A stretch of 64,000 nt of DNA, from the NCBI GenBank assembly GCA_965226535.1, contig CBDDDE010000010.1, positions 1,145,549-1,209,548 on the forward strand. Reading direction: 5' to 3'. Every line of letters begins with the position of its first letter. Positions within the stretch are counted from its first letter, which is position 1. Positions 1-64,000 of this stretch are shown piece after piece. Position numbers and translations under genes: made by a program. The notes under the pieces are model-generated. The model saw only the letters and a program-made list of their open reading frames with translations. It was not told the DNA's origin and ran no database searches. Origin of the DNA: Dehalococcoidia bacterium (GTDB lineage: Bacteria; Chloroflexota; Dehalococcoidia; Lucifugimonadales; GCA-2712585).

Positions 1-1119
1 CTCCATGAGGGAAAGGGTCTCCGTGGTGAGGCGCTCCCAATGTTGGGGGTCTTCCAGGATTATCTCGTCGGGGTCCCTGCCCTGTGGCAAAGGCGCTATC
101 TTCAACTTAGGGCCGCCCGCACGCACGTACATTGTGCTTCCGCGTGACCGCGACACCTCCTGTTTTTGCATTACCTTCCAAGAAGTTTCCAGGCTTCTGA
201 GAGTGGCTTCCTGGCCCGCCGCGTCCGAGTCTAGGGCTAGGACAACCTCTTTCGCCGTATCCCGCAGCAGACCGGTTTGAAAATGAGTCAAGGATGTTCC
301 CATGGAAGCTACCACGTTGGAGAAGCCGTGCTGGTGAGCCACTACGGTGTCCATGTACCCTTCCACTACCACCGCGGCTCCGCTTTCCTTTATGGCCTCC
401 TTGGCGAGATGGAAGCCAAAGAGAAGACGGCTCTTGTCAAACACAGGACCCTGGCGTGAGTTGAGGTACTTGGGGTTAGAATCATCAAGGGCGCGCCCGC
501 CGAATCCGACCATCCTTCCTTCAGGGTCCCAAATTGGAAAAATTAGCCGTCGCCTAAAGAGGTCTTGACTTGTCCCGTCCTGAGAGCGGGCCACGATACC
601 AGACAAGGCTAGTTGGCTTTCAGAATAACCTAAGGACAGCAAATTGCGCCTCAGTGAGTAACCGTCGCCGGGACTCAGGCCAATCTGGAACTTGGCGACG
701 GTGTCCGAGGTTATTCCCCGTTTCTTTATGTACGCCCGCGCTGACACGCCCTCCGGCGACGCGAGATATCGGGAAAAGAAGTGGGCTGCGGCCTCGTTGA
801 GCTTATATAGAGGGTCGTCCTTTGGGGGGGCTCTTCTTGTGGAGATTTCCGTGCCGGTGATTTTGGCCAACTCCTTCAGAGCACGACTGAAGTCCACGTT
901 CTCCCGCTGCATGTAGAAGGAAAAGGCGTCGCCGCCGATAGCGCAGGCGCCAAAACAGCGCCAAGACTGCCTATTGGGAAAAACAAAGAAGGACGGGGTT
1001 TTTTCCGTGTGGAAGGGACATAAGCCCTTGAAGCTGGCGCCGGACTGCTGCAGCGGCACGTATTGCGATACTAGATCTACAATATCCAGCTTCGCTTTTA
1101 TATCGTCGATTACTGTCAC
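1..1119 (-). CDS. dnaG: DNA primase, N-terminal 373 codons (3' end of gene lies beyond the left window edge)
   Basis: Not in the ORF track because there is no stop inside the window. Manual minus-strand translation from GTG (1117-1119) gives VTVIDDIKAKLDIVDLVSQYVPLQQSGASFKGLCPFHTEKTPSFFVFPNRQSWRCFGACAIGGDAFSF (CHC2 zinc finger). Later comes VVVEGYMDTVVAHQHG...LALDSDAAGQEAT (TOPRIM). The frame stays open to position 1. Confidence 0.9.
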   Translation of the reverse strand, partial: MTVIDDIKAKLDIVDLVSQYVPLQQSGASFKGLCPFHTEKTPSFFVFPNRQSWRCFGACAIGGDAFSFYMQRENVDFSRALKELAKITGTEISTRRAPPKDDPLYKLNEAAAHFFSRYLASPEGVSARAYIKKRGITSDTVAKFQIGLSPGDGYSLRRNLLSLGYSESQLALSGIVARSQDGTSQDLFRRRLIFPIWDPEGRMVGFGGRALDDSNPKYLNSRQGPVFDKSRLLFGFHLAKEAIKESGAAVVVEGYMDTVVAHQHGFSNVVASMGTSLTHFQTGLLRDTAKEVVLALDSDAAGQEATLRSLETSWKVMQKQEVSRSRGSTMYVRAGGPKLKIAPLPQGRDPDEIILEDPQHWERLTTETLSLME

Positions 1120-1242
1120 GTGGTCGCCTCTAGCCTGCCATGATGCTTATAGCGGGGCCACGTTGTGGAGCTAACATAATGCATATAGTACAACTAAACC
1201 TGTGGTTCTGTAAGAAGGTGCGTCCTTCTCCGGCAGATTTGC

Positions 1243-1641
1243 TCAAACCCTGGCGACGGGGCTGGTAATTGTGAGGAACCGGAGCACGTTCAAACCATCT
1301 TCAAGGGAGTAGCAAACGGTGGTAGAAGCCTTTTCAAGAAACTCAAAGCTGGGAATATCCGAGCATAGGTTCACCAGCACCACCGGTTTTCCCCATGCGT
1401 AGGCCATGCCTACCTCTGCCGAAGTGCCGATGTTTCTCCCTTCATTCTCAATTACGCAGAAGACCAGGTCGGCAGACCGCAGCAAGACCACGTCCCTGGG
1501 AAAGAATACGTCGGAGCCTTTGCCTGCGGGTCCGCCATCTTTTGTGAATTTGTACGGCCAGAGAAACTCGCAACCCTCAATCCGAGAGGCTACCCTATCA
1601 CGCCAGTCGGTGTGCATGTTCCCTGCCAAATAAATCTTCAT
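1243..1641 (-). CDS. nucleoside 2-deoxyribosyltransferase-like (YtoQ-type) protein
   Basis: ORF 1243..1749 trimmed to the internal ATG at 1641 (MKIYLAGNMHTDWRDR...), which is preceded by GGGAG. The longer form would overlap plsC. The MKIYLAG start and GTSAEVGMAYAWGKPVVLV block are typical of this family. Confidence 0.5.
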   Translation of the reverse strand: MKIYLAGNMHTDWRDRVASRIEGCEFLWPYKFTKDGGPAGKGSDVFFPRDVVLLRSADLVFCVIENEGRNIGTSAEVGMAYAWGKPVVLVNLCSDIPSFEFLEKASTTVCYSLEDGLNVLRFLTITSPVARV

Positions 1642-1651
1642 TGGGTACTCC

Positions 1652-2338
1652 CTACAATCTCGGTTGCCGATTTGGGTCCATGCTTCTTTGTCGATGAGGT
1701 GCCCTAGGGGAGTAGTGGCCGCGATACTCGGGCGGAAGAAGTTGGGCAATGCGTTCCATAATCATGTCAGTCCCTTGCCGAAGCACCGCGCGGCTCACAT
1801 TGCCCTCCATAACTGGCAAGGTAAAGGGGTTGCCTATCTTTACGCCAATTTTACAAAAGGGAAAGGCCACGCGCCACATTCCCGGAATGCCCTCGGTGCC
1901 CGTCAGCGCAACGGGAATGATGGGCGCTTGTGACTTATGGGCGAGGTAGCTGATTCCCGGTTTGCCCCGTTCCATCGAAGCAGTCTTGCTTCGCGCTCCC
2001 TCCGGAAACATGAGTATGGCTCCGCCCTCATCAAGGATGTTCAATGCCCATCTCAGGGCCTTCATGTCCTGTCCCCCTCGGCTCATTGGGTGTGCACCGA
2101 CGTTTTTGAATAAGAATGACGTAAGGGGATTGGCAAAAAGCCCCTGCTTAGCCAGGAAATTCAGCCTTCGGTTGAAGCTGGCCATGACCACCGGGGGGTC
2201 GGCGTTGCTGAGATGATTGGCAGCGACAATTAGCGGCCCTCTGGGAGGGATGGCCTCCCTGCCGCACACCTCCCATTTCGAAAACAGCGTGTACTGCACC
2301 CTGGCCAGCCCCATGGCAAAACCGTAAAATAGCGCCAT
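1652..2338 (-). CDS. plsC: 1-acyl-sn-glycerol-3-phosphate acyltransferase
   Basis: HX4D acyltransferase motif (NHLSNADPP) and FPEGARS block. Its ATG overlaps the cmk stop codon by 1 nt, which suggests an operon. Confidence 0.85.
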   Translation of the reverse strand: MALFYGFAMGLARVQYTLFSKWEVCGREAIPPRGPLIVAANHLSNADPPVVMASFNRRLNFLAKQGLFANPLTSFLFKNVGAHPMSRGGQDMKALRWALNILDEGGAILMFPEGARSKTASMERGKPGISYLAHKSQAPIIPVALTGTEGIPGMWRVAFPFCKIGVKIGNPFTLPVMEGNVSRAVLRQGTDMIMERIAQLLPPEYRGHYSPRAPHRQRSMDPNRQPRL

Positions 2339-3036
2339 TACGCCTTCTCGATTAACTCCAGGGCTCGCTGGACTACATCGTCAATGGTCATTCCTTCACT
2401 GTCGATGACGTGGGCATCGTCGGCAGGGTGCATGGGCGAATGCGCCCGTTCCGAGTCCAGCTTGTCTCGAGCCTCCAAATCTTCCAGCACTTGGGCAAAT
2501 TCCATGGGGCGTCCCATGCTGCAAAGCTCTTGGTGGCGCCTTTTTGCACGCTCCCGGCTCGACGCCTGAAAATACAGTTTTACCGGGGCGTTAGGGGTGA
2601 CTACCGTCCCAATGTCTCTACCTGTCACCACTATCCCACCCTCGGCGGCCAGCATCTGCTGCTGCTTCACCAAGGCCTCCCTGACGCCTTGGACCTTGCT
2701 TACCAGGGATATCTTCTTGTCAATCTCTGTGCGGTGCTCCTCCAAGGTCGCCGGGGTGACGCTAATAATCACGCCGGACTCCTTGTCGGACGCCTGAATG
2801 TTCGAATTCAAGGCTAGTTTAACCAGTGACTCTTCGTCCTCTAGGTCAATTCCCTGCTTCATGGCAAGCCAAGTTACGGCTCGATACATTGTCCCCGTGT
2901 CCAGGAACTTGTAGCCCAAGCGCTGGGCCAGCAATCGTCCCACCACAGTTTTGCCCGTGGCTACGGGCCCGTCTATTGCTATTACGCTGGGAATGGACAA
3001 TGGAACTGCTGCGGAGGTGATGAGGTTCGACTGCAA
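2338..3036 (-). CDS. cmk: cytidylate kinase
   Basis: IAIDGPVATGKTVVGRLLAQRLGYKFLDTGTMYRAVT P-loop and N-terminus are typical of Cmk. Length is 232 aa. Confidence 0.92.
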   Translation of the reverse strand: MQSNLITSAAVPLSIPSVIAIDGPVATGKTVVGRLLAQRLGYKFLDTGTMYRAVTWLAMKQGIDLEDEESLVKLALNSNIQASDKESGVIISVTPATLEEHRTEIDKKISLVSKVQGVREALVKQQQMLAAEGGIVVTGRDIGTVVTPNAPVKLYFQASSRERAKRRHQELCSMGRPMEFAQVLEDLEARDKLDSERAHSPMHPADDAHVIDSEGMTIDDVVQRALELIEKA

Positions 3037-3073
3037 ACTGGCACGGCCATCGTAGGCATTATATCATTCCCAC

Positions 3074-3832
3074 GTGGCAATTAGATTATCATTGCGGTCA
3101 ATTGTAGATGCCATAGGGATCAAAGCCGTGTCTAAATCCATGCCAACATACGGGCTTTTCTCCTTCCTGATTCTTTTGATCGCCACCGCCCTGTTGTCGG
3201 TTCTTGCCTCCCTTTACACGCCCTTTCCCGGCGATAGAGAGGTTTTGGAGGCCTTTCAAAGCATGGAGGCTTCATGGCTCAATGTTGCAGTACGCAGTAC
3301 AACATGGCTAGGGGGCACAGTGGCCAAAGCCGTGTCTCTAGTGGCCCTTGGGACCATCCTCTGGATGACAGGGCGTAGGCGATATGTTGTGGGTTGTGCC
3401 TTAATTGCCCTGCTGGAACTGTCTGCGTTGGGGGTCAAGGAGCTTATCGGAAGACCCAGGCCCGACTTTGCCATTTTCCCTCCCGCCGCCGGCACGGCGG
3501 CCTTTCCCAGCGGTCACGCCATACATGCATTTCTATTCTTTGGATTTCTGTTCTACTTGTGCCACGCCCACGCGCAGGCGTCAAAACTCAGATACGTTCT
3601 CCAGGGGCTTATGGTATTGTTGGCGCTGGTAATAGGCATGTCCAGGGTCTACCTGGGAGTCCATTGGCCCAGCGACGTCTTGGGCGGTTTCCTCTATGGA
3701 GGCGTATTCCTATGGGTGGTTGTGCACACGGTTAAAGGTCCTTGGCCTCGGCTCTTCTCCGCATTCTTATACGGGGTCGCCTCCAGCAGACTGTTACGAC
3801 GCCCCTCCCAATTTCCGTGCAAGAGGGGATGA
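3074..3832 (+). CDS. PAP2-family phosphatase (membrane)
   Basis: All three PAP2 motifs are present: KELIGRPRP, PSGH, SRVYLGVHWPSDV. There are multiple hydrophobic helices. An alternative start is the ATG at 3140 (MPTYGLFSF...). Confidence 0.85.
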   Translation: MAIRLSLRSIVDAIGIKAVSKSMPTYGLFSFLILLIATALLSVLASLYTPFPGDREVLEAFQSMEASWLNVAVRSTTWLGGTVAKAVSLVALGTILWMTGRRRYVVGCALIALLELSALGVKELIGRPRPDFAIFPPAAGTAAFPSGHAIHAFLFFGFLFYLCHAHAQASKLRYVLQGLMVLLALVIGMSRVYLGVHWPSDVLGGFLYGGVFLWVVVHTVKGPWPRLFSAFLYGVASSRLLRRPSQFPCKRG

Positions 3833-3947
3833 CGGGTAGAGGTGGCACGAATGGACCTACAAACAGCAATGGGCACCTATACGCCGCGCAGAGACCACCT
3901 GGGCCAAGGTGGAAAACAGCCCCTTTCGCATCTATAATTGTGCCTAA

Positions 3948-4457
3948 ATGCTTACGTCTCCCGTTCTAGTATTAAACCTTAATTACGAGCCTATCAATAT
4001 TTGTAATGCCAGACGGGCATTGTTGCTTCTGTTTAGGGGTAAGGCCGAGATTCTGGAGAACGGATGGGGACAGATCCGGAGCGAGAGAGAGATATTCGAC
4101 CTCCCCTCGATTATTCGCTTGGTTTACATGGTCAAAAAGCCCTTCGTTAAGCGTAAGTTGTCAAAGAAAGAGGTCTTCCTTAGGGACCGGCATACCTGCC
4201 AGTACTGCGGTGAGAGGAACAAGGTGCTGACCCTTGACCACGTTAGGCCCCGGCGCCAGGGTGGACAGCAGACCTGGGAAAACATTGTGAGCGCCTGCAT
4301 ACTATGTAACCACAACAAGGCGGGGCGAACTCCAAGAGAGGCGGGAATGACCCTACTGCGATTGCCCAAAGCTCCCTATCCCAGCCCCTACTACGTTCTC
4401 CATGGACGCACGATTTTAGAAGAATGGAAAAAGTTCGTCCCCTGGGAAATTGACTAG
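3948..4457 (+). CDS. HNH endonuclease family protein
   Basis: DRHTCQYCGE...LTLDHVRPRRQGG...WENIVSACILCNHNKAGRTP is an HNH / Cys-box motif. Confidence 0.85.
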   Translation: MLTSPVLVLNLNYEPINICNARRALLLLFRGKAEILENGWGQIRSEREIFDLPSIIRLVYMVKKPFVKRKLSKKEVFLRDRHTCQYCGERNKVLTLDHVRPRRQGGQQTWENIVSACILCNHNKAGRTPREAGMTLLRLPKAPYPSPYYVLHGRTILEEWKKFVPWEID

Positions 4458-4467
4458 GTCCGGCTCT

Positions 4468-5490
4468 TCAACCCGTGGTCCCGGCGGCTGGGACGGCCAG
4501 CATAAGCGCTTCAAGGCTCAGCCTTGGATTGACGTTGTGGTCTAGGGCCTGGACGGTTTTTGCGATGGCGCCTATAAAGTCCGTTATCTGCCTGGACGTA
4601 TAGGCCTGGTTCCATTCCTTCAAGTCCTTGGCGTAGTCCCGATTGAGGACCCAATCCTCCACACCTTCGCGCATGAGCATGAGGTCCCTCCACCAACTAA
4701 GCCAGATGTCCAGCACCTCCAGGGCCTCCCCTCGATCACGATAGTAGAGAGAGGCAATGTCCGAGGCAGCGTGAAAGCGGCGTTCTACGTCGGCCCCCAG
4801 CAGGCTGATTAGCCTGTCCAACTCGCTCTTGCGGCGTTCCAGTACCAGGGGGTCTTCAAGGGTTAGCAAGGCCCATCCAAGACTGCCGCGACAAAGCTGA
4901 GCCAGCAGCTCTGCATCGTTCCTCTCCACAGAACGGTTCTCCTCAAGATACCGGGTTATCTCATGCTGGGCCATGGGCTTCAGCTCAATTCTTGTGCACC
5001 TGGACTTAATGGTGGGAAGCAGCCGGTCTTCCTGGGAAGTAAGGAGAATGAGCAGGGTATCCGGTGGCGGTTCTTCCAGAGTCTTCAAGAGGGCGTTGGC
5101 TGCTTCTTCACTCATGGTTTCGGCGTCTTCAAAAATGTAGACCCTACAGGCGCCCTCATAAGGCTTTAGATGGGCCTGACTGCTAACGGACCTCACCTCT
5201 TCAATGCTTATCTCCCGACGCCGGGACGCTTTATCGTCGTCTTGATTTAGGCCAATAACCCGCACGTCGGCATGAAGCCTGCTGGTGATGCGTCGGCATT
5301 GGGTGCATTGGTGGCAGGGTGACGTGTCTTCCTTCGAGGTACAGTTAACCGCCCGGGCCAAGTCCAGGGCAAGAGTGCCCTTGCCCACATGAGGAGGTCC
5401 TACCAGCAGGTAGGCGTGGGACAATCGTCCCAACGCAAAGCTGGCCTCCAGCTGTGTTATGGCGTGGCTCTGCCCGATAACTTGCCACAT
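4468..5490 (-). CDS. holB: DNA polymerase III subunit delta prime
   Basis: HAYLLVGPPHVGKGTLALDLARAVNC, a zinc-module Cys cluster (CHQCTQC) and LLKTLEEPP. ORF 4468..5574 trimmed to MWQVIGQSHAI (ATG at 5490, AAGGGA upstream). Confidence 0.8.
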   Translation of the reverse strand: MWQVIGQSHAITQLEASFALGRLSHAYLLVGPPHVGKGTLALDLARAVNCTSKEDTSPCHQCTQCRRITSRLHADVRVIGLNQDDDKASRRREISIEEVRSVSSQAHLKPYEGACRVYIFEDAETMSEEAANALLKTLEEPPPDTLLILLTSQEDRLLPTIKSRCTRIELKPMAQHEITRYLEENRSVERNDAELLAQLCRGSLGWALLTLEDPLVLERRKSELDRLISLLGADVERRFHAASDIASLYYRDRGEALEVLDIWLSWWRDLMLMREGVEDWVLNRDYAKDLKEWNQAYTSRQITDFIGAIAKTVQALDHNVNPRLSLEALMLAVPAAGTTG

Positions 5491-5669
5491 GTCGTCATTT
5501 CCCTTGAGGAAGTCTACGCGTCCTAAAGATTGCTTACGGCTCCGCGCATTTTGATAGAAGTTGTACCTGTGCAAAGGCCCTTTGGCGCTTGGCTATCGTG
5601 GGGTTGGTCTCCACCTAGAAGCGAGATGTAGCCCCCAAGGGAGTCAGAGAGGCCCGGCTCAGTGCGTAT

Positions 5670-6983
5670 CTACCTAACGTCGAGAAGCATCTGGTCCTGG
5701 TAAGTCTCCCGGCGGCGAATGACCCGCGCTTCGCCCTTGTTGACAAGTACAATGGGCGGTTTGGGATTCAGGTTGTAGTTGCTGGCCATGGGGATGCAAT
5801 ATGCCCCGGAGGCCGGTATGGCAATCAGGTCATTGCCGCCCCTGTCAATGGGAGGCAGGAGTACATCTTTGACCAGAATATCCCCCGATTCACAGTATTT
5901 CCCAGCGATGGTTGCTACCTCGGTGCTCTTATCATTCATACGGTTGGCGATTACCGCCTCATAGGCTGCGTCGTAGAGGGCGGGCCTTATGTTGTCCCCC
6001 ATACCGCCGTCCACCGAGACATACCGGCGAATGCCTGGTATATCCTTGACTGCGCCAACGCGGTACAGGGCCACACCCGCCGGCCCGACTATGGCCCGTC
6101 CTGGCTCCACCACAAGATGTGGGAGCTCCATGCCCAATCGTTGGCATTCCTTGACCATTGTGCCCACAATGGCTTCAGCGTAGTCCCCCACGTGGGGAGG
6201 CGCTTGGTCTCTAGTGTAGGCAATAGCAAACCCGCCGCCGGGACTGAATTCCTGTAGGTTAAGACCTTCCTCTCTTAGGCCGGCGGCAAATCCTAGCACG
6301 ACCTCAACGGCCGAGCGGTACGGCTCCAACTCAAAGATGGGAGAACCCAAGTGGAAGTGGAGTCCCTTGAGGTCCAGGTGCGGGGCCGCAACGGCGCGGC
6401 GGACCGCCTCGGCGGCGTCTCCCGTCTCAATGGAGAATCCAAATTTGCTGTCCAGAACGCCGGTGGTGGTCTTGACGTGGGTGTGGGGGTCTATGCTTGG
6501 CGACACCCTCAGCAGGATCTCCTGGGTCCCACGGGTCCTGGCCGCCACCTCATCTAGCAGCGCCATCTCGTAGAAGCTGTCTACGACTATGCGCCCTATG
6601 CCCCACCGTACGGACTGCTCAAGCTCGTCTTCCAACTTGTTGTTGCCGTGAAAATATACCCTTTCTTTAGGGAAGTTCACAGCCTGGGCCACCGCCAATT
6701 CGCCTCCCGAAACGACGTCGAGGCCCAAGCCCTCGGCGGCGAAAATTTCGGCCAAGGCAGTGTTGACGTAGGCCTTGCTGGCGTAGGCCACGGTGGTGTT
6801 GGAATACCGCGTCTTGAACTCCTCCATGAAGCTTCGGCAGCGACCTCGCAGGGTCACTTCGTCAAAGATGTAAAGGGGAGTGCCGAATTGGGAGGCCAAC
6901 TCTACTGTGTCGCAGCCGCCAATGATGAGGTGACCGGAGGCGTCCACCGCCGAAGTGTCGGGGAATACGTTCTGAGGAAACAT
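5670..6983 (-). CDS. lysA: diaminopimelate decarboxylase
   Basis: YASKAY (PLP lysine), HFHLGS, EPGRAIVG and CESGD motifs. Length is 437 aa. Confidence 0.93.
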   Translation of the reverse strand: MFPQNVFPDTSAVDASGHLIIGGCDTVELASQFGTPLYIFDEVTLRGRCRSFMEEFKTRYSNTTVAYASKAYVNTALAEIFAAEGLGLDVVSGGELAVAQAVNFPKERVYFHGNNKLEDELEQSVRWGIGRIVVDSFYEMALLDEVAARTRGTQEILLRVSPSIDPHTHVKTTTGVLDSKFGFSIETGDAAEAVRRAVAAPHLDLKGLHFHLGSPIFELEPYRSAVEVVLGFAAGLREEGLNLQEFSPGGGFAIAYTRDQAPPHVGDYAEAIVGTMVKECQRLGMELPHLVVEPGRAIVGPAGVALYRVGAVKDIPGIRRYVSVDGGMGDNIRPALYDAAYEAVIANRMNDKSTEVATIAGKYCESGDILVKDVLLPPIDRGGNDLIAIPASGAYCIPMASNYNLNPKPPIVLVNKGEARVIRRRETYQDQMLLDVR

Positions 6984-7009
6984 AGATAGGTCCTCCTAAG
7001 TGTCCTCCT

Positions 7010-7039
7010 ATCTTAGGTAGGGCAATTTGCCAGTGTCAA
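7010..7039 (-). promoter_or_regulatory. candidate sigma70-type promoter for lysA
   Basis: On the minus strand: TTGACA (7039-7034), 18-nt spacer, TAAGAT (7015-7010). A short leader follows with two tandem TAGGAGGAC copies before the ATG. Confidence 0.3.
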
Positions 7040-7367
7040 GATATGGTCACGGGTCCGGAGCTGCCATCACCCGCGCCTATGGCATTGCGGGGAAAGTGGG
7101 GGTTCATGTTTTTCTTCCTGGTATGTCCGGATTGTAGGGATGGGCATGGCTGTACCGGGGCTAGTTTTCGGGGCCGTGATTGAAGTAAGGACGTTGAGGG
7201 AGTGAAGATGGTATGCTTTGAAGGATGCGCCTTAGTAGTATGTTTGTGCTATCTTGCTATGTAAGGAATGGCAGGTAGAATCGACCGAAGAAAGATGCCG
7301 TGGAGTTGATGCCGATTTCCATTGCGGTATTTGTTGGACCTGGCAATGTGATGACGCCCTTAGATAA

Positions 7368-9074
7368 TTGAGAGGGAGTAGACCAATCTCAACGCAACCT
7401 CAAGATGTTACGTATCCTAACACGCTTTATTATGGCGACAATCTGAGCGTCCTTCAGGAATACGTCGCCGACGAGTCGGTTGACCTGGTGTACTTGGACC
7501 CGCCCTTCAACTCTAACGCCAGCTACAACGTGTTGTTTCGGGAAAAGAGGGGCGAGGAGTCGCCGGCGCAGATAAAGGCTTTCACTGATACCTGGGCATG
7601 GACTGAGGAGACGGAACGTACCTACGAGTTGGGCATAATCCAGAACCCGCTGACCCCGGTGGCGGTGAAGGAGATGGTAGCCGCTTTCCGGCAATTCGTT
7701 GGCCGTAACGCCATGATGGCGTACTTGGTGATGATGGCGCCACGGCTGGTAGAGCTGCATCGGGTGTTGAAACCCACGGGCAGCTTGTATCTTCACTGCG
7801 ACCCAACAGCCGGACACTATCTCAAAATTTTACTGGACTCAGTGTTTGGCAAAGAGCAGTTTCGCACCGAGATTTCTTGGAAGCGAACCAGCGCCCACAG
7901 CGACACGCGGCAGGGCCGAAAGCAGCATGGACGCATCCATGATTTAATCCTCTTCTACTCTAAGGGAGATAGCTGGACTTGGAACCCGCTCTATACGGAG
8001 TACGACCAAGACTACATAGACGAGTTCTATCGTCATGTGGAGCCGGAAACTGGAAGGCGGTACCGACTTGACAATCTGACCGGGCCGGGTGGCGCTGACA
8101 AGGGTAATCCTTCTTATGAAGTGTTGGGAGTTACCAGGTATTGGAGATACAGCCAGGAGCGGATGGCTGAGTTGATTGATCAAGGGCGTATAGTCCAAAG
8201 TCGTCCGGGCGCTGTTCCGGCGTATAAACGGTATTTGGACGAGATGCCGGGGATTCCCCTTCAAAATTTTTGGACAGATATTGAGCCGATAGGCTCTCGC
8301 GCCAAGGAGCGCCTGGGCTACCCCACCCAGAAACCTCAAGCTCTGCTGGAGCGCATCATCCAGTCGTCTTCCAACCCCGGCGACGTGGTGCTGGACCCCT
8401 TCTGTGGCTGCGGGACCGCCGTGGCCGCCGCCCAGCAACTGAACCGTCGTTGGCTTGGCATTGACGTTACACACCTGGCCGTGGCCCTCATCAAGAATAG
8501 GTTGAAGACTGCTTTCAGTCTGGACCCGGGCCAACAATATGAGGTAGTGGGTGAACCTCGGGACGTGGGCAGCGCTCGCGCCCTATGGCAGCAGGACCCC
8601 TATCAGTTCCAGTTTTGGGCCGTTTCCCTCCTGGAAGCTCAGCCACGGCAGAAGCAGAGGCGCGGCCCCGACCGGGGTATCGACGGACTGCTGTATTTTA
8701 TTGACGGTCCGCGGCGGAAGCCTCAGAAGGTTGTTGTTCAGGTGAAGGGCGGACGGGTTTCCTCCCCACTAATACGCGACTTGAGAGGCGTGGTGGAGCG
8801 GGAAAAGGCGGCCCTGGGGTTGTTCATCACGCTGGAGGAGCCGACGCGGGACATGCGCAAGGAGGCGGCCAGTAGCGGTTTGTTTCACTCAGACCTTTGG
8901 GACCAAGATTATGCCAGAATACAGATGCGCACTATTGAAGAGATGTTAGGGGGCCGAGGGTTTGACCTGCCGCCCCGTCCGTCGGCGTACCAGCCGGCGC
9001 AGCGGATGCATCGTTCAGCGGGGGAACAGGGGATGCTGATGGAAACCGCTGAAGTGTACACGGACGGGGGTTAG
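7368..9074 (+). CDS. beta-class N6A/N4C DNA methyltransferase fused to a C-terminal Mrr-like (PD-(D/E)xK) nuclease domain
   Basis: Motif IV DPPF (7497-7508, DLVYLDPPFNSN) precedes motif I (VVLDPFCGCGTAVAAAQQLNRRWLGIDV). The C-terminus reads GPDRGIDGLLYF...KVVVQVKGGRV...LGLFITLEEPT, the Mrr_cat pattern. TTG start. Confidence 0.85.
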   Translation: MRGSRPISTQPQDVTYPNTLYYGDNLSVLQEYVADESVDLVYLDPPFNSNASYNVLFREKRGEESPAQIKAFTDTWAWTEETERTYELGIIQNPLTPVAVKEMVAAFRQFVGRNAMMAYLVMMAPRLVELHRVLKPTGSLYLHCDPTAGHYLKILLDSVFGKEQFRTEISWKRTSAHSDTRQGRKQHGRIHDLILFYSKGDSWTWNPLYTEYDQDYIDEFYRHVEPETGRRYRLDNLTGPGGADKGNPSYEVLGVTRYWRYSQERMAELIDQGRIVQSRPGAVPAYKRYLDEMPGIPLQNFWTDIEPIGSRAKERLGYPTQKPQALLERIIQSSSNPGDVVLDPFCGCGTAVAAAQQLNRRWLGIDVTHLAVALIKNRLKTAFSLDPGQQYEVVGEPRDVGSARALWQQDPYQFQFWAVSLLEAQPRQKQRRGPDRGIDGLLYFIDGPRRKPQKVVVQVKGGRVSSPLIRDLRGVVEREKAALGLFITLEEPTRDMRKEAASSGLFHSDLWDQDYARIQMRTIEEMLGGRGFDLPPRPSAYQPAQRMHRSAGEQGMLMETAEVYTDGG

Positions 9075-9245
9075 GGAATTGCCGCGTGACCGCCGCATAG
9101 GGCGAAGGGTGGTATAGGGCCAAGTTGGTGCCGGGGGTTGTGTCCTAGGTAAGGGAGAGACAGCGGCTCCGCATAGGCGCCGTTTATAGTCATATCCGCT
9201 CAACTTTGTTACCATAGTAGGACAACCTTTTGCTTCGGAGGCAAC

Positions 9246-9890
9246 ATGCCGCTGTATTACGATGGGGAAGTACAGATTTACAAGGTTCCCAATATGAGCG
9301 CTATGGGCAACAATGGGTATATCGTGAGGTGCCCCAGCACCGGCGAGGCTGTGATTATCGACGCCCCGGGGGAGCCGGAGAAGCTTCTCAGAGAGGTTGG
9401 CGACGCAAAAATCAAAGCCATTCTCATTACCCACGGCCACGGGGACCATATTGCCGGGGTGCGAGAGGTGAAGAAGGGTACCGGCAAGGAAGTGGGCATA
9501 CACCGGGAAGATGCCCCCAACCTCTCATCGGATAAGCCGGGGTTTTACCTTGAGGACGGTGATACGATTCAGGTTGGCACAGTAAATCTGCAGGTAATGT
9601 TCACACCGGGACACACTCCCGGCGGCGTCTGCCTCCTGACAGGCAAACACCTCTTTTCCGGCGATACCCTTTTCCCCGGGGGGCCCGGACGCAGCCGTTC
9701 CCCTGAAGCCTTTAAGCAGCTGGTAGACAGCATCACTTCCAGGCTTCTTGTACTGTCTGACGACACCTTTGTCTATCCCGGTCACGGCGACGATACTACT
9801 ATTGGAGCTGCTAAGAAGGAGTACGCCAACTTTACCTCGCGTCCCCATGCTGAAGACCTCCATGGCGAGATATCATGGCTGCGCAGTTAG
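9246..9890 (+). CDS. MBL-fold metallo-hydrolase (glyoxalase II-like)
   Basis: ILITHGHGDHIAG metal-binding motif. Length is 214 aa. Confidence 0.85.
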   Translation: MPLYYDGEVQIYKVPNMSAMGNNGYIVRCPSTGEAVIIDAPGEPEKLLREVGDAKIKAILITHGHGDHIAGVREVKKGTGKEVGIHREDAPNLSSDKPGFYLEDGDTIQVGTVNLQVMFTPGHTPGGVCLLTGKHLFSGDTLFPGGPGRSRSPEAFKQLVDSITSRLLVLSDDTFVYPGHGDDTTIGAAKKEYANFTSRPHAEDLHGEISWLRS

Positions 9891-9914
9891 CGGCCATTTA
9901 CTGTTGACACTCCT

Positions 9915-11186
9915 ATGAGCTTAATTCATAACAACACAGTATTGGATAACGGCCTTCGCGTTCTTACCACTACGATGCCACAGACCTATTCAGTGTCCAT
10001 GGCCATCTTAGTGGGGGCCGGCTCTCGTTACGAGAGCGATGAGACGGCGGGGTCAACCCACTTTCTTGAGCACCTCCTATTCAAGGGGACCAAAAGCTGG
10101 CCCAAAGCCCAGGATATTAGCGAGGCTATTGAGGGTGTGGGCGGAGTGATGAACGCCAGCACGGACCGGGAGATTACTATCTATTGGTGCAAGGTTGCAA
10201 AGCCCCACTTCAAAAAGGCCCTGTCCATTCTATTGGACATGGTTGTCAATCCTCTCCTTGATCCTGGCGAGATGGAAAAAGAGCGGCAGGTTATCCTGGA
10301 AGAGCTGAGGATGAGCAACGATTATCCTTCCCACCGGGTGGACCTGCTCATAGATGAGATGCTGTGGCCCAATCAGCCCATGGGGAGGGATGTGGGCGGC
10401 ACCGAGGAGTCGGTTACCGGGATTACTCGCGAGAATTTGGTTGATCTCATGCGCTTCCAGTACAGCCCCGTTAACGTGGTGGTTTCCGTGGCGGGCAGCG
10501 TTTCTCACGATGAGGTGCTGGCTGAGTTGAAGCCTCCCGTAGTCGATTGGAAGCCTCGGAAGTCCCGCGCCTGGGCGCCCGTGAAGCTCGAGCAGGAAAA
10601 GTCCGCCCTGCGTATAGAATATCGCAAGAGTGAGCAGGCCCATTTATGCGTCGGCCTCCCCGGACTAGCATTGGACCATCCGGACCGTTATGCCCTGAGT
10701 CTGGTCAACATAATGCTTGGGGAAGGTATGAGCAGCCGGCTATTTCTGGAAGTGCGAGAGAGGCAGGGCCTTGCCTACGACGTCCATAGCTCCCTGAGCC
10801 AGTATCTAGACTGTGGGTCCCTGGTGGTGTACTGCGGCTCGGAGCCATCGAGAAGCCCCAAGGTGCTGGGCGCCATCATGGGCCAGCTTAGCGCCATTTG
10901 CGACGGCTTTTCGGAACGTGAGCTTGATAGGGCTCAAGAGTACTCCAAGGGTCGTATTATGCTGAGGATGGAGGATACCCGCAGCGTGGCTATGTGGCAA
11001 GGAGGCCAGGAAATATTGCTAAACAGGGTCTCAACGGTTGATGAGGTGGTAAAAGCCATTGATGCGGTGACGCTAGATGACGTTAACAGAGTGGCTGGGG
11101 ATATAGTCAAGGAGGACCGGCTGAACCTGGCCATCGTCGGACCCTTCCGCAGCGACCGCAGATTTCTCAAGCTCCTGAAGCTCTAG
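9915..11186 (+). CDS. M16 family (pitrilysin/insulinase-like) zinc peptidase
   Basis: Inverted zinc motif HxxEH (STHFLEHLLFKGT) plus a downstream Glu (ILEEL). Length is 423 aa. Confidence 0.9.
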   Translation: MSLIHNNTVLDNGLRVLTTTMPQTYSVSMAILVGAGSRYESDETAGSTHFLEHLLFKGTKSWPKAQDISEAIEGVGGVMNASTDREITIYWCKVAKPHFKKALSILLDMVVNPLLDPGEMEKERQVILEELRMSNDYPSHRVDLLIDEMLWPNQPMGRDVGGTEESVTGITRENLVDLMRFQYSPVNVVVSVAGSVSHDEVLAELKPPVVDWKPRKSRAWAPVKLEQEKSALRIEYRKSEQAHLCVGLPGLALDHPDRYALSLVNIMLGEGMSSRLFLEVRERQGLAYDVHSSLSQYLDCGSLVVYCGSEPSRSPKVLGAIMGQLSAICDGFSERELDRAQEYSKGRIMLRMEDTRSVAMWQGGQEILLNRVSTVDEVVKAIDAVTLDDVNRVAGDIVKEDRLNLAIVGPFRSDRRFLKLLKL

Positions 11187-11429
11187 CGGTTCAACTACCA
11201 TCCCCCTGGCCCTCTTCCTGACAGGAAGGGGGAAAAGAATATAAGAATATGTATGGGGACACCCTCAGGCTCCCGGCAGAGGGGCCAAGCCCGTCTGCAC
11301 TTCCCCTTTGAGGTTTGGTCTATGTGTGCATGACGTCGGCACGTGTGCCCGTTTTGTTTGGCGAGAGTTTGTAGTTCAAACCCACTGCTGCAAGACTGTT
11401 AGAGGGTATTAGAACTGACGGGTGTCGCT

Positions 11430-12971
11430 TTATCCGGCTAGGTCGCCGACGGCCTTAATTCTTATCCTAACGGCGTTGCTGGGGATGTAGGTTAAGGGTA
11501 TCTCCTCCATCTCTACCACCTCCACCGAGGTGCGCTCGGCCCCTGCCGCCACCGCCTTCTCCACCGCCTCGGCGCGAGCGTTAAACAATGCTTCATCCCG
11601 CCCCATACTGTCCAGGGAATACACCTTCTCCACCTGGCCTCCGACTTGGGCGATGGCTGCGCCGATGGCATTGGCGACCTCGGCGTGCGGTGGCCTGATA
11701 ACCTGGGTAGAGCCCTTCAAGCAGTCAGTGGCAAGAACACTTCCTCCGCCTACCAGGACTACGGGGACATCGTGCCTGCTAAGCTTCACTTGGTCGATGA
11801 CCGCCTCCAGCTTCCTTCGGATAGCGTTCAAGCCATCCTCAACAAGGCTGCGGTCCAGCCCTTTCACCGCATTGGGGTTGCCCATGTGGGCTAGGCCTCC
11901 CGCCACGGCCAGGTCGCTGGCAGTGGTGACGGTACCGCCAAAGACCCTGCTCTCGGTGGACAATCTATATCCGACACTCCGTGGGCCTATCCGCAGCGGC
12001 TCGGCCGTGACAATGCTCCCGCCGCCAAGGGGGATGGAGATTACGTCCGGCATGCGGAAGTTTGTGCGCACTTGGGCGATGGCAACCTCCACCGACGCCT
12101 CCCGTGGGAAACCGTTGACCAACGCGCCGCCGTCGGTGGAGGTGCCGCCGACATCTATGACGATACCGTCGCGGACACCGGAGAGGAAAGCGGCGCCCCT
12201 CATGCTGTTGGTGGGACCTGAAGCTATAGTGAAAACGGGGTAGCGAGTTGCAAAGCCGGAGTCCATGAGAGTGCCGTCGTTTTGACTAATAAAGAGGGGA
12301 ACATCCAGTCCCAGAGAGTAAATGGCACTTTGAATACTCGGAATAACCCTTTCCGCAGCGGCTGAAAGGGCCGCGTTCAGGGCCGCGGCGTTCTCGCGCT
12401 CTAGAATTCCCACGCGGCCAATCTCGTGGGACAAGGTGACTCGCAACTCCGGGGCGACCTGTCGGATTAGGGCGGCGGCCCGCTCCTCATGGGCGGGGTT
12501 GATGGGCGAAAAGACGCCGCTCACCGCCACGGATTGAACCCCTTTGGCGCGCATGTCTTCCACCGTGGACTTCACCTCATCCGGGTCAAAGGACGAAATC
12601 TCGCGTCCGTCAAACTCGTGACCGCCATGGGCCATGTAAGTGTGGTGGCCAATGGACTCCATCAAGGGAATGGGCCAGTCGGCCAGAGGGGGAAGCAGGG
12701 TGGTGGCAGGGAGGCATAGACGCAGCACCGCAGTGGCAGCCAGGCCCCGGCGCTCCAGAAGCGCGTTGGTAAAGTGAGTGGTGCCTAGCATGACCGCTTC
12801 CGGCCGGACACTATGCGTCCCTCCGTCCATAACCCCTTGGATGGACGCCGCAATGCCAGAAGTAACGTCCGGCGTGGTGGGGCTTTTGGCTTGGGCAATT
12901 AGGTCATTGCCGCGCATGAGCACCGCGTCAGTGTTGGTGCCGCCCACGTCTACGCCAATGCGAACTAGCAT
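11430..12971 (-). CDS. hydantoinase/oxoprolinase A-type (HyuA-like, ASKHA fold) protein
   Basis: MLVRIGVDVGGTNTDAVLM N-terminus and a second phosphate motif IVIDVGGTSTD. Length is 513 aa. Confidence 0.85.
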   Translation of the reverse strand: MLVRIGVDVGGTNTDAVLMRGNDLIAQAKSPTTPDVTSGIAASIQGVMDGGTHSVRPEAVMLGTTHFTNALLERRGLAATAVLRLCLPATTLLPPLADWPIPLMESIGHHTYMAHGGHEFDGREISSFDPDEVKSTVEDMRAKGVQSVAVSGVFSPINPAHEERAAALIRQVAPELRVTLSHEIGRVGILERENAAALNAALSAAAERVIPSIQSAIYSLGLDVPLFISQNDGTLMDSGFATRYPVFTIASGPTNSMRGAAFLSGVRDGIVIDVGGTSTDGGALVNGFPREASVEVAIAQVRTNFRMPDVISIPLGGGSIVTAEPLRIGPRSVGYRLSTESRVFGGTVTTASDLAVAGGLAHMGNPNAVKGLDRSLVEDGLNAIRRKLEAVIDQVKLSRHDVPVVLVGGGSVLATDCLKGSTQVIRPPHAEVANAIGAAIAQVGGQVEKVYSLDSMGRDEALFNARAEAVEKAVAAGAERTSVEVVEMEEIPLTYIPSNAVRIRIKAVGDLAG

Positions 12972-12986
12972 AAGAAACGTCGCCTC

Positions 12987-14057
12987 TCAGATTTCAAGGG
13001 GATTGAATTCTTGGTCGTAGCCAAAGGCTCTTGGCCCCACCACATCCAGAGCCTGGGGGCTCTTTAATAAATCGTGGGCGGGAAATCCAAGAACGGCGAC
13101 CCGGAAGCCGTAGCGCAGGAGCTCCGTTGTAATGGGGTCACCGCGCTCGATGTCAACGATGCAGATAAGGTCCGGGACAATGCAGACGACGTCTCCATCG
13201 ATGGTGGCGACAAGGTTTTCGTTTTGGAACTCGATGGACATCTGCCCGTCGGCGAAGGGACCCAGGCCGTCGATGACAACTTTGCCTCTGGCGAAACCCG
13301 CGGTGGTGCGGCGTTCTACGTCGGATATCTTGCCCTGAAACAGGACCTTTCCCGGATATACCTCCATGATGGCTCCAATTGGGTCTTCATGCTTTGTCTG
13401 TGCCTGCCTAACGGCGCTGCCCAATTTTAGGGCCAGGGATAGGGTGTGGGGCACGGCGGTGCGGCGCACCTGGTCAGCGCTCATGGGGGCCAATGCGTAG
13501 CAGGCAATGCACCCCATTTGAATGGTGACGGCGCGGGCCATGCGCTCCATCCAATTGGCGCTGATAGCCTTGGGAAAGATGGCTGTGTTTCCCTTTTCAT
13601 CGGCTAGGGCCACCGGCGCCCAGGGCACTCCGTAGATAAAAAAGGTTTTCATTTGAAGCTCAGGAAACGCCCGACCCATGCTGTCGGCGTCGACAATGGG
13701 TAGACCGGCAATGGACGCGGGAATGATGGGCTCAAGGGAGTTGCTGCCGCCCATCTCGTTGGAAATGAGGGCCGTTGCCTTCTCGCCCACATAGCTTTCC
13801 AGCTCTCGAAGGGCGTAGTAGGCTTGCAGGTCGCGAATCTTCTCTATTCCCACGGTGGGCGCACCGATGCCGCCGACGCATACCACCCGCGCGTCCTCGT
13901 CCAGCTCTTCGGGAGACAAAACGTCAACAGGGGCGTAGCGGCGCATGGCCTCGCGGGCCCTCAGCATTCCAACGTAGGGGTTACCGCCTCCGCCGGTGCC
14001 CAGGATTCCCGCGCCGGTGGCGATGGACTTCAGGTCATTTTCGGTAAGGCGCCACAT
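12987..14057 (-). CDS. DUF917-family protein
   Basis: The N-terminus LKSIATGAGILGTGGGGNPY and the overall 356-aa layout recall DUF917. It lies 15 nt upstream of the HyuA-like gene on the same strand. Confidence 0.7.
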   Translation of the reverse strand: MWRLTENDLKSIATGAGILGTGGGGNPYVGMLRAREAMRRYAPVDVLSPEELDEDARVVCVGGIGAPTVGIEKIRDLQAYYALRELESYVGEKATALISNEMGGSNSLEPIIPASIAGLPIVDADSMGRAFPELQMKTFFIYGVPWAPVALADEKGNTAIFPKAISANWMERMARAVTIQMGCIACYALAPMSADQVRRTAVPHTLSLALKLGSAVRQAQTKHEDPIGAIMEVYPGKVLFQGKISDVERRTTAGFARGKVVIDGLGPFADGQMSIEFQNENLVATIDGDVVCIVPDLICIVDIERGDPITTELLRYGFRVAVLGFPAHDLLKSPQALDVVGPRAFGYDQEFNPLEI

Positions 14058-14274
14058 ATCTCCTCCTGACTAATCCACAAGCCACAGACATACCACGACG
14101 GTCGGACTTGGGTTTATCTTTCCGTCTAGGCATGCCGTAGTGCCTTTTTGCCCATGGGCAAAAGGACTGAAAAACTGAGCTGCGGCGAGCTTTGGCATGA
14201 AGCTACCGGGGAGTGCTTCGGCGACGTGAACCTCTACAGTCCATCCCGTTCCGGGCCACGTGAGGCAAATTCCG

Positions 14275-15093
14275 TCAGTAGTAGACCGAGTTCCCCACGC
14301 CGCCGCCCGCGGCTATAACCTCACCTGTAACGGCCCATGCCTTGTCGGAGGCCAGGTACGCGGCGAGGAACCCCACCTCCGAGGCGTCCACCATGCGGCA
14401 GATGGCGTTGCCGCTGGAGGAACCTGGGGCAAAGTCTCGGCGTTCCACTTCCTCCGCATCCACGCCGGCCGCTTGGGCTCGCTGGGCCAACATACGCGGA
14501 GTCCGCTCGGTGCGGGTGGTCCCCGGATGGATACAGTTGACGGTTATGCCGTGCGGGCCGAGGTAGTTTGAGAGGGTCTTGGTCAGGTGAACCATGGAGA
14601 CGTTCCGTGCACCGCCGCTTAGGTTCCCCGCCGCTCGAGCGTTGCCGCCGCTGATGTTGATGATTCTGCCCCAGCCCGCCTCCTTTAGGAAGGGTATTGC
14701 GGCTCGGGCGCACCGCAGCGCCCCAACGTACTTGACGTCAAAGTCCTTTAAGAGGTCTGCATCGTCCACAGTTTCGATGGGGCCTATGGCCGTGGGCGAG
14801 CCGCCGGGCAACGACGCGCTGTTTACCAGAATGTGGAGGCCTCCCAGCTTCTGCGCCGCCTCAGCCACTCCCTTGTCTACTTGGTCTCTGATGGTCACGT
14901 CAAAGGCCAGTGGGACAACCTGTTGCCCCGTGGCGGTGGCAATTTCTTGCGCCGTAGCGTCAAGTTCGCCGCGCGTTCGAGAGACTATGGCTACGTCGAC
15001 CCCCTCTCTCGCCAGCTCAAAGGCAATGGCCTTGCCTATGCCGCGTCCTCCCCCTGCTACCAGTGCTTTCTTTCCCTTTAGTCCTAGGTCCAT
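14275..15093 (-). CDS. SDR family oxidoreductase
   Basis: KKALVAGGGRGIGKAIA (TGxxxGxG-like) and an NSAS block. Length is 272 aa. Confidence 0.9.
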   Translation of the reverse strand: MDLGLKGKKALVAGGGRGIGKAIAFELAREGVDVAIVSRTRGELDATAQEIATATGQQVVPLAFDVTIRDQVDKGVAEAAQKLGGLHILVNSASLPGGSPTAIGPIETVDDADLLKDFDVKYVGALRCARAAIPFLKEAGWGRIINISGGNARAAGNLSGGARNVSMVHLTKTLSNYLGPHGITVNCIHPGTTRTERTPRMLAQRAQAAGVDAEEVERRDFAPGSSSGNAICRMVDASEVGFLAAYLASDKAWAVTGEVIAAGGGVGNSVYY

Positions 15094-15203
15094 TGCTATT
15101 CCTTCCTTATCCGGCGATATTCAAAATGGGCTGCCAATTGCGAGATTGACAAGTCTTTTCCTTGGCCATAGGATTAGGCGGACTATACCAGAGGAGGCAC
15201 TTT

Positions 15204-16148
15204 ATGACTACAGTAATGGGCAGTGGCACTTTGACGTTTGAGGTGGCGGAAGGATGGGCCAAGCTGCCTGAAGGCTGGTCCCTAAAGGAGTGCCCCGACG
15301 TGGCCGTGGATAGCAAGGACAGGGTGTATGCCTTTACCAGGGGCGATCACCCGGTAATTGTCTTTGACCGGGACGGGAACTTCCTTTCGTCCTGGGGAGA
15401 GGGAGTCTTCGGCAACGCACACGGAATTTGCATTGGCCCCGACGACTCTGTTTACTGCGTTGACAATGGGGACCATACCGTTAGAAAGTTCAGCACCGAT
15501 GGCGAGCTTCTCATGACCCTGGGCACCAAGGACAAGCCATCTCCGCGATATAGCGGTGAGGCATTCAACCTCCCCACGGGCTTGGCCGTATCCAACAGTA
15601 CCGGGGACCTTTTTGTATCGGACGGGTACGGGAACGCGAGTATCCACAAGTACAGCGCCGAGGGGCAGCACATAATGTCCTGGGGGTCTTCAGGCATAGA
15701 TGAGGGCCAATTTGTCATCCCTCACAACATCGCTACCGACAAGGACGACAACGTATACGTAGCGGACCGGGAATGCCACCGTGTTCAGGTCTTCGACTCC
15801 AACGGGAAGCTCCAGGCCATCTGGAACGATATCTGGAAGCCTTCGGGCATCAGGGTTGGCGTGGACCAGAACGTCTATATTGCCGAGCTACTTGCCGACG
15901 CCTACTACTCGGACGCGCCCAACGTGGGTCACCGGGTCAGTATTTTCAACCAATCGGGGAAGCTTTTGGGGCGTCTCGGAGACCCGAAGGCGGGCGAAGG
16001 AGCCGGTGAGTTCGTAAGTCCCCACGGCATTTGCCTGGACTCAGGGGGCGATATCTACGTTGGCGAGGTGTCCTGGACTATGATGGGCCGCGGCCTAGAC
16101 CCGCCCCGTGAGATGCGCAGCCTGCAGAAGCTGGTTAGAAAGGGCTAG
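15204..16148 (+). CDS. NHL-repeat six-bladed beta-propeller protein
   Basis: Repeated ...G.F..PHGI..D..G.IYV.D... blades. Start moved to the ATG at 15204 (GAGGAGG sits 6 nt upstream). Paralog of 42108..43001. Confidence 0.75.
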   Translation: MTTVMGSGTLTFEVAEGWAKLPEGWSLKECPDVAVDSKDRVYAFTRGDHPVIVFDRDGNFLSSWGEGVFGNAHGICIGPDDSVYCVDNGDHTVRKFSTDGELLMTLGTKDKPSPRYSGEAFNLPTGLAVSNSTGDLFVSDGYGNASIHKYSAEGQHIMSWGSSGIDEGQFVIPHNIATDKDDNVYVADRECHRVQVFDSNGKLQAIWNDIWKPSGIRVGVDQNVYIAELLADAYYSDAPNVGHRVSIFNQSGKLLGRLGDPKAGEGAGEFVSPHGICLDSGGDIYVGEVSWTMMGRGLDPPREMRSLQKLVRKG

Positions 16149-16172
16149 GCGACCGAAGGGACGGGGGTAGCG

Positions 16173-17186
16173 TCAGTTTCTCAGAACTGATTCCACGATT
16201 TCTTGAACTCTTAGCCCTGCCGCAAAATCGGGCAGCGTGTGGGGGTCGGCCCTAAGCATGCTGGATACCGCGTCGAGTTGGCTGGGACCTTGCCATTTGC
16301 CCAGCGGTACATCCTCCCAGCCCGTTTTCGTGGAGGCCTGCACCTGACCCCAGTTGACGACCCTATAGGAACGACTGCTGCCATGAAGAGTCCACTGGGT
16401 GAGGTCCGCAACTGAGTTGTCCACCCGTCCCTCAACGTGAATGGGGACCCTCCCGCTGGTCAAGGTGGCATTTACGCTGGTTTCCGAAAGCTCCCGATCA
16501 TTGGGGTACACCACGGAGGAGCTTGTAACGACGGGGGTATCAAACAGGCGGCAGGTTAGGTAAGCAAAATGGGAGAAGACCTCCCGGATAAAGCCACCCT
16601 CCGCCCTACCGCTGAGCCATCTGCCGGCCTTCTGCCAACTCCGGGGCCACTGGGAGAAATGGAACTTCATTTCTATCTTCACCGGTTCACCCAGTTGACC
16701 GCTGTCCATGGCATCCCTAATGGCGTGATACACGGACCCGGTGGCAAAGCCAAAATTGACAGCGTTGGGCACAACCAAGGACTTGGCCGTCTGCACCAGC
16801 CGCCGGCCCTCCTGTAGGTCAACGGACATAGGCTTTTCGCATAGGACTGCCTTGTGGTTCTCCATTGCCATTTCAGCGTATCCAACGTGGGTGGTCGGTG
16901 GGGTGGCGATGTAGACTAGGTCCAGGTCTTCAAAGGACATAAGTTCCTCGGCGCTTCCAGGCACTTGCATGTTGGGGAACTCGGCCAATACTTGCTGTCG
17001 CCGCGCCACGCTCAAGTCCCAGACGTACCGGACTTCGAAGTCCGGGTGGGCATTCATGGATGCCAGCATGCGGCTCCCCATGATCCCCAGGCCAATTATT
17101 CCTACTTTGTGGGAGGTATCGCTTCCAGGTAGGGTTTTGGCAGACTCACTTTGTCCTTGTGTCAAAGCTGTTGGGACCTCCGCCAT
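16173..17186 (-). CDS. Gfo/Idh/MocA family oxidoreductase
   Basis: KVGIIGLGIMGSRM Rossmann N-terminus and an EKP motif (LCEKPMS). Confidence 0.85.
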   Translation of the reverse strand: MAEVPTALTQGQSESAKTLPGSDTSHKVGIIGLGIMGSRMLASMNAHPDFEVRYVWDLSVARRQQVLAEFPNMQVPGSAEELMSFEDLDLVYIATPPTTHVGYAEMAMENHKAVLCEKPMSVDLQEGRRLVQTAKSLVVPNAVNFGFATGSVYHAIRDAMDSGQLGEPVKIEMKFHFSQWPRSWQKAGRWLSGRAEGGFIREVFSHFAYLTCRLFDTPVVTSSSVVYPNDRELSETSVNATLTSGRVPIHVEGRVDNSVADLTQWTLHGSSRSYRVVNWGQVQASTKTGWEDVPLGKWQGPSQLDAVSSMLRADPHTLPDFAAGLRVQEIVESVLRN

Positions 17187-17926
17187 TCCTGATAGCGGGC
17201 CTCAAGTTCAGGCGGAAGATCTCCGTGAACCTCATTAACGGAGTAGCCCTCTTCCAGAAGCATACGTGTGAAGGTTTCCTCCACTTCCTGGGCTATAGAG
17301 GCTTCAATGACTTTCTCAGCGATGGCTTGAGGGCAGACCACAACGCCATCGTCGTCGCCAACAAGAAGGTCGCCGGGATATACCGTAACGTTGCCGCAAT
17401 CCACCGGAAGCTGAACGTCCATGGCCCAGTGCTCGGCGATATGCCCGTAGCCATGTGGGGCGCGGACAAAGACGGGGAAATCCTGGTCCCTCAAATAGGG
17501 GACGTCACGGATGGCGCCGTCCGTCACGAGGGCAGAGGCGCCAAGGTATTCCATACGAGCTACTAGCCGGTCGCCAAAGATGCCAGCTTGAACGTTTCCT
17601 CGAGCGCTGACCACCAGAACGTCTCCAGGGCCCACGGACTCGACGGCTACGTGCTCGGCGTACAGGTGTCGCACCTCCAGCGGGATGGGGAATAGGGGGT
17701 GGTCTTCCCTGCGAGGTAGATATCGAAGGGTGTAGGCCCTGCCGGCAAAAACAGCCCCGGCCTTTAGGGGCAATACGCCGGCCATGTAGACAAATCTAAA
17801 GCCACGTTTGTTCAGCTCCCCCGATATTGTGGCGGAACTAGCCTTCTTTGCCCTCTCCATGAACTCAGCAGAAAGGACTTTCTTTGGCGGCAGCAGGCTT
17901 GAGCCGCCGTTGTTTTCGGATTCCAT
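17162..17926 (-). CDS. RraA-family protein (4-hydroxy-4-methyl-2-oxoglutarate aldolase-like)
   Basis: GDVLVVSARGNVQAGIFGDRLVARMEYLGASALVTDGAIRD is the RraA/aldolase core pattern. Confidence 0.75.
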   Translation of the reverse strand: MESENNGGSSLLPPKKVLSAEFMERAKKASSATISGELNKRGFRFVYMAGVLPLKAGAVFAGRAYTLRYLPRREDHPLFPIPLEVRHLYAEHVAVESVGPGDVLVVSARGNVQAGIFGDRLVARMEYLGASALVTDGAIRDVPYLRDQDFPVFVRAPHGYGHIAEHWAMDVQLPVDCGNVTVYPGDLLVGDDDGVVVCPQAIAEKVIEASIAQEVEETFTRMLLEEGYSVNEVHGDLPPELEARYQEWRRSQQL

Positions 17927-17955
17927 CTACATCCTCCTTAAGGGTATTATCCGGT

Positions 17956-18573
17956 CTACTGCCATTGATCTCCCCAGCGGTCTCGGAAGGTAACCTCCTC
18001 GACAGACCGGCGTTTGGTAGGCCCGTACCTTGTGCCGTCGGCCATGTAGCCGATGGGCAGGAGAGCCGCGGTTTCAACGTTGGCGGGAATTCCCAACAAC
18101 TCCTTTATCTCATCCTCAAAGCCCTTGTGAAGTGTGGTAAGGGCGCTTCCCAGGCCGAGGCCACGAGCGGCCAGTAGTATGTTCTGTACGGCGGGATATA
18201 TAGACGCGCCCCGGCCCATGGTGGTTGGAGTGCCTTGGTGCTGGATGCACGCCAGAATAAGCGCCGGCGCTTGGTGCATGTGCTCTGCCAGGTGTGTGGC
18301 GGAGCGCCTCACGCTGGGAGCGAGGGATGGCCCTGAAGCGGCGTCTCCGTAGACGTTTTCCCACGATCGCTTATAAAACTCGCCGATGCGCCGCTTTAGC
18401 TCAGAGTCGCGAATAATAATGAACTTCCACGGTTGACTGTTTCCACCACTTGGGGCCTTGACGGCGGCCTTCACCAGTTCCAGAAGCGTCTCCTCCGGTA
18501 CGGGGTCCGGCTTCAGGTAACGTATGGCCCTTTGACTGTACAGGGCCTCAAACAGACCGATGTCTCTGCTCAT
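17956..18573 (-). CDS. nitroreductase family protein
   Basis: RAIRYLKPDPVPEETLLELVKAAVKAPSGGNSQPWKFIII. Confidence 0.85.
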   Translation of the reverse strand: MSRDIGLFEALYSQRAIRYLKPDPVPEETLLELVKAAVKAPSGGNSQPWKFIIIRDSELKRRIGEFYKRSWENVYGDAASGPSLAPSVRRSATHLAEHMHQAPALILACIQHQGTPTTMGRGASIYPAVQNILLAARGLGLGSALTTLHKGFEDEIKELLGIPANVETAALLPIGYMADGTRYGPTKRRSVEEVTFRDRWGDQWQ

Positions 18574-18645
18574 TTCACCTTCTCGGCAGGGCTACGGAGT
18601 GGGCAATAGATACGGATGTATTGTGGCGTTTCCAAGGCCCTGCTC

Positions 18646-19488
18646 TCAATTCCTCGGGACACCAAGGCCGAATTTATTGGTGACGTCCAGGGTATTCATA
18701 GTTTCGTGAACTACGCGGGCTATGTCAACGACGAATTGACGCTGCTGAAGGGCGTCTACCATGCCGAACTTGGACATTATGGCCACTGCGTAGGGAATTC
18801 TGGGAAGAAACACGATTCCGGCGTCACACTGGACCCGCTCCATACCGCCGGGTTTGTTGGCCACCGGAACGCTGGGAGGGACGGCTCGGTTCAGGGGACC
18901 GTCCTTGGGCTTTCTTAGAATCTCCAGGCAGGTCTGGGCTACTTTGGCCGAAGGTTGGCCGCGGTGCAGGGCTAATAGCATGGCGACACATTCAGCGGGG
19001 GTGGCCACGTTTTCCCGGTTTTGAGCTATGGCGTCGGCGTCCTGCATTTTCCGTTGAAGGGTGGTGGCGGACAGGCCCATGTCGCGGAGCAGCGCGTTGG
19101 TCTCCTGTATTCCCGCTACGTCGATGCAGAGGTTGGTGGCCGTATTGTCGGAAACCACAATCATCAGAACGGCTAGGTCGTGGAGGGTAAGCTCAACGTC
19201 CCTGTCCAACTGGGAGAGGATGCCGCTGCCGGGCACGTGCATGTCCGGGGTAATGCGAATCCTACGCCCCATGTCCACCTCGCCTCGCTCGGCCCGCAAT
19301 AGCAGTTGGGTGAGGACGTGTATCTTGATGGTTGAGGCGGTGGGGAACTCCTCGTCTGCATTTAACGCGATGCAATGTTTTCCACTGACGGCACTGACAC
19401 AGACGCCCGCCACGCCGGGAAACTGTTCCACCATAAGGGCGATCCGGCGTTCCAGCCCTTGCCACATCAGTTCAGCACTCATCAGCAT
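18646..19488 (-). CDS. class A beta-lactamase-related serine hydrolase
   Basis: SxxK (ASTIK), SDN (VSDNTATN) and a KTG-like (NKPGG) motif. ORF 18646..19617 trimmed to the ATG at 19488, which is preceded by GGGAGGG. Confidence 0.75.
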   Translation of the reverse strand: MLMSAELMWQGLERRIALMVEQFPGVAGVCVSAVSGKHCIALNADEEFPTASTIKIHVLTQLLLRAERGEVDMGRRIRITPDMHVPGSGILSQLDRDVELTLHDLAVLMIVVSDNTATNLCIDVAGIQETNALLRDMGLSATTLQRKMQDADAIAQNRENVATPAECVAMLLALHRGQPSAKVAQTCLEILRKPKDGPLNRAVPPSVPVANKPGGMERVQCDAGIVFLPRIPYAVAIMSKFGMVDALQQRQFVVDIARVVHETMNTLDVTNKFGLGVPRN

Positions 19489-19705
19489 ACCCTCCCTAGG
19501 AACGACAACCTCTTCAGGACTTACCCATGATATTAGCACAAAAAATGTTGGTTGGTTGACACCGGGGTTCGGGCGTCTTATCTGCCCGTCCGAGACGGGC
19601 CGTTCCGGTTTGCCCATTGGGCAAGCCAGGGTCCAAATGCTGTTATAATCGCCGAGGATTCAATCTTCCATAAACTTCTAATGATTCTTGTGCAGAGGAG
19701 ACGTT

Positions 19706-20686
19706 ATGGCAACGGTGGTTACGGGCGGGACGGGCTTTGTAGGGTCCAACATTGTGAGGGGGCTGGCGGAGAAGGGGCATCGCGTTGTCTCCTTTGACAT
19801 TGCCCCGCCCAATGACATGGTGCTCAAGTACCTGGACGCCTGGTCAAGCCAAATCGACTTTGTAGAGGTGGATATACTGGACACGGCGTCGCTGGAGCGC
19901 GTGGCCAATTCCTATGGCGTTGATGTTATAGACAAGATAGTTCATGCGGCGGTTTACACCTCTACTCTTGTGGAAACCGAGCGGGAGGACAGCAAGAGGA
20001 TAATTGACATAAACGTGGGATGCACCACCAACATGCTGGAGTTGGCGCGTCGGCTGCCCCATCTCAAACGGTTTCTCTATGTCAGTTCCGGGGGTGTGTA
20101 CAGGGGGCAGGGTGCGCCGGGCAAGGCTATGACGGAAGACTTGCCGCTAGCACCCACCACTTTTTACGGCATAACCAAATTCGCCTCCGAGGCGATTACC
20201 GAAAGGTACGGGCTGCTTCACGGCTTTGAAGCGGTTTCCGTGCGGCTCTCCTCGCCCTACGGCCCTATGGAGCGGGCCACCGATTACCGCATTCTCATGG
20301 GTATGCTCTACAACTGGACAAGGAGCGTGGTTAGAGGCGAACCCATCCACGTCCCTGAGGCCACGGGCGGAGGCGACTGGATGTACGTGAGGGATAAAGC
20401 CGAGGGAATTCGTACCGTACTGGACGCCCCAGTTCTGAAGCACAGCGTTTACAATATCACCCAAGGGCAGCAGATCTCCCTGGAGGAGTTGAAGTCAGCG
20501 TTTCGGCAGGCAGACCCCGGAGTGGAGTTTGTGGGGCCGGGCGCTGAGGGGCCGGAGCCGCCCCGGGGCCAAGGGTATATGGACGTTAGCCGGCTTCGGG
20601 AACTGGGATTTAAGCCTAGGTACGACATTGTTTCGGGCGTGCGGGAGTATATTAACTGGCGACGCACTTTTCCCTTCCTGGACTAA
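19706..20686 (+). CDS. NAD-dependent epimerase/dehydratase (extended SDR)
   Basis: VVTGGTGFVGSNIVRGL and YxxxK (YGITK). ATG at 19706 with GAGGAG 5 nt upstream. Confidence 0.85.
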   Translation: MATVVTGGTGFVGSNIVRGLAEKGHRVVSFDIAPPNDMVLKYLDAWSSQIDFVEVDILDTASLERVANSYGVDVIDKIVHAAVYTSTLVETEREDSKRIIDINVGCTTNMLELARRLPHLKRFLYVSSGGVYRGQGAPGKAMTEDLPLAPTTFYGITKFASEAITERYGLLHGFEAVSVRLSSPYGPMERATDYRILMGMLYNWTRSVVRGEPIHVPEATGGGDWMYVRDKAEGIRTVLDAPVLKHSVYNITQGQQISLEELKSAFRQADPGVEFVGPGAEGPEPPRGQGYMDVSRLRELGFKPRYDIVSGVREYINWRRTFPFLD

Positions 20687-20702
20687 CGCCGTGACGCGGG
20701 CC

Positions 20703-21794
20703 CTAGGTCGTCGTTGCGCCTTCTTTTAGAGAGTACATATCCATGGCATTGTCGCGGAGAATGGCCTTTTTCTGCTCTTCAGTGAGGTCCTTGCGCTCCC
20801 AAATGCTGTAGAGACTTTCAGGGTATTCGTGGTCCCAATGAGGCCAGTCTGAGGTGTAGAACAGCGTATTGACGCCCATTAGCCGAATTACGTCTGGGAT
20901 TAGCTTCTCACTGGGTTCGGCGTGAATGTAGACCCTGCCGCTCTTGATGTACTGGCTGGGTTCCTTTTTGCAGTTGGGAGTCTCAAACCAGCCCCGCTTT
21001 TCCCATTCCTCGTCCATGCGGTCCAGCAGTCCGGGTACCCAGCTGCAGCCGCCCTCCAAATAGCCCACTTTAAGGTTAGGGAACTTCTCAAATACACCCT
21101 CATAGGTCATGTGCATCATCTGAATCATGTTGGAGACGGGAAAGCCGATGGTATGACTTTGTATGAACTTGCTGTAGTTATTGGACTCGGCTGTGGCATG
21201 TCCGCCGTGAACTGCGACAGTTGTGCCCAGCCTTTCGGCCTCGGCATATAGGGGGTCAAACCGTCGGTCGCCCAGCAGCCCAGCGCCCGTGGCCCCTATG
21301 AAGATCCCGGAGAACCCCAGCTCCAACACGCAGCGGCGCATCTCCTTTATGGATTCCTCTATGTCGCGCAGCGGCACCATGGCCACCGACTTGAACCTGG
21401 GGCTGAACTTTAACCACTCCTCATAGAGGTAGTCGTTGTAACCCTTTCCCAGGGCTATCTGATAATCGGGGTCTCTGATGCCGGAGTAACCCAGCAGAAC
21501 CGTCGGAAAGAGAAAGATAGTCTCCATGCCGCCGCTGTCCGCATTATCCAGCCATTCCTGAGGAGTTGGGAAATCCGGGCCTCCATGGGTGCCAAGCCTC
21601 CCCCCCAAAGTGGAATCCATGTAAGACTTGGTGGCCAGAACACTGGCACTGGTGCCCACTATGCCATCCTTATTGGGGAAGTAGCAGTGGATTTGCTTCA
21701 TCTCGCCATAGGGGCCCTGAATATATTCCCGGAGCCTGCGCTCCGGCTCCAGTATGTGACCGTCTCCATCCACAACGCCAAAGGGTGTTTTCAT
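20703..21794 (-). CDS. amidohydrolase-2 (ACMSD-like) family metal hydrolase
   Basis: N-terminal VVDGDGHILEP, and a C-terminal FYTSDWPHWD metal-ligand motif. Paralog of 33741..34925. Confidence 0.8.
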   Translation of the reverse strand: MKTPFGVVDGDGHILEPERRLREYIQGPYGEMKQIHCYFPNKDGIVGTSASVLATKSYMDSTLGGRLGTHGGPDFPTPQEWLDNADSGGMETIFLFPTVLLGYSGIRDPDYQIALGKGYNDYLYEEWLKFSPRFKSVAMVPLRDIEESIKEMRRCVLELGFSGIFIGATGAGLLGDRRFDPLYAEAERLGTTVAVHGGHATAESNNYSKFIQSHTIGFPVSNMIQMMHMTYEGVFEKFPNLKVGYLEGGCSWVPGLLDRMDEEWEKRGWFETPNCKKEPSQYIKSGRVYIHAEPSEKLIPDVIRLMGVNTLFYTSDWPHWDHEYPESLYSIWERKDLTEEQKKAILRDNAMDMYSLKEGATTT

Positions 21795-21849
21795 ATCCGC
21801 TCTTCCTCCAATTTTGTCCAGTCTATACCAAGTTACTTACCAACTCTAT

Positions 21850-21881
21850 AGAGGCCGCCCCAACTTATCGGGGCGGCCTCT
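21850..21881 (-). terminator. GC-rich hairpin downstream of the decayed SBP gene
   Basis: agaggccgcccc / ggggcggcctct forms a 12-bp stem with an 8-nt loop. The U-tract is weak. Confidence 0.4.
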
Positions 21882-21905
21882 GATGCTATTGCAACCCGGT
21901 GTAGA

Positions 21906-23698
21906 TTACTTATAGACCGGTACGGCAAACTCCAAGTGTCGCACCGGGCCAAAGTTCCCCATATTAGCTTGATAATCAGCCACTACTTCAGGGTCCACGG
22001 CCACTTCCGGAAGGATCCAAAACATTGGCACAGTGCCGAACCCTTCATACATCCTCTTGCCGTACACCAGCTCCAACTCATCCAGCCGGTCGGTGTCAAC
22101 CGTCTGTTCATACTCCCTGTAATGCTCCAGCAAAACGGGGTCTTGCCAGATGGGAACTCCCGAGAAGAGTCCGTTACTCCACGTTCCCGAAATGTATCCG
22201 GGGCCGACCCCAAATCGATATCCGACCAGGGTGCCGCCGTACTGATAACTCTGGGTGTTGCTGATGACCAGCCCGTAATCCAAGGTGGTGAAGTTTGTTT
22301 TTACCCCTATGGCGTTCCAGTACGGCAAAGTGGCCTCGGTAATGTCCGGGGTTTCAGGGAAGCCAGACATGTTGGGCGCAACCACTACGTTCAACTCCAA
22401 GCCGTCGCCATACCCGGCGGCAGCAAGCAACTCCTTGGGGCCCTCTCAGGGTCATAGGGATACGGAGTCCAGTTGGGATCGTAGGCCCTCTGGCTGGGCA
22501 TCATGCCGTGGACGGCCTGGAGAAAGGCGCGGTCTTCCAGAAAGACCTCTCGTATCTCTTCCCGGTCAATGGCAATGTTAAGCGCTTCCCTTACTCTCAC
22601 GTCGTTAAGGGGATCAGCGGCGTTATAGTTCTCGCCAAAACTCATACCTGGAACTCTATGGGTTCGGGGAAGTAGAGTGGAAAGACAAAGAAGTAAGACA
22701 TCCCCGGCAGGGTACTGCGGACCCGCTGGAAACCCCTTTCCGTAGCCTCTGGCATGAGAAGGGCGGGAATGCCTGCCATGTGAGTTTCATTTGTCAGAAT
22801 CATGGCCAGCCTCGTGGCCGGTTCAGGAATATACTGGAATTGTACTTCGCTGAATCCGGGTATCTTCCACCAGTGATCGTCCTCTGCATTCTTAAACCGC
22901 TCCACCAACATCCCCTCCCCTACGGCAAACTCGACAAAAGTAAAGGGTCTTGTTCCGATGGGGTTGGCGGAGTACCCTTCCTCGCCTTCGGAGTCCCAGT
23001 GATCTGCGCTTAAAATGGGGAAAACCGATGATTCAGATACGTCCTGAATCAAAAACGGCGTTGGTACCTGCAGATTGAACACAACCTTGTAAGGGTCTGA
23101 AATATCTATATTGGTTGAATCTCCCACCCAATTGACCCAGGTCCTTCTCCTGTAGCTCAGGCTAGATTCCATGGTGGTTACGTCATAGGACCGACGCACG
23201 TCCTTAGACGTGAACTCCGTTCCGTCGTGAAAGAGGACACCCCTTCGTAGGTCGAAGGTCCACGTCTTGCCGTCGGGGGACATGGACCATTGGGTAGCCA
23301 GCATGGGCTCAGTTGCTTCCGTAAACCGGTCCATCCAGAGGAGCTGGTCATAGATGGTTCTCAACACACCCGTGGAGATGCCGCTATTCTGAGTGTGGTA
23401 CATGGTGGTCTGCGACCCCGGGTGGGACATGGCAACCAACAGCCGGGCCGAGACGGGCACTTTGGCGACGGGGGCCATGGTGGCCGTTGGGGGTTGGCCG
23501 CGGTGTGGCGGTGGCCGTGGCCGGCGCCCTGGTGGGCGTTGGCGCGGCTGTTGGCCTTGGCGCGGCCGTAGGCGCCATTGTTGTGGCCGCAGCAGTTGCG
23601 GCAGGCGCGGCGGTGGCGTCATCCTCCCCGCCACAGGCCACAATCAGCAACACAAGAGCCGCCGCCATCATGGCCCAAATTATCCTTCTTTGTTTCAA
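21906..23698 (-). pseudogene. family-5 ABC substrate-binding lipoprotein, disrupted by at least three frameshifts
   Basis: ORF-track fragments 23384..23698 (signal peptide plus lipobox LIVACGG), 22642..23643, 22391..22645 and 21906..22430 lie in different frames. In that order they are colinear with the intact paralog 23983..25794. Confidence 0.8.
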
Positions 23699-23925
23699 TA
23701 TCGTTGAAAATATCCATTATGTTCCCCCAGACAGGCTATTAGCGACAAGCTAACACCCGCACCTTTCATTGTTAAGGATGGCAATACGAGTTAAGGTTGC
23801 CATTGTACTGTTGGTGCTTTGCTTACCATGGTAATAGTAAGGAGAATTATGCTTATAGTATATAAATACAAAAAATATGCCCAATAAAAGCAATTGGTTA
23901 GGCCAAAACTCAGCAAGTCGATAAA

Positions 23926-23960
23926 AGAGAAGGCCGCCCCACATGGGGGCGGCCTTCTCT
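23926..23960 (-). terminator. intrinsic terminator of the intact SBP gene
   Basis: Perfect 15-bp stem agagaaggccgcccc / ggggcggccttctct with a 5-nt loop. On the minus strand it is followed by TTTTAT. Confidence 0.75.
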
Positions 23961-23982
23961 TTAGGGGTCTCTAAGGTTTGGG

Positions 23983-25794
23983 TTACTTGTACACGGGTTT
24001 GGTGAACTCGTGATGGCGCACCGGACCCATGTGGAGCATGTTGGCTTCGTAGCCCTGAAGAATCTCCGGGTCGTAACCCACCTGTGGGAACAGGAAGAAC
24101 AGAGGGATGATTAGATGGTTTTTGTACATCCAGTCACCTGTCTCGTGGGTAAGTCTAAGGATGTCCTCAGGTAGGACCCTCTTCTTGAGGTCAACGTAGA
24201 GGTTGTCCAACTCCCCGTATTCCCAGTTTGCGGAGCCACAGCCACCGCTAACGTTGCTCATGGGGAAGCACCAGCCCAAGGGGGCTAGCCTTGTGGCGTA
24301 GCGCATCATGAAGACGGTGCGGCCCAGGTTCCGCTCTCGACTAAGCCTGAGCACTTCGGCAAACTCTACTACCTCAATCTTGGGCTGAAGGCCAATGGCC
24401 AGCCAGTCGGCACCAATGGCTTCGCCAACGTCCGGCCCCTCTGGCACGCCGGCCATGTTGGGAGCCATCAGGAGGGTAAACTCAAACCCATTGGGGTAGC
24501 CGGCTTCGGCTAGCATTTGCTTAGCGGCGTCGGGGTCATATGGGTAGGGATAGCCACGTCCATCACAGCCGGTGGTACCGGTGGGCCCTGGGAAGGGGAA
24601 CCAGCTGTCTTTGCAGTCGCTGCGATAAGGGGGAACGTTGTGAATGGCTTGCGGTATGGCGGCGTCGCCCCAGAAAGCCTGTCTTATGGCGTCCCTGTTT
24701 ATTGCGATGTTAAGGGCTTCTCTTACCTTGACGTTCCTCAGGGGGTCGTCGGCAGAGTAGCCGGGGGCAAGGGGTTCCATCTCGCCCTTACGAGCTCCGG
24801 CAAGGACCTCGGTGGGCTTGTCATAGTACTGACCGCCAATGAAGGCGTAGATGTAGAACCCTGGGAGAGTGCTGGTGGCTATCTTCAGTCCCCTTTCAGT
24901 TGCCTCGGGCAACTGGGTCCTGGGAACGTCGGCCATTGCAACTTCGTTGGCCAGTAGCATGGCTAGTCTGGTTGAGTCCTCCTTGACGTAGAAGAACTGC
25001 AACTCGTGGAACTCAGGAGTCTTCCGATAATGGTCCTCCACGCGCTCGTGGAGGATGTGAGAGTCAATAACCAGCTCAACAAATTGGAAGGGACCGGTGC
25101 CTATGGGATGATCCAGGTAGCCTTCCTCTCCAACGGTGTCCCAGTAGTCCTTGCTGATTATCCCTGCAACCCACTCTTCAGCCATCCAGAACTCCATGAG
25201 GGGTTCGGGTTTGTCCAAGTTCCAGGTGATTTCGTAGTCGTTGGGGATTATAAATTGTTCTTCTCTAAGGCCCAGGTCCCTCCAGATGGAGGCGCCGGCC
25301 ACCGAGTCTTCTCTGCCGAGAACTTGAACGGTTTGTATAACGTCTTTGGCGGTAAACTCAGTGCCGACGTAGTCGTCCGTAGTGTGGAATGGGACACCCT
25401 GTCTGAGCTTGAAGTGCCAAGTCTCGCCGTCGGGCTCCATACTCCACTCGGTAGCCAACTGCTCATTAGACCATTCTCCGGTGTACCGGTCCATGTAGAT
25501 TAGGTGTTCATACATGGGCTTCTGGGGACCAGTGGAGCTCTGGAAGGTCCTCCACATCATGGTTACCTGGTGACCCGGTGGTACCATAGCCACCTGCAAC
25601 CGCGGGTTCACCGGCTCCATGGCGGCTGGCGCCATTGTCGCCGTTGGCATAGCCGTGGGCGCGGCGGTTGCCGGCGCCTGTGTAGCCACCGGAGTGGCGT
25701 CGTCGTCACCGCCGCACGCCATGATTAGCAGCGTGAATACGACAAGCGCCGATATTGCCAGGTACACCTTCCTCATGTCTTTTCTCATACTCAA
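23983..25794 (-). CDS. ABC transporter substrate-binding lipoprotein, family 5 (peptide/opine/nickel type)
   Basis: Signal peptide with lipobox (LLIMACGG) and an Ala/Pro/Thr linker. The 603-aa family-5 SBP architecture is present (...YDPDAAKQMLAEAGYPNGFEF...). Confidence 0.9.
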   Translation of the reverse strand: MSMRKDMRKVYLAISALVVFTLLIMACGGDDDATPVATQAPATAAPTAMPTATMAPAAMEPVNPRLQVAMVPPGHQVTMMWRTFQSSTGPQKPMYEHLIYMDRYTGEWSNEQLATEWSMEPDGETWHFKLRQGVPFHTTDDYVGTEFTAKDVIQTVQVLGREDSVAGASIWRDLGLREEQFIIPNDYEITWNLDKPEPLMEFWMAEEWVAGIISKDYWDTVGEEGYLDHPIGTGPFQFVELVIDSHILHERVEDHYRKTPEFHELQFFYVKEDSTRLAMLLANEVAMADVPRTQLPEATERGLKIATSTLPGFYIYAFIGGQYYDKPTEVLAGARKGEMEPLAPGYSADDPLRNVKVREALNIAINRDAIRQAFWGDAAIPQAIHNVPPYRSDCKDSWFPFPGPTGTTGCDGRGYPYPYDPDAAKQMLAEAGYPNGFEFTLLMAPNMAGVPEGPDVGEAIGADWLAIGLQPKIEVVEFAEVLRLSRERNLGRTVFMMRYATRLAPLGWCFPMSNVSGGCGSANWEYGELDNLYVDLKKRVLPEDILRLTHETGDWMYKNHLIIPLFFLFPQVGYDPEILQGYEANMLHMGPVRHHEFTKPVYK

Positions 25795-26047
25795 TTACCC
25801 CCTATTCTGAAATCTTGTTAACCACGTCGACTTGAGCCTTTTGGACTCTCGCCTGCCAACAAGCGTATTGACAAGCTTACTCCTAGCTAGGAAAATCATT
25901 CCTGCATTGGGCGCCAAGCTAACACCCCTTTTTTCTGTTTGTCAAGGCAACATAAGCGATAGCTGACTACCGGAAGAGGCCCTGAATATCCTTAACAATA
26001 CCCTAAAGAACTATCTCAAATAGTTCCAAAATCGCCAGGAGGTATAG

Positions 26048-27188
26048 ATGGCAGCACAAAAGATAGATAAGAAAGAACTGTTCAACGAGTCCCGCTTCCA
26101 GAGCTTGATACAGGAGGAGGACGTGGCGGCGGTAATTGCTTCAAGTCCGGCCAACATTACCTACACTTCAGGCTATCAAAACGTTGACATGAAACTCCTG
26201 CCCGAGCGGATGAAGGCCGTTATCTTGCCTAGAGAGGGCAGCCCCACGCTTGATGCTCAACGGGAACCGCAACACAGTGGACAGCTTTGTTGAGGACGTT
26301 AGGCGTTACGCCCTGTACGAAGGCGCGGTGGACCCCGGCCTCTGGGCCCTGGTGGATATCTTGCGGACAATGGAGCTGGTGGACGAAAAGGTGGGCATAG
26401 AGATGCGTTACGTCACCGGTCACACCTACGACACCTTGCAAAGGGAGTTTCCCCGAATACGCTGGGTGGCCGCCGACCATCTTCTGGAGCGGACCCGTCA
26501 GGTGAAGACACCGGCGGAAATTGAGCTAATGCGCCACGCGGCCCGGGTTACGGACCGCGCCATTGCCATGGCCTACCAGGGGGCAACGCCCACTGATACG
26601 GAGAAGTCCGTGGGGGATGCCATGAGCTACAACGTCATGCGCTTCGGCGCCGACATAGTTGCCTTCAACATTTTGGCGTCTGGCAAGCGGATGACCGCCG
26701 GGCATCACACCGGCGCCGTCGTGCCCCTGGAGCCTGGGAGCCTCATGCGGTGCGACTTTGGAGCGACTTTCCAGGGCTACTACAGCGACTTGGCAAGGCT
26801 GGCCGTTGTCGGCAACCCCTCTCAGCGGCAAGAGGATACCTACGCACGGTACCTGGAAGTCCATCAACGCACCTTGGACTATGTCCGGCCCGGCGTTACC
26901 GGCGAAGAGATATTCAACTTTGCTTGCGACGCCTACCGCGACCAGGGGTTGAGCCTGCCAATGATGGGCGGACACAGCATTGGGCTGGTAATCCACGAGC
27001 GTCCCATCATCATTCCAGGCGACACCTGGGAGGTGGAAGAGGGCATGGTAATGTGCATAGAAACCGTAAGCTCCGTAGAGGAGTACGACGAGCATTATCA
27101 CTTGGAAGACATGATTGTCGTAACTAACAGCGGCGTTGAGGTGCTGTCGGACTACACTAATTTGGACGCGCCTATCCGGATAACCTAA
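26048..27188 (+). pseudogene. M24 family metallopeptidase (Xaa-Pro peptidase/creatinase-like) interrupted by one frameshift
   Basis: The creatinase_N-like N-terminus is in ORF 26048..26293. The pita-bread domain is in ORF 26250..27188 (HHTGAVVPLEPG, DFGATFQGYYSD, GHSIGLVIHE, CIE). The frames join around 26250-26262 (...PREGSPTL | MLNGNRNTV...). Confidence 0.75.
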
Positions 27189-27285
27189 CCGTTGGTGGGC
27201 ACTTGATCCCTCACCGGCGATGACCGCATTCTCCGGCGTCTAGAGACTGCTGCCTTGCTCTCGAAAAACGGGATCCTTCGCTGTA

Positions 27286-27314
27286 TTGCACGTTGCCTTG
27301 CAAATGCCTAAAAT
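27286..27314 (+). promoter_or_regulatory. candidate sigma70-type promoter of the Ldh2/hydratase/CoA-transferase operon
   Basis: TTGCAC (27286-27291), 17-nt spacer, TAAAAT (27309-27314). It lies ~85 nt upstream of the ATG at 27400. Confidence 0.35.
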
Positions 27315-27399
27315 CGGGGTGAATTTACGATTCTAGGGTTTTGGAGTAGTACCAGGGCTTATCACCTAATCACCGTGGTATATATAATAAGGAAACATC

Positions 27400-28485
27400 A
27401 TGCTTAAACAGTTCCAAATCCCCCAGGAAAACGTGGTTAGAATCTCGCACGACGGGTTGCGGCAAGCCACGAAAGCACTGTTTGAGCGTCACGGCGTCCC
27501 TTCCCCCGACGCCGAGATAGCGGCTGACGTGCTGGTTAGGGCGGACCTTCGCGGAGTGGACACCCACGGCGTCTCCAATATGCTCCGTACGTATCTCAGC
27601 GACTTTAAGACCGGCGTCATCAACCCGACGCCGCAGATACACGTGATTCGTGAAACCCCGGCCACCGCCAACCTGCACTCCGACAACGGTCTTGGAACAG
27701 TGGTAACGCCCAAGGCCATGGACTTGGCCATAAAGAAGGCCAGGGACGTGGGCGTGGGCATGGTAACGGTTGCCTATGGCAGGCACCTTGGCATGGCGTC
27801 ATACCACGCCATGATGGCCCTGGAGCACGATATGATTGGCGTCTGCGTTACCAACGCGGGCCCAAGGGTTATGCCGACTTTCGGCGCCGTGCCCCGGCTT
27901 GGCACTAACCCCATCGCGGTGGCGGCCCCGGCGGGTGCGGAACCACCCTTTGTGTTTGACGTCGCTACCAGCACTATCGCAGGCAACAAGATAACCATCG
28001 CCCAACGTCTGGAATCGAAACTCCTGGGGGGCTGGGTATCCGACTTTGCCGGTGTGCCAATTATGGAGGAGACAGATCCTCCATCCGTGGACGCTGCGGG
28101 GCTTCTGCCCCTGGGCAGCACCAGGGAGATGGGCTCGCACAAGGGCTACGGCCTCGGCTGCGTGGTGGACATCCTCAGCGGTATTCTATCGGGCGGCGGC
28201 TACGGCATGTTCCCCGGCCGACCCTTCAACAACCACATGGTGGCGGCCTATCGCATAGACGCGTTTACCGGCGTGGACAGCTTCAAAGCAATGATGGACG
28301 AGTTTCTCCAGACCCTCAAGGCGACGCCCCCGGCGCCGGGACATGAGCGTGTCATGGTGCCCGGTCAACCTGAGGCGGAGACGGAACGGGACCGCCTGGC
28401 CAACGGCATTCCCCTCCATGAGGAAGTTGTCCAGTGGTTCCGTTCTACCTGCCGGGAATTGGATATACCCTACACCCTTGGGTGA
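27400..28485 (+). CDS. Ldh2-family (malate/L-lactate/sulfolactate-type) NAD(P)H-dependent dehydrogenase
   Basis: RGVDTHGVSNML, GTNPIAVAAPAG, GSHKGYGLGCVVDILSG. Length is 361 aa. Paralog of 43029..44114. Confidence 0.88.
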   Translation: MLKQFQIPQENVVRISHDGLRQATKALFERHGVPSPDAEIAADVLVRADLRGVDTHGVSNMLRTYLSDFKTGVINPTPQIHVIRETPATANLHSDNGLGTVVTPKAMDLAIKKARDVGVGMVTVAYGRHLGMASYHAMMALEHDMIGVCVTNAGPRVMPTFGAVPRLGTNPIAVAAPAGAEPPFVFDVATSTIAGNKITIAQRLESKLLGGWVSDFAGVPIMEETDPPSVDAAGLLPLGSTREMGSHKGYGLGCVVDILSGILSGGGYGMFPGRPFNNHMVAAYRIDAFTGVDSFKAMMDEFLQTLKATPPAPGHERVMVPGQPEAETERDRLANGIPLHEEVVQWFRSTCRELDIPYTLG

Positions 28486-28574
28486 CCCCGCCGTCGTGCC
28501 GTTACCGAACACACTTCAATTGACACCGTCCAAGGGCGTCGTTACCATGAATTCAGCCTGAGCGAGGCCCTTTT

Positions 28575-29696
28575 TTGGTCCAAGACGATCAGTTTCCCAA
28601 GATAACCGGCGAAGAGCTTGACCGTTTGAAAAAGGTCTTGGGCGTGGAGCTTGAGGTTAGAGACCCCTTCAACCGGTACGCCACCCCCGACACTATCCGG
28701 CACTTTGCCCACGCCATTGGCGACGACAATCCACTTTTCACTGACGAAGAGTACGCCGAATCTACTTCTTGGGCCTCCCCCATAGCCCCGCCCACCTTCC
28801 TCTTCAGCTGCTTTGGCAGAGGGGCGCCACAGGGCTTGCGCGGTATTCACAGCATGTGGGGCGGCGCTTCCTTCGACATGTACGCTCCCATCGCCTCCGG
28901 GGCGCCCATCAAAGGGACCGTGGCCCTCACGGGACTTACGCCGAAGGGGAGCCAATTCGCGGGCAAGACCATCTTGCAAGAGCACGTCTATACCTTCAAA
29001 ACGTCGGAAAACGCGTTCCTTGGCAGGGTGAAGGAGTGGCACCTTAGAACGGAGCGTGACACGGCCCGGCAGCGGGGCAAGCACCGGCGAATGGAACTGG
29101 CCAACTACTCCAAGGAAGACATTGAGCGTATCTATGCAGACTACTTGAAAGAGGAGATTCGCGGGGCCAATCCCCGGTATTGGGAAGACACGGAGGCCGG
29201 CCAAAAACTGCCCCACGTTGTGAAGGGGCCCCTGAGAGTAACCGACAATGTTGCTTGGAAAGTCGGCTGGGGTTTTCGTCCCTTCACCTACGCTCACAAG
29301 CTGGGGGTGGATTACTACAGGAAGCACCCAATGGCCTTCATTACTAACGATCAGGGTGTCCCTGACGTGCCGGAGAGGGTCCACTGGGACCCCGACTTTG
29401 CTCGAAGGGTTGGCGTACCGTCATCCTACGACTTTGGCCCCCAGCGAGTGGCTTGGCTGGGTCAGGTGGTGACTAATTGGATGGGCGACCACGGATTTAT
29501 TGCCAAGTTCCGGGGCGAGGTGCGCCGTTTCAACCTTGTGGGGGATACTCACTGGCTCAGTGGAGAAGTGACGAGCAAGAGCGTTGAGAATGGCCGACAC
29601 ATTGTCACGGTGGCCCTTCGGGGCCTTGACCAGCGCGGCGAGGAAACTATCCGCGGTGGTGCTACCGTGGTCCTCCTCACCAGGGACTCAACGTAA
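28575..29696 (+). CDS. double hot-dog (MaoC-like) acyl-CoA hydratase/dehydratase
   Basis: The N-terminal half reads ...TIRHFAHAIGDDNPLFTDEEYA... (FAS1-like/MaoC_N), followed by a second hot-dog half. Length is 373 aa. TTG start. Confidence 0.7.
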   Translation: MVQDDQFPKITGEELDRLKKVLGVELEVRDPFNRYATPDTIRHFAHAIGDDNPLFTDEEYAESTSWASPIAPPTFLFSCFGRGAPQGLRGIHSMWGGASFDMYAPIASGAPIKGTVALTGLTPKGSQFAGKTILQEHVYTFKTSENAFLGRVKEWHLRTERDTARQRGKHRRMELANYSKEDIERIYADYLKEEIRGANPRYWEDTEAGQKLPHVVKGPLRVTDNVAWKVGWGFRPFTYAHKLGVDYYRKHPMAFITNDQGVPDVPERVHWDPDFARRVGVPSSYDFGPQRVAWLGQVVTNWMGDHGFIAKFRGEVRRFNLVGDTHWLSGEVTSKSVENGRHIVTVALRGLDQRGEETIRGGATVVLLTRDST

Positions 29697-29709
29697 AAGC
29701 ACACCTTCC

Positions 29710-32106
29710 ATGACTGCACCTCTCAACGGAATACGCGTCCTGGACCTGACCTCCTCCCAAGGGCATCTATGTGGACGCCTCCTGGCAGACCTGGGTGCCG
29801 AGGTTGTCAAGGTGGAGCCACCCCAGGGAGACCCCGGACGGCACCTTGGACCCTTCAAAGGCGGGACCGCCGACCCGGAGGCGAGTCTTCCCTTCTCGTA
29901 TTTTAACGCCAACAAGAAGAGTGTAGTCATAGACCTGGCCACGACGGTGGGGCGTGACAAGCTAAGAGATCTGGCCCGTTACTTTGACGTAGTTATTGAG
30001 ACCTATCCTCCCGGCGTCTTGGCGGATTGGGGGCTGGACTACCCCGCCCTCAAGGAGCACAACGCCGGGTTGGTTATGGCCTCCATAACGGGGTTTGGTC
30101 TTTCTGGACCCCACAGTCATTTCAGAGCGCCAAGCATCGTCTGCGCGGCCATGGGGGGCATAATGTACCTGTGCGGCTCCTCGGATAAACCACCGCTGGT
30201 CGAGCCGGAGAACCAGCCCTATCACCTGGCCTCGGCTTTTGCCGCCCTTGGCGTCTTGATGGCCCTGCGGCATCGCGACCTGACCGGCAGGGGACAGCGG
30301 GTTGAGGTTTCCTGTCAGGAGGTACAGGCCGCCCAGCAACACGTCATGGTCAACTACAGCGCCAACGCCAACGTGCTGAAGCGCGCAGGCAGCCGCACCC
30401 CCGTCGGCGGGGGCATGCCCTACGGTGTTTACCCCACTGCCGACGGTTTTTGCCACCTGGTTGTCATCTCGACATCCCACTGGCGCAACTTTGTCAAATG
30501 GATGGGAAACCCTGACGCCCTCACCGATGCCATTTGGGACAACCGCCATACCCGCATCGCCAACGCGGACCTCATTGAGCACTTTACCACCGAGTTCACT
30601 GGCGGGTTTCCAAAGAAAGAGTTTTTCTTACAAGGGCAGTCGCGACGGGTCACGACGGCGCCTATCAATGGACCGGACGAGTTTGTTCGCGATCCACACG
30701 TCCGGCAGACCGAAACTTTTCAGACCCTTGATCATCCCGTTCTTGGCCATTGCAAGCTGGTGCGGCCTCCCTTTAGGTTGAGCGCCACCCCAGCTTCTAT
30801 CAGAAGAGCCGCTCCTGCCCTGGGGCAGGACACGGCAGAAGTCTTGGGCCGAGTTGGAGAAGCGCCTCGGGTCGGCTGCGCGCAGCCCCCTACCGCTACT
30901 ACCCTGCCCCTGGCGGGCCTGCGAATCCTGGACTTGAGCCAAGCCGTTGCCGGGCCGGTGCTAACCCAACTGCTGGCGGCCTTCGGCGCGGAGATTATCA
31001 AGGTTGAGTCTCAGGCTCATCAGCAGCGGGGTCGGGCTCGGGAGGGCATGGACCCTCGGATTGTTCTCCAACAGCGAGTTACCTTCGCTGACATGAACCG
31101 TAACAAACGGTCTATAACTGTCAACCTAGGGACGGAGGAGGGCCGCCGGCTCCTTCGCCGTTTAGTGCCCCGGTGCGACGTTGTCGTAGAGAATTTTAGC
31201 CCACGGGTGATGGACCGATGGGGCCTTGGATATGAGGATCTACGAAAGCTCCGGAATGACATAATAATGGTGCGGCTGCCGGGCTTTGGTCTTGCCGGTC
31301 CCTATAAGGATTACGTTGGATTGGCCGCCGTCGCCATGGCGGTCACCGGTATGTACCATCTGTGGTCCTATCCAGATGCCTCGGAACCCGCGGGCCCTCC
31401 GGTCTGGGCGCCGGACTACCTAAGCGCCGCCTTTGGCGGGGTTGCCCTGTTGTCCGCCCTGCGTCACCGCGACGCCACGGGGGAGGGCCAGCTTGTGGAA
31501 CTTAGCCAGATGGATGCCACGGCCTTCGTTATGGGGGCAACCTATTTGGACTATTTCATTAATGATCACGTCCAAGAACCCATGGGAAACGGCCACTCCC
31601 GTCATGCGCCCCACGGCGTTTACCGCTGCCTAGGCGAGGACCAATGGTGCGTGATTGCCGTTCAAAACCAAGAGGAGTGGGACTCTCTCTGCCGGGTCAT
31701 GGGCTCCCCGAGTTGGGCGGAAGACCCTGCATTCGCCACGCCCCAGGACCGTCTTCGCCATGGTGACAGGTTGGATAGGTGCATTGAGAATTGGACCGTC
31801 CGCCATTCGGCTCACAACGTAATGGACACCCTTCAGGAGGGCGGAGTTCCCGCCGCGGTGGTCCAGGATGGAGCCAGCCTTTTTAGCGACTCTCACCTCA
31901 GAGACAGGGCATTCCTTACCACCGTTGACCATCCCCTCACAGGCCCCATAGAATACCCCAACGTGCCTCTTAGACTATGGGAAACCCCCGGACGCTTGGA
32001 CCAGTGGCATACTATGGGACAGGACAATGCCTACGTATTGGAAACCCTTCTGAACCTAACGCCGGAGGAGATATCGGCACTTCAGCGATCCCAGGCCCTG
32101 GAGTAA
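29710..32106 (+). CDS. tandem-fused family III (CaiB/BaiF) CoA-transferase-like protein with two complete domains
   Basis: Two N-terminal signature blocks are present: LNGIRVLDLTS...LLADLGAEVVKVEPPQGDPGR and LAGLRILDLSQAVAGPVLTQLLAAFGAEIIKVES. ORF 29584..32106 trimmed to the ATG at 29710, just after the upstream stop at 29696. Confidence 0.85.
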   Translation: MTAPLNGIRVLDLTSSQGHLCGRLLADLGAEVVKVEPPQGDPGRHLGPFKGGTADPEASLPFSYFNANKKSVVIDLATTVGRDKLRDLARYFDVVIETYPPGVLADWGLDYPALKEHNAGLVMASITGFGLSGPHSHFRAPSIVCAAMGGIMYLCGSSDKPPLVEPENQPYHLASAFAALGVLMALRHRDLTGRGQRVEVSCQEVQAAQQHVMVNYSANANVLKRAGSRTPVGGGMPYGVYPTADGFCHLVVISTSHWRNFVKWMGNPDALTDAIWDNRHTRIANADLIEHFTTEFTGGFPKKEFFLQGQSRRVTTAPINGPDEFVRDPHVRQTETFQTLDHPVLGHCKLVRPPFRLSATPASIRRAAPALGQDTAEVLGRVGEAPRVGCAQPPTATTLPLAGLRILDLSQAVAGPVLTQLLAAFGAEIIKVESQAHQQRGRAREGMDPRIVLQQRVTFADMNRNKRSITVNLGTEEGRRLLRRLVPRCDVVVENFSPRVMDRWGLGYEDLRKLRNDIIMVRLPGFGLAGPYKDYVGLAAVAMAVTGMYHLWSYPDASEPAGPPVWAPDYLSAAFGGVALLSALRHRDATGEGQLVELSQMDATAFVMGATYLDYFINDHVQEPMGNGHSRHAPHGVYRCLGEDQWCVIAVQNQEEWDSLCRVMGSPSWAEDPAFATPQDRLRHGDRLDRCIENWTVRHSAHNVMDTLQEGGVPAAVVQDGASLFSDSHLRDRAFLTTVDHPLTGPIEYPNVPLRLWETPGRLDQWHTMGQDNAYVLETLLNLTPEEISALQRSQALE

Positions 32107-32116
32107 ATGCCGTCCA

Positions 32117-33385
32117 ATGAATTCCATTCCTCAGGAAAATGGCTCTCTGGACGGGGTTAGAGTGCTGGACTTGACCCGGGTGCTGGCAGGGCCTTTCTGT
32201 ACTCGTATGATGGCTGACATGGGGGCCCACGTTATCAAGGTTGAGCCCCCCGGCGGCGACGCGGCGCGGCAGTTTGAGTACACGACGCCTGAGGGCGTCA
32301 GCGGCTACTTCATGCAACAGAACTGCGGGAAGCAGGATATTTCCCTTGACCTGGCCGACCCGTCAGCCAGGGAGGTGATGCGTCGATTGGTTCAGGTCTC
32401 CGACGTGGTGGTGGAGAATTTTCGCCCCGGAGTTATGGCACGACTGGGCTTTGACTACGAGAATTTGCGCAAGCTGAATTCTTCCATCATCATGTGCTCT
32501 ATCAGCGCCTTTGGACAGGACAGCCCCTACGCAAACCGGCCTGCCGGGGACATGGTTGTCCAGTCAATGAGCGGCATCGCGTCGCTGACCGGAGACCCCT
32601 CCGGGCCGCCACAGACCACCGGGATGTCGCTGAGCGACACAACGGGCGGTATCCACGCCTTTGGGGCCATCTGCGCCGCTCTGTATCGCAGAAGCATCAC
32701 CGGCCGAGGGCAGCTCATAGACGTCGCTCTGGTGGACTGTATCCTCTGGCAGAATGAGTGGGCCAGCCAGTATCTCTTTCTTAGCGACGGAAAGGAAGTA
32801 CCCACAAGGTACGGCAACCGGCGCCCGATTCTGATACCGGGCAACCTGTTTATGGGGAAGGACGGTTGGGTGGCCATTGTGGCTTCCACCGACCCTGGCT
32901 GGCAAAACCTGACTAGGGCCATGGGACTTCCGCATTTGGCCCAGGATAGCCGCTTTAAGGACCGCTCCGCCCGGATGGCCCACCGGGATGAGTTGGAAAG
33001 CATTGTCGAAAGCTGGGTGGGTTCCTTTGATTCTGTCCAACAGGTGGAGGAGCTGCTGGCGGACAAGGGCGGGGTCCAGTGCGGCAGGGTGAGGTCATGG
33101 AAGGAGATGCTGGAGGACCCCCACGTGGAACGGCGGAAGCTGATTGCCGAGGTGGAGGACCCCCTTCTTGGCCCAACGCCCGTAATGAACTCCCCCTTCC
33201 GACTCCGCGGCGCCCAAGCGCAGGTGAGCGGCCCCGCTCCCCTGCTGGGCCAACACACGTACCCGGTCCTTCGAGAGCTTCTAGGCTACGGCAACCAAGA
33301 AATTCTGGACATGGTTAACGCCAACGCGCTTCATGCAGAGCCTGCTGTCATGGCAAGCCTTGTCCAACGCCTGATGGCTCCCTAA
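32117..33385 (+). CDS. family III (CaiB/BaiF) CoA-transferase
   Basis: LDGVRVLDLTRVLAGPFCTRMMADMGAHVIKVEPPGGD. The catalytic-Asp context is RPAGDMVVQSMSG (Asp codon 32549-32551). Confidence 0.9.
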   Translation: MNSIPQENGSLDGVRVLDLTRVLAGPFCTRMMADMGAHVIKVEPPGGDAARQFEYTTPEGVSGYFMQQNCGKQDISLDLADPSAREVMRRLVQVSDVVVENFRPGVMARLGFDYENLRKLNSSIIMCSISAFGQDSPYANRPAGDMVVQSMSGIASLTGDPSGPPQTTGMSLSDTTGGIHAFGAICAALYRRSITGRGQLIDVALVDCILWQNEWASQYLFLSDGKEVPTRYGNRRPILIPGNLFMGKDGWVAIVASTDPGWQNLTRAMGLPHLAQDSRFKDRSARMAHRDELESIVESWVGSFDSVQQVEELLADKGGVQCGRVRSWKEMLEDPHVERRKLIAEVEDPLLGPTPVMNSPFRLRGAQAQVSGPAPLLGQHTYPVLRELLGYGNQEILDMVNANALHAEPAVMASLVQRLMAP

Positions 33386-33740
33386 CCCCTCGTACCTTTC
33401 GTACGTTCAAAACTCCCGCGAAAGTGGGAAACCATCCTCGAAACGGTGGGTTTGAAACCTTTCAACGACCATCCAACTGCCCTCTTTCCTTAATGTATAG
33501 ACCGGAGAGATGGCTTAGACCTGTTGGGAGACAAGGTGGACACCACCATAGACATGACCCTAAGAGGAGAAGGAAGGCATGCCGTGGAGGAAGATTGTAA
33601 ATGTATGTCTGGGGGACGTCCTTAGTGTCCTGCCATTGGTGCTATGCCGGTCTGCCGGGAGCTAGAGGGGGTTATGGGGTTACAAAATGTGCTCTTTCCT
33701 TGTGGTATAGTAAACAAAACTCGGCGTATGGAGGAAACCC

Positions 33741-34925
33741 ATGGAATACAACCTCGTTTCGGCAGACTCACACATGGACATGAGCTGGCTGCCCGGAGAC
33801 TTGTTTGAGAAAAACGGCCCAAGCCATCTGAAGGACGTTATGCCTAAAGTGGTGGACACTGAAGAGGGACCTCGTTGGGTAACGGAGGGACGGGAATTGG
33901 GGGTTTACGGTGGGTTGGGATTCGGCTTTAGCGCCCCTCGCCGAGGGCAAAGACGCCAGGTTGATCGGATGTACGAAGTTGGCTACTACGACGGCGGCCC
34001 TCATGCCATTAATCCGGAGCTTAGGCTCAACGACATGGCGTTGGACGGGGTTGACGCCGAGGTTCTTTACGGCATGACCACCGCGGGAATGCGCATCAGA
34101 AACCCGGAGGTCCTTGCGGAGAGCTATCGCATTTACAATGACTGGGTGTCGGACTTCTGCACCGCCACACCGGGGCGCTGGTACGCCCTGGCCTGTATGC
34201 CAATTCACGATCCGGGGCTGGGGGCAAAGGAACTTCGCCGTGCCGCGGGACTTGGCGGCATCAGGGGCGGGGAGCTCTACGTCAGTGGGACTACGAGGCC
34301 CATCTACCTCCGCGACGGCTTTTGGGACCCACTATGGGAAGCTGCCGCCGACACGGGTTTGCCCATCTCTTTCCACATTGGCGGCGGCGGTATAAAGGTG
34401 CCCGGCCCCATTGAAGGCGAGGAGGGGCAAAAATCCTTCAGCGCGGACAGTCCCACTCAGAATCAACTGGCCTTTGTGGGCACCTCCCTTCCGCTGGGTC
34501 AGTTGGCCGGCTCCGAGTGGCTCATCAGCATAATTATGAGCGGGACATGCCATCGGCTTCCCAACTTCCGATTTGTCTTGGGTGAGTGCGGGGCAGGGTG
34601 GATACCCTTCGTCATAGAGCGAATGGACATTAAGTACAAGGACAGCCTTTTGGATGAGAAATTTAGCCCTCCGATGACCTTGCTTCCCAGCGAATACTGG
34701 TATCGACAGGGCGCAACCACCTTCCAGCAAGACCCATGCGTGGGATATATGGCCGAGCACATTGGCGTGGAAAATCTCATGTGGGGTTCCGACTATCCCC
34801 ATCCCGACGGTGTATGGCCGGGTTCTAAGGAGGTAATTAAAAATACCATGGGGCAGTTGGATGCAGAAGACCGGCGGAGGATAACCTGCGATAACGCGGT
34901 GAAGCTTTACCGGATGGGCGAGTAG
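33741..34925 (+). CDS. amidohydrolase-2 family metal hydrolase
   Basis: LVSADSHMDM N-terminal His motif and C-terminal WGSDYPHPDG. Length is 394 aa. Confidence 0.85.
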   Translation: MEYNLVSADSHMDMSWLPGDLFEKNGPSHLKDVMPKVVDTEEGPRWVTEGRELGVYGGLGFGFSAPRRGQRRQVDRMYEVGYYDGGPHAINPELRLNDMALDGVDAEVLYGMTTAGMRIRNPEVLAESYRIYNDWVSDFCTATPGRWYALACMPIHDPGLGAKELRRAAGLGGIRGGELYVSGTTRPIYLRDGFWDPLWEAAADTGLPISFHIGGGGIKVPGPIEGEEGQKSFSADSPTQNQLAFVGTSLPLGQLAGSEWLISIIMSGTCHRLPNFRFVLGECGAGWIPFVIERMDIKYKDSLLDEKFSPPMTLLPSEYWYRQGATTFQQDPCVGYMAEHIGVENLMWGSDYPHPDGVWPGSKEVIKNTMGQLDAEDRRRITCDNAVKLYRMGE

Positions 34926-34943
34926 CGCCTGCCGGGCGCCTGT

Positions 34944-36137
34944 CTACTTTCGATAACCAGCCAGATGAGAGAGCCGCTCCCGCACCTTGGCAAAGGTTTC
35001 GGGCCGCTTGGGAAAGGCAAAACGCACGTAGGGCTTGCCCAACTCGTCGTCGTGGTAAAAGGCCCTTCCCGGGACCGGCGTCACGCCTATCTTGCTTGAT
35101 AGGAACATGGAAAAATCGTTGTCGTTGTCGTAGCCGCAGTCCGGGTACCTGGTCATAACGTAGTACGCGCCCTTGGGCGTAATGTAGTCGAAGCCCATTT
35201 CTCCAAGAATGGAAAGCATAGTGTCGCGGCGATGCACATAGCCCTCAGCCAACTCCGCGTAATAGCTCTTTGGGAACCGCAAGGCCACGGCGGCGGCTTC
35301 CTGCAGCGGTGCCGCGGCCCCCACCGTTACGAAGTCGTGGGCCCGGCGAATACCTGTGGTGATTCCCTCGTCGAGGGCAATGGCCCAGCCGATGCGCCAA
35401 CCGGTGACGCTGTAGGTCTTTGACAAGCTGTTAATCGTAATGGTACGGGTTTCCATGCCCGGCAGCGACGCGATGCTGTGATGCGCGTCACCGTCAAAAA
35501 TAATGTGCTCGTAGGGTTCGTCAGTGATGGCCAGGGAGTCGTGTTCCTGACAGAGGGCGCTGATGATTTCCAGTTCGGCGTGGGAGAAGACCTTGCCCGT
35601 GGGGTTATGGGGCGTGTTGATGACAACGGCCTTTGTCTTTTTGGTGAACGCCCGCCGGAGTTCATCGGGATCGAAGGCAAAGGAGTCACCCCGCTGGTGC
35701 AACCGGACGTAAACGGGAATGCCTTGGCAAAGCAAAGTGTCCGGTCCGTAGTTCTCGTAAAAGGGCTCAAAGATAATCACCTCGTCGCCGGGGTCGATGA
35801 CCGCCAGCATGGTGGAGAACATGGCCTCGGTGCCGCCGCAAGCGATTGTGACGTGCTTATCGGGGTCTACGGTGACGCCGTTATACCAGCCGAATTTCTC
35901 CGCCAAGGCCTGACGAAGCGCCGGGGCGCCCCAGGTGATGGCGTACTGGTTGTAGCCGTTGTCCAAGGCTGCCTTGGCGGCCTCAATCAGCTCCCTGGGC
36001 GGATCAAAGTCCGGAAACCCTTGGGCCAAGTTAATGCCGTCGTTCAGGTTATTCACGCGGGTCATCTCTCGAATGATAGACTCGGTGAACAACCCCACCC
36101 TGTGCGAGAACCGCTCAGTGGGCAACGAATTATCCAT
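34944..36137 (-). CDS. class I/II PLP-dependent aminotransferase
   Basis: NLAQGFPDFDPP, INTPHNPTG, and SLSKTYSVTGWRIGW (PLP lysine). Start moved to the ATG at 36137 (GGAG upstream). Confidence 0.88.
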   Translation of the reverse strand: MDNSLPTERFSHRVGLFTESIIREMTRVNNLNDGINLAQGFPDFDPPRELIEAAKAALDNGYNQYAITWGAPALRQALAEKFGWYNGVTVDPDKHVTIACGGTEAMFSTMLAVIDPGDEVIIFEPFYENYGPDTLLCQGIPVYVRLHQRGDSFAFDPDELRRAFTKKTKAVVINTPHNPTGKVFSHAELEIISALCQEHDSLAITDEPYEHIIFDGDAHHSIASLPGMETRTITINSLSKTYSVTGWRIGWAIALDEGITTGIRRAHDFVTVGAAAPLQEAAAVALRFPKSYYAELAEGYVHRRDTMLSILGEMGFDYITPKGAYYVMTRYPDCGYDNDNDFSMFLSSKIGVTPVPGRAFYHDDELGKPYVRFAFPKRPETFAKVRERLSHLAGYRK

Positions 36138-36196
36138 ATATCTCCAAATTATATACGGGCAATCTCCGGGCAAAAGGTTACCACGTTGAACGCCGT

Positions 36197-37093
36197 TTAG
36201 CTACTTTTCGCGGGTGGGGAGAGAAGGTCAACGGCGGACCTGATGGTTTGGGCCGTGGTACGGTCCTGATCTACGGATTCCGCCCGCTCCGTAGCGAAGG
36301 GAGTCTCGCTTAGGAGACGATAGATCTCCGCGGCCCCTTGGTGAAAGTGCGGTGGCAGGCCCAACTGTTCATAGGTGGCGGCAATCTCTTCCATCTCACC
36401 AATCCAACGGGATGCCCTGGCCGGGAGTCTGGATAACCCGGAATTCATCTGATTGAAAGCATGGGATTGACTGGACTGCAGCTCTTGTCCCAGCTCCTCC
36501 GAGAGGCCCAGGGACTCCGCTGCGGAAAGTACTGCAACGTGGAGCGCGGAGGTGCCCTTGGTTAGCCCCGCATAGCACATTTTGATGCCGGACGCCCTGC
36601 CTACCTCGTTTCCCAAGTTCTTTACTACTATGTCCATGCCGTCCATCTCAGACATTATGTGGGAGTGCTTTCCGGACGTGTAGAAACGAGGAAAGGCGCC
36701 CTTTCGGGGCGGGTTGCCGATAATAGAGGCGTCAATGTATCTGCCCCCAGCCCCGGTGATTATGGCCTCTATGGCCTTTGTGGTCTCGGGCGACACGGCG
36801 TTGCAATCAGCGTAGTAGGCGTTGGAGCGAGTGTCGCCAAGGGCCTTGGCAACCTGCTGCGCCAACATAGTGGCGTCCAACGGCACCATTATGGACAGCA
36901 CCAGGTCAGCTCTCTTCACCACTTCCTCCAAGTTCGGGACGTCCTCAATGCCTGCCTCACGGGCCAACCTTTGAGTCCTTTCGCTCCGCCCCTTGAGGCA
37001 GGTTATGGTGTTAAGTCCACCTTCACGCAAAGCCCTGCCCACGGCATGGCCCATGTCTCCGGGACTCAAGATTGCTACAGTTCTAAGAGGCAT
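36197..37093 (-). CDS. NAD(P)-dependent oxidoreductase (6PGDH-type NAD-binding domain, DUF1932-like C-terminus)
   Basis: VAILSPGDMGHAVGRAL dinucleotide fold. Length is 298 aa. It begins 36 nt downstream of the biotin carrier gene. Confidence 0.65.
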   Translation of the reverse strand: MPLRTVAILSPGDMGHAVGRALREGGLNTITCLKGRSERTQRLAREAGIEDVPNLEEVVKRADLVLSIMVPLDATMLAQQVAKALGDTRSNAYYADCNAVSPETTKAIEAIITGAGGRYIDASIIGNPPRKGAFPRFYTSGKHSHIMSEMDGMDIVVKNLGNEVGRASGIKMCYAGLTKGTSALHVAVLSAAESLGLSEELGQELQSSQSHAFNQMNSGLSRLPARASRWIGEMEEIAATYEQLGLPPHFHQGAAEIYRLLSETPFATERAESVDQDRTTAQTIRSAVDLLSPPAKSS

Positions 37094-37129
37094 ATTTACT
37101 GCTCCAGCCGTCAGATAGGATAATCCGAA

Positions 37130-37540
37130 TCAATCCAACTCCGCTATGGCATCCCCAATGAGCACATTTTGGCCCTGTTTTACGTGAATTGTCTTGATGG
37201 TTCCGTCTTTGGGCGCCAGTAGCGCCTGCTCCATTTTCATCGCCTCAATTACGCAGACCTTTGTGCCCGCGGCGACACTTTCACCAACGTGGACGTCCAC
37301 GGAGAGAATGACCCCTGGCAAGGGGGAGCGTACCACGTTTTCGTCGTTGGTATCTGCCGAGCCGGTGGAGGCTGAGGTCGGTGGGGTGTCGACCCGCTTG
37401 GCTTCGGTCGACACCCCGGCGGCGCCCAGATCCACGACAACCGGCTCCTGGTCCACCAGCACCTTGATGCTGGTCCCTTCCCACTCCCCCACGTCCACGT
37501 TGTACCACCGGTTATCTATTTTGACCCGAAGTCGGCGCAT
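37130..37540 (-). CDS. biotin carboxyl carrier subunit (GcdC/MmdC-like)
   Basis: Biotinylation motif VIEAMKMEQAL. The N-terminus MRRLRVKIDNRWYNVDVGEW is followed by a Thr/Ser/Ala linker. Confidence 0.85.
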   Translation of the reverse strand: MRRLRVKIDNRWYNVDVGEWEGTSIKVLVDQEPVVVDLGAAGVSTEAKRVDTPPTSASTGSADTNDENVVRSPLPGVILSVDVHVGESVAAGTKVCVIEAMKMEQALLAPKDGTIKTIHVKQGQNVLIGDAIAELD

Positions 37541-37708
37541 TTAGGGACCTTTCTTGGGACTGTCTAGGTGTGAAGCCAAAATATGTATAGGAAAGTCCAC
37601 CGTTACGCCGCGCAGGGTGTCGTTTAAGAGGGGACCTGGGCATTATATCATCCCATCTCATGGGTCGCCGCGATTCAGTGCCTGGTCATTCCCCGCACGC
37701 TTGGGTGT

Positions 37709-38848
37709 CTAGCCAAGGATCGAAATGAAAACGCCCGCCACGACAGCAGACCCGATAACTCCGGCCACGTTTGGTCCCATGGCGTGGGGCAGGAGGAAGT
37801 TCTGTGGGTTGTCTCTTTGCCCCATGTTATGGGACAAACGGGCGGCCATGGGGACTGCGGAGACGCCCGCCGAGCCGATAAGCGGATTTACTTTTTCCCT
37901 TACGAAAAGATTCATCCCCTTGGCGAAGAGGAGTCCGCTTGCGGTGCTGAAGGCAAATGCTCCGAGGCCCAGGCCCAAGATTTTTACAGTGTCTACGTCA
38001 AAAACCCGCTCCGACGACAGCTGCGCTCCAACTGTAATCATCAGGAATATCGAGGCGACGTTGAGAATCTCGTTGGATGCCGCGTTATAGAGCCTGGGTA
38101 CTACGCCGCTTTCCCTGAACAGGTTGCCTATCATAAACATGGCTATCAGCGGCGCTGACTCCGGGACCACCAGGATGATGATTACCATGGTGGCGGTGGG
38201 GAAAAGGAGCTTCTCCAAGCGTGATACTTCTCTCAAGGGTCTCATGACAATCTGCCGCTCCGCCTTAGTGGTCAGGAGCCGCATCAACGGGGGTTGAATG
38301 AATACTACGCTGGCCATGTAGGAGTAGGCCGTTATGGCCGTTATGCCCAGGAGATCGGGAGCCAATCGCGCCGAGGCAAATATGGTGGTAGGACCGTCGG
38401 CTCCGCCGATGATGGCAATGGCCCCCGCTTCTTTCATGCTAAAGCCAGCAACCAAGGCTATCCATAGGGCCGCGAATACGCCCATTTGCGCCGCGGCGCC
38501 TAGAAGCAACGTCTTGGGGTTTGCGATGATTGGGCCAAAGTCAGTCAGGGCGCCTAGGCCAAGAAAGATGAGGGGCGGCAGGATGTTCCACTTGAACAGG
38601 GCAAATTCGAAGATAAGTCCCAGAATTCCCGACCCGTGCTGCTCTGCCGTGGGTGAGTAGTTTGTCAGGCCAGTCAAAGGTAAGTTGGCCAGGATGATAC
38701 CCACGCCTATGGGAAGTAGAACGTAAGGCTCCGTTTTCTTGGCTATGGCGACGATGGCGAAAGCAGCGCCCACAAGCAGCAGCAGCAAATTTTGCCAGTC
38801 TAGGTTGGTGAGTCCGCTGGCGTTTAGAAAGTCTTTGAACTCTTCCAC
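37709..38848 (-). CDS. Na+-translocating decarboxylase beta subunit (OadB/GcdB/MmdB family)
   Basis: 379-aa polytopic membrane protein. It has the ...IGVGIILANLP..., GGADGPT and PHAMGPNVAGVIGSAV blocks typical of the family. GTG start. Confidence 0.88.
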   Translation of the reverse strand: MEEFKDFLNASGLTNLDWQNLLLLLVGAAFAIVAIAKKTEPYVLLPIGVGIILANLPLTGLTNYSPTAEQHGSGILGLIFEFALFKWNILPPLIFLGLGALTDFGPIIANPKTLLLGAAAQMGVFAALWIALVAGFSMKEAGAIAIIGGADGPTTIFASARLAPDLLGITAITAYSYMASVVFIQPPLMRLLTTKAERQIVMRPLREVSRLEKLLFPTATMVIIILVVPESAPLIAMFMIGNLFRESGVVPRLYNAASNEILNVASIFLMITVGAQLSSERVFDVDTVKILGLGLGAFAFSTASGLLFAKGMNLFVREKVNPLIGSAGVSAVPMAARLSHNMGQRDNPQNFLLPHAMGPNVAGVIGSAVVAGVFISILG

Positions 38849-38851
38849 TGG

Positions 38852-39121
38852 CTAGGACCCTACTTGGTCCGCATCCTTTATCTTGCCCGGAACGTGCCCC
38901 TGGCTTAACGCAATGTTCACCGCTATTGTTGCCGCAAGGGCCTTGTCTCTCTTCTCCTTGTCATCCACCGTCTCCGGGGCGGTTCTAGTTGAGATTGTTG
39001 AAAGCGCTTTCGCCAGATAATGCAGCGCTGCGGTGAGAATCGACAGGATAGTCAGAAGGCTGAAGGCTGTGCCTATGCCTATTATTGTAATGGTGAGAGC
39101 CTGACCGGTGTCAAAGTTGAT
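38852..39121 (-). CDS. possible OadG-like small membrane (gamma/delta) subunit; start codon uncertain
   Basis: Manual translation gives ...TINFDTGQALTITIIGIGTAFSLLTILSILTAALHYLAKALSTISTRTAPETVDDKEKRDKALAATIAVNIALSQGHVPGKIKDADQVGS*. Its stop (38852-38854) is 3 nt before the oadB-like GTG. The frame is open over 38855-39172, but no ATG, GTG or TTG lies upstream of the TM helix. Confidence 0.4.
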   Translation of the reverse strand: MNFDTGQALTITIIGIGTAFSLLTILSILTAALHYLAKALSTISTRTAPETVDDKEKRDKALAATIAVNIALSQGHVPGKIKDADQVGS

Positions 39122-39251
39122 GGTAGTCCCCCTCTGCCCGTGGCTATAGAGGTAAGTGGGAATTTTACACCCCTAGCCGCCTTTAGCACCAGACTAAGAC
39201 CATTCCCGTGACACGATATGCCCTCGTCGATATTTATCCTGCCGCTTCTTG

Positions 39252-39281
39252 GTGACTATGCCAAGGGTAGCCATATATAAT
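39252..39281 (+). promoter_or_regulatory. candidate promoter for pxpA in the divergent intergenic region
   Basis: GTGACT (39252-39257), 18-nt spacer, TATAAT (39276-39281). GGGAGGGG lies before the ATG at 39346. Confidence 0.35.
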
Positions 39282-39345
39282 GAGACGTCTGTAGATGCTG
39301 AAGTAGGGAGTTTTCCGCTATATTAGTTGCGGGAGGGGCACGAAC

Positions 39346-40110
39346 ATGGCTACTAAGATAGACTTCAACTGCGACATGGGCGAAAGTTTTGGCATGTATA
39401 AGCTGGGTTATGACGAAGAGGTGATCAGCTATATAACGTCGGCCAACATAGCCTGCGGATTCCATGCCGGCGACCCAATGTGGATGCGCACCACTGTTGA
39501 GCTTGCAGAGAAGCACGGCGTCGGCGTTGGCGCCCAACCAAGCTTTCCCGACCTCATGGGTTTTGGACGACGTAACATGAGCGTGAGCGCCGAGGAGGCC
39601 AGGAACGACGTTACTTACCAGATAGGAGCGCTCCAGGCCTTTGCCAGTGACAAGAAGCTCCAGCACGTAAAGCCCCACGGGGCCATGTACAACATGGCCG
39701 TGGCAGATCACGCCTTGGCTCAAGCTATCTGCCAGGCTGTCTTGGACGTGGACCCTGATATGATTGTGGTGGCCCTGGCAGGTTCGAAATGGGTGGATAT
39801 GGCCGCTGAAATGGGCTTGCGGGTAGCTCGTGAAGCTTTCGCCGACCGGGCTTTCACCGCTCAAGGCACACTGGTGCCTCGCTCCCAGGCTGGATCTGTA
39901 ATACACGACGTGGACGAGGTGGTCCGGCGCAGCGTCAGAATGGTTACTGAGGGTAAGGTCACTGCCATCACCGGCGAGGAAGTGGAAATCCACGCTGACA
40001 GCCTTTGCTTACACGGGGACACGCCGGGGGCCGTCGACATGGCCCGCGCTGTCAAGGAAGGCCTTAATGCAGCCGGTGTGGAGATAGTGCCTATGAGAAG
40101 CTTGGTATAG
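39346..40110 (+). CDS. pxpA: 5-oxoprolinase subunit A (LamB/YcsF family)
   Basis: IDFNCDMGESFG...SANIACGFHAGDP...KPHGAMYN. Confidence 0.88.
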   Translation: MATKIDFNCDMGESFGMYKLGYDEEVISYITSANIACGFHAGDPMWMRTTVELAEKHGVGVGAQPSFPDLMGFGRRNMSVSAEEARNDVTYQIGALQAFASDKKLQHVKPHGAMYNMAVADHALAQAICQAVLDVDPDMIVVALAGSKWVDMAAEMGLRVAREAFADRAFTAQGTLVPRSQAGSVIHDVDEVVRRSVRMVTEGKVTAITGEEVEIHADSLCLHGDTPGAVDMARAVKEGLNAAGVEIVPMRSLV

Positions 40111-40113
40111 CTA

Positions 40114-40842
40114 ATGTACCGGGAGCCACGCTTTCTACACGCCGGAGACCGCGCTTTGGCCGTGGAACTCGGCGACGACATCAGCCCTGAGACCAATGGC
40201 GCCGTCCGTGATTTGCTTGCGGCCATAGAAGATCTGGCCCTTGACGGCATCACCGATCTGGTGCCTTCATACAGGTCTATTCTGGTGCACTACGACCCCC
40301 TGGTAATAGATATTTCCCGTCTTGAGGAGGAATTAACGACCCTTCAAGCGGCGGCTTCATCTGGAAGCGTGTCCGAACCCCGGTGCGTACTAATTCCGGT
40401 CCTCTATGGCGGCGACGCCGGGCCGGACTTGGAGCACGTGGCCCGGTACAATAGTCTCAGTACCGAAGAGGTTGTTGACATTCACTCCGGCACGAAATAT
40501 CTGGTCTACATGCTTGGATTCTCCCCTGGGTTCCCCTATCTGGGCGGAATGTCCGAGCGTATTGAGACACCCAGATTGGACACCCCTCGGACGGCCATAC
40601 CCGCCGGCTCCGTGGGGATCGCAGAGAAGCAGACGGGGGTCTATCCCACCGAGACGCCGGGGGGGTGGCAGCTCATCGGCAGAACCCCCCTAGCCTTCTT
40701 CGACCCTAGCGTCGAGCCGCCGTGCCTTCTGGAGCCCGGGGACTTTATAAGATTTGTTCCCATTGATGAAGGCGAGTATCATCGTATGGCCCTGCAGGTG
40801 AAGGACGGGACCTACCAAGTTGCAACTGAGATGACGGATTAG
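40114..40842 (+). CDS. pxpB: 5-oxoprolinase subunit B (KipI / CT_C_D fold)
   Basis: RFLHAGDRALAVELGD..., YLVYMLGFSPGFPYLGG, IPAGSVGIAEKQTGVYP. Confidence 0.85.
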   Translation: MYREPRFLHAGDRALAVELGDDISPETNGAVRDLLAAIEDLALDGITDLVPSYRSILVHYDPLVIDISRLEEELTTLQAAASSGSVSEPRCVLIPVLYGGDAGPDLEHVARYNSLSTEEVVDIHSGTKYLVYMLGFSPGFPYLGGMSERIETPRLDTPRTAIPAGSVGIAEKQTGVYPTETPGGWQLIGRTPLAFFDPSVEPPCLLEPGDFIRFVPIDEGEYHRMALQVKDGTYQVATEMTD

Positions 40843-40846
40843 ACGC

Positions 40847-41989
40847 GTGGAGACTATAGAGGTAGTTGAGGGCGGACTGTTCACTTCGGTCCAGGACCTG
40901 GGGCGCTACGGCTATCAGCGATACGGTGTCCCCGTGTCCGGGGCCATGGACCCTTATTCTCTGCGCTTGGCTAACATCCTTTTGGGGAACCCGGAGGGGG
41001 CCGCCGCCCTTGAGATAACCTTGGTGGGGCCAAAGCTCAAGTTCCTGGCCAACACGACTATAGCCCTGGGCGGGGCCGATCTAGCGCCCAGGCTCAACGG
41101 CTCGCCCGTTCCTCCGTGGCAGTCTTTTAGAGTGGCAAAGGGCAGCTTGCTTACCTTCGATGGGCCTAGGTCCGGCGTGAAATCTTACCTTGCCGTCCCA
41201 GGCGGGATTGACGTGCCGGTGGTCATGGGCAGCAGGTCTACCTATTCCCAGGGATCCCTTGGGGGCCATGAAGGTCGCAGCCTAAAGCCCGGGGACCGCA
41301 TATCAGTCTTGCGAAAGGACGCCGGCTCTTACCCTAATTCCGCTACCATACCTCGCAGCCTGGTACCGGGTCGGGAGCACGATTTCCGGATCAGAGTGGT
41401 CATGGGCCCGCAGGCGGACGCCTTTACGCCCGAGGGCATTGCTGTCTTTTTCAGCTCCACCTACACCGTCAGCCAGAAGTCGAACAGGATAGGATACCGG
41501 CTTCAAGGACCGGCTGTAGACCACTTGAAGAGCGCTGACATCATATCCGACGGCGTCACTTTTGGAGCGGTCCAAATTACCGGCGACGGGCTTCCCGTAG
41601 TTCTCATGGCCGACCGGGGCACCACGGGGGGATACACCAAGATAGGAGCAGTTATCAGCGTTGATATAGGGGAATTGGCCCAGACCCTTCCCGGTGACCA
41701 CATTACCTTTCAGGCAGTTTCCGTGGAAGAGGCACACCGGCTGCTGTCGGAGAGGGAAGAGGCACTTGAAAAGTTCAAAGGGCACGTCACGCAAACTGTA
41801 GCAACAAAAAACTCCGGCCTTCGGATATTGGTAAACGGCCAAGCCTTTGAAGTCCAGGATGAAGACCACGCAAACATTGCTCAGAAGGAGCCTCTGGCGG
41901 GGGACGTCCACACCTATAGAAGAATAATTACCGCCACTGTTAACGACCGCTCCTATACCTTTGAAGTTGAGGTTCAGGACCCCGCGTAA
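40847..41989 (+). CDS. pxpC: 5-oxoprolinase subunit C (KipA / CT_A_B fold) with a ~65-aa C-terminal extension
   Basis: IEVVEGGLFTSVQDLGRYGYQRYGVPVSGAMD..., SNRIGYRLQG, TTGGYTKIG. GTG start. The extension covers 41780-41989. Confidence 0.85.
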   Translation: METIEVVEGGLFTSVQDLGRYGYQRYGVPVSGAMDPYSLRLANILLGNPEGAAALEITLVGPKLKFLANTTIALGGADLAPRLNGSPVPPWQSFRVAKGSLLTFDGPRSGVKSYLAVPGGIDVPVVMGSRSTYSQGSLGGHEGRSLKPGDRISVLRKDAGSYPNSATIPRSLVPGREHDFRIRVVMGPQADAFTPEGIAVFFSSTYTVSQKSNRIGYRLQGPAVDHLKSADIISDGVTFGAVQITGDGLPVVLMADRGTTGGYTKIGAVISVDIGELAQTLPGDHITFQAVSVEEAHRLLSEREEALEKFKGHVTQTVATKNSGLRILVNGQAFEVQDEDHANIAQKEPLAGDVHTYRRIITATVNDRSYTFEVEVQDPA

Positions 41990-42107
41990 CCGGCGCTCCG
42001 GGGCCCCTGCCACATCCCAATTTGTTGACCCCTTCTATACCCTGAAGTACACTACCAGCAATCCAGGGTCGCTTATGGATCAATCCCAATGAAGAAGGAG
42101 GGGGCCA

Positions 42108-43001
42108 ATGACTAATGTAGGAGTCGGCAAGTTTACGTACCGCCTCGACGAAGGGTGGGGACAGCTTCCCCAAGGTCACGAGTTTGGCCAAGTTGCCGGC
42201 GTCGCCGCCGATTCGCGGGGGCAAGTGCACCTCTTCAACCGCAGCGCGCACCCCGTGCAGGTCTTCGACCGGGAGGGCAAATTCGTCAAGGCGTGGGGCG
42301 CCGGAGTCTTTGCAAACCCCCACGGCATCACCATCACCCCCGACGATACCTATTGGCTGGTGGACAGAGATGCCCACGTAGTGCAAAAGTATTCGCCTGA
42401 TGGCGAGCTGCTGATGACCTTGGGGAACCGCAACCAACCATCAGACACCGGGTATGACGAGGAGGAGAGGGTGGTGAAGCAGGAAGCCGGTCCCTTCAAC
42501 CTACCCACTAAAGTGGCCCTGGGGCCAGGCGGCGAGATTTACGTTGCCGACGGATACGGCAACTGTCGCGTCCATAAGTTTTCGCCGGCTGGAGAGCTAT
42601 TGATGTCCTGGGGGACCCCCGGTGACGGCGCGGGAGAGTTTCACCTTCCCCATAGCCTTTGGGTGGATAGCTCCGGCCGGATACTGGTATGCGATCGCGA
42701 GAATCATCGTATCCAGATATTTACCGACGCGGGAGAGCACCTTGACACCTGGACCGGCTTTATACAGCCCACTGACATATATATTGACTCGGACAACATT
42801 GTTTACGTGTCCGAGTTGGGAGACAGGGTGAGCATCCTTGACCTTGAGGGCAATGTATTGGCCCGCTGGGGCGATGAGCGCAGCCATGACCCGGGTAAGT
42901 TTTGGGGCGCTCATGGCATCTGGGTCTGCGCTATGGGGGATATTTACGTTAGTGAGGTCCTGGAAGGACAGAGGGTCCAGAAGTTCACCAGAACCGGATA
43001 A
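42108..43001 (+). CDS. NHL-repeat six-bladed beta-propeller protein
   Basis: Paralog of 15204..16148 (MTNVGVGKFTYRLDEGWGQLPQGH... vs MTTVMGSGTLTFEVAEGWAKLPEGW...). It shows repeated F..PH......G.IYV.D blades. Confidence 0.75.
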   Translation: MTNVGVGKFTYRLDEGWGQLPQGHEFGQVAGVAADSRGQVHLFNRSAHPVQVFDREGKFVKAWGAGVFANPHGITITPDDTYWLVDRDAHVVQKYSPDGELLMTLGNRNQPSDTGYDEEERVVKQEAGPFNLPTKVALGPGGEIYVADGYGNCRVHKFSPAGELLMSWGTPGDGAGEFHLPHSLWVDSSGRILVCDRENHRIQIFTDAGEHLDTWTGFIQPTDIYIDSDNIVYVSELGDRVSILDLEGNVLARWGDERSHDPGKFWGAHGIWVCAMGDIYVSEVLEGQRVQKFTRTG

Positions 43002-43028
43002 TCAGACATGGTAATGGAGGCTAAATAG

Positions 43029-44114
43029 TTGGCCGAGAACGTATCGGCACATCAGGACAGCAGAATCCGGGTAAGCCCCGGTGCCTTGCGGACTACCGTA
43101 AAGAGGATATTTGAAAAGGTTGGCGTGCCACCTGAAGATGCGGGTACCGGGGCCGACGTCCTCGTCAAAGCAGACCTCATGGGAGTGGAAAGCCACGGGG
43201 TTTCCAACATGTTGGAGCGTTACGTGGAACGGTACAAGAACGGCGTCATGAACCCCGCTCCCAAGTGGCGCATTGTCAGAGAGACGCCTGGGACCGCCAC
43301 CATAGACTCGGACCGGGGCCTGGGCATTATGATTACGCCCAAAGCCATGGAAATGGCCATAGCCAAAGCCAAGAATGTGGGCATAGGAATGGTGACGGTT
43401 GGCAATTCTAGGCACCTTGGCATGGCCGTTTACCACGCCATGATGGCGCTGGAACACAACATGATAGGTGTCTGCATGTCCAGCGTGCGGCCAACGGTGC
43501 TGCCGTCCCTGGGCAGCCGGGTAAGACTGGGCACCAACCCCATCGCGGTGGCGGCTCCCGCCGGTAAGCATCCACCCTTTGTCTTCGACGCCGCCACCAG
43601 CGTGGTGCCGGACAACAAGGTGGATATTGTGCGACGCTTGGGCGGCAATATGTTCCCCGGCTGGATTGGGGATGAGGACGGCGTGCCCATCATGGATACA
43701 GTGCCTGCTCCCCCCCGCGACGGGTATCAACTTCTGCCGCTGGGCAGCATTCCTCAAACCGGCGCCCACAAGGGGTATGGTCTGGCGTGCGTGGTGGACA
43801 TCCTCTGCGGCGGTCTCTCAGGCAGCGGCTACGGTGCCGTAAGGAACTCGGACACCGTTGCTCATACCGTGGCAGCCTACAACATTGAGGCATTCCTGGA
43901 CGTGGAAGATTTCAAGTCCACGATGGATGAGTGGCTTCAGACCCTCAAGGACACGCCCCCGTCTCCGGGCAACGAGAGGGTGTTGGTTGCCGGCCAAATG
44001 GAGTGGGAGGCAGAGCAGGACCGATTGGCGAAAGGAATCCCCCTACACGTCGAGGTGGTCCGGTGGTTTAGGGACACCTGCTCCCAAATGGAGATCCCCT
44101 TCATCCTGGAATGA
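43029..44114 (+). CDS. Ldh2-family dehydrogenase
   Basis: MGVESHGVSNML, GTNPIAVAAPAG, GAHKGYGLACVVDILCG. Length is 361 aa. TTG start. Confidence 0.88.
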   Translation: MAENVSAHQDSRIRVSPGALRTTVKRIFEKVGVPPEDAGTGADVLVKADLMGVESHGVSNMLERYVERYKNGVMNPAPKWRIVRETPGTATIDSDRGLGIMITPKAMEMAIAKAKNVGIGMVTVGNSRHLGMAVYHAMMALEHNMIGVCMSSVRPTVLPSLGSRVRLGTNPIAVAAPAGKHPPFVFDAATSVVPDNKVDIVRRLGGNMFPGWIGDEDGVPIMDTVPAPPRDGYQLLPLGSIPQTGAHKGYGLACVVDILCGGLSGSGYGAVRNSDTVAHTVAAYNIEAFLDVEDFKSTMDEWLQTLKDTPPSPGNERVLVAGQMEWEAEQDRLAKGIPLHVEVVRWFRDTCSQMEIPFILE

Positions 44115-44118
44115 CGGC

Positions 44119-45336
44119 TTGAGCTCTGCAAGCTACGACATAGTGGTTATAGGTGGAGGAATCATTGGCTTATCCTCCGCCCTGCACCTTACGCAACTCT
44201 TCCCCAAGACCCGCGTGGCCATCCTGGAAAAGGAGGCGCAGGTTGGCCTACACCAGACGGGCCATAACAGTGGCGTTATTCATTCGGGGGTATACTATCG
44301 CCAGGGGTCACGGAAGGCTCAATTCTGTGTCGATGGGGTCAAGAGGCTGAAGCGTTACTGCCAAGAAAAGGGGATAGAGTACGACGAATGCGGGAAGGTT
44401 ATAGTCGCTACCAGCCAATCGGAACTGCCTCGATTGGAAGACATCTACCGCCGTGGCAAGGACAACGGCGTCCCGGGGCTTGAGCTCATTGGCCCCCAGC
44501 GTCTGGCCGAAATTGAACCTCACACTCGTGGTATAAGGGCTCTGCACGTCTCCAAAACTGCCATCGTTGATTTTAAGCAGGTGGCTCAAGCCTACGCCGC
44601 CGACGTGTTGAAAGGCGGGGGGGCCATACTCACCGGTCACAAGCTACATGGCATCCACAGGCACGGCGGTACGGTGACCTTGGAAACCAACCAGGGAGCC
44701 ATCCAATCAAAATACCTGATAAACTGCGCCGGCCTCTACGCCGACAAAGTGGCCCGCAAAATGGAAGGCTCCTCCAACGTCCGGATAATACCTTTTCGGG
44801 GCGAGTACTACGTCCTTCGGGATGAAAGTCGCGGTTTGATCAAGGGCCTGGTCTATCCGGTGCCTGACCCACGGTTTCCTTTTCTCGGTGTTCACTACAC
44901 CAAGCGAATTAACGGCGAGGTAGAAGCGGGGCCCAACGCCGTTCTGGCATGGGCCAGGGAGGGGTATAGCAAGACCAAAATCAATGTCCCGGAGGCCCTG
45001 GCGCACCTGACCTTTGTCGGCTTCTGGCGCATGGCTATGCGCACGTGGCGCGTGGGTCTTGCCGAACTGCACCGCTCCATGATCAAGGGAGTTTTTGTTA
45101 AAGACCTGCAGAAGCTGGTCCCGGAAATACGCTCAACAGACTTGAGGCCCGGTGGCGCCGGTGTACGGGCGCAAGCCGTCAGCCGTCAAGGGGTTCTCTT
45201 GGACGACTTCAGCATCCAGGAGACTAACGGGGCCATTCACGTGCTCAACGCCCCATCGCCCGGCGCTACGTCCTCACTGTCAATTGGAAAACACATTGCG
45301 CAGATGGCGGGGCGCTCCTTCAACCTGGACCGCTAG
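44119..45336 (+). CDS. lhgO: L-2-hydroxyglutarate oxidase/dehydrogenase (FAD)
   Basis: YDIVVIGGGIIGLSSALHL...LEKE...HQTGHNSGVIHSGVYY. ORF 43858..45336 trimmed to the TTG at 44119, because the upstream part overlaps the Ldh2 gene. Confidence 0.8.
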   Translation: MSSASYDIVVIGGGIIGLSSALHLTQLFPKTRVAILEKEAQVGLHQTGHNSGVIHSGVYYRQGSRKAQFCVDGVKRLKRYCQEKGIEYDECGKVIVATSQSELPRLEDIYRRGKDNGVPGLELIGPQRLAEIEPHTRGIRALHVSKTAIVDFKQVAQAYAADVLKGGGAILTGHKLHGIHRHGGTVTLETNQGAIQSKYLINCAGLYADKVARKMEGSSNVRIIPFRGEYYVLRDESRGLIKGLVYPVPDPRFPFLGVHYTKRINGEVEAGPNAVLAWAREGYSKTKINVPEALAHLTFVGFWRMAMRTWRVGLAELHRSMIKGVFVKDLQKLVPEIRSTDLRPGGAGVRAQAVSRQGVLLDDFSIQETNGAIHVLNAPSPGATSSLSIGKHIAQMAGRSFNLDR

Positions 45337-46370
45337 TCCTTGCGGAACAGGGGCGCCACCTTTTCGGCGAAGAGCCTCATGGAATTGGCCACCTTATCCC
45401 GTGACATGTGGCTGGGACTCATGCCCAAGAGCATGTTCCGAGCGCCCAAGTCCCTCAGTTCAGCAACCTTTTCGGCCACGTAGTCGGGAGTCCCGGCTAG
45501 GAGGTAGTGGTCTGGCATGGAGGATATGGAGGGGGGAGTGGGAATGGGGTCAACGTACTCAGTGGGGTTGAACCGCTCTCTGGCGTCCCGAATGTGACCT
45601 CGCTCCGCCTGAAAGGCGGGAACGGCCTCTTCCTGCGCCTGCTCGTTGCTCTCAGCCAAGTAGACGCTGCGTCGAATCCACGTTTCGTCCAAGCACCTTT
45701 GCACGTGAGCCTCGTCAAAGCCCGCTCCCAGCATGGTGTCACGGTACAGTTCAAGCCGATGGGCCGTCTCCTCCAAACTGTCCACCCCCGTGAGCACCGG
45801 CCGACCCCTTCTGGCCATCTCCATCATTGACTCCTTGCTGATGCACGCCCGAATTAGGGGCGGATGGGGTTGCTGGTAGGGCTTGGGGCGCATGATGGGA
45901 AAAGCAACCTGCCAGTACTTGCCCTGGTAATCCAGGTCATGGGCGGTCCAGGATTTGAGAAGCAGGTCTTCGGCTTCGTCCAAGCGCCGCCGCCCCTCTT
46001 CCAAGGTGGTGCCAAACCCCATGTACTCGTAGGCGTTGTAGGCCGAGCCTCGCCCGGTGCCCACAATGAGGCGTCCGTGGCTAAGGTTGTCCAGAAGAGC
46101 CGTTTGGGCCGCCAGCTTAACGGGGTGATGAAAGGCCATCTGGACCACGGCAAAACCTATCTTTATGCGACGGGTTACGGCGGCCACCGCGGCGCCAAAG
46201 ACCACGGGGTCGGCGTAGACGGTATCGCCGCCAAAATAGTGCTCCGTCAACCAGATAACATCGTAACCCAGGGCGTCGGCCAACTCGGCTTCCTTCAAGG
46301 TGCTGTCTATAATCTGGCTGTCGAGGCTGGGGTCCGGGCTAATCTGAAGAACAAAGGGGCCAAAGCGCAT
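45333..46370 (-). CDS. LLM-class (luciferase-like) flavin-dependent oxidoreductase
   Basis: MRFGPFVLQISP...GYDVIWLTEHYFGG...GRLIVGTGRGS. ORF trimmed to the ATG at 46370. Its stop overlaps the lhgO stop by 4 nt (convergent genes). Confidence 0.85.
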   Translation of the reverse strand: MRFGPFVLQISPDPSLDSQIIDSTLKEAELADALGYDVIWLTEHYFGGDTVYADPVVFGAAVAAVTRRIKIGFAVVQMAFHHPVKLAAQTALLDNLSHGRLIVGTGRGSAYNAYEYMGFGTTLEEGRRRLDEAEDLLLKSWTAHDLDYQGKYWQVAFPIMRPKPYQQPHPPLIRACISKESMMEMARRGRPVLTGVDSLEETAHRLELYRDTMLGAGFDEAHVQRCLDETWIRRSVYLAESNEQAQEEAVPAFQAERGHIRDARERFNPTEYVDPIPTPPSISSMPDHYLLAGTPDYVAEKVAELRDLGARNMLLGMSPSHMSRDKVANSMRLFAEKVAPLFRKD

Positions 46371-46623
46371 GTCACGTCCCTTATATTTGGCTTTCTGAAT
46401 GCTCCACTGCCCACCAATAGGTGAGCAGCCGCTGCTGCGACTGTGGATGGCGTCATTATAGCAGCGGCCATGAGGCGCTACCACTTTAACCCTACCCTCT
46501 TCGAAACGGGCACATGTTGCATTGCATTGGCGTGGTTGAATGAGGGGCTGGAGTAGGTCGTTGACTTGTGCGTCCCAAGACAGCACAATAATCTCAGCTT
46601 TATTTGGCCAAGGGGTGGTATCT

Positions 46624-46827
46624 ATGAGCGACCTAACCAAAGAAGAGGTAAAGTCACTGGGGCGCGCCGCCGGACTCGATATACAAGAGCCTCACCTCTC
46701 TGAAGTCACCTACAACATCAACGCCTTGAAAGAGCTCCTGGACGACCTCAACCCGCCGGGACTCGACGAGGTAGAACCCTTGCCAATAATCCATCCCTAT
46801 GAACAGCTTGATAATGGACAAGGCTAG
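46624..46827 (+). CDS. GatC-like small subunit
   Basis: MSDLTKEEVKSLGRAAGLDIQEPHLSEVTYNINALKELLDDLNPPGLDEVEPLPII follows the GatC pattern. AAGGGGTGG lies upstream. The 3' end overlaps the amidase start. Confidence 0.6.
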   Translation: MSDLTKEEVKSLGRAAGLDIQEPHLSEVTYNINALKELLDDLNPPGLDEVEPLPIIHPYEQLDNGQG

Positions 46828-48238
46828 TATCCCCTTCCTGTCCGCCGTGGAACTGGGGCGCCGCATCGGTCTTCGGGAAGTGTCCCCCGTTGAGGTCGTC
46901 GAGGCGTACCTGGATCGAATTGATAGGTTGGACAATCAGCTAAACAGCTACATTACCGTATGTAGGGACGAGGCCTTGCAGTCAGCCCACCAAGCGGAGT
47001 TGGCCATTGGCGGCGGCACCTACTTGGGACCCCTTCACGGCGTGCCTGTTGCCGTTAAGGACCAGCTTTGGACCAAGGGGGTGCTTACCACCGGTGGGTC
47101 CAGAATACTGGCCGATTTTGTCCCCGATGAAGACGCCACCGTGATATCGCGTCTGAAGAACGCCGGGGCCATTATCCTGGGCAAGCTCAACATGAGCGAG
47201 TTTGCCACGGGGAACAGCGTTTACCACCATTGGGGAACGCCTCGAAACCCTTGGGACCTGGCTCGGAACCCCGGCACTTCCAGCAGCGGCTCCGGGGCCG
47301 CTACGGCCGCCTTCCTTTGCGCAACTTCTCTGGGAGAAGACACCGGCGGCTCCATACGCAACCCAGCTACCAACTGCGGCGTGGTGGGCCTTAGACCCAC
47401 CTATGGGCTGGTAAGCCGCTACGGCATGCTGGGCGCCTCCTGGTCCAACGACATTGCCGGCCCCATCTCTCGTTCGGCGGAGGACTGCGCGGTTACGCTC
47501 CAGGCCATCGCCGGGTACGACGCCAAGGATGGATACAGCGCCAAGCGCCCCACGCCGGACTACAGGAAGGCGCTGGAGGGCGACATCAAGGGTCTCAAGG
47601 TGGGAGTTGTCAAGGAGGCCCTCTACGCCGATTTTGTCCAGTCCGATATTCGGGACACGGTGTCAAAGGCCATCGAACAGTTGGAGGAGTTGGGAGCTTC
47701 CGTACAGGAGGTATCCATACCTCTCCTGCCCTATACCGCCTCCATCAACCGGATTCATATAGAGGTGGAAGCGGCGCCCATGCATCGTGGCTGGCTTCAG
47801 ACGCGGCCGGACGACTACGACCACAACGTTAGGACCGATTTCCTCACCGGCTCGGTGCTGCCTGCACAGCTCTACTACAAGGCCCAGAAGCTGAGGGAGT
47901 TGGTTCGGCGCCAGGTATTTCATGTTTTGGACGAGGTGGACGTGCTTGCCCTTCCCAACACGTCGGAGCCGGCTCCCCTCATCAATACCAAACCTGGCAT
48001 ATTCAGCAAAGAAGAGGCCATGTCCAGGATGTCGGGGCGTCGCAGCTTGTCGGGCTCTTTCAACCTTGCCAGTGTGCCCGCGTTGGCCGTCCACTGCGGC
48101 TTTGTGACGTCCACGGGAACCAGGATGCCCACGGCCTTGCAACTGGCCGGGCGTCCCTTCTCCGATGCCCTGCTGCTCAAGGTGGCCCACCTTTACCAAC
48201 AAGCCACTCAGTGGCATACTCAAAGGCCCCCCATCTAG
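46799..48238 (+). CDS. amidase-signature (GatA-like) amidase
   Basis: The Ser-cisSer-Lys triad context is present: PVAVKDQL, GTSSSGSGAATAA, GEDTGGSIRNPA. Confidence 0.9.
   Translation: MNSLIMDKASIPFLSAVELGRRIGLREVSPVEVVEAYLDRIDRLDNQLNSYITVCRDEALQSAHQAELAIGGGTYLGPLHGVPVAVKDQLWTKGVLTTGGSRILADFVPDEDATVISRLKNAGAIILGKLNMSEFATGNSVYHHWGTPRNPWDLARNPGTSSSGSGAATAAFLCATSLGEDTGGSIRNPATNCGVVGLRPTYGLVSRYGMLGASWSNDIAGPISRSAEDCAVTLQAIAGYDAKDGYSAKRPTPDYRKALEGDIKGLKVGVVKEALYADFVQSDIRDTVSKAIEQLEELGASVQEVSIPLLPYTASINRIHIEVEAAPMHRGWLQTRPDDYDHNVRTDFLTGSVLPAQLYYKAQKLRELVRRQVFHVLDEVDVLALPNTSEPAPLINTKPGIFSKEEAMSRMSGRRSLSGSFNLASVPALAVHCGFVTSTGTRMPTALQLAGRPFSDALLLKVAHLYQQATQWHTQRPPI
48189..48238 (+). repeat. direct repeat copy A (functional 3' end of the amidase gene)
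   Basis: The 50-nt string acctttaccaacaagccactcagtggcatactcaaaggccccccatctag recurs at 48620-48668. Confidence 0.9.
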
Positions 48239-48251
48239 TCCCACCTTCTGT

Positions 48252-48551
48252 CTACTCTTGGAAGGCGTTGCACCCCGTAACCAAAGCAGGCAAGCCCCCC
48301 ATTAGGAAAGCCACCTGCACCGTCTCGGCAATCTCCTCCTCGCTGGCTCCCATGCCTCTCGCCCTGGATGCTATTGCCTGTACGCCGTCGGGGTGAGACA
48401 GCAAGGAGTCGCAAAGCATCATCATCAATGTCTTTACCTTGACGGATAGGGCCCCATCCTCCAGGGTAAAGTCCCTCACTTCCGATACCTTCTCCAGGAG
48501 TCGTGGGTCGTTGGTTTCCAAAGACATTACGTAGGTTGGCTTCTGTTGCAT
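48252..48551 (-). CDS. carboxymuconolactone decarboxylase (CMD/AhpD-like) family protein
   Basis: 99 aa. LSVKVKTLMMMLCDSLLSHPDGVQAIASRARGMGASEEEIAETVQVAFLMGG is typical of the CMD helical domain. GGTGA lies upstream of the ATG. Confidence 0.8.
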   Translation of the reverse strand: MQQKPTYVMSLETNDPRLLEKVSEVRDFTLEDGALSVKVKTLMMMLCDSLLSHPDGVQAIASRARGMGASEEEIAETVQVAFLMGGLPALVTGCNAFQE

Positions 48552-48619
48552 ATATCACCATTCCTTAGTTGTGGTTGGGAGACTAGATGGCATTATACCT
48601 GTGCGGTAAAGGTGCGGAT

Positions 48620-48668
48620 ACCTTTACCAACAAGCGACTCAGTGGCATACTCAAAGGCCCCCATATAG
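48620..48668 (+). repeat. direct repeat copy B (displaced copy of the amidase 3' end)
   Basis: Differs from copy A at 3 positions (one C>G, one missing C in the C-run, one C>A). Confidence 0.9.
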
Positions 48669-49229
48669 CGGACCGCTTATCACTTTTTGACAGAGGATTT
48701 TGACTATGCCGGCTCGGCGCAACAACCCGGAAACCACACGTGAAGAGGCGGTTAACACCCTTTGGCGCAAATGCTGGGTGAGTTCTCTGTCTTCCAATCA
48801 ACATAACAAAGTACGCTTCTCGTGGACAGTCGATTTGGATACACTTGGGAGTGAGTAGGTACGTCTGCCGACCGACCCACCCACGGGTTCACGCCCCCAG
48901 GTGGCAGGGCTGGACATATCGAGAACCGAGGCCGATTCCGGCGTCACACCGTCCGACGGCATGGGGATAGTTTTCCCTCCTCTTTTCTTCTCACCAGGGG
49001 GGCTGCATACACCTGCGCCTGGCTGTTCCCCCAAATTCTTGTCTATGGCATCGCCCCGTCCCGAGCCGCCACTCTGCGGAATACGTGGATAACGGCATGG
49101 GAGAGGAGACCACTCCTCTGGCAAGTTGTCTCCTCCAAGCGAATCGGCGGGGCTTGATAAAAAGAGTGTCGGCCCATATCATAGCTCCGGCTTCGACCTA
49201 ACTAATTCTTGCGTGGATATATATACACG

Positions 49230-49466
49230 ATGGTGAACGGTGAATCTAATCCACAAAAGCCCGCATCCGAGGAACTTCTCAACCAAGTTGAAGAATCCTT
49301 GACTGCTGGCCCTGTTCGTGACCTGTGGTTGGGTGTGCGTGCAGAATTAGCTGAAAACGGACCGGGAGCCGTGCGCACCTATTTGCAGTCAGAATTTCAA
49401 AGAAGACGGGGCATAGTCGAGAATGCACTGCAAGAACTATCAGGTCAGTTGGAGGACATCGCTTAA
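49230..49466 (+). CDS. hypothetical small helical protein
   Basis: ORF 49209..49466, with a likely ATG at 49230. Its TAA overlaps the ATG of the following ATPase remnant (TAATG). No family was recognised. Confidence 0.35.
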   Translation: MVNGESNPQKPASEELLNQVEESLTAGPVRDLWLGVRAELAENGPGAVRTYLQSEFQRRRGIVENALQELSGQLEDIA

Positions 49467-49788
49467 TGCCTAGATCGTTTTTTCGCATCAAAGGCGTTAC
49501 CATTGAAGGGTTCAAAGCATTCACTGAGCGACAGTCTTTTGATCTGGATGGCCGCCAGGTATTTTTTTCGGCGAGAATGGTCTGGGCAAGACCAACGTTG
49601 TGGAGGCAATTCGGTGGTGTTTATTCGGTTTAGCATCCAGAAGAGGGGGGACAATCAAGAATCAGTTCTATGGAGGGGATTGCATCGTAGAGCTGACGTT
49701 GCAAGCTCCAGACGGGATTTGGTCGTTCCAGAGACGCCTTAGTCAGTCGGGCGGGATTGGCCCCTCTACAATCCGTGAACCTAGCTAG
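49466..49788 (+). pseudogene. N-terminal remnant of an SMC/RecF-like ABC ATPase (frameshifted and truncated)
   Basis: MPRSFFRIKGVTIEGFKAFTERQSFDLDGRQVFF is followed, in another frame, by GENGLGKTNVVEAIRWCLFG... (Walker A). The shift lies in the T7 run at 49562-49568. A stop occurs at 49786-49788 after ~105 codons. Confidence 0.65.
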
Positions 49789-49797
49789 GGTCACGGC

Positions 49798-50816
49798 CTA
49801 TGACCAGCTCACTCCCAAAACTTGAGCCACGTTTTGTCCCTCTTTACGAACGGGACCGCCATCGACTTCAATGTAATGGGGGAGGCGCAATAAGGCACTT
49901 GGTGGAGTGGGGCCGCAGTAGCGCGGATTTAAGTACAAGGTTGCGTAGCTCTGCGACATATTCAGGATTTCTGCGTTTCTGAAAATCAAGACTCCGGCTA
50001 CATTCGCACTCCGACTACGTGACCAAAACCCGTCGTCCCCACGCGAGTACTGACCAGGGTCATCTGCATCCATTCCGTACTGAAAACAAAGATCTCCCCA
50101 GAGAATGTTAAGGGCATCCCCGTCTAACGAGAAAAACGGACTGGCCGCATTTACAGCCAAAAGCAGGGGACCGCTCAGTTTTTTGTAGGCACTTGCCTTG
50201 CCCGCCAACGCCCCACGAATCGATGATATCGGGTTCTATCCGTTCGGTCGCATTCATCCTTCCGCTGGCGATGCGGCCAGCGCAACCTCGTTCTCCCGAC
50301 GCTTATAGTGCTTTAGGCGAAAGCCAAACCGTAATCGCCTGGCCGCGCCACTCTATTCTCTTGGACGGCGCTAGCCCCTCCTTCCAAAACTCTCCACAAT
50401 GCCCCTAACAGTCGTCCGGGTCGGATGTCGGTCAGTAGCTTATTGACCTCTCTGATGATGTATCTTTTGGAAGGAGTCGTCCTTGTAAGTGTCGTATTTC
50501 CCGTATCCTCTATGTCATACAAAAGGGAAAAATGAGGAGAGCACAATTTACCAATGTCATCCAAAACTTTTTGTCCGTTGGGTGCCAGCAAGCAAGGCGG
50601 ATTGGAGGCATGTCCGGCCACCGTCGCCTTTCAACGACAGCTAGAACCCTTCTCGGCGTTAAGGAGAAAATCGGGGGTTTTCCCTCTGATGCTTGGTTGG
50701 AAAATCAACACCGGCAGCCTAATCCCTGTAAACAACTCGTGAAGAAATAGCTGCCCAAAGAATGCCCCATCATGCTTGGAGTCGTCGGTCCAGACCGGAA
50801 TTCTCCACGCAGCCAT
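49798..50816 (-). pseudogene. disrupted hypothetical gene (in-frame TGA plus frameshift)
   Basis: ORFs 50631..50816 and 50313..50621 share a frame and are separated by TGA (50631-50633). ORF 49798..50208 is in a different frame. The first part contains ...RGKTPDFLL... Confidence 0.45.
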
Positions 50817-50865
50817 CTGGCCTTTTTACCTTCCAGGGATTTGCTGGAACCATTGCTCACTGGCC

Positions 50866-51100
50866 GGTCACGTCCCTGCTCCGTTATCGCCCTGCTGCTC
50901 AAGGTGGCCCACTGTTACCAGACAAGCAAACTCAGTGGACGGGTACTCGGAAGGTTTTCCCTGCCATATAGCGCAGGGCCGGCTGTCGTCAAAAACTCTT
51001 CATGACATCTACGTTGCATCCAATCGTAACCAAAGCAGGCAAGCCCCCCATTAGGAAAGCCACCTTTTACGTCTTCGGCAATCCTAAACCGCGCTTACAT
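50866..51100 (+). repeat. copy C: decayed duplicate of the amidase-3'/CMD-3' convergent junction
   Basis: 50889-50912 is identical to 48167-48190, and 51025-51065 is identical to 48276-48316. The translated remnants read ...GRSRPCSVIALLLKVAHCYQ... (amidase-like) and ...VAFLMGGLPALVT... (CMD-like, minus strand). Confidence 0.85.
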
Positions 51101-51241
51101 TCCAGAAGCGGGCGTACCGGGCGTCGTTGTAGTCTATCTGAATGGACACTTAGGCCCTCAGAGTATGTCGATTTCCAATAGGGCAAGCCCGAGGACGAGA
51201 CCGCACTCCGGGGCATCACCCACACGGGCCCGCCTTAAACG

Positions 51242-51452
51242 CTACTCCGGCGCAACGAACTCCCCTAGCCAGCACACACTGTCAATGCTTGGGCTTGCCG
51301 CCCGGTAGAACCTCTCGTCGGCGGTCCACAGCTCGCAGCATAAAACTCTCCGCCAGCGCCAGGTAATGGGCGTCGTAGGCCGCATTCTGCTTGAGCTTGC
51401 TTGCAAGTTGTAGCTCTCTGACGTGGAGACCCGGCGGCTTTAGGCTCCACTC
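51242..51452 (-). pseudogene. C-terminal remnant of a PIN-domain (VapC-like) toxin gene
   Basis: Manual translation gives ...LQLASKLKQNAAYDAHYLALAESF, then after a frameshift ELWTADERFYRAASPSIDSVCWLGEFVAPE*. The N-terminal half is missing (stops upstream). Confidence 0.5.
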
Positions 51453-51479
51453 CTATCAATAAAAAGTCGCCACACCCCC

Positions 51480-51509
51480 TTGACATCCTGGCGCCCGGCA
51501 CCTTACTAT
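51480..51509 (+). promoter_or_regulatory. candidate strong sigma70-type promoter
   Basis: TTGACA (51480-51485), 18-nt spacer, TACTAT (51504-51509). Confidence 0.4.
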
Positions 51510-51568
51510 CCTGTTACCGCTTGTGCGGAATTTGAACAGGTGCTCGGAAGAGCCAGAGGAGGTGACGT

Positions 51569-51628
51569 ATGGAATATAGTTTAAGTAAGAGGGCGATGGT
51601 AGGCATCTGTCTGGATTCGACGACCTAG
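51569..51628 (+). CDS. candidate 19-codon leader sORF (MEYSLSKRAMVGICLDSTT)
   Basis: ATG at 51569 with GAGGAGGTGA (51556-51565) at ideal spacing. TAG at 51626-51628. It overlaps the 5' arm of the 16-bp stem. Confidence 0.25.
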   Translation: MEYSLSKRAMVGICLDSTT

Positions 51629-51693
51629 TACGAGTTACATAAACATTAGATAACCGGCAACTGTCGGGTTCGGGCAAATGCCTACCATCGCCC
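51591..51693 (+). promoter_or_regulatory. structured RNA element: perfect 16-bp stem enclosing 71 nt
   Basis: gggcgatggtaggcat (51591-51606) is the exact reverse complement of atgcctaccatcgccc (51678-51693). The loop contains ctggattcgacg (51611-51622). Confidence 0.5.
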
Positions 51694-51760
51694 TGTGCGG
51701 GGGGTCCACCCAAGGACCTGGATGGTTCCAAACCTTAGGTTCGGACCCGATTTAGTTGAC

Positions 51761-51790
51761 AGAAGAGGAGCCGCAAGGCTTCTTTTTTGT
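51761..51790 (+). terminator. intrinsic terminator (plus strand)
   Basis: agaagaggagcc-gcaa-ggcttctttttt forms a ~12-bp stem (including G-U pairs) with a GCAA tetraloop and runs into a T tract. Confidence 0.7.
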
Positions 51791-51870
51791 TGCTTCGCAA
51801 ACCCTCCGTCATCCCTAACCGGGGTAATGCTATACTGACGGCAAGTCGCAACGAGAGTGAGGAGACGCCA

Positions 51871-52695
51871 TTGTCAACAGCGCTTGTTAACGGAGTACAT
51901 ATCCACTATGAAAGCTACGGCCAAGGGTTCCCCTTGGTGTTCGCCTACGGCCTTGGGGGCAACACCACGGAGTGGGCCTCTCAGATACCCGCCTTTTCAA
52001 AACATTACAGGTTTATAGTCTGGGACCCACGGGGCCATGGGCAGTCCGACAGTCCGCCAAACCTTGACCAGTACGGCAGCGGGACGTCCGCCTATGACTT
52101 GCTAGCTCTCCTGGACCACCTTGGCATTGAAAAGGCCTACGTTGGCGGGCTTTCCATGGGTGGGGGAATCGCCACACGTTTAGCCCTGCTCTATCCCAGC
52201 CGGGTTGAGGCGCTTCTCATCATAGACTCTGCTTCGGCCTCCGGCTTGCCCACATCCGAAGCAGCCCTTCGAATGCGTAATCGCATAGTTGAACTGTGCC
52301 TCTCCCAAGGTATGGAGGCCGTGGCCGACTATGCCATAAAGCATAACCCCAATATCAGCCGCACAGCCCAATCGGGCCCGGAAGGCGAGAAGGCCATTCG
52401 GGAGATGTACCGGGCACTGGACCCGGTGGGCTACGCCCATAGCACCAAGGCCACGGTCTACCCCTCCTTTGACTCGGACCTGCTCAAGCAAATCCGCGTG
52501 CCGACACTGGTCCTTTCGGGGTCCGAGGACCCGGCGCTTGAGGCTTGCAAGCTGATCCACGGTAAAATCGTGGGTTCCCAACTCAGGATAATTCCCAACG
52601 CGGGCCATCTCTCAAACCTGGACCAGCCGGAAGTCTTTAACCGGGAGGTGCTGGAGTTTCTGAAGGGTGTGGACGCGCAAAGGCTGTCCGGGTAG
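51871..52695 (+). CDS. alpha/beta hydrolase (enol-lactonase-like)
   Basis: HG-box (VFAYGLGGN) and nucleophile elbow GLSMGG. ORF 51787..52695 trimmed to the TTG at 51871, with GGAG 6 nt upstream. Confidence 0.85.
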   Translation: MSTALVNGVHIHYESYGQGFPLVFAYGLGGNTTEWASQIPAFSKHYRFIVWDPRGHGQSDSPPNLDQYGSGTSAYDLLALLDHLGIEKAYVGGLSMGGGIATRLALLYPSRVEALLIIDSASASGLPTSEAALRMRNRIVELCLSQGMEAVADYAIKHNPNISRTAQSGPEGEKAIREMYRALDPVGYAHSTKATVYPSFDSDLLKQIRVPTLVLSGSEDPALEACKLIHGKIVGSQLRIIPNAGHLSNLDQPEVFNREVLEFLKGVDAQRLSG

Positions 52696-52698
52696 TTT

Positions 52699-53925
52699 CT
52701 AGTCGTCCTGGGGCGCGCCGGCTTCCTGTTTAGCCAGGTCGGAATAAACCGCTCCTTCGTCTTCCAAAGCATGGATGTCCTGGTCCGAGTAGTGCAGGAG
52801 AGAGGAAAGGATCTCTCTGGTGTGCTGTCCCGGTAGCGGCGCGGAGCCGACGACTATCTCGCTGCGACTCAGCTTGATGTTTTTGCCCGAGACGTGAATG
52901 GTCCCGGACACCGGGTCGGGCACCTCCACCAGAAGCTCCCTTTCGTGTAGGTGAGGGTCCGTGGCGGCGGTGGGGATCTGGTTGACGGCTTGGCACGGTA
53001 TCCCGTGGTCGGCGATGAGCTTTGCCGTTTCAGCTGCGTTCTGCTGCCGGAACCAGTGGTTGAGCTCCTCTTCAATGGCCTCGGAGTTCTCGTCCCGCAA
53101 AGCCTTGGTGGCAAACCGGGGGTCGCTGGCCCACTCAGGCTTGCCGACAACGTTGCAGAACCTGGGCCAGATATTGTTGCTCTGGGCCGCTAGCAGCACC
53201 CAACCGTCCTTGGCCTTGTATATGTTACTGGTGCCTTTGCCGTTGCCCTTGCGGGGTGTGTCAAATCCGGAGCCGAGGAAAGCGCTGCACTGGATTTCGG
53301 TCATGGAGTACCCCGTATCGGCAAGGGATACGTCGACGCACTGGCCCTCGCCGGAAAGACGCCTTTCGTGCAGGGCGGCCAGGGCGCCGATGGTGGCGTG
53401 CAGCGAGGTTATACGGTCTATAACCGGGTTGGCTGTGGTTATGGGCGGCATGCCTGGGAATCCGGTAAGCATCATCATGCCGCTGATGGCCTGGCCTATG
53501 GGGTCGAACCCAATGCGGTTACTATAGGGGCCATACTGCCCATAGGCTGAAACGTTTACCATGATGATGCCCTTGTTGAGCTTCCGAAGGTTTTCGTAGG
53601 AGAAGCCCATCTTGGCAATGGTGCCGGGGCGGAAGTTTTGCACGAGTATGTCCGACACCTTGACGAGGCCCCGCAAGATCTCTTTTCCCTTATCGGTGCG
53701 GAGGTTGATCCCGAGGCTCTTCTTGCCGCTGTTGTACTGAACCCAATAGGCGCTTTGACCCCTGACAAAGGGGGCGTGGTCTCGACTTTCGTCGCCGCCA
53801 GGCCCCTCCACCTTGATTACCTCTGCTCCCAGCCTCGCCATTATCAGGCTGGCTCTTGGCCCTGCTTGATATCGACCCAGGTCCAGTACTCGGATGCCCT
53901 CAAGGGCTGATTTTGGCATATTCAT
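52699..53925 (-). CDS. family III (CaiB/BaiF) CoA-transferase
   Basis: LEGIRVLDLGRYQAGPRASLIMARLGAEVIKVEGPGGD. The catalytic-Asp context is RIGFDPIGQAISG. Confidence 0.9.
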   Translation of the reverse strand: MNMPKSALEGIRVLDLGRYQAGPRASLIMARLGAEVIKVEGPGGDESRDHAPFVRGQSAYWVQYNSGKKSLGINLRTDKGKEILRGLVKVSDILVQNFRPGTIAKMGFSYENLRKLNKGIIMVNVSAYGQYGPYSNRIGFDPIGQAISGMMMLTGFPGMPPITTANPVIDRITSLHATIGALAALHERRLSGEGQCVDVSLADTGYSMTEIQCSAFLGSGFDTPRKGNGKGTSNIYKAKDGWVLLAAQSNNIWPRFCNVVGKPEWASDPRFATKALRDENSEAIEEELNHWFRQQNAAETAKLIADHGIPCQAVNQIPTAATDPHLHERELLVEVPDPVSGTIHVSGKNIKLSRSEIVVGSAPLPGQHTREILSSLLHYSDQDIHALEDEGAVYSDLAKQEAGAPQDD

Positions 53926-54078
53926 GAGATGCTCCTTTTCATGGAGGAATGAGAGCTAAAGACCCGGTAATCGTATCACAGCGGACTGGGGCATCCAAAC
54001 TTGGAATTTTGTCACAGGGTCGCCGGTGCCGTATGATGGCTTCGTTATCCTTGGATTGTTCAAAGAGGTGAGGAGAAT

Positions 54079-54936
54079 ATGGCTCATAAACCCAGACTGA
54101 ACAAGGTGATTGCGCTCCTTGAGGAGGGGAAACCCGCCTTTGGCACCTTTGTCTCCAACGGTAACCTGGACGGTCTTGCCTATGCTGCCAATGCCGGTTA
54201 TGACTTTGTCTTTATCGAGAATGAGCACGTGGGCATGGACTTTTCACAGCTACGAATTTCATTTCAGTTTCTTCTGAGCCGTGGCAAGATTGCCTCCCAG
54301 GGAAATCTGCAAGCGGACCCAACGCCCTTTGTACGGGTTGCTCCCAATACGGAGGAGATGAACCAGTGGGTCTTGAAGCAGACCCTGGACCATGGGGCAT
54401 ACGGCCTGTTGCTCCCCAAACTGGAAAGCGTGGAGGCGGCTCGCGCCGCGGTGCTGGCCTGCCGGTACCAGCAGAGAAGGGGCGCGGACAACCCTCTGGG
54501 TGAGAGGGGTTGGAGCCCAAGGGCAGCAGCGGATTATTGGGGCTTGTCTGTGCCGGACTACTATGAAGCTGCCGGTCTGTGGCCCCTGGACCAGGACGGC
54601 GAGGTGTTTTTGATAGCCATCTGCGAGTCTGCAAAAGGGGTTAGAAATCTACCTGATATCCTTAGTCAGGTCAAAGGTATTGGCGGAGTATTGGCCGGTC
54701 CGGGAGACCTATCGGTTTCCATGGGCGCAGCTGGCAATGGAAGAGATCCCGAAGTTCAGGAAGCCCTTTTGTCGATATTAGACACCTGCAAGAAATTTGG
54801 AGTCGCCTGCGGCGGTGTGGCCGAAACGCCGGAAGATATGGAACGCCAGCTAGAGGAAGGGTTTCAGTTTTTCATCACCTCAGCCCGGCAGAGCAACCCG
54901 ACTTTGGCCCACGCCCATAAGGTAACCGGTCGCTAG
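54079..54936 (+). CDS. HpcH/HpaI family aldolase
   Basis: The N-terminus ...LEEGKPAFGTFVSNGNLDGLAYAANAGYDFVFIENEH and the 285-aa length fit the HpcH/HpaI TIM-barrel aldolase pattern. Confidence 0.8.
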   Translation: MAHKPRLNKVIALLEEGKPAFGTFVSNGNLDGLAYAANAGYDFVFIENEHVGMDFSQLRISFQFLLSRGKIASQGNLQADPTPFVRVAPNTEEMNQWVLKQTLDHGAYGLLLPKLESVEAARAAVLACRYQQRRGADNPLGERGWSPRAAADYWGLSVPDYYEAAGLWPLDQDGEVFLIAICESAKGVRNLPDILSQVKGIGGVLAGPGDLSVSMGAAGNGRDPEVQEALLSILDTCKKFGVACGGVAETPEDMERQLEEGFQFFITSARQSNPTLAHAHKVTGR

Positions 54937-54969
54937 GCCGTTTGTCGCCGCGGGAGTGGCCCCGTACCT

Positions 54970-56412
54970 CTAGTAGTCGTTGGGGTAGGCGGCGTAGCTA
55001 TACAGAAGGTCCACAAAGGACCGTTCCAGCTCCACCAATCCACCCACCTTACCATCACCCTCAATGACCAGAAATTCGTTGGGGGCCGAGTGCCCGCTGG
55101 CGTAACCGATTCCCGTAGCGCCCAGCAGTTTTACGCCCAGCATCTTGCTGAAGAAGCCCATGGGCCCGCTGGCGCCGCGTCTGGGCCATACCGTAGGGTT
55201 GATGTTCCAAGAATCGAAGACGCGCAAGCCTGCCTTGGCAACGTCGTCCGTGACGCTGAGCTTCTGGGCGGGTACCGCCATCAAAACCTTGATTCCTACG
55301 TCACTGTAGCCGTGGCTGTCCAGGTGGTCGCGAATCTTTTGGCAGCAAACATTGGGGTCCAGGTCCGGCGGCAGCCGGTGGTCAATGGTGCAATAGGCAG
55401 CGTTGGGAAGGGTCCATAAGAGAGTGCCGGGACCGGTGTACCCGGCCCGCAGCCCGTTGATGTTCATAGTTGGCTGAAAGCAGTAGCGAATGAAGAGGTC
55501 GCGGCCCGAAAGGTTGTTCAGGAACCGGTCCACCTTACCGGGAGCCAAGCTGGGAATCACATTGGCCTCGTTGCCTTCGTAGCGCTGAGCCAAAGCGTCA
55601 ATGAGGTCCAGGTCTTCCTTGGTGGGTTCCTCCAAGCCGTCGTAGAACCCATCAACAAGAATGCGGTTCTCCACGGGGTCATAGAGAGTAGCCAAAGCGT
55701 GGACCATTCTCCAAACGGGGTGGTCTACCACGGGTTGGGCGGATGAATGCACGGGTCCGCCCGCGGGGCCTTTTCCCCAGCGGTCCCCGGAGCACTCCAA
55801 CTCTATGTGCAAGTTCCCCTTGTTTCCCAGGAAGAGGGACACGTCCCCCGTGGCGGTTTGGCAGGGTCCCGCCACAATGGCGGCGTCGGCCTTGGAAAGG
55901 TGGTGGCGATACCGGTCGATAAGCATGGGGATGTGGTCACTGCCGACAAACTCCTCGCCCTCGGAGACGAACATGAGGTTGACGGGGAGTTCGCCATCTA
56001 CGGCTTTGATGGAGGCAAGGGCGTTCAAGAATCCGACGAAGGCGCCCTTATTCCCGGCGCCGCGCCCATAGAGCACCTTCTTGAAAGGGGGCCGCTGGGC
56101 TACCACCGCATCGTAGGGCGGATGGTCCCAGCCGCTCCCGACTACATTGGTGTCGAAGTAGCTGTATACGGCCAGGGTCTTGGGCGCTCCGGCGTCGTAG
56201 TAGGCCCAAACGGCCGGGAAGCCCGGGGTCTCCACTAGCTCAGCCTCTTTGCAGTCCAACTCCTGGTAATAGCGCAAAAGCAGGGAGGCGCACTCCTCCA
56301 CACCGTGGCCTTCCTGGCTGACGCTGGGCTGAGCCATGAACTCACGAACCTTTTCTACGTGTTGCTGCTGATTACCGCTAATGTGCTGGTGGACTGCCTC
56401 GCGTTGGGTCAT
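54970..56412 (-). CDS. M20 family metallopeptidase (dipeptidase/deacylase)
   Basis: 480 aa. The blocks ...YSYFDTNVV..., GRGAGNKG and VSEGEEFVGS (the metal-ligand EE pair) are present. Confidence 0.8.
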   Translation of the reverse strand: MTQREAVHQHISGNQQQHVEKVREFMAQPSVSQEGHGVEECASLLLRYYQELDCKEAELVETPGFPAVWAYYDAGAPKTLAVYSYFDTNVVGSGWDHPPYDAVVAQRPPFKKVLYGRGAGNKGAFVGFLNALASIKAVDGELPVNLMFVSEGEEFVGSDHIPMLIDRYRHHLSKADAAIVAGPCQTATGDVSLFLGNKGNLHIELECSGDRWGKGPAGGPVHSSAQPVVDHPVWRMVHALATLYDPVENRILVDGFYDGLEEPTKEDLDLIDALAQRYEGNEANVIPSLAPGKVDRFLNNLSGRDLFIRYCFQPTMNINGLRAGYTGPGTLLWTLPNAAYCTIDHRLPPDLDPNVCCQKIRDHLDSHGYSDVGIKVLMAVPAQKLSVTDDVAKAGLRVFDSWNINPTVWPRRGASGPMGFFSKMLGVKLLGATGIGYASGHSAPNEFLVIEGDGKVGGLVELERSFVDLLYSYAAYPNDY

Positions 56413-56477
56413 TCTTCACCTTGCTGTTTCCCCCCTCGCTTTTGGGAGAGGGGTGGATGTCATACCTTGGGCTTGGA

Positions 56478-56816
56478 TTACCAGTTAGTTAGACCCGGCT
56501 TTTGCTTCTCCCAACCGTCGTCCGAGGGGAAAACGGTGGAAGTGAGAACTCTCTCAGGGTCGCCGTCGAACCATTCCTCCACGGTGGAGCGCCACTTGGT
56601 GTAGTGGGGCGCCTGCCGGTGGGCCTCCAGGGCGGCTTGGTCCGTATATACTTCGTAGAGATGGATTCGATTGGGGTGCTCCTGGCTTAGGAGGACGTCA
56701 AAGCGATAGCATCCTGGCTCGTCCCGTACCGACCCTTGAGCATCTCCCATAAGCGACTCCATAAATGCGTCCTTGAATCCGGTTTTGATATTGATGGTTA
56801 CGAAAATAGATATCAT
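56478..56816 (-). CDS. antibiotic-biosynthesis-monooxygenase (ABM) domain protein
   Basis: 112 aa. ...EPGCYRFDVLLSQEHPNRIHLYEVYTDQAALEAHRQAPHY... is the ABM/YgiN pattern. Confidence 0.8.
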   Translation of the reverse strand: MISIFVTINIKTGFKDAFMESLMGDAQGSVRDEPGCYRFDVLLSQEHPNRIHLYEVYTDQAALEAHRQAPHYTKWRSTVEEWFDGDPERVLTSTVFPSDDGWEKQKPGLTNW

Positions 56817-56967
56817 GGTTAACAGTAGGCATCCTTTCTAGGGGTTGTCGAGTCCCACGCGGCCTCAAGACTCAACTTGGTGATTATATCAGCCGTCGGA
56901 GCGCGAGGCTAGGCATGGTACGCCTTAGCACGGGCAGCGGCGCACCGGCGTTGGTTTTCGGAGGTGT

Positions 56968-59900
56968 CTAATCAGTTGACGCCTGGTAGGGCATGACCTG
57001 GGCCGATATCAGGTGCGAGTAGAGGCCACCCTTGGCCATAAGCTCCTCATGGGTCCCTTCCTCAACCAGCCTACCCTCCTCTAGGACTAGAATCTTATCG
57101 GCGTCGCGGACGGTGGAGAGCCGGTGGGCAATGACCAAGGTAGTGCGACCCTTCATGAGCCGGGCCAAGGCTTGACGAACCAGCCGCTCGTTAACGGCGT
57201 CCAAGTGCGAGGTAGCCTCGTCCAGTACCAGCACAGGCGCCCCCTTCAGGACCGCTCTGGCAATGGCGATGCGCTGCCGCTGACCGCCTGAGAGTTGAAC
57301 ACCCCGTTCCCCTACGTGGGTATCGTACTTATCGGGCATGGCCGAGATAAACTCGTCCGCGTTGGCCTCCTTGGCTGCCGAGATTATCTCTTCGTCCGTT
57401 GCGTTGGGTCTTGCCACCTTCAGATTTTCCTTGATGGTGGTGTTGAAAAGGTAAGTGTCCTGGGAGACCAGAGCGATGGAGTGTCGAAGCTCGTCGAGCT
57501 CAAACTCCTTGAGGTCGTGTTGGTCCAGATTGATGATTCCCTCTGTGGGATCCCAGAATCTAAGGAGCAGGTGCGCCGAGGTGGTTTTCCCCGCCCCGGA
57601 GCGACCCACCAAAGCCACAGTTTGGCCGGGTTTCATGGAGAACTTGACCCCATTCAGCGCTTGGGGCAAGCCTGCGCCATAGGTAAAGTCTACTTGTTGG
57701 AAGTCTATGGCAGAACCGGCTGACTCGTCGTGGCTCAGGTGTACACCGCGGCCATCCTGCACGGGAACCGGCTCGTCGTGGACGGCGAAGATTCGTCGAG
57801 AGCTTCCAAGGGTGTCCGCAAGCTGCTTACCCACTTGGGCAACTTCCGATACGGGAATGAAGGAAGCCAGGGCAATAAGGCTTATGAGGGGGAGCAGGTT
57901 GTCGGTAAGGTTGCCTTGTGTGGCGAAGTAGGCACCGGCGCCAAGGACGGAGATACCTCCCAAACCGATACAGGTCTCTATGGCAACTTTTTGCAGAGTG
58001 AGATGTTTGAAAAACTGTATGCGGTATGCGGCAAACTTTCGCTGGTTCTCCGCAACTTCACCCAACCGCATCTCCTCATGGCCAAAGGCTACAATTTCTC
58101 TCATCCCCTGAACGCTGTCTACCATGTGGGCGTTAATTTCGCCAAGCTGCTGCCGCGACTGGGAGGCTACTCTGTCCAGTGTCTTGTTAGCATAGAAGGG
58201 AGTCAGCGCCACCAGAACAAGGAAGGGGAGAAGAATTAAGGCCAAGGGCCACTGGAAAATAGCTAGAGCAACGAGCACCGCGCCCGGTATGATCACAGCT
58301 ACAAAAGCGGGGGCTATGGTGTGGGCAAAAAAGTATTCCACAGTCTCAATGTCGCTGGTCACAAGGCCCACAATGTCGCCGGAGCGTCGCTTCACCAGAT
58401 AAGCTGGAGACAAGGGGTCCAGCTTGTTGTACATGTCTATGCGCATCTCGGCCAGGAGGCGGAAGGCCATGTCGTGGGCGACCCAAGACTCGCCCCAATG
58501 TAGCAAAGGTGTCAGAACGGCCATAACCCCAAGGGCTATGAGAAGGCCGGTAAAATCTCCACCTTGGGCCACCTGGCGCACTATGAGCGCTCCGGAAACT
58601 CCAATGCCAATGAGGACAAAGACCCTGAGTATCCCCAGGATAAAGGTAGCTGTAAGCTCAACACGCCACGGTTTCACCAGGGCCAGCAGTCTTGCAAAAA
58701 CCCGGATCGAGCTCATGTGCTCCGCTGTTGCGCTGATTATGCTGGGCTCGGCGAGATATTCTTGGGCTGACGAAGCTGCCGGTTGCTCCCCAGCGCTTGT
58801 GCCGTTCTCCGGGGAGGCATATTCAGTGGGCAGGAGAGGGGAAATTTCAACGGCCTCCGTTTCCATCTGCGCCACCATCAGGGAGTTGTACACGCCGCCC
58901 TGCTTCACGAGCCGGCTATGAACACCTTCCTCCACCAGCCGACCCTCATCCAAGACGAGTATCCTGTCGGCGGAAATGACGCTGGAGAGTCTGTGGGCAA
59001 TGACCAGGGTGGTCCGGCCCTTCATCAGTCGGTTCAGGGCCTCTTGAATGATGGATTCGTTCTCCGTATCCACGTTGGAGAGGGCTTCATCCAATAGAAG
59101 GATGGGGGCATCTTTAAGAAGTGCTCGCGCTATGGCAATACGCTGCCTTTGGCCTCCGGACAGGCGTATGCCGCGCTCTCCAATAACGGTATCGTAGCCG
59201 TTGGGTAGGGCGGTGATGAAGCGGTGGGCGTTGGCAATTTTAGCGGCTTCTTGCATCTCCTCCAGACTGGCGTTGGCGTTCCCCAAGCGGAGGTTTTGAG
59301 CCACCGTGCCATGGAAGAGATAGGTGTCCTGGGCAACAACGGCAAGGTGACTTCGCAGGGTGGAAAGGGGGAGAGTGCGGATGTCTTGTCCACCCAGCAG
59401 GATTCTTCCCTGGGAAGGGTCAAAGAACCGCAGTCCAAGCCAGACCAGGGTGCTCTTTCCCGCGCCGCTGCGACCCACAACAGCCAGTGTTTCACCGGCG
59501 CGCAACTCAAAGGAGAGGTCGGTCAATGCCTCTGCGCGCCCGGCGGGATATGCAAAGGTAACGTTTTCAAATGTCAGGGTTGGCTTCAGCTCTGGGGCGG
59601 AGTCGGATGGAGACGTGGGTTTTACGTCTTCAACCTGGGGTTTGGAGTCCATCAAGTCGAAGACGGCCGTGGCTGCGGACATTCCCAACATGCCCTTGTG
59701 ATAAAGCATTGTCAACTCCCGCAGAGGGCGGAAGACCTCAACGCCCAGCATCAAGACAACCAGCAGGGTGGAAAGGCCAAGCGAGCCGTTGTCCACTCTA
59801 ATGGCGCCCCAGCCAAGGGCCACGGCGGCGCCGGCGGTGATGCCAAACCAGGTAACCCCGGTGGTGCCCACGTTCATGAGCAAGATTCTCATGGTCTTGT

Positions 59901-60588
59901 GATAGACTTCCCGCGCCTTGGTTGCCAGCAGTTGTCCTCGAGCTTGGCTTTGGCCGAAGGCTTTGAGGGTTGCCAATCCCTGTACGCTGTCCAGGAATTC
60001 CGCGCTGAGGTCTCCGTACACCTCGCGGCGTTTCATGCTGCTGACGGCGTTCCAATGGTGAAAAACTAGTGGCGCAACCAAGGTGAATAGGGCGAACCCC
60101 AAGTATATGGCGGCGGTGGGTACGTCAAGAAATGCCATGAAGATGAAGATGCCTATGGGCGTAAGGGCGGCGACGGCCATCTGCGGTATGTACTCACCAT
60201 AATAAGTCTCCAGCTGGTCCACTCCCTCGACCAGTGAAACCAGAACATCCCCCGCGCGTTTTTGGTCCAGGGTTCCGGGGCCTAGCACCAGAGCGCGTTG
60301 GTAAAGCTCCCTTCGCATCTTGGCCTGTACCCTCACGGCGGCGAGATGGCCAGTTATTTCCTTCATGTACTGGAAGAAGCCGCGAAGTATGGCTGAAACA
60401 ACCACCGCCGCAATCGCAAAGATAATCTCGTCGGCGGGTTTGCCCTGAATGACAAGGGCAATGGCATACCCGGAAAAGGCGAGGCGACTGACGCCCGTTG
60501 CCGCCGTAATCAGTCCAAAGAAGAGGGCAAGGACCAGTCTGAGCCGCACCCCGTCGGTAAACTTGAAGAGACGTTTGTTAAAAAACAT
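56968..60588 (-). CDS. fused ABC exporter with two TMD-NBD halves (CydDC-like/MDR-type)
   Basis: Two Walker A sites (GRSGAGKST, GRSGAGKTT) and two signature motifs (LSGGQRQRIAIARA twice). Each NBD is preceded by six-helix regions. Start trimmed to the ATG at 60588. Confidence 0.9.
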   Translation of the reverse strand: MFFNKRLFKFTDGVRLRLVLALFFGLITAATGVSRLAFSGYAIALVIQGKPADEIIFAIAAVVVSAILRGFFQYMKEITGHLAAVRVQAKMRRELYQRALVLGPGTLDQKRAGDVLVSLVEGVDQLETYYGEYIPQMAVAALTPIGIFIFMAFLDVPTAAIYLGFALFTLVAPLVFHHWNAVSSMKRREVYGDLSAEFLDSVQGLATLKAFGQSQARGQLLATKAREVYHKTMRILLMNVGTTGVTWFGITAGAAVALGWGAIRVDNGSLGLSTLLVVLMLGVEVFRPLRELTMLYHKGMLGMSAATAVFDLMDSKPQVEDVKPTSPSDSAPELKPTLTFENVTFAYPAGRAEALTDLSFELRAGETLAVVGRSGAGKSTLVWLGLRFFDPSQGRILLGGQDIRTLPLSTLRSHLAVVAQDTYLFHGTVAQNLRLGNANASLEEMQEAAKIANAHRFITALPNGYDTVIGERGIRLSGGQRQRIAIARALLKDAPILLLDEALSNVDTENESIIQEALNRLMKGRTTLVIAHRLSSVISADRILVLDEGRLVEEGVHSRLVKQGGVYNSLMVAQMETEAVEISPLLPTEYASPENGTSAGEQPAASSAQEYLAEPSIISATAEHMSSIRVFARLLALVKPWRVELTATFILGILRVFVLIGIGVSGALIVRQVAQGGDFTGLLIALGVMAVLTPLLHWGESWVAHDMAFRLLAEMRIDMYNKLDPLSPAYLVKRRSGDIVGLVTSDIETVEYFFAHTIAPAFVAVIIPGAVLVALAIFQWPLALILLPFLVLVALTPFYANKTLDRVASQSRQQLGEINAHMVDSVQGMREIVAFGHEEMRLGEVAENQRKFAAYRIQFFKHLTLQKVAIETCIGLGGISVLGAGAYFATQGNLTDNLLPLISLIALASFIPVSEVAQVGKQLADTLGSSRRIFAVHDEPVPVQDGRGVHLSHDESAGSAIDFQQVDFTYGAGLPQALNGVKFSMKPGQTVALVGRSGAGKTTSAHLLLRFWDPTEGIINLDQHDLKEFELDELRHSIALVSQDTYLFNTTIKENLKVARPNATDEEIISAAKEANADEFISAMPDKYDTHVGERGVQLSGGQRQRIAIARAVLKGAPVLVLDEATSHLDAVNERLVRQALARLMKGRTTLVIAHRLSTVRDADKILVLEEGRLVEEGTHEELMAKGGLYSHLISAQVMPYQASTD

Positions 60589-60749
60589 TTTGCCTTTGTC
60601 CCTAATGATGAGGCTACAATTGGGAATTCTACCCCTAGAGGCCATGTGAAGCAAGGTTGTATGAATTCGACGGCGCCCTGGCGTCAATATTCCCTTGGAG
60701 CGGCCCTCTGCTATAATCCTTCTGATCCCCAGCGTTTTAGGAGCAATGC

Positions 60750-61910
60750 ATGAAATTTGGCTTTTTTATGATGCCCCTGCATCACCCTAAAGAAAACCCC
60801 ACTCTGGCTTTTGAGAGGGACTTGGATTTTATTGAATACGTTGACCACCTGGGCTTTGACGAGTGCTTCATTGGTGAACATCACTCGGCGGGGTGGGAGA
60901 CCATCCCCGCGCCCGATATTTTTATCGCCATGGCCGCTGCCAAGAGCAAGAGGATTACCCTGGGCACCGGTGTAATTAACCTTCCCTACCATCACCCTTT
61001 CCACGTGGCCGAGAGGATGGCTTTTCTGGATCATCTCACCCGCGGCCGCCTGGTGTTGGGCGTTGGGCCGGGTGTGTTGGCCACCGACCTTATGCTTTTC
61101 GGCTTGTCAGTGGACCAGGTTCGTCCTATGTCCAACGAGTCTCTGGACATCATCATCAAGCTGCTAGAGTCTGATGGGCCCATTACTTACGAGGGTGAGT
61201 ATTGGCAGCTGCGAGACATGGAGCTGCAAGTAAAGTCGTACCAGCAGCCACGTTTGCCAATTGCAATGGCAAGTTCCGGCAGTGCCAACAGTCTTCGGCA
61301 AGCGGGGAGGTACGGCCTGCCTGTGTGGTCGCTGGTGAACTCCGCCATTGCCGGCTCCATTCCCCTTTCGCAGCAGTGGAGTGTGGTTGAGGAGGCGGCC
61401 AGGGAGACTGGGCGGAGTGTGGATAGAAAGGACTGGCGGCTGGTGCACTACGTCCACGTGGGGGAAAGCAAGGCAAAGGCTATGGAGGATATAAACGATG
61501 GAATTCTCCAAGCGGTTAGCTACAACTTTGGCAACGGGAGCCAGGGCCAGTTTCAGGACTATCCGGGCCAGCCTTTCGACGAAGTTACGGCGGAGCAGGT
61601 TGTGCGCAATAGGGGTTGGATAGTGGGGGACCCGGAGGAAGTAACCAGGCAGATTCGAGACCTGTTTGACGAAGCCGGTGGAGCCGGTGGTCTGCTTATT
61701 ACCATCAACGAATGGGCGTCTGTTGACAAGATGTACCGGAGCTTGGAGCTTTTCGCGCGGTACGTGATGCCCGCACTTCAGGGGACTAACGCCAGTATTC
61801 AGCGGGCTTGGGAGAAGACTCAGCGCTGGAACGAGGATGGCATCATTGCAGGTTATCGCCAAGGTATGAGATCAACCGACGGTACCGGTAAGGTGAGCCA
61901 AGGCGCCTGA
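60750..61910 (+). CDS. LLM-class (luciferase-like) flavin-dependent monooxygenase
   Basis: MKFGFFMMPLHHP...GFDECFIGEHHS...GRLVLGVGPG. Confidence 0.88.
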   Translation: MKFGFFMMPLHHPKENPTLAFERDLDFIEYVDHLGFDECFIGEHHSAGWETIPAPDIFIAMAAAKSKRITLGTGVINLPYHHPFHVAERMAFLDHLTRGRLVLGVGPGVLATDLMLFGLSVDQVRPMSNESLDIIIKLLESDGPITYEGEYWQLRDMELQVKSYQQPRLPIAMASSGSANSLRQAGRYGLPVWSLVNSAIAGSIPLSQQWSVVEEAARETGRSVDRKDWRLVHYVHVGESKAKAMEDINDGILQAVSYNFGNGSQGQFQDYPGQPFDEVTAEQVVRNRGWIVGDPEEVTRQIRDLFDEAGGAGGLLITINEWASVDKMYRSLELFARYVMPALQGTNASIQRAWEKTQRWNEDGIIAGYRQGMRSTDGTGKVSQGA

Positions 61911-61951
61911 GGGTTGCGGCTAGGGCATAGCAAAAAGGAGAAGGGAGTTTT

Positions 61952-62650
61952 TTGATGGCTGAATTGCCACTGATTTACACGGTTCGCTTGGACATGCAGG
62001 AAGACGTGGAAGAGGAGTCCAACCGCTGGAACAACACCAAGCACATCTCGGACCTGCTGGGGTCCGGTTTTCTTAGCGCCGTCCGGTTCCGCTCACTGCG
62101 TGGTGAACCCAAATATCTCCACCTATACGAGCTTCCCAGCTTGGAGCTGCTGAGCACAGAGGGTTACGCTAACGTTAGAAAATATGACACGTGGGGTCCG
62201 AAGCTGAGCCACGGCTTTGCCAACCATTCGGCCTCTATTTACAACCAGGTGCTTGCCGTTAACGTGGCGGAGACCCCTCGTACTTTCACCGAGCCGCGAG
62301 ACCCCGCCAAGTCCATGGGCGGGGTGCAAAGCCCGTACTTGGTGACGGTGCGCATGGACGTGCCCCAGGAGTCTGCCGACGAGCTTGTGAAGTGGCACGA
62401 GGAGGAGCACATTCCCATGCTGCTGGAAATACCGGGGTTCACCAGCGCGAGGCTCTGCCGCAAGGCCGGCCCGCACCCGCGAACCCCGTCGATGGACCCT
62501 GAATGGGTCTCCATCTACGAAGTTTCCGACGCCGACGCTGTCAAAAACCCCGGCGTAAATGAGGCCAACAACACGGATTGGGCCCAGAGCGTTCATGCCG
62601 TGACCACGGATGTTAGGTTGGGCTTCCTGGAACGGGTGCATCCCACCTAA
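61952..62650 (+). CDS. hypothetical protein with two tandem ~100-aa dimeric alpha/beta-barrel-like repeats
   Basis: Internal repeat: LIYTVRLDMQEDVEEESNRWNNTKHISDLLGSGFLSAVRFRS...LHLYEL versus YLVTVRMDVPQESADELVKWHEEEHIPMLLEIPGFTSARLCR...VSIYEV. Confidence 0.5.
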   Translation: MMAELPLIYTVRLDMQEDVEEESNRWNNTKHISDLLGSGFLSAVRFRSLRGEPKYLHLYELPSLELLSTEGYANVRKYDTWGPKLSHGFANHSASIYNQVLAVNVAETPRTFTEPRDPAKSMGGVQSPYLVTVRMDVPQESADELVKWHEEEHIPMLLEIPGFTSARLCRKAGPHPRTPSMDPEWVSIYEVSDADAVKNPGVNEANNTDWAQSVHAVTTDVRLGFLERVHPT

Positions 62651-62698
62651 GGGGGATGATTGACAATAAGACAACCCAGGGATAGGCATTGAAATATG

Positions 62699-62731
62699 AA
62701 GAGGGGCGGAGTTTGAAACTCCGCCCCTCTT
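62699..62731. terminator. bidirectional terminator hairpin between convergent genes
   Basis: aagaggggcggagtt-tga-aactccgcccctctt forms a perfect 15-bp stem. Confidence 0.6.
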
Positions 62732-62758
62732 GGTGTGTTATGGCTTGTGGTTGGAGAG

Positions 62759-64000
62759 CTAGTCCTTATCGTTGAGGACTTTCTCCAGGGAGGCCAGTAA
62801 GTCGTCAATGGTGTCGTTGGTCATGGGGGCGGAGACGGTGAGTTCCTGGAGCTCCCGTGCGTAATGTCCCTCCAGGAACATGCCCAGCTTCAGGCGGTTG
62901 CGCATATCCCGGTCAATGTTCAGGATGTCGCGGTAGTTGCGCACGGGGTCGGGGGTGAGGTGAGCGCTCATGATGTTCTCGGTGGCGACGATACGGGCGG
63001 GGACGTTGGATCGAGCGAAGACGTCTTCGAGTCCCACATGCAGTCTGTCGCCCAGCTGCTTTAAGTGGACGTAGACCTCCGGGGTAGCCCCTTCCATGTG
63101 GGCGAGTCCGGCGGCGAGAGTCATGGGGTTGGCCGAGTAGGTGCCGCCGGAGCTGATGCCGGTGGCGCCCTTGGTATTGTCCATCATGTCCATGATGTGG
63201 GCCTTCCCGCCAAAGGCGCCGACGGGCATTCCGCCGCCGACCAGCTTGCCCAGGGTGGTGAGGTCCGGGTCCACTCCCGCCAACTCCTGGTAGCCGCCGT
63301 AGGAGACTCTAAGGCTTTTCACCTCGTCCATGATGAAGAGGATGCCGAGCTCTTTGCACCTGTTGGCGACGAATCGGAGGAATTCGTGGGGTATTTCGTA
63401 GTTGCCGGACTTGGGGTCATATATGACGGCGGCAACGTCGTCCTTGTTTTCGCTGAGGATTAGGTCCACGGCCTCGGAGTCGTTGTAGGGTAGGACAACA
63501 ATGTTGTCGATGATGCCCTGGTTGATGCCCTTGTATTGGGCGACGGCGTTGGGGGCCTCGTCGGAGCCGGCCTCGTCAATGGGTGGTGAGATACTGACTT
63601 CGGCGTCGTCGCTGGTGCCATGGAAGCCGCCTTCAAACTTGGCAATCTTGGGTTTGCCGGTGTAAGCGCGGGCAAGTCGAAGGGTGTTCATTACCGCTTC
63701 TGTACCAGAGTTGGTGAACCGGACCTTTTCGATGGAGGGGATACGCTTGCAGAGATGCTCGGCGATGGGCTTTTCAAAGCTGTTGGGGGCGCCAAAGACA
63801 ATGCCGTTGTGAACCATCTTGTCCAAAGCGTCAACCACGCCCTTGGGGCTGTGTCCCAGCACCAGGGTGCAGGCGTTGTTTATCCAGTCTACGTACCTAA
63901 AGCCGTCTATGTCCCACATGTAGCAGTCTTCGGCGCGTTCGATGTAAAGGGGCGGCGAGTAGCCGAGGCTCTTCATGCCGCCTCCGGGCATGACGTCCCT
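62759..64000 (-). CDS. class III PLP aminotransferase (glutamate-1-semialdehyde aminomutase-like); the 5' end probably lies beyond the right window edge
   Basis: ...PGGGMKSL...YMWDIDGFRYVDWINNACTLVLGHSP..., FIMDEVKSLR (PLP lysine context). The frame is still open at 64000. Confidence 0.85.
   Translation of the reverse strand, partial: RDVMPGGGMKSLGYSPPLYIERAEDCYMWDIDGFRYVDWINNACTLVLGHSPKGVVDALDKMVHNGIVFGAPNSFEKPIAEHLCKRIPSIEKVRFTNSGTEAVMNTLRLARAYTGKPKIAKFEGGFHGTSDDAEVSISPPIDEAGSDEAPNAVAQYKGINQGIIDNIVVLPYNDSEAVDLILSENKDDVAAVIYDPKSGNYEIPHEFLRFVANRCKELGILFIMDEVKSLRVSYGGYQELAGVDPDLTTLGKLVGGGMPVGAFGGKAHIMDMMDNTKGATGISSGGTYSANPMTLAAGLAHMEGATPEVYVHLKQLGDRLHVGLEDVFARSNVPARIVATENIMSAHLTPDPVRNYRDILNIDRDMRNRLKLGMFLEGHYARELQELTVSAPMTNDTIDDLLASLEKVLNDKD

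Follow-up and report, generated by a model that had tools for sequence, protein, structure and literature searches.

Recurrent divergent pairing of an OadB-type sodium-pump module with pxpABC suggests a putative biotin-dependent, membrane-coupled enzyme in Dehalococcoidia

Introduction

Which protein could serve as the carboxyl-transfer partner of an OadB-type sodium pump when the genes around it encode a membrane anchor and a biotin carrier, and no recognizable carboxyltransferase? The question is raised by a 64,000-nt stretch of DNA from a Dehalococcoidia bacterium (GCA_965226535.1, contig CBDDDE010000010.1, positions 1,145,549–1,209,548 of the forward strand), here called the window, from whose first nucleotide all coordinates below are counted. 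A first-pass annotation had placed an OadG-like ORF, an OadB homologue and a carrier with the motif EAMKME on the minus strand, with pxpA, pxpB and pxpC transcribed divergently about 225 bp away. Searches with Pfam and NCBIfam locate all three pump genes there and Pfam matches the three pxp families; the oadG start and the pxpA ATG face each other head to head across a gap of 224 bp (39122–39345). The annotation had also found no OadA/GcdA/MmdA-type carboxyltransferase and no biotin carboxylase, and our Pfam search of the 64-kb window, in which all ORFs of at least 300 aa and several shorter ones were scanned or assigned via a near-identical locus (L001), likewise returned no Carboxyl_trans, HMGL-like/PYC_OADA or biotin carboxylase domain.

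The pump module

The OadB/GcdB/MmdB-family beta subunit (37709–38848, minus strand, 379 aa) covers the OAD_beta profile end to end (E 4.9e-138, positions 1–349 of 349), scores 441 bits against TIGR01109 (cut-off 190.6) and matches Salmonella OadB (6IVA) with E 3.9e-101. The motifs GGADGPT, AYSYMA and NPLIGSAGVSAVPMAAR are conserved relative to 6IVA, leaving the catalytic motifs intact, which favors a working part in a single enzyme; by family, OadB is assigned the role of a membrane carboxybiotin decarboxylase and Na+ channel.

The biotin carboxyl carrier (37130–37540, minus strand, 136 aa; Biotin_lipoyl E 6.4e-18) has a hairpin domain at its N-terminus (RLRVKIDNRWYNVDV...IKVLVDQEPVVVDL), from which a linker rich in Pro, Ala and Thr leads to the biotinyl domain, marked by the motif VIEAMKMEQ. 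In NCBIfam it scores best against models for small BCCPs, for MmdC and for the C-terminal portion of OadA; residues 66–136 are the part matched by PDB biotinyl domains, and the N-terminal hairpin is kept in all relatives. The OadG-like single-helix anchor (38852–39121, minus strand, about 89 aa) matches PF04277 with E 7.6e-8 (33.4 bits; gathering score 27) and ends in the C-terminal motif KALAATIAV. There is no ATG, GTG or TTG upstream of its transmembrane helix, and in 9 related loci a conserved ATC or ATT stands 5–8 nt past a strong Shine-Dalgarno sequence before oadG; the start is probably the non-canonical ATC at 39121–39119.

The module thus resembles the NaT-DC family (oxaloacetate, methylmalonyl-CoA, glutaconyl-CoA and malonate decarboxylases) in its full-length OadB-type beta subunit with conserved motifs, its OadG-type single-helix anchor and its small GcdC/MmdC-like carrier with an N-terminal hairpin domain. 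Unlike that family, it has no alpha subunit of the OadA (HMGL-like/PYC_OADA) or Carboxyl_trans type nearby in the window; its conserved partner is instead the PxpC/PxpB pair, which has the urea-carboxylase carboxyltransferase fold, together with PxpA, and it may run in the reverse direction.

PxpA, PxpB and an extended PxpC

The three plus-strand genes follow the order pxpA-pxpB-pxpC. PxpA (39346–40110, 254 aa; LamB_YcsF E 1.2e-102) scores 379 bits against NF003814 (cut-off 226) and is the presumed lactam-opening hydrolase component. PxpB (40114–40842, 242 aa; CT_C_D E 2.6e-78; TIGR00370 223.6 bits, cut-off 145.6) corresponds to subdomains C and D of the urea-carboxylase carboxyltransferase, and PxpC (40847–41989; CT_A_B E 9.5e-98; TIGR00724 331 bits, cut-off 230) carries subdomains A and B in its core (40847–41809). 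PxpC falls below the cut-off of the PxpC equivalog NF045499 (256 bits versus 500), and the urea carboxylase model gives it an almost equal 248 bits, which speaks for a carboxyl-transfer role within one enzyme. Its AF2 model (mean pLDDT 85) has Foldseek matches to 5dud_A (E 6e-29), 3va7 (E 1.7e-27) and 3mml (E 4e-25), with E. coli YbgK as the top PDB match.

The proteins therefore share families and fold (5dud) with the 5-oxoprolinase PxpABC (E. coli YbgJKL, B. subtilis KipI/KipA/YcsF), from which they are set apart by the PxpC extension described below and by their linkage to genes for a biotin carrier and a membrane pump; the canonical 5-oxoprolinase depends on ATP and not on biotin. With urea carboxylase/urea amidolyase, in which a biotin carboxylase, carboxyltransferase subdomains A–D and a BCCP are followed by allophanate hydrolase, they share the carboxyltransferase fold (3va7) and, as proposed here, the logic by which carboxybiotin N-carboxylates an amide that is then hydrolyzed. 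In the window, by contrast, the carboxyltransferase is split between two proteins, the carrier is separate, there is no biotin carboxylase domain, and membrane-bound OadB would take the energy-coupling role.

The PxpC core terminates in a long helix (residues 293–321), beyond which lies a two-hairpin extension (41810–41989, residues 322–380: LRILVNGQAFEVQ ... ITATVNDRSYTFEVEVQ); the helix and the two hairpins are conserved in the pump-paired PxpC proteins, and the C-terminal extension measures roughly 65 aa. AF2 predicts strands at 326–334 and 354–379 (pLDDT 70–83). The first-pass annotation is silent on this element. It is kept in about 66 of 80 related PxpC loci and missing from E. coli-type and Rhizobium-type PxpC. 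Alignment of its first hairpin with the N-terminal hairpin of the carrier by hhalign gave a probability of 87.5% (E 3.6e-6, 14 columns), and we regard the extension as a possible site at which the carrier or the gamma subunit docks. Several observations count against its being part of a single enzyme with the pump: nearly all SAR202 PxpC proteins bear it, whether or not a pump is adjacent; in Clostridia a one-hairpin version is found next to a D-glutamate cyclase, and no biotin-related component is in the vicinity; a structure search of the PDB with the isolated extension gave no match, the best E being about 1; and only 1 of 30 extensions touched either small-BCCP model (E about 2e-3).

Recurrence of the pairing

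Gene neighborhoods answer whether oadB and the carrier gene recur beside pxp in relatives: OadB and BCCP lie divergent from pxp, within 7 kb, in 28 of 80 species-representative PxpC loci, whose PxpC proteins are 43–69% identical to that of the window. Among close OadB loci the pairing is present in 15 of 80, and in one deep OadB clade in 15 of 15. Flanking genes vary among these loci, and one of them (L004, 52% identity) retains all six genes within wholly different flanks. The pairing extends across many SAR202-type Chloroflexota and into a second phylum, Methylomirabilota, where at two loci (L168, L169) PxpC is the only pxp gene product encoded next to OadG-OadB-BCCP.

In the OadB tree, 38 pxp-adjacent and 31 orphan BCCP-bearing modules are interleaved, and 34 modules without BCCP form clades of their own that are never pxp-adjacent. 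The orphans, orthologous to the pump module of the window, make up about 45% of the 69 unique modules that carry a BCCP; their distance from pxp genes, like the wide separation of the pump and pxp units on at least 5 chromosomes, argues against a single enzyme. Reading the sequences of the recurrent neighbors of the orphan modules revealed neither a canonical carboxyltransferase nor a biotin carboxylase. The pairing is not due to chance, and its recurrence suggests a putative, undescribed biotin-dependent enzyme.

Fusions and biotin-linked Pxp proteins elsewhere

Fusions of PxpC to BCCP (P0066/L167, L059 and L068) support the assignment of all parts to one enzyme; at L165/L166 the neighbors of PxpB and an extension-bearing PxpC include a biotin ligase and a biotin protein resembling OadA. 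Clusters annotated as BCCP–AccC–PxpB–PxpC–PxpA are carried by proteobacterial plasmids (Ralstonia CP022793.1 and Rhizobium NZ_CP140865.1 replicons), and we found no paper on their function. Like the window, they combine a biotin carrier with PxpB, PxpC and PxpA and have an aminotransferase nearby, but their PxpC has no hairpin extension, and an ATP-grasp biotin carboxylase supplies carboxybiotin; OadG and OadB would thus occupy the place of the biotin carboxylase here.

Cryo-EM of MSMEG_0435/0436, homologues of PxpC and PxpB, has captured the pair physically holding BCCP domains, with biotin positioned where carboxyl transfer would require it (PMC13012033). The same proteins showed no activity as a urea carboxylase; they sequester the BCCP-biotin of the mycobacterial acyl-CoA carboxylase and inhibit it by about 50% (PMC13012033), which counts against a single enzyme, as does the report that canonical PxpBC is an ATPase that does not need biotin (PMC8453981). 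They differ from the window proteins in being accessory to a soluble carboxylase, with no PxpA linkage, pump linkage or extension.

Proposed mechanism

Gene content, conserved linkage, fusions, folds and intact OadB motifs lead us to propose, with a probability of about 0.55, that PxpBC is the carboxyl-transfer partner of the OadGB pump and that all parts belong to a single membrane-coupled enzyme that depends on biotin. PxpB and PxpC, taken as the carboxyl-transfer component because of their urea-carboxylase carboxyltransferase fold, would shuttle CO2 between the biotin of the carrier and the nitrogen of an amide or lactam substrate; ring hydrolysis would fall to PxpA, and OadB would link carboxybiotin to the passage of Na+ through the membrane. 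The helix and two hairpins specific to PxpC may dock this soluble part to the N-terminal hairpin of the carrier, to the OadG tail, or to both. The annotation's suggestion that the PxpBC folds are the missing carboxyl-transfer module is strengthened by linkage in two phyla, PxpC–BCCP fusions, biotin-linked PxpBCA clusters and BCCP-biotin binding by homologues, and weakened by the share of modules away from pxp.

The term decarboxylase, under which the system was first described, may have the direction wrong. An ATP-driven biotin carboxylase holds the place of the pump in the homologous proteobacterial clusters, and for this reason we slightly favor, if the parts do form one enzyme, a flow from carboxybiotin to substrate, that is, Na+-driven carboxylation. 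Na+ influx via OadB would carboxylate biotin, PxpBC would N-carboxylate the lactam as urea carboxylase does urea, and PxpA would open the activated ring, after which CO2 would be lost from the carbamate. The sodium gradient would then replace ATP in an otherwise uphill lactam opening, and the amino acid product would pass to the probably co-transcribed aminotransferase and dehydrogenase. We know of no precedent for physiological reversal of an OadB-type pump, and this tells against the proposal.

Alternative explanations

The annotation's own alternative, an ordinary 5-oxoprolinase that is merely adjacent, is unlikely to be mere coincidence but holds up as a link at the level of the pathway, in which an ATP-dependent 5-oxoprolinase or lactamase PxpABC lies beside a Gcd/Mmd/Oad-type Na+ pump whose carboxyltransferase is encoded elsewhere, adjacency reflecting a shared catabolic pathway or regulation. 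We consider this rather unlikely, but serious. PxpA and PxpB pass their NCBIfam cut-offs, YbgK heads the PDB matches of PxpC, and the probable co-transcription of the pump genes with an aminotransferase and a dehydrogenase fits amino-acid catabolism. The many orphan pump modules with no carboxyltransferase beside them would mean that supply in trans is normal in the lineage, and the location of gcdA and gcdDCB in different operons of Acidaminococcus fermentans indicates that a carboxyltransferase gene can sit elsewhere. Such a link leaves unexplained, however, the PxpC–BCCP fusions, the PxpC-only adjacency in Methylomirabilota, the likeness of the PxpC extension to the carrier N-terminus, the BCCP–AccC–PxpBCA clusters and the sub-threshold equivalog score of PxpC, and no canonical carboxyltransferase was seen in the 64 kb or among the recurrent neighbors of orphan modules.

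The mycobacterial inhibitors, to which PxpC is homologous (MSMEG_0435; 3mml E 1.7e-42, 9yx5 E 3.9e-41), would suit a regulatory role in which PxpBC sequesters the biotin of the carrier and throttles a pump that uses another carboxyltransferase. We judge this improbable: almost every Dehalococcoidia locus also conserves PxpA, a hydrolase, many BC/BCCP–PxpBCA operons resemble enzyme operons, and a regulator does not need covalent fusion to the carrier. Chance neighborhood with no functional link, for which the many relatives without adjacency could be cited, is far less probable again and is effectively refuted by the synteny counts; for two given operons in a 3-Mb genome, a distance of 7 kb or less is expected in well under 1% of cases, compared with the observed frequencies, the occurrence in two phyla with differing flanks and the retained divergent orientation.

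Intergenic region and flanking genes

The 224-bp region between oadG and pxpA presumably holds shared control elements. It matches no Rfam family, and its sigma-70-like sites are not more numerous than in shuffles (4 versus 2.5 ± 1.8); one lies on the plus strand at 39252–39281 (GTGACT-18-TATAAT, 10/12). On the minus strand, the carrier gene is followed after 36 bp by a DUF1932 NAD(P) dehydrogenase gene (36197–37093) and, after a further 23 bp, by a class I/II aminotransferase gene (34944–36173), both assigned by Pfam. Since the three genes are co-oriented and tightly spaced, they probably form part of the same operon. The same dehydrogenase and aminotransferase genes also follow the carrier gene in related loci (L001–L003, L005–L008, L023, L080 and L085–L096).

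Pump module and divergent pxp genes

The pump module is encoded on the minus strand by three genes: an OadG-like single-helix protein (38852–39121; PF04277, 33.4 bits, gathering score 27), an OadB beta subunit (37709–38848; 379 aa; OAD_beta PF03977, E 4.9e-138 over the full profile) and a biotin carrier (BCCP; 37130–37540; 136 aa; Biotin_lipoyl, E 6e-18) with the motif VIEAMKMEQ. OadB scores 441 bits on the NCBIfam model TIGR01109 (cut-off 190.6) and aligns with Salmonella OadB (6IVA) at E 3.9e-101, with GGADGPT, AYSYMA and NPLIGSAGVSAVPMAAR identical or conserved. We take these motifs to hold the residues D203, Y229, N373, G377, S382 and R389, which mutagenesis in the Dimroth laboratory is said to have found essential in OadB. 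The TIGR01195 score of the OadG-like protein is below the cut-off. Pfam, NCBIfam and the 6IVA alignment thus bear out the first-pass annotation of an OadG-like protein, OadB and an EAMKME biotin carrier on the minus strand.

The oadG gene appears, from sequence, to start at a non-canonical ATC or ATT codon (39119–39121, minus strand, in the window), 5–8 nt after a strong Shine-Dalgarno sequence. This start is kept in the window and in eight homologous loci (L003, L005, L008, L080, L085, L089, L094 and L096), none of which has an ATG, GTG or TTG ahead of the transmembrane helix; several oadG loci carry an in-frame stop immediately 5' of the ATC/ATT codon, and more distant relatives start at ATG or GTG. 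The gene is missing from the called-gene tables of three homologous loci (L001–L003). The N-terminus of the carrier is a pair of hairpins, RLRVKIDNRWYNVDV ... IKVLVDQEPVVVDL, kept in all carrier relatives. A DUF1932/NAD-binding dehydrogenase gene and then a class I/II aminotransferase gene follow 3' of the carrier gene on the minus strand, and since the intergenic gaps are only 36 and 23 bp, the five genes probably form one operon.

The window thus holds the beta subunit, gamma/delta anchor and MKM-motif biotin carrier of the NaT-DC family, but an alpha carboxyltransferase (OadA or GcdA/MmdA/MadCD type) was not found among its ORFs of 300 aa or more. All window ORFs of at least 300 aa and several shorter ones were scanned against Pfam, and the Pfam assignment of the near-identical locus L001 was used otherwise; no Carboxyl_trans, HMGL-like/PYC_OADA or biotin carboxylase (BC) protein was found among the ORFs scanned in the 64 kb, which upholds, for these ORFs, the earlier claim that carboxyltransferase and BC are both lacking.

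Divergent from the pump module, on the plus strand, lie pxpA (39346–40110; LamB_YcsF, E 1e-102), pxpB (40114–40842; CT_C_D, E 3e-78) and pxpC (40847–41989; 380 aa; CT_A_B, E 1e-97). The oadG start and pxpA are separated by 224 bp, in agreement with the divergent arrangement about 225 bp away noted at first. Judged against the PxpABC 5-oxoprolinase, PxpA (NF003814, 379 bits, cut-off 226) and PxpB (TIGR00370, 223.6 bits, cut-off 145.6) pass the curated cut-offs, whereas PxpC fails its equivalog model (NF045499, 255.7 bits, cut-off 500) and passes only the broader TIGR00724, '5-oxoprolinase/urea amidolyase family' (331 bits, cut-off 230). The urea carboxylase model scores 248 bits on PxpC; with 256 bits on the failed equivalog model, window PxpC is, by these scores, equidistant between bona fide PxpC and urea carboxylase. 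Carboxyltransferase subdomains A–D of urea carboxylase are all present, but on two proteins (CT_A_B and CT_C_D), and while urea carboxylase carries its BC domain and BCCP in one chain, the window lacks BC among the scanned ORFs and its BCCP is the separate 136-aa protein.

C-terminal extension of PxpC

Window PxpC is ~65 aa longer than E. coli YbgK and B. subtilis KipA. Modelled at full length with AlphaFold2 (alignment of 79 sequences; mean pLDDT 85), it shows the YbgK/urea-carboxylase fold for residues 1–290, followed by a long helix (293–321) and two hairpins (326–334 and 354–379) with pLDDT 70–83. In Foldseek searches, the core matches 5dud_A (E 6e-29), K. lactis urea carboxylase 3va7 (E 1.7e-27; query-normalised TM-score 0.74) and MSMEG_0435 (3mml, E 4e-25); homology to the MSMEG_0435/0436 type is also seen at E 1.7e-42 (3mml_A) and 3.9e-41 (9yx5_V). 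The extension, which the first-pass annotation had not mentioned, is marked by the motifs hRhxVxGxxaEV and hxATVxGxxYTFEVEV, separated by a ~20-aa spacer, and is kept in dozens of homologues, including nearly all SAR202 PxpC proteins, with the pump adjacent or not. Clostridia have a one-hairpin version beside D-glutamate cyclase, with neither BC nor BCCP found among the neighbours of these Firmicutes genes.

The extension was compared with biotin carriers and with PDB entries in several ways. Profile–profile alignment with the N-terminal domain of the carrier gave a probability of 87.5% (E 3.6e-6) over only 14 columns. Searched against PDB sequences, the extension profile matched best, though weakly (E 0.13), at the N-terminus of 8hz4_E, a BCCP of 137 aa. 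When 30 PxpC extensions were run against NCBIfam, two small-BCCP models were each hit by one member (E ~2e-3), the rest being noise; the isolated extension model (mean pLDDT 72.6) had no PDB structural neighbour by Foldseek (best E ~1). This hairpin motif is presumably also a mark of the OadA 'association domain', to which the OadG tail binds. An OadA-like protein in another homologous locus (L048) has one such hairpin (AFMVRVGEDVFRVEVEP) immediately ahead of its biotinyl domain. We regard a docking role for the extension, suggested by these sequence similarities, as a lead and not a result; one idea is that it is a putative pyruvate-carboxylase PT or OadA association-type domain.

Conservation of the pump–pxp pairing

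The first-pass annotation had proposed asking whether oadB and the carrier gene recur next to pxpABC in related genomes, and they do: OadB and carrier lie within 7 kb upstream of pxpA in 28 of the best 80 PxpC loci from species-representative genomes, at 43–69% PxpC identity to the window. The distance between OadB and pxpA starts is mostly 370–800 bp (1.8–3.6 kb in five loci). The unit is kept at 61% PxpC identity (L003), and at 52% (L004) the same OadG-OadB-BCCP module is divergent from PxpA-PxpB-PxpC amid entirely different flanking genes. A pump adjoins extension-bearing PxpC in 27 of ~66 loci, and short PxpC in 0 of 10. Chance adjacency is ruled out by these synteny counts.

With OadB as query, pxpABC is adjacent in 15 of the closest 80 loci. 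When OadB from a Methylomirabilota MAG was used instead, all 15 loci at ≥78% identity among the matches listed were pxp-linked. Matches at or below 57% identity (Desulfobacterota, Myxococcota and Planctomycetota) had no adjacent pxp genes. Two Methylomirabilota loci (L168 and L169) have OadG-OadB-BCCP beside extension-bearing PxpC alone, with PxpA and PxpB absent beside the pump in both, and therefore single out PxpC as the conserved partner.

When 103 distinct OadB sequences are placed in a neighbour-joining tree, 38 pxp-adjacent modules and 31 orphans with BCCP share clades and are interleaved there, as though a single orthologous module had repeatedly been joined to and split from pxp. The remaining 34 modules, OadG and OadB without BCCP, form clades of their own, and none of them is pxp-adjacent. 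Orphan module and extension-bearing pxpABC lie far apart on the same chromosome in at least five cases (OY762210.1, CBDHFB010000016.1, CBDCEF010000004.1, OY282441.1 and OZ240222.1). The linkage is far beyond chance yet not obligatory, because orphan modules exist and these chromosomes carry both units far apart. As a genomic association, the conserved pairing of pump and pxp is well supported.

Orphan modules lie in unrelated gene surroundings: by sequence reading, their recurrent neighbours resemble SufS, TatD, RecQ, copper ATPase, pyruvate kinase and solute-binding proteins, and none of those read is a carboxyltransferase or BC. The carboxyltransferase of the pump, whatever its identity, is often encoded in trans in the SAR202-type lineage.

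A second OadB paralogue clade occurs in SAR202 (L097–L132 and L145–L162; e.g. L100, 6478–8143), with a longer OadG-like protein (~138 aa; PF04277, E 3e-4); no biotin carrier gene adjoins it, and the recurrent neighbours that were read include no carboxyltransferase. In another locus (L171, 8262–9058), OadB is followed, where the carrier would be expected, by two ORFs (170 and 95 aa); tblastn found no carrier within that locus.

Biotin links of PxpBC-type proteins elsewhere

A fusion of PxpC with a biotinyl domain is encoded in one locus where pxpA is the next gene (P0066/L167); two genomes of Acidobacteriota (L059 and L068; motif LEAMKMQ) have such a fusion as well. No BC was recognised next to the Acidobacteriota fusion; the downstream 464-aa ORF resembles an MFS-type transporter by sequence reading, and Pfam gave no match for the 465-aa ORF upstream. 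Two further loci (L165/L166, 2581–9161) encode a biotin protein ligase, an OadA/PycB-like protein (HMGL-like, PYC_OADA and Biotin_lipoyl), an MFS transporter, PxpB and extension-bearing PxpC, without PxpA; in L048 (5344–9851) the OadA-like gene is convergent with pxpABC. In such loci, two different carboxyltransferases could share a single carrier, in the manner of a transcarboxylase.

BCCP, BC (accC), PxpB and PxpC are annotated in this order on a megaplasmid of Ralstonia solanacearum and on a plasmid of Rhizobium leguminosarum. An extra small BCCP-like protein is encoded 5' of pxpB in Rhizobium and 3' of pxpC in Ralstonia; pxpA follows pxpC in Rhizobium, and the gene at that place in Ralstonia is annotated as hypothetical. 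Nearby lie genes for a PLP aminotransferase and a NAC regulator, and the SAR202 cluster likewise has an aminotransferase close by. Rhizobium PxpC lacks the hairpin extension, unlike that of the window. The SAR202 cluster thus shows this arrangement, except that OadG and OadB take the position of the ATP-grasp BC.

Proposed mechanism and alternatives

Based on these observations, we propose as the most likely reading that the six proteins act as one biotin-dependent machine, in which PxpB and PxpC would form the carboxyl-transfer site, with the fold of the urea carboxylase carboxyltransferase domain, OadG would anchor the assembly, PxpA would provide the hydrolytic step, and the carrier biotin would swing between the PxpBC site and OadB. 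Two directions can be envisaged: (i) forward, ring opening by PxpA of a cyclic ureide or carbamate-type compound would yield an N-carboxylated product, PxpBC would hand its carboxyl group to biotin, and OadB would decarboxylate carboxybiotin and export Na+; (ii) in reverse, Na+ influx via OadB would carboxylate biotin, PxpBC would N-carboxylate a lactam as urea carboxylase does urea, and PxpA would open the activated ring, after which the carbamate would lose CO2. The net result of (ii) would be a gradient-driven opening of a lactam that otherwise costs ATP.

To our knowledge, every characterised family member works in the forward, decarboxylase direction; Na+-pump decarboxylases are said to have been found reversible in vitro by Dimroth and Hilpert in 1984. 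Reasoning by analogy, we lean slightly towards the reverse direction because an ATP-driven BC holds the place of the pump in the proteobacterial clusters, which fixes the flow from carboxybiotin to substrate, because the sole known Pxp reaction requires energy, and because an adjacent aminotransferase and dehydrogenase are in keeping with a route that degrades the ring-opened amino acid. PxpBC has been reported to be the ATPase and PxpA the lactamase (PMC8453981). The default candidate substrate is 5-oxoproline, and other lactams are possible. A bolder, tentative reading, to which we give a probability of about 0.3, is that OadG and OadB run physiologically in reverse as a Na+-gradient-driven BC replacing the ATP-dependent one, with PxpBC N-carboxylating 5-oxoproline or another cyclic amide and PxpA opening it; this would be an ATP-free amidolyase, in which one module could serve several SAR202 PxpABC paralogues.

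A respectable alternative is that an ordinary ATP-dependent PxpABC adjoins a pump whose carboxyltransferase lies elsewhere, the two being linked at the level of a pathway. Orphan pump modules speak for this, as do the split operons in which the gcd genes of Acidaminococcus lie; what it leaves unexplained are the PxpC–BCCP fusions, the PxpC-only arrangement in Methylomirabilota, the PxpC extension and the BC/BCCP clusters. PxpBC could also be a regulator acting on the carrier, by analogy with mycobacteria, where the PxpC/PxpB homologues MSMEG_0435/0436 bind two AccA3 BCCP domains by cryo-EM, hold one biotin 'positioned to participate in a carboxylation reaction', have no detectable urea carboxylase activity and lower propionyl-CoA carboxylase activity (Liang, Bueler and Rubinstein, PNAS 2026, PMC13012033). 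The co-conservation of PxpA and the operon-like BC clusters fit such a role poorly.

If PxpBC is the carboxyl-transfer partner of the pump, the Na+-pump decarboxylase family would gain a further class of carboxyltransferase, with the urea-carboxylase/KipI-KipA fold, and the long-puzzling biotin links of PxpBC-type proteins would acquire a biochemical role. These proteins are annotated as 'allophanate hydrolase subunits' or 'biotin-dependent carboxyltransferase family protein'. Should the pump run in reverse, biotin carboxylation driven by an ion gradient instead of ATP would have its first natural example, and biotin enzymes a new energy-coupling principle. SAR202 Chloroflexota are abundant in the deep ocean, where they are believed to break down recalcitrant organic matter; the unit is widespread among them and may bear on the energy cost or gain of degrading nitrogen-containing ring compounds. 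Literature searches found no paper on an OadB-type pump linked to PxpABC, and nothing relevant on SAR202 with oxoprolinase or sodium decarboxylase. The six genes are a compact set, directly testable by heterologous expression.

Other features of the window

The nearest relatives of the window are all Dehalococcoidia MAGs, and its content resembles that of SAR202-type Dehalococcoidia genomes. CoA-transferase family III is represented by four domains or genes (29584–33385 and 52699–53925), one being a fused 840-aa double protein; Ldh_2, NHL, Amidohydro_2 and luciferase-like monooxygenase genes are present in two copies each. Such paralogue expansion is typical of SAR202. Rfam and tRNA scans of the whole window gave no matches, and promoter and terminator counts at the locus were not above those of shuffles.

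A 3.2-kb stretch (48560–51790) without a convincing ORF has a lower G+C (0.53) and is flanked by duplicated fragments of neighbouring genes (50 nt at 48276/51025, 92% identical; 32 nt at 48200/48631, 97%), which makes it look like an insertion or rearrangement scar. A small ORF (46540–46827; 67–95 aa) with no Pfam match overlaps the start of an amidase-signature enzyme (46799–48238); the pair (families f28 and f17) is kept in the clade of the window and, in our view, recalls GatC/GatA-like or AtzG/AtzE-like two-subunit amidases. A possible second ring-opening system lies at 11430–14057, where a hydantoinase/oxoprolinase A-type protein (Hydant_A_N and Hydantoinase_A) is beside an S-Me-THD-like protein (PF06032/PF20906) that stands in place of a HyuB-type partner. 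Finally, a single 568-aa ORF (7368–9074) encodes both an N6/N4 DNA methylase domain and a restriction endonuclease domain of the Mrr or 'NACHT-associated inactive' type.
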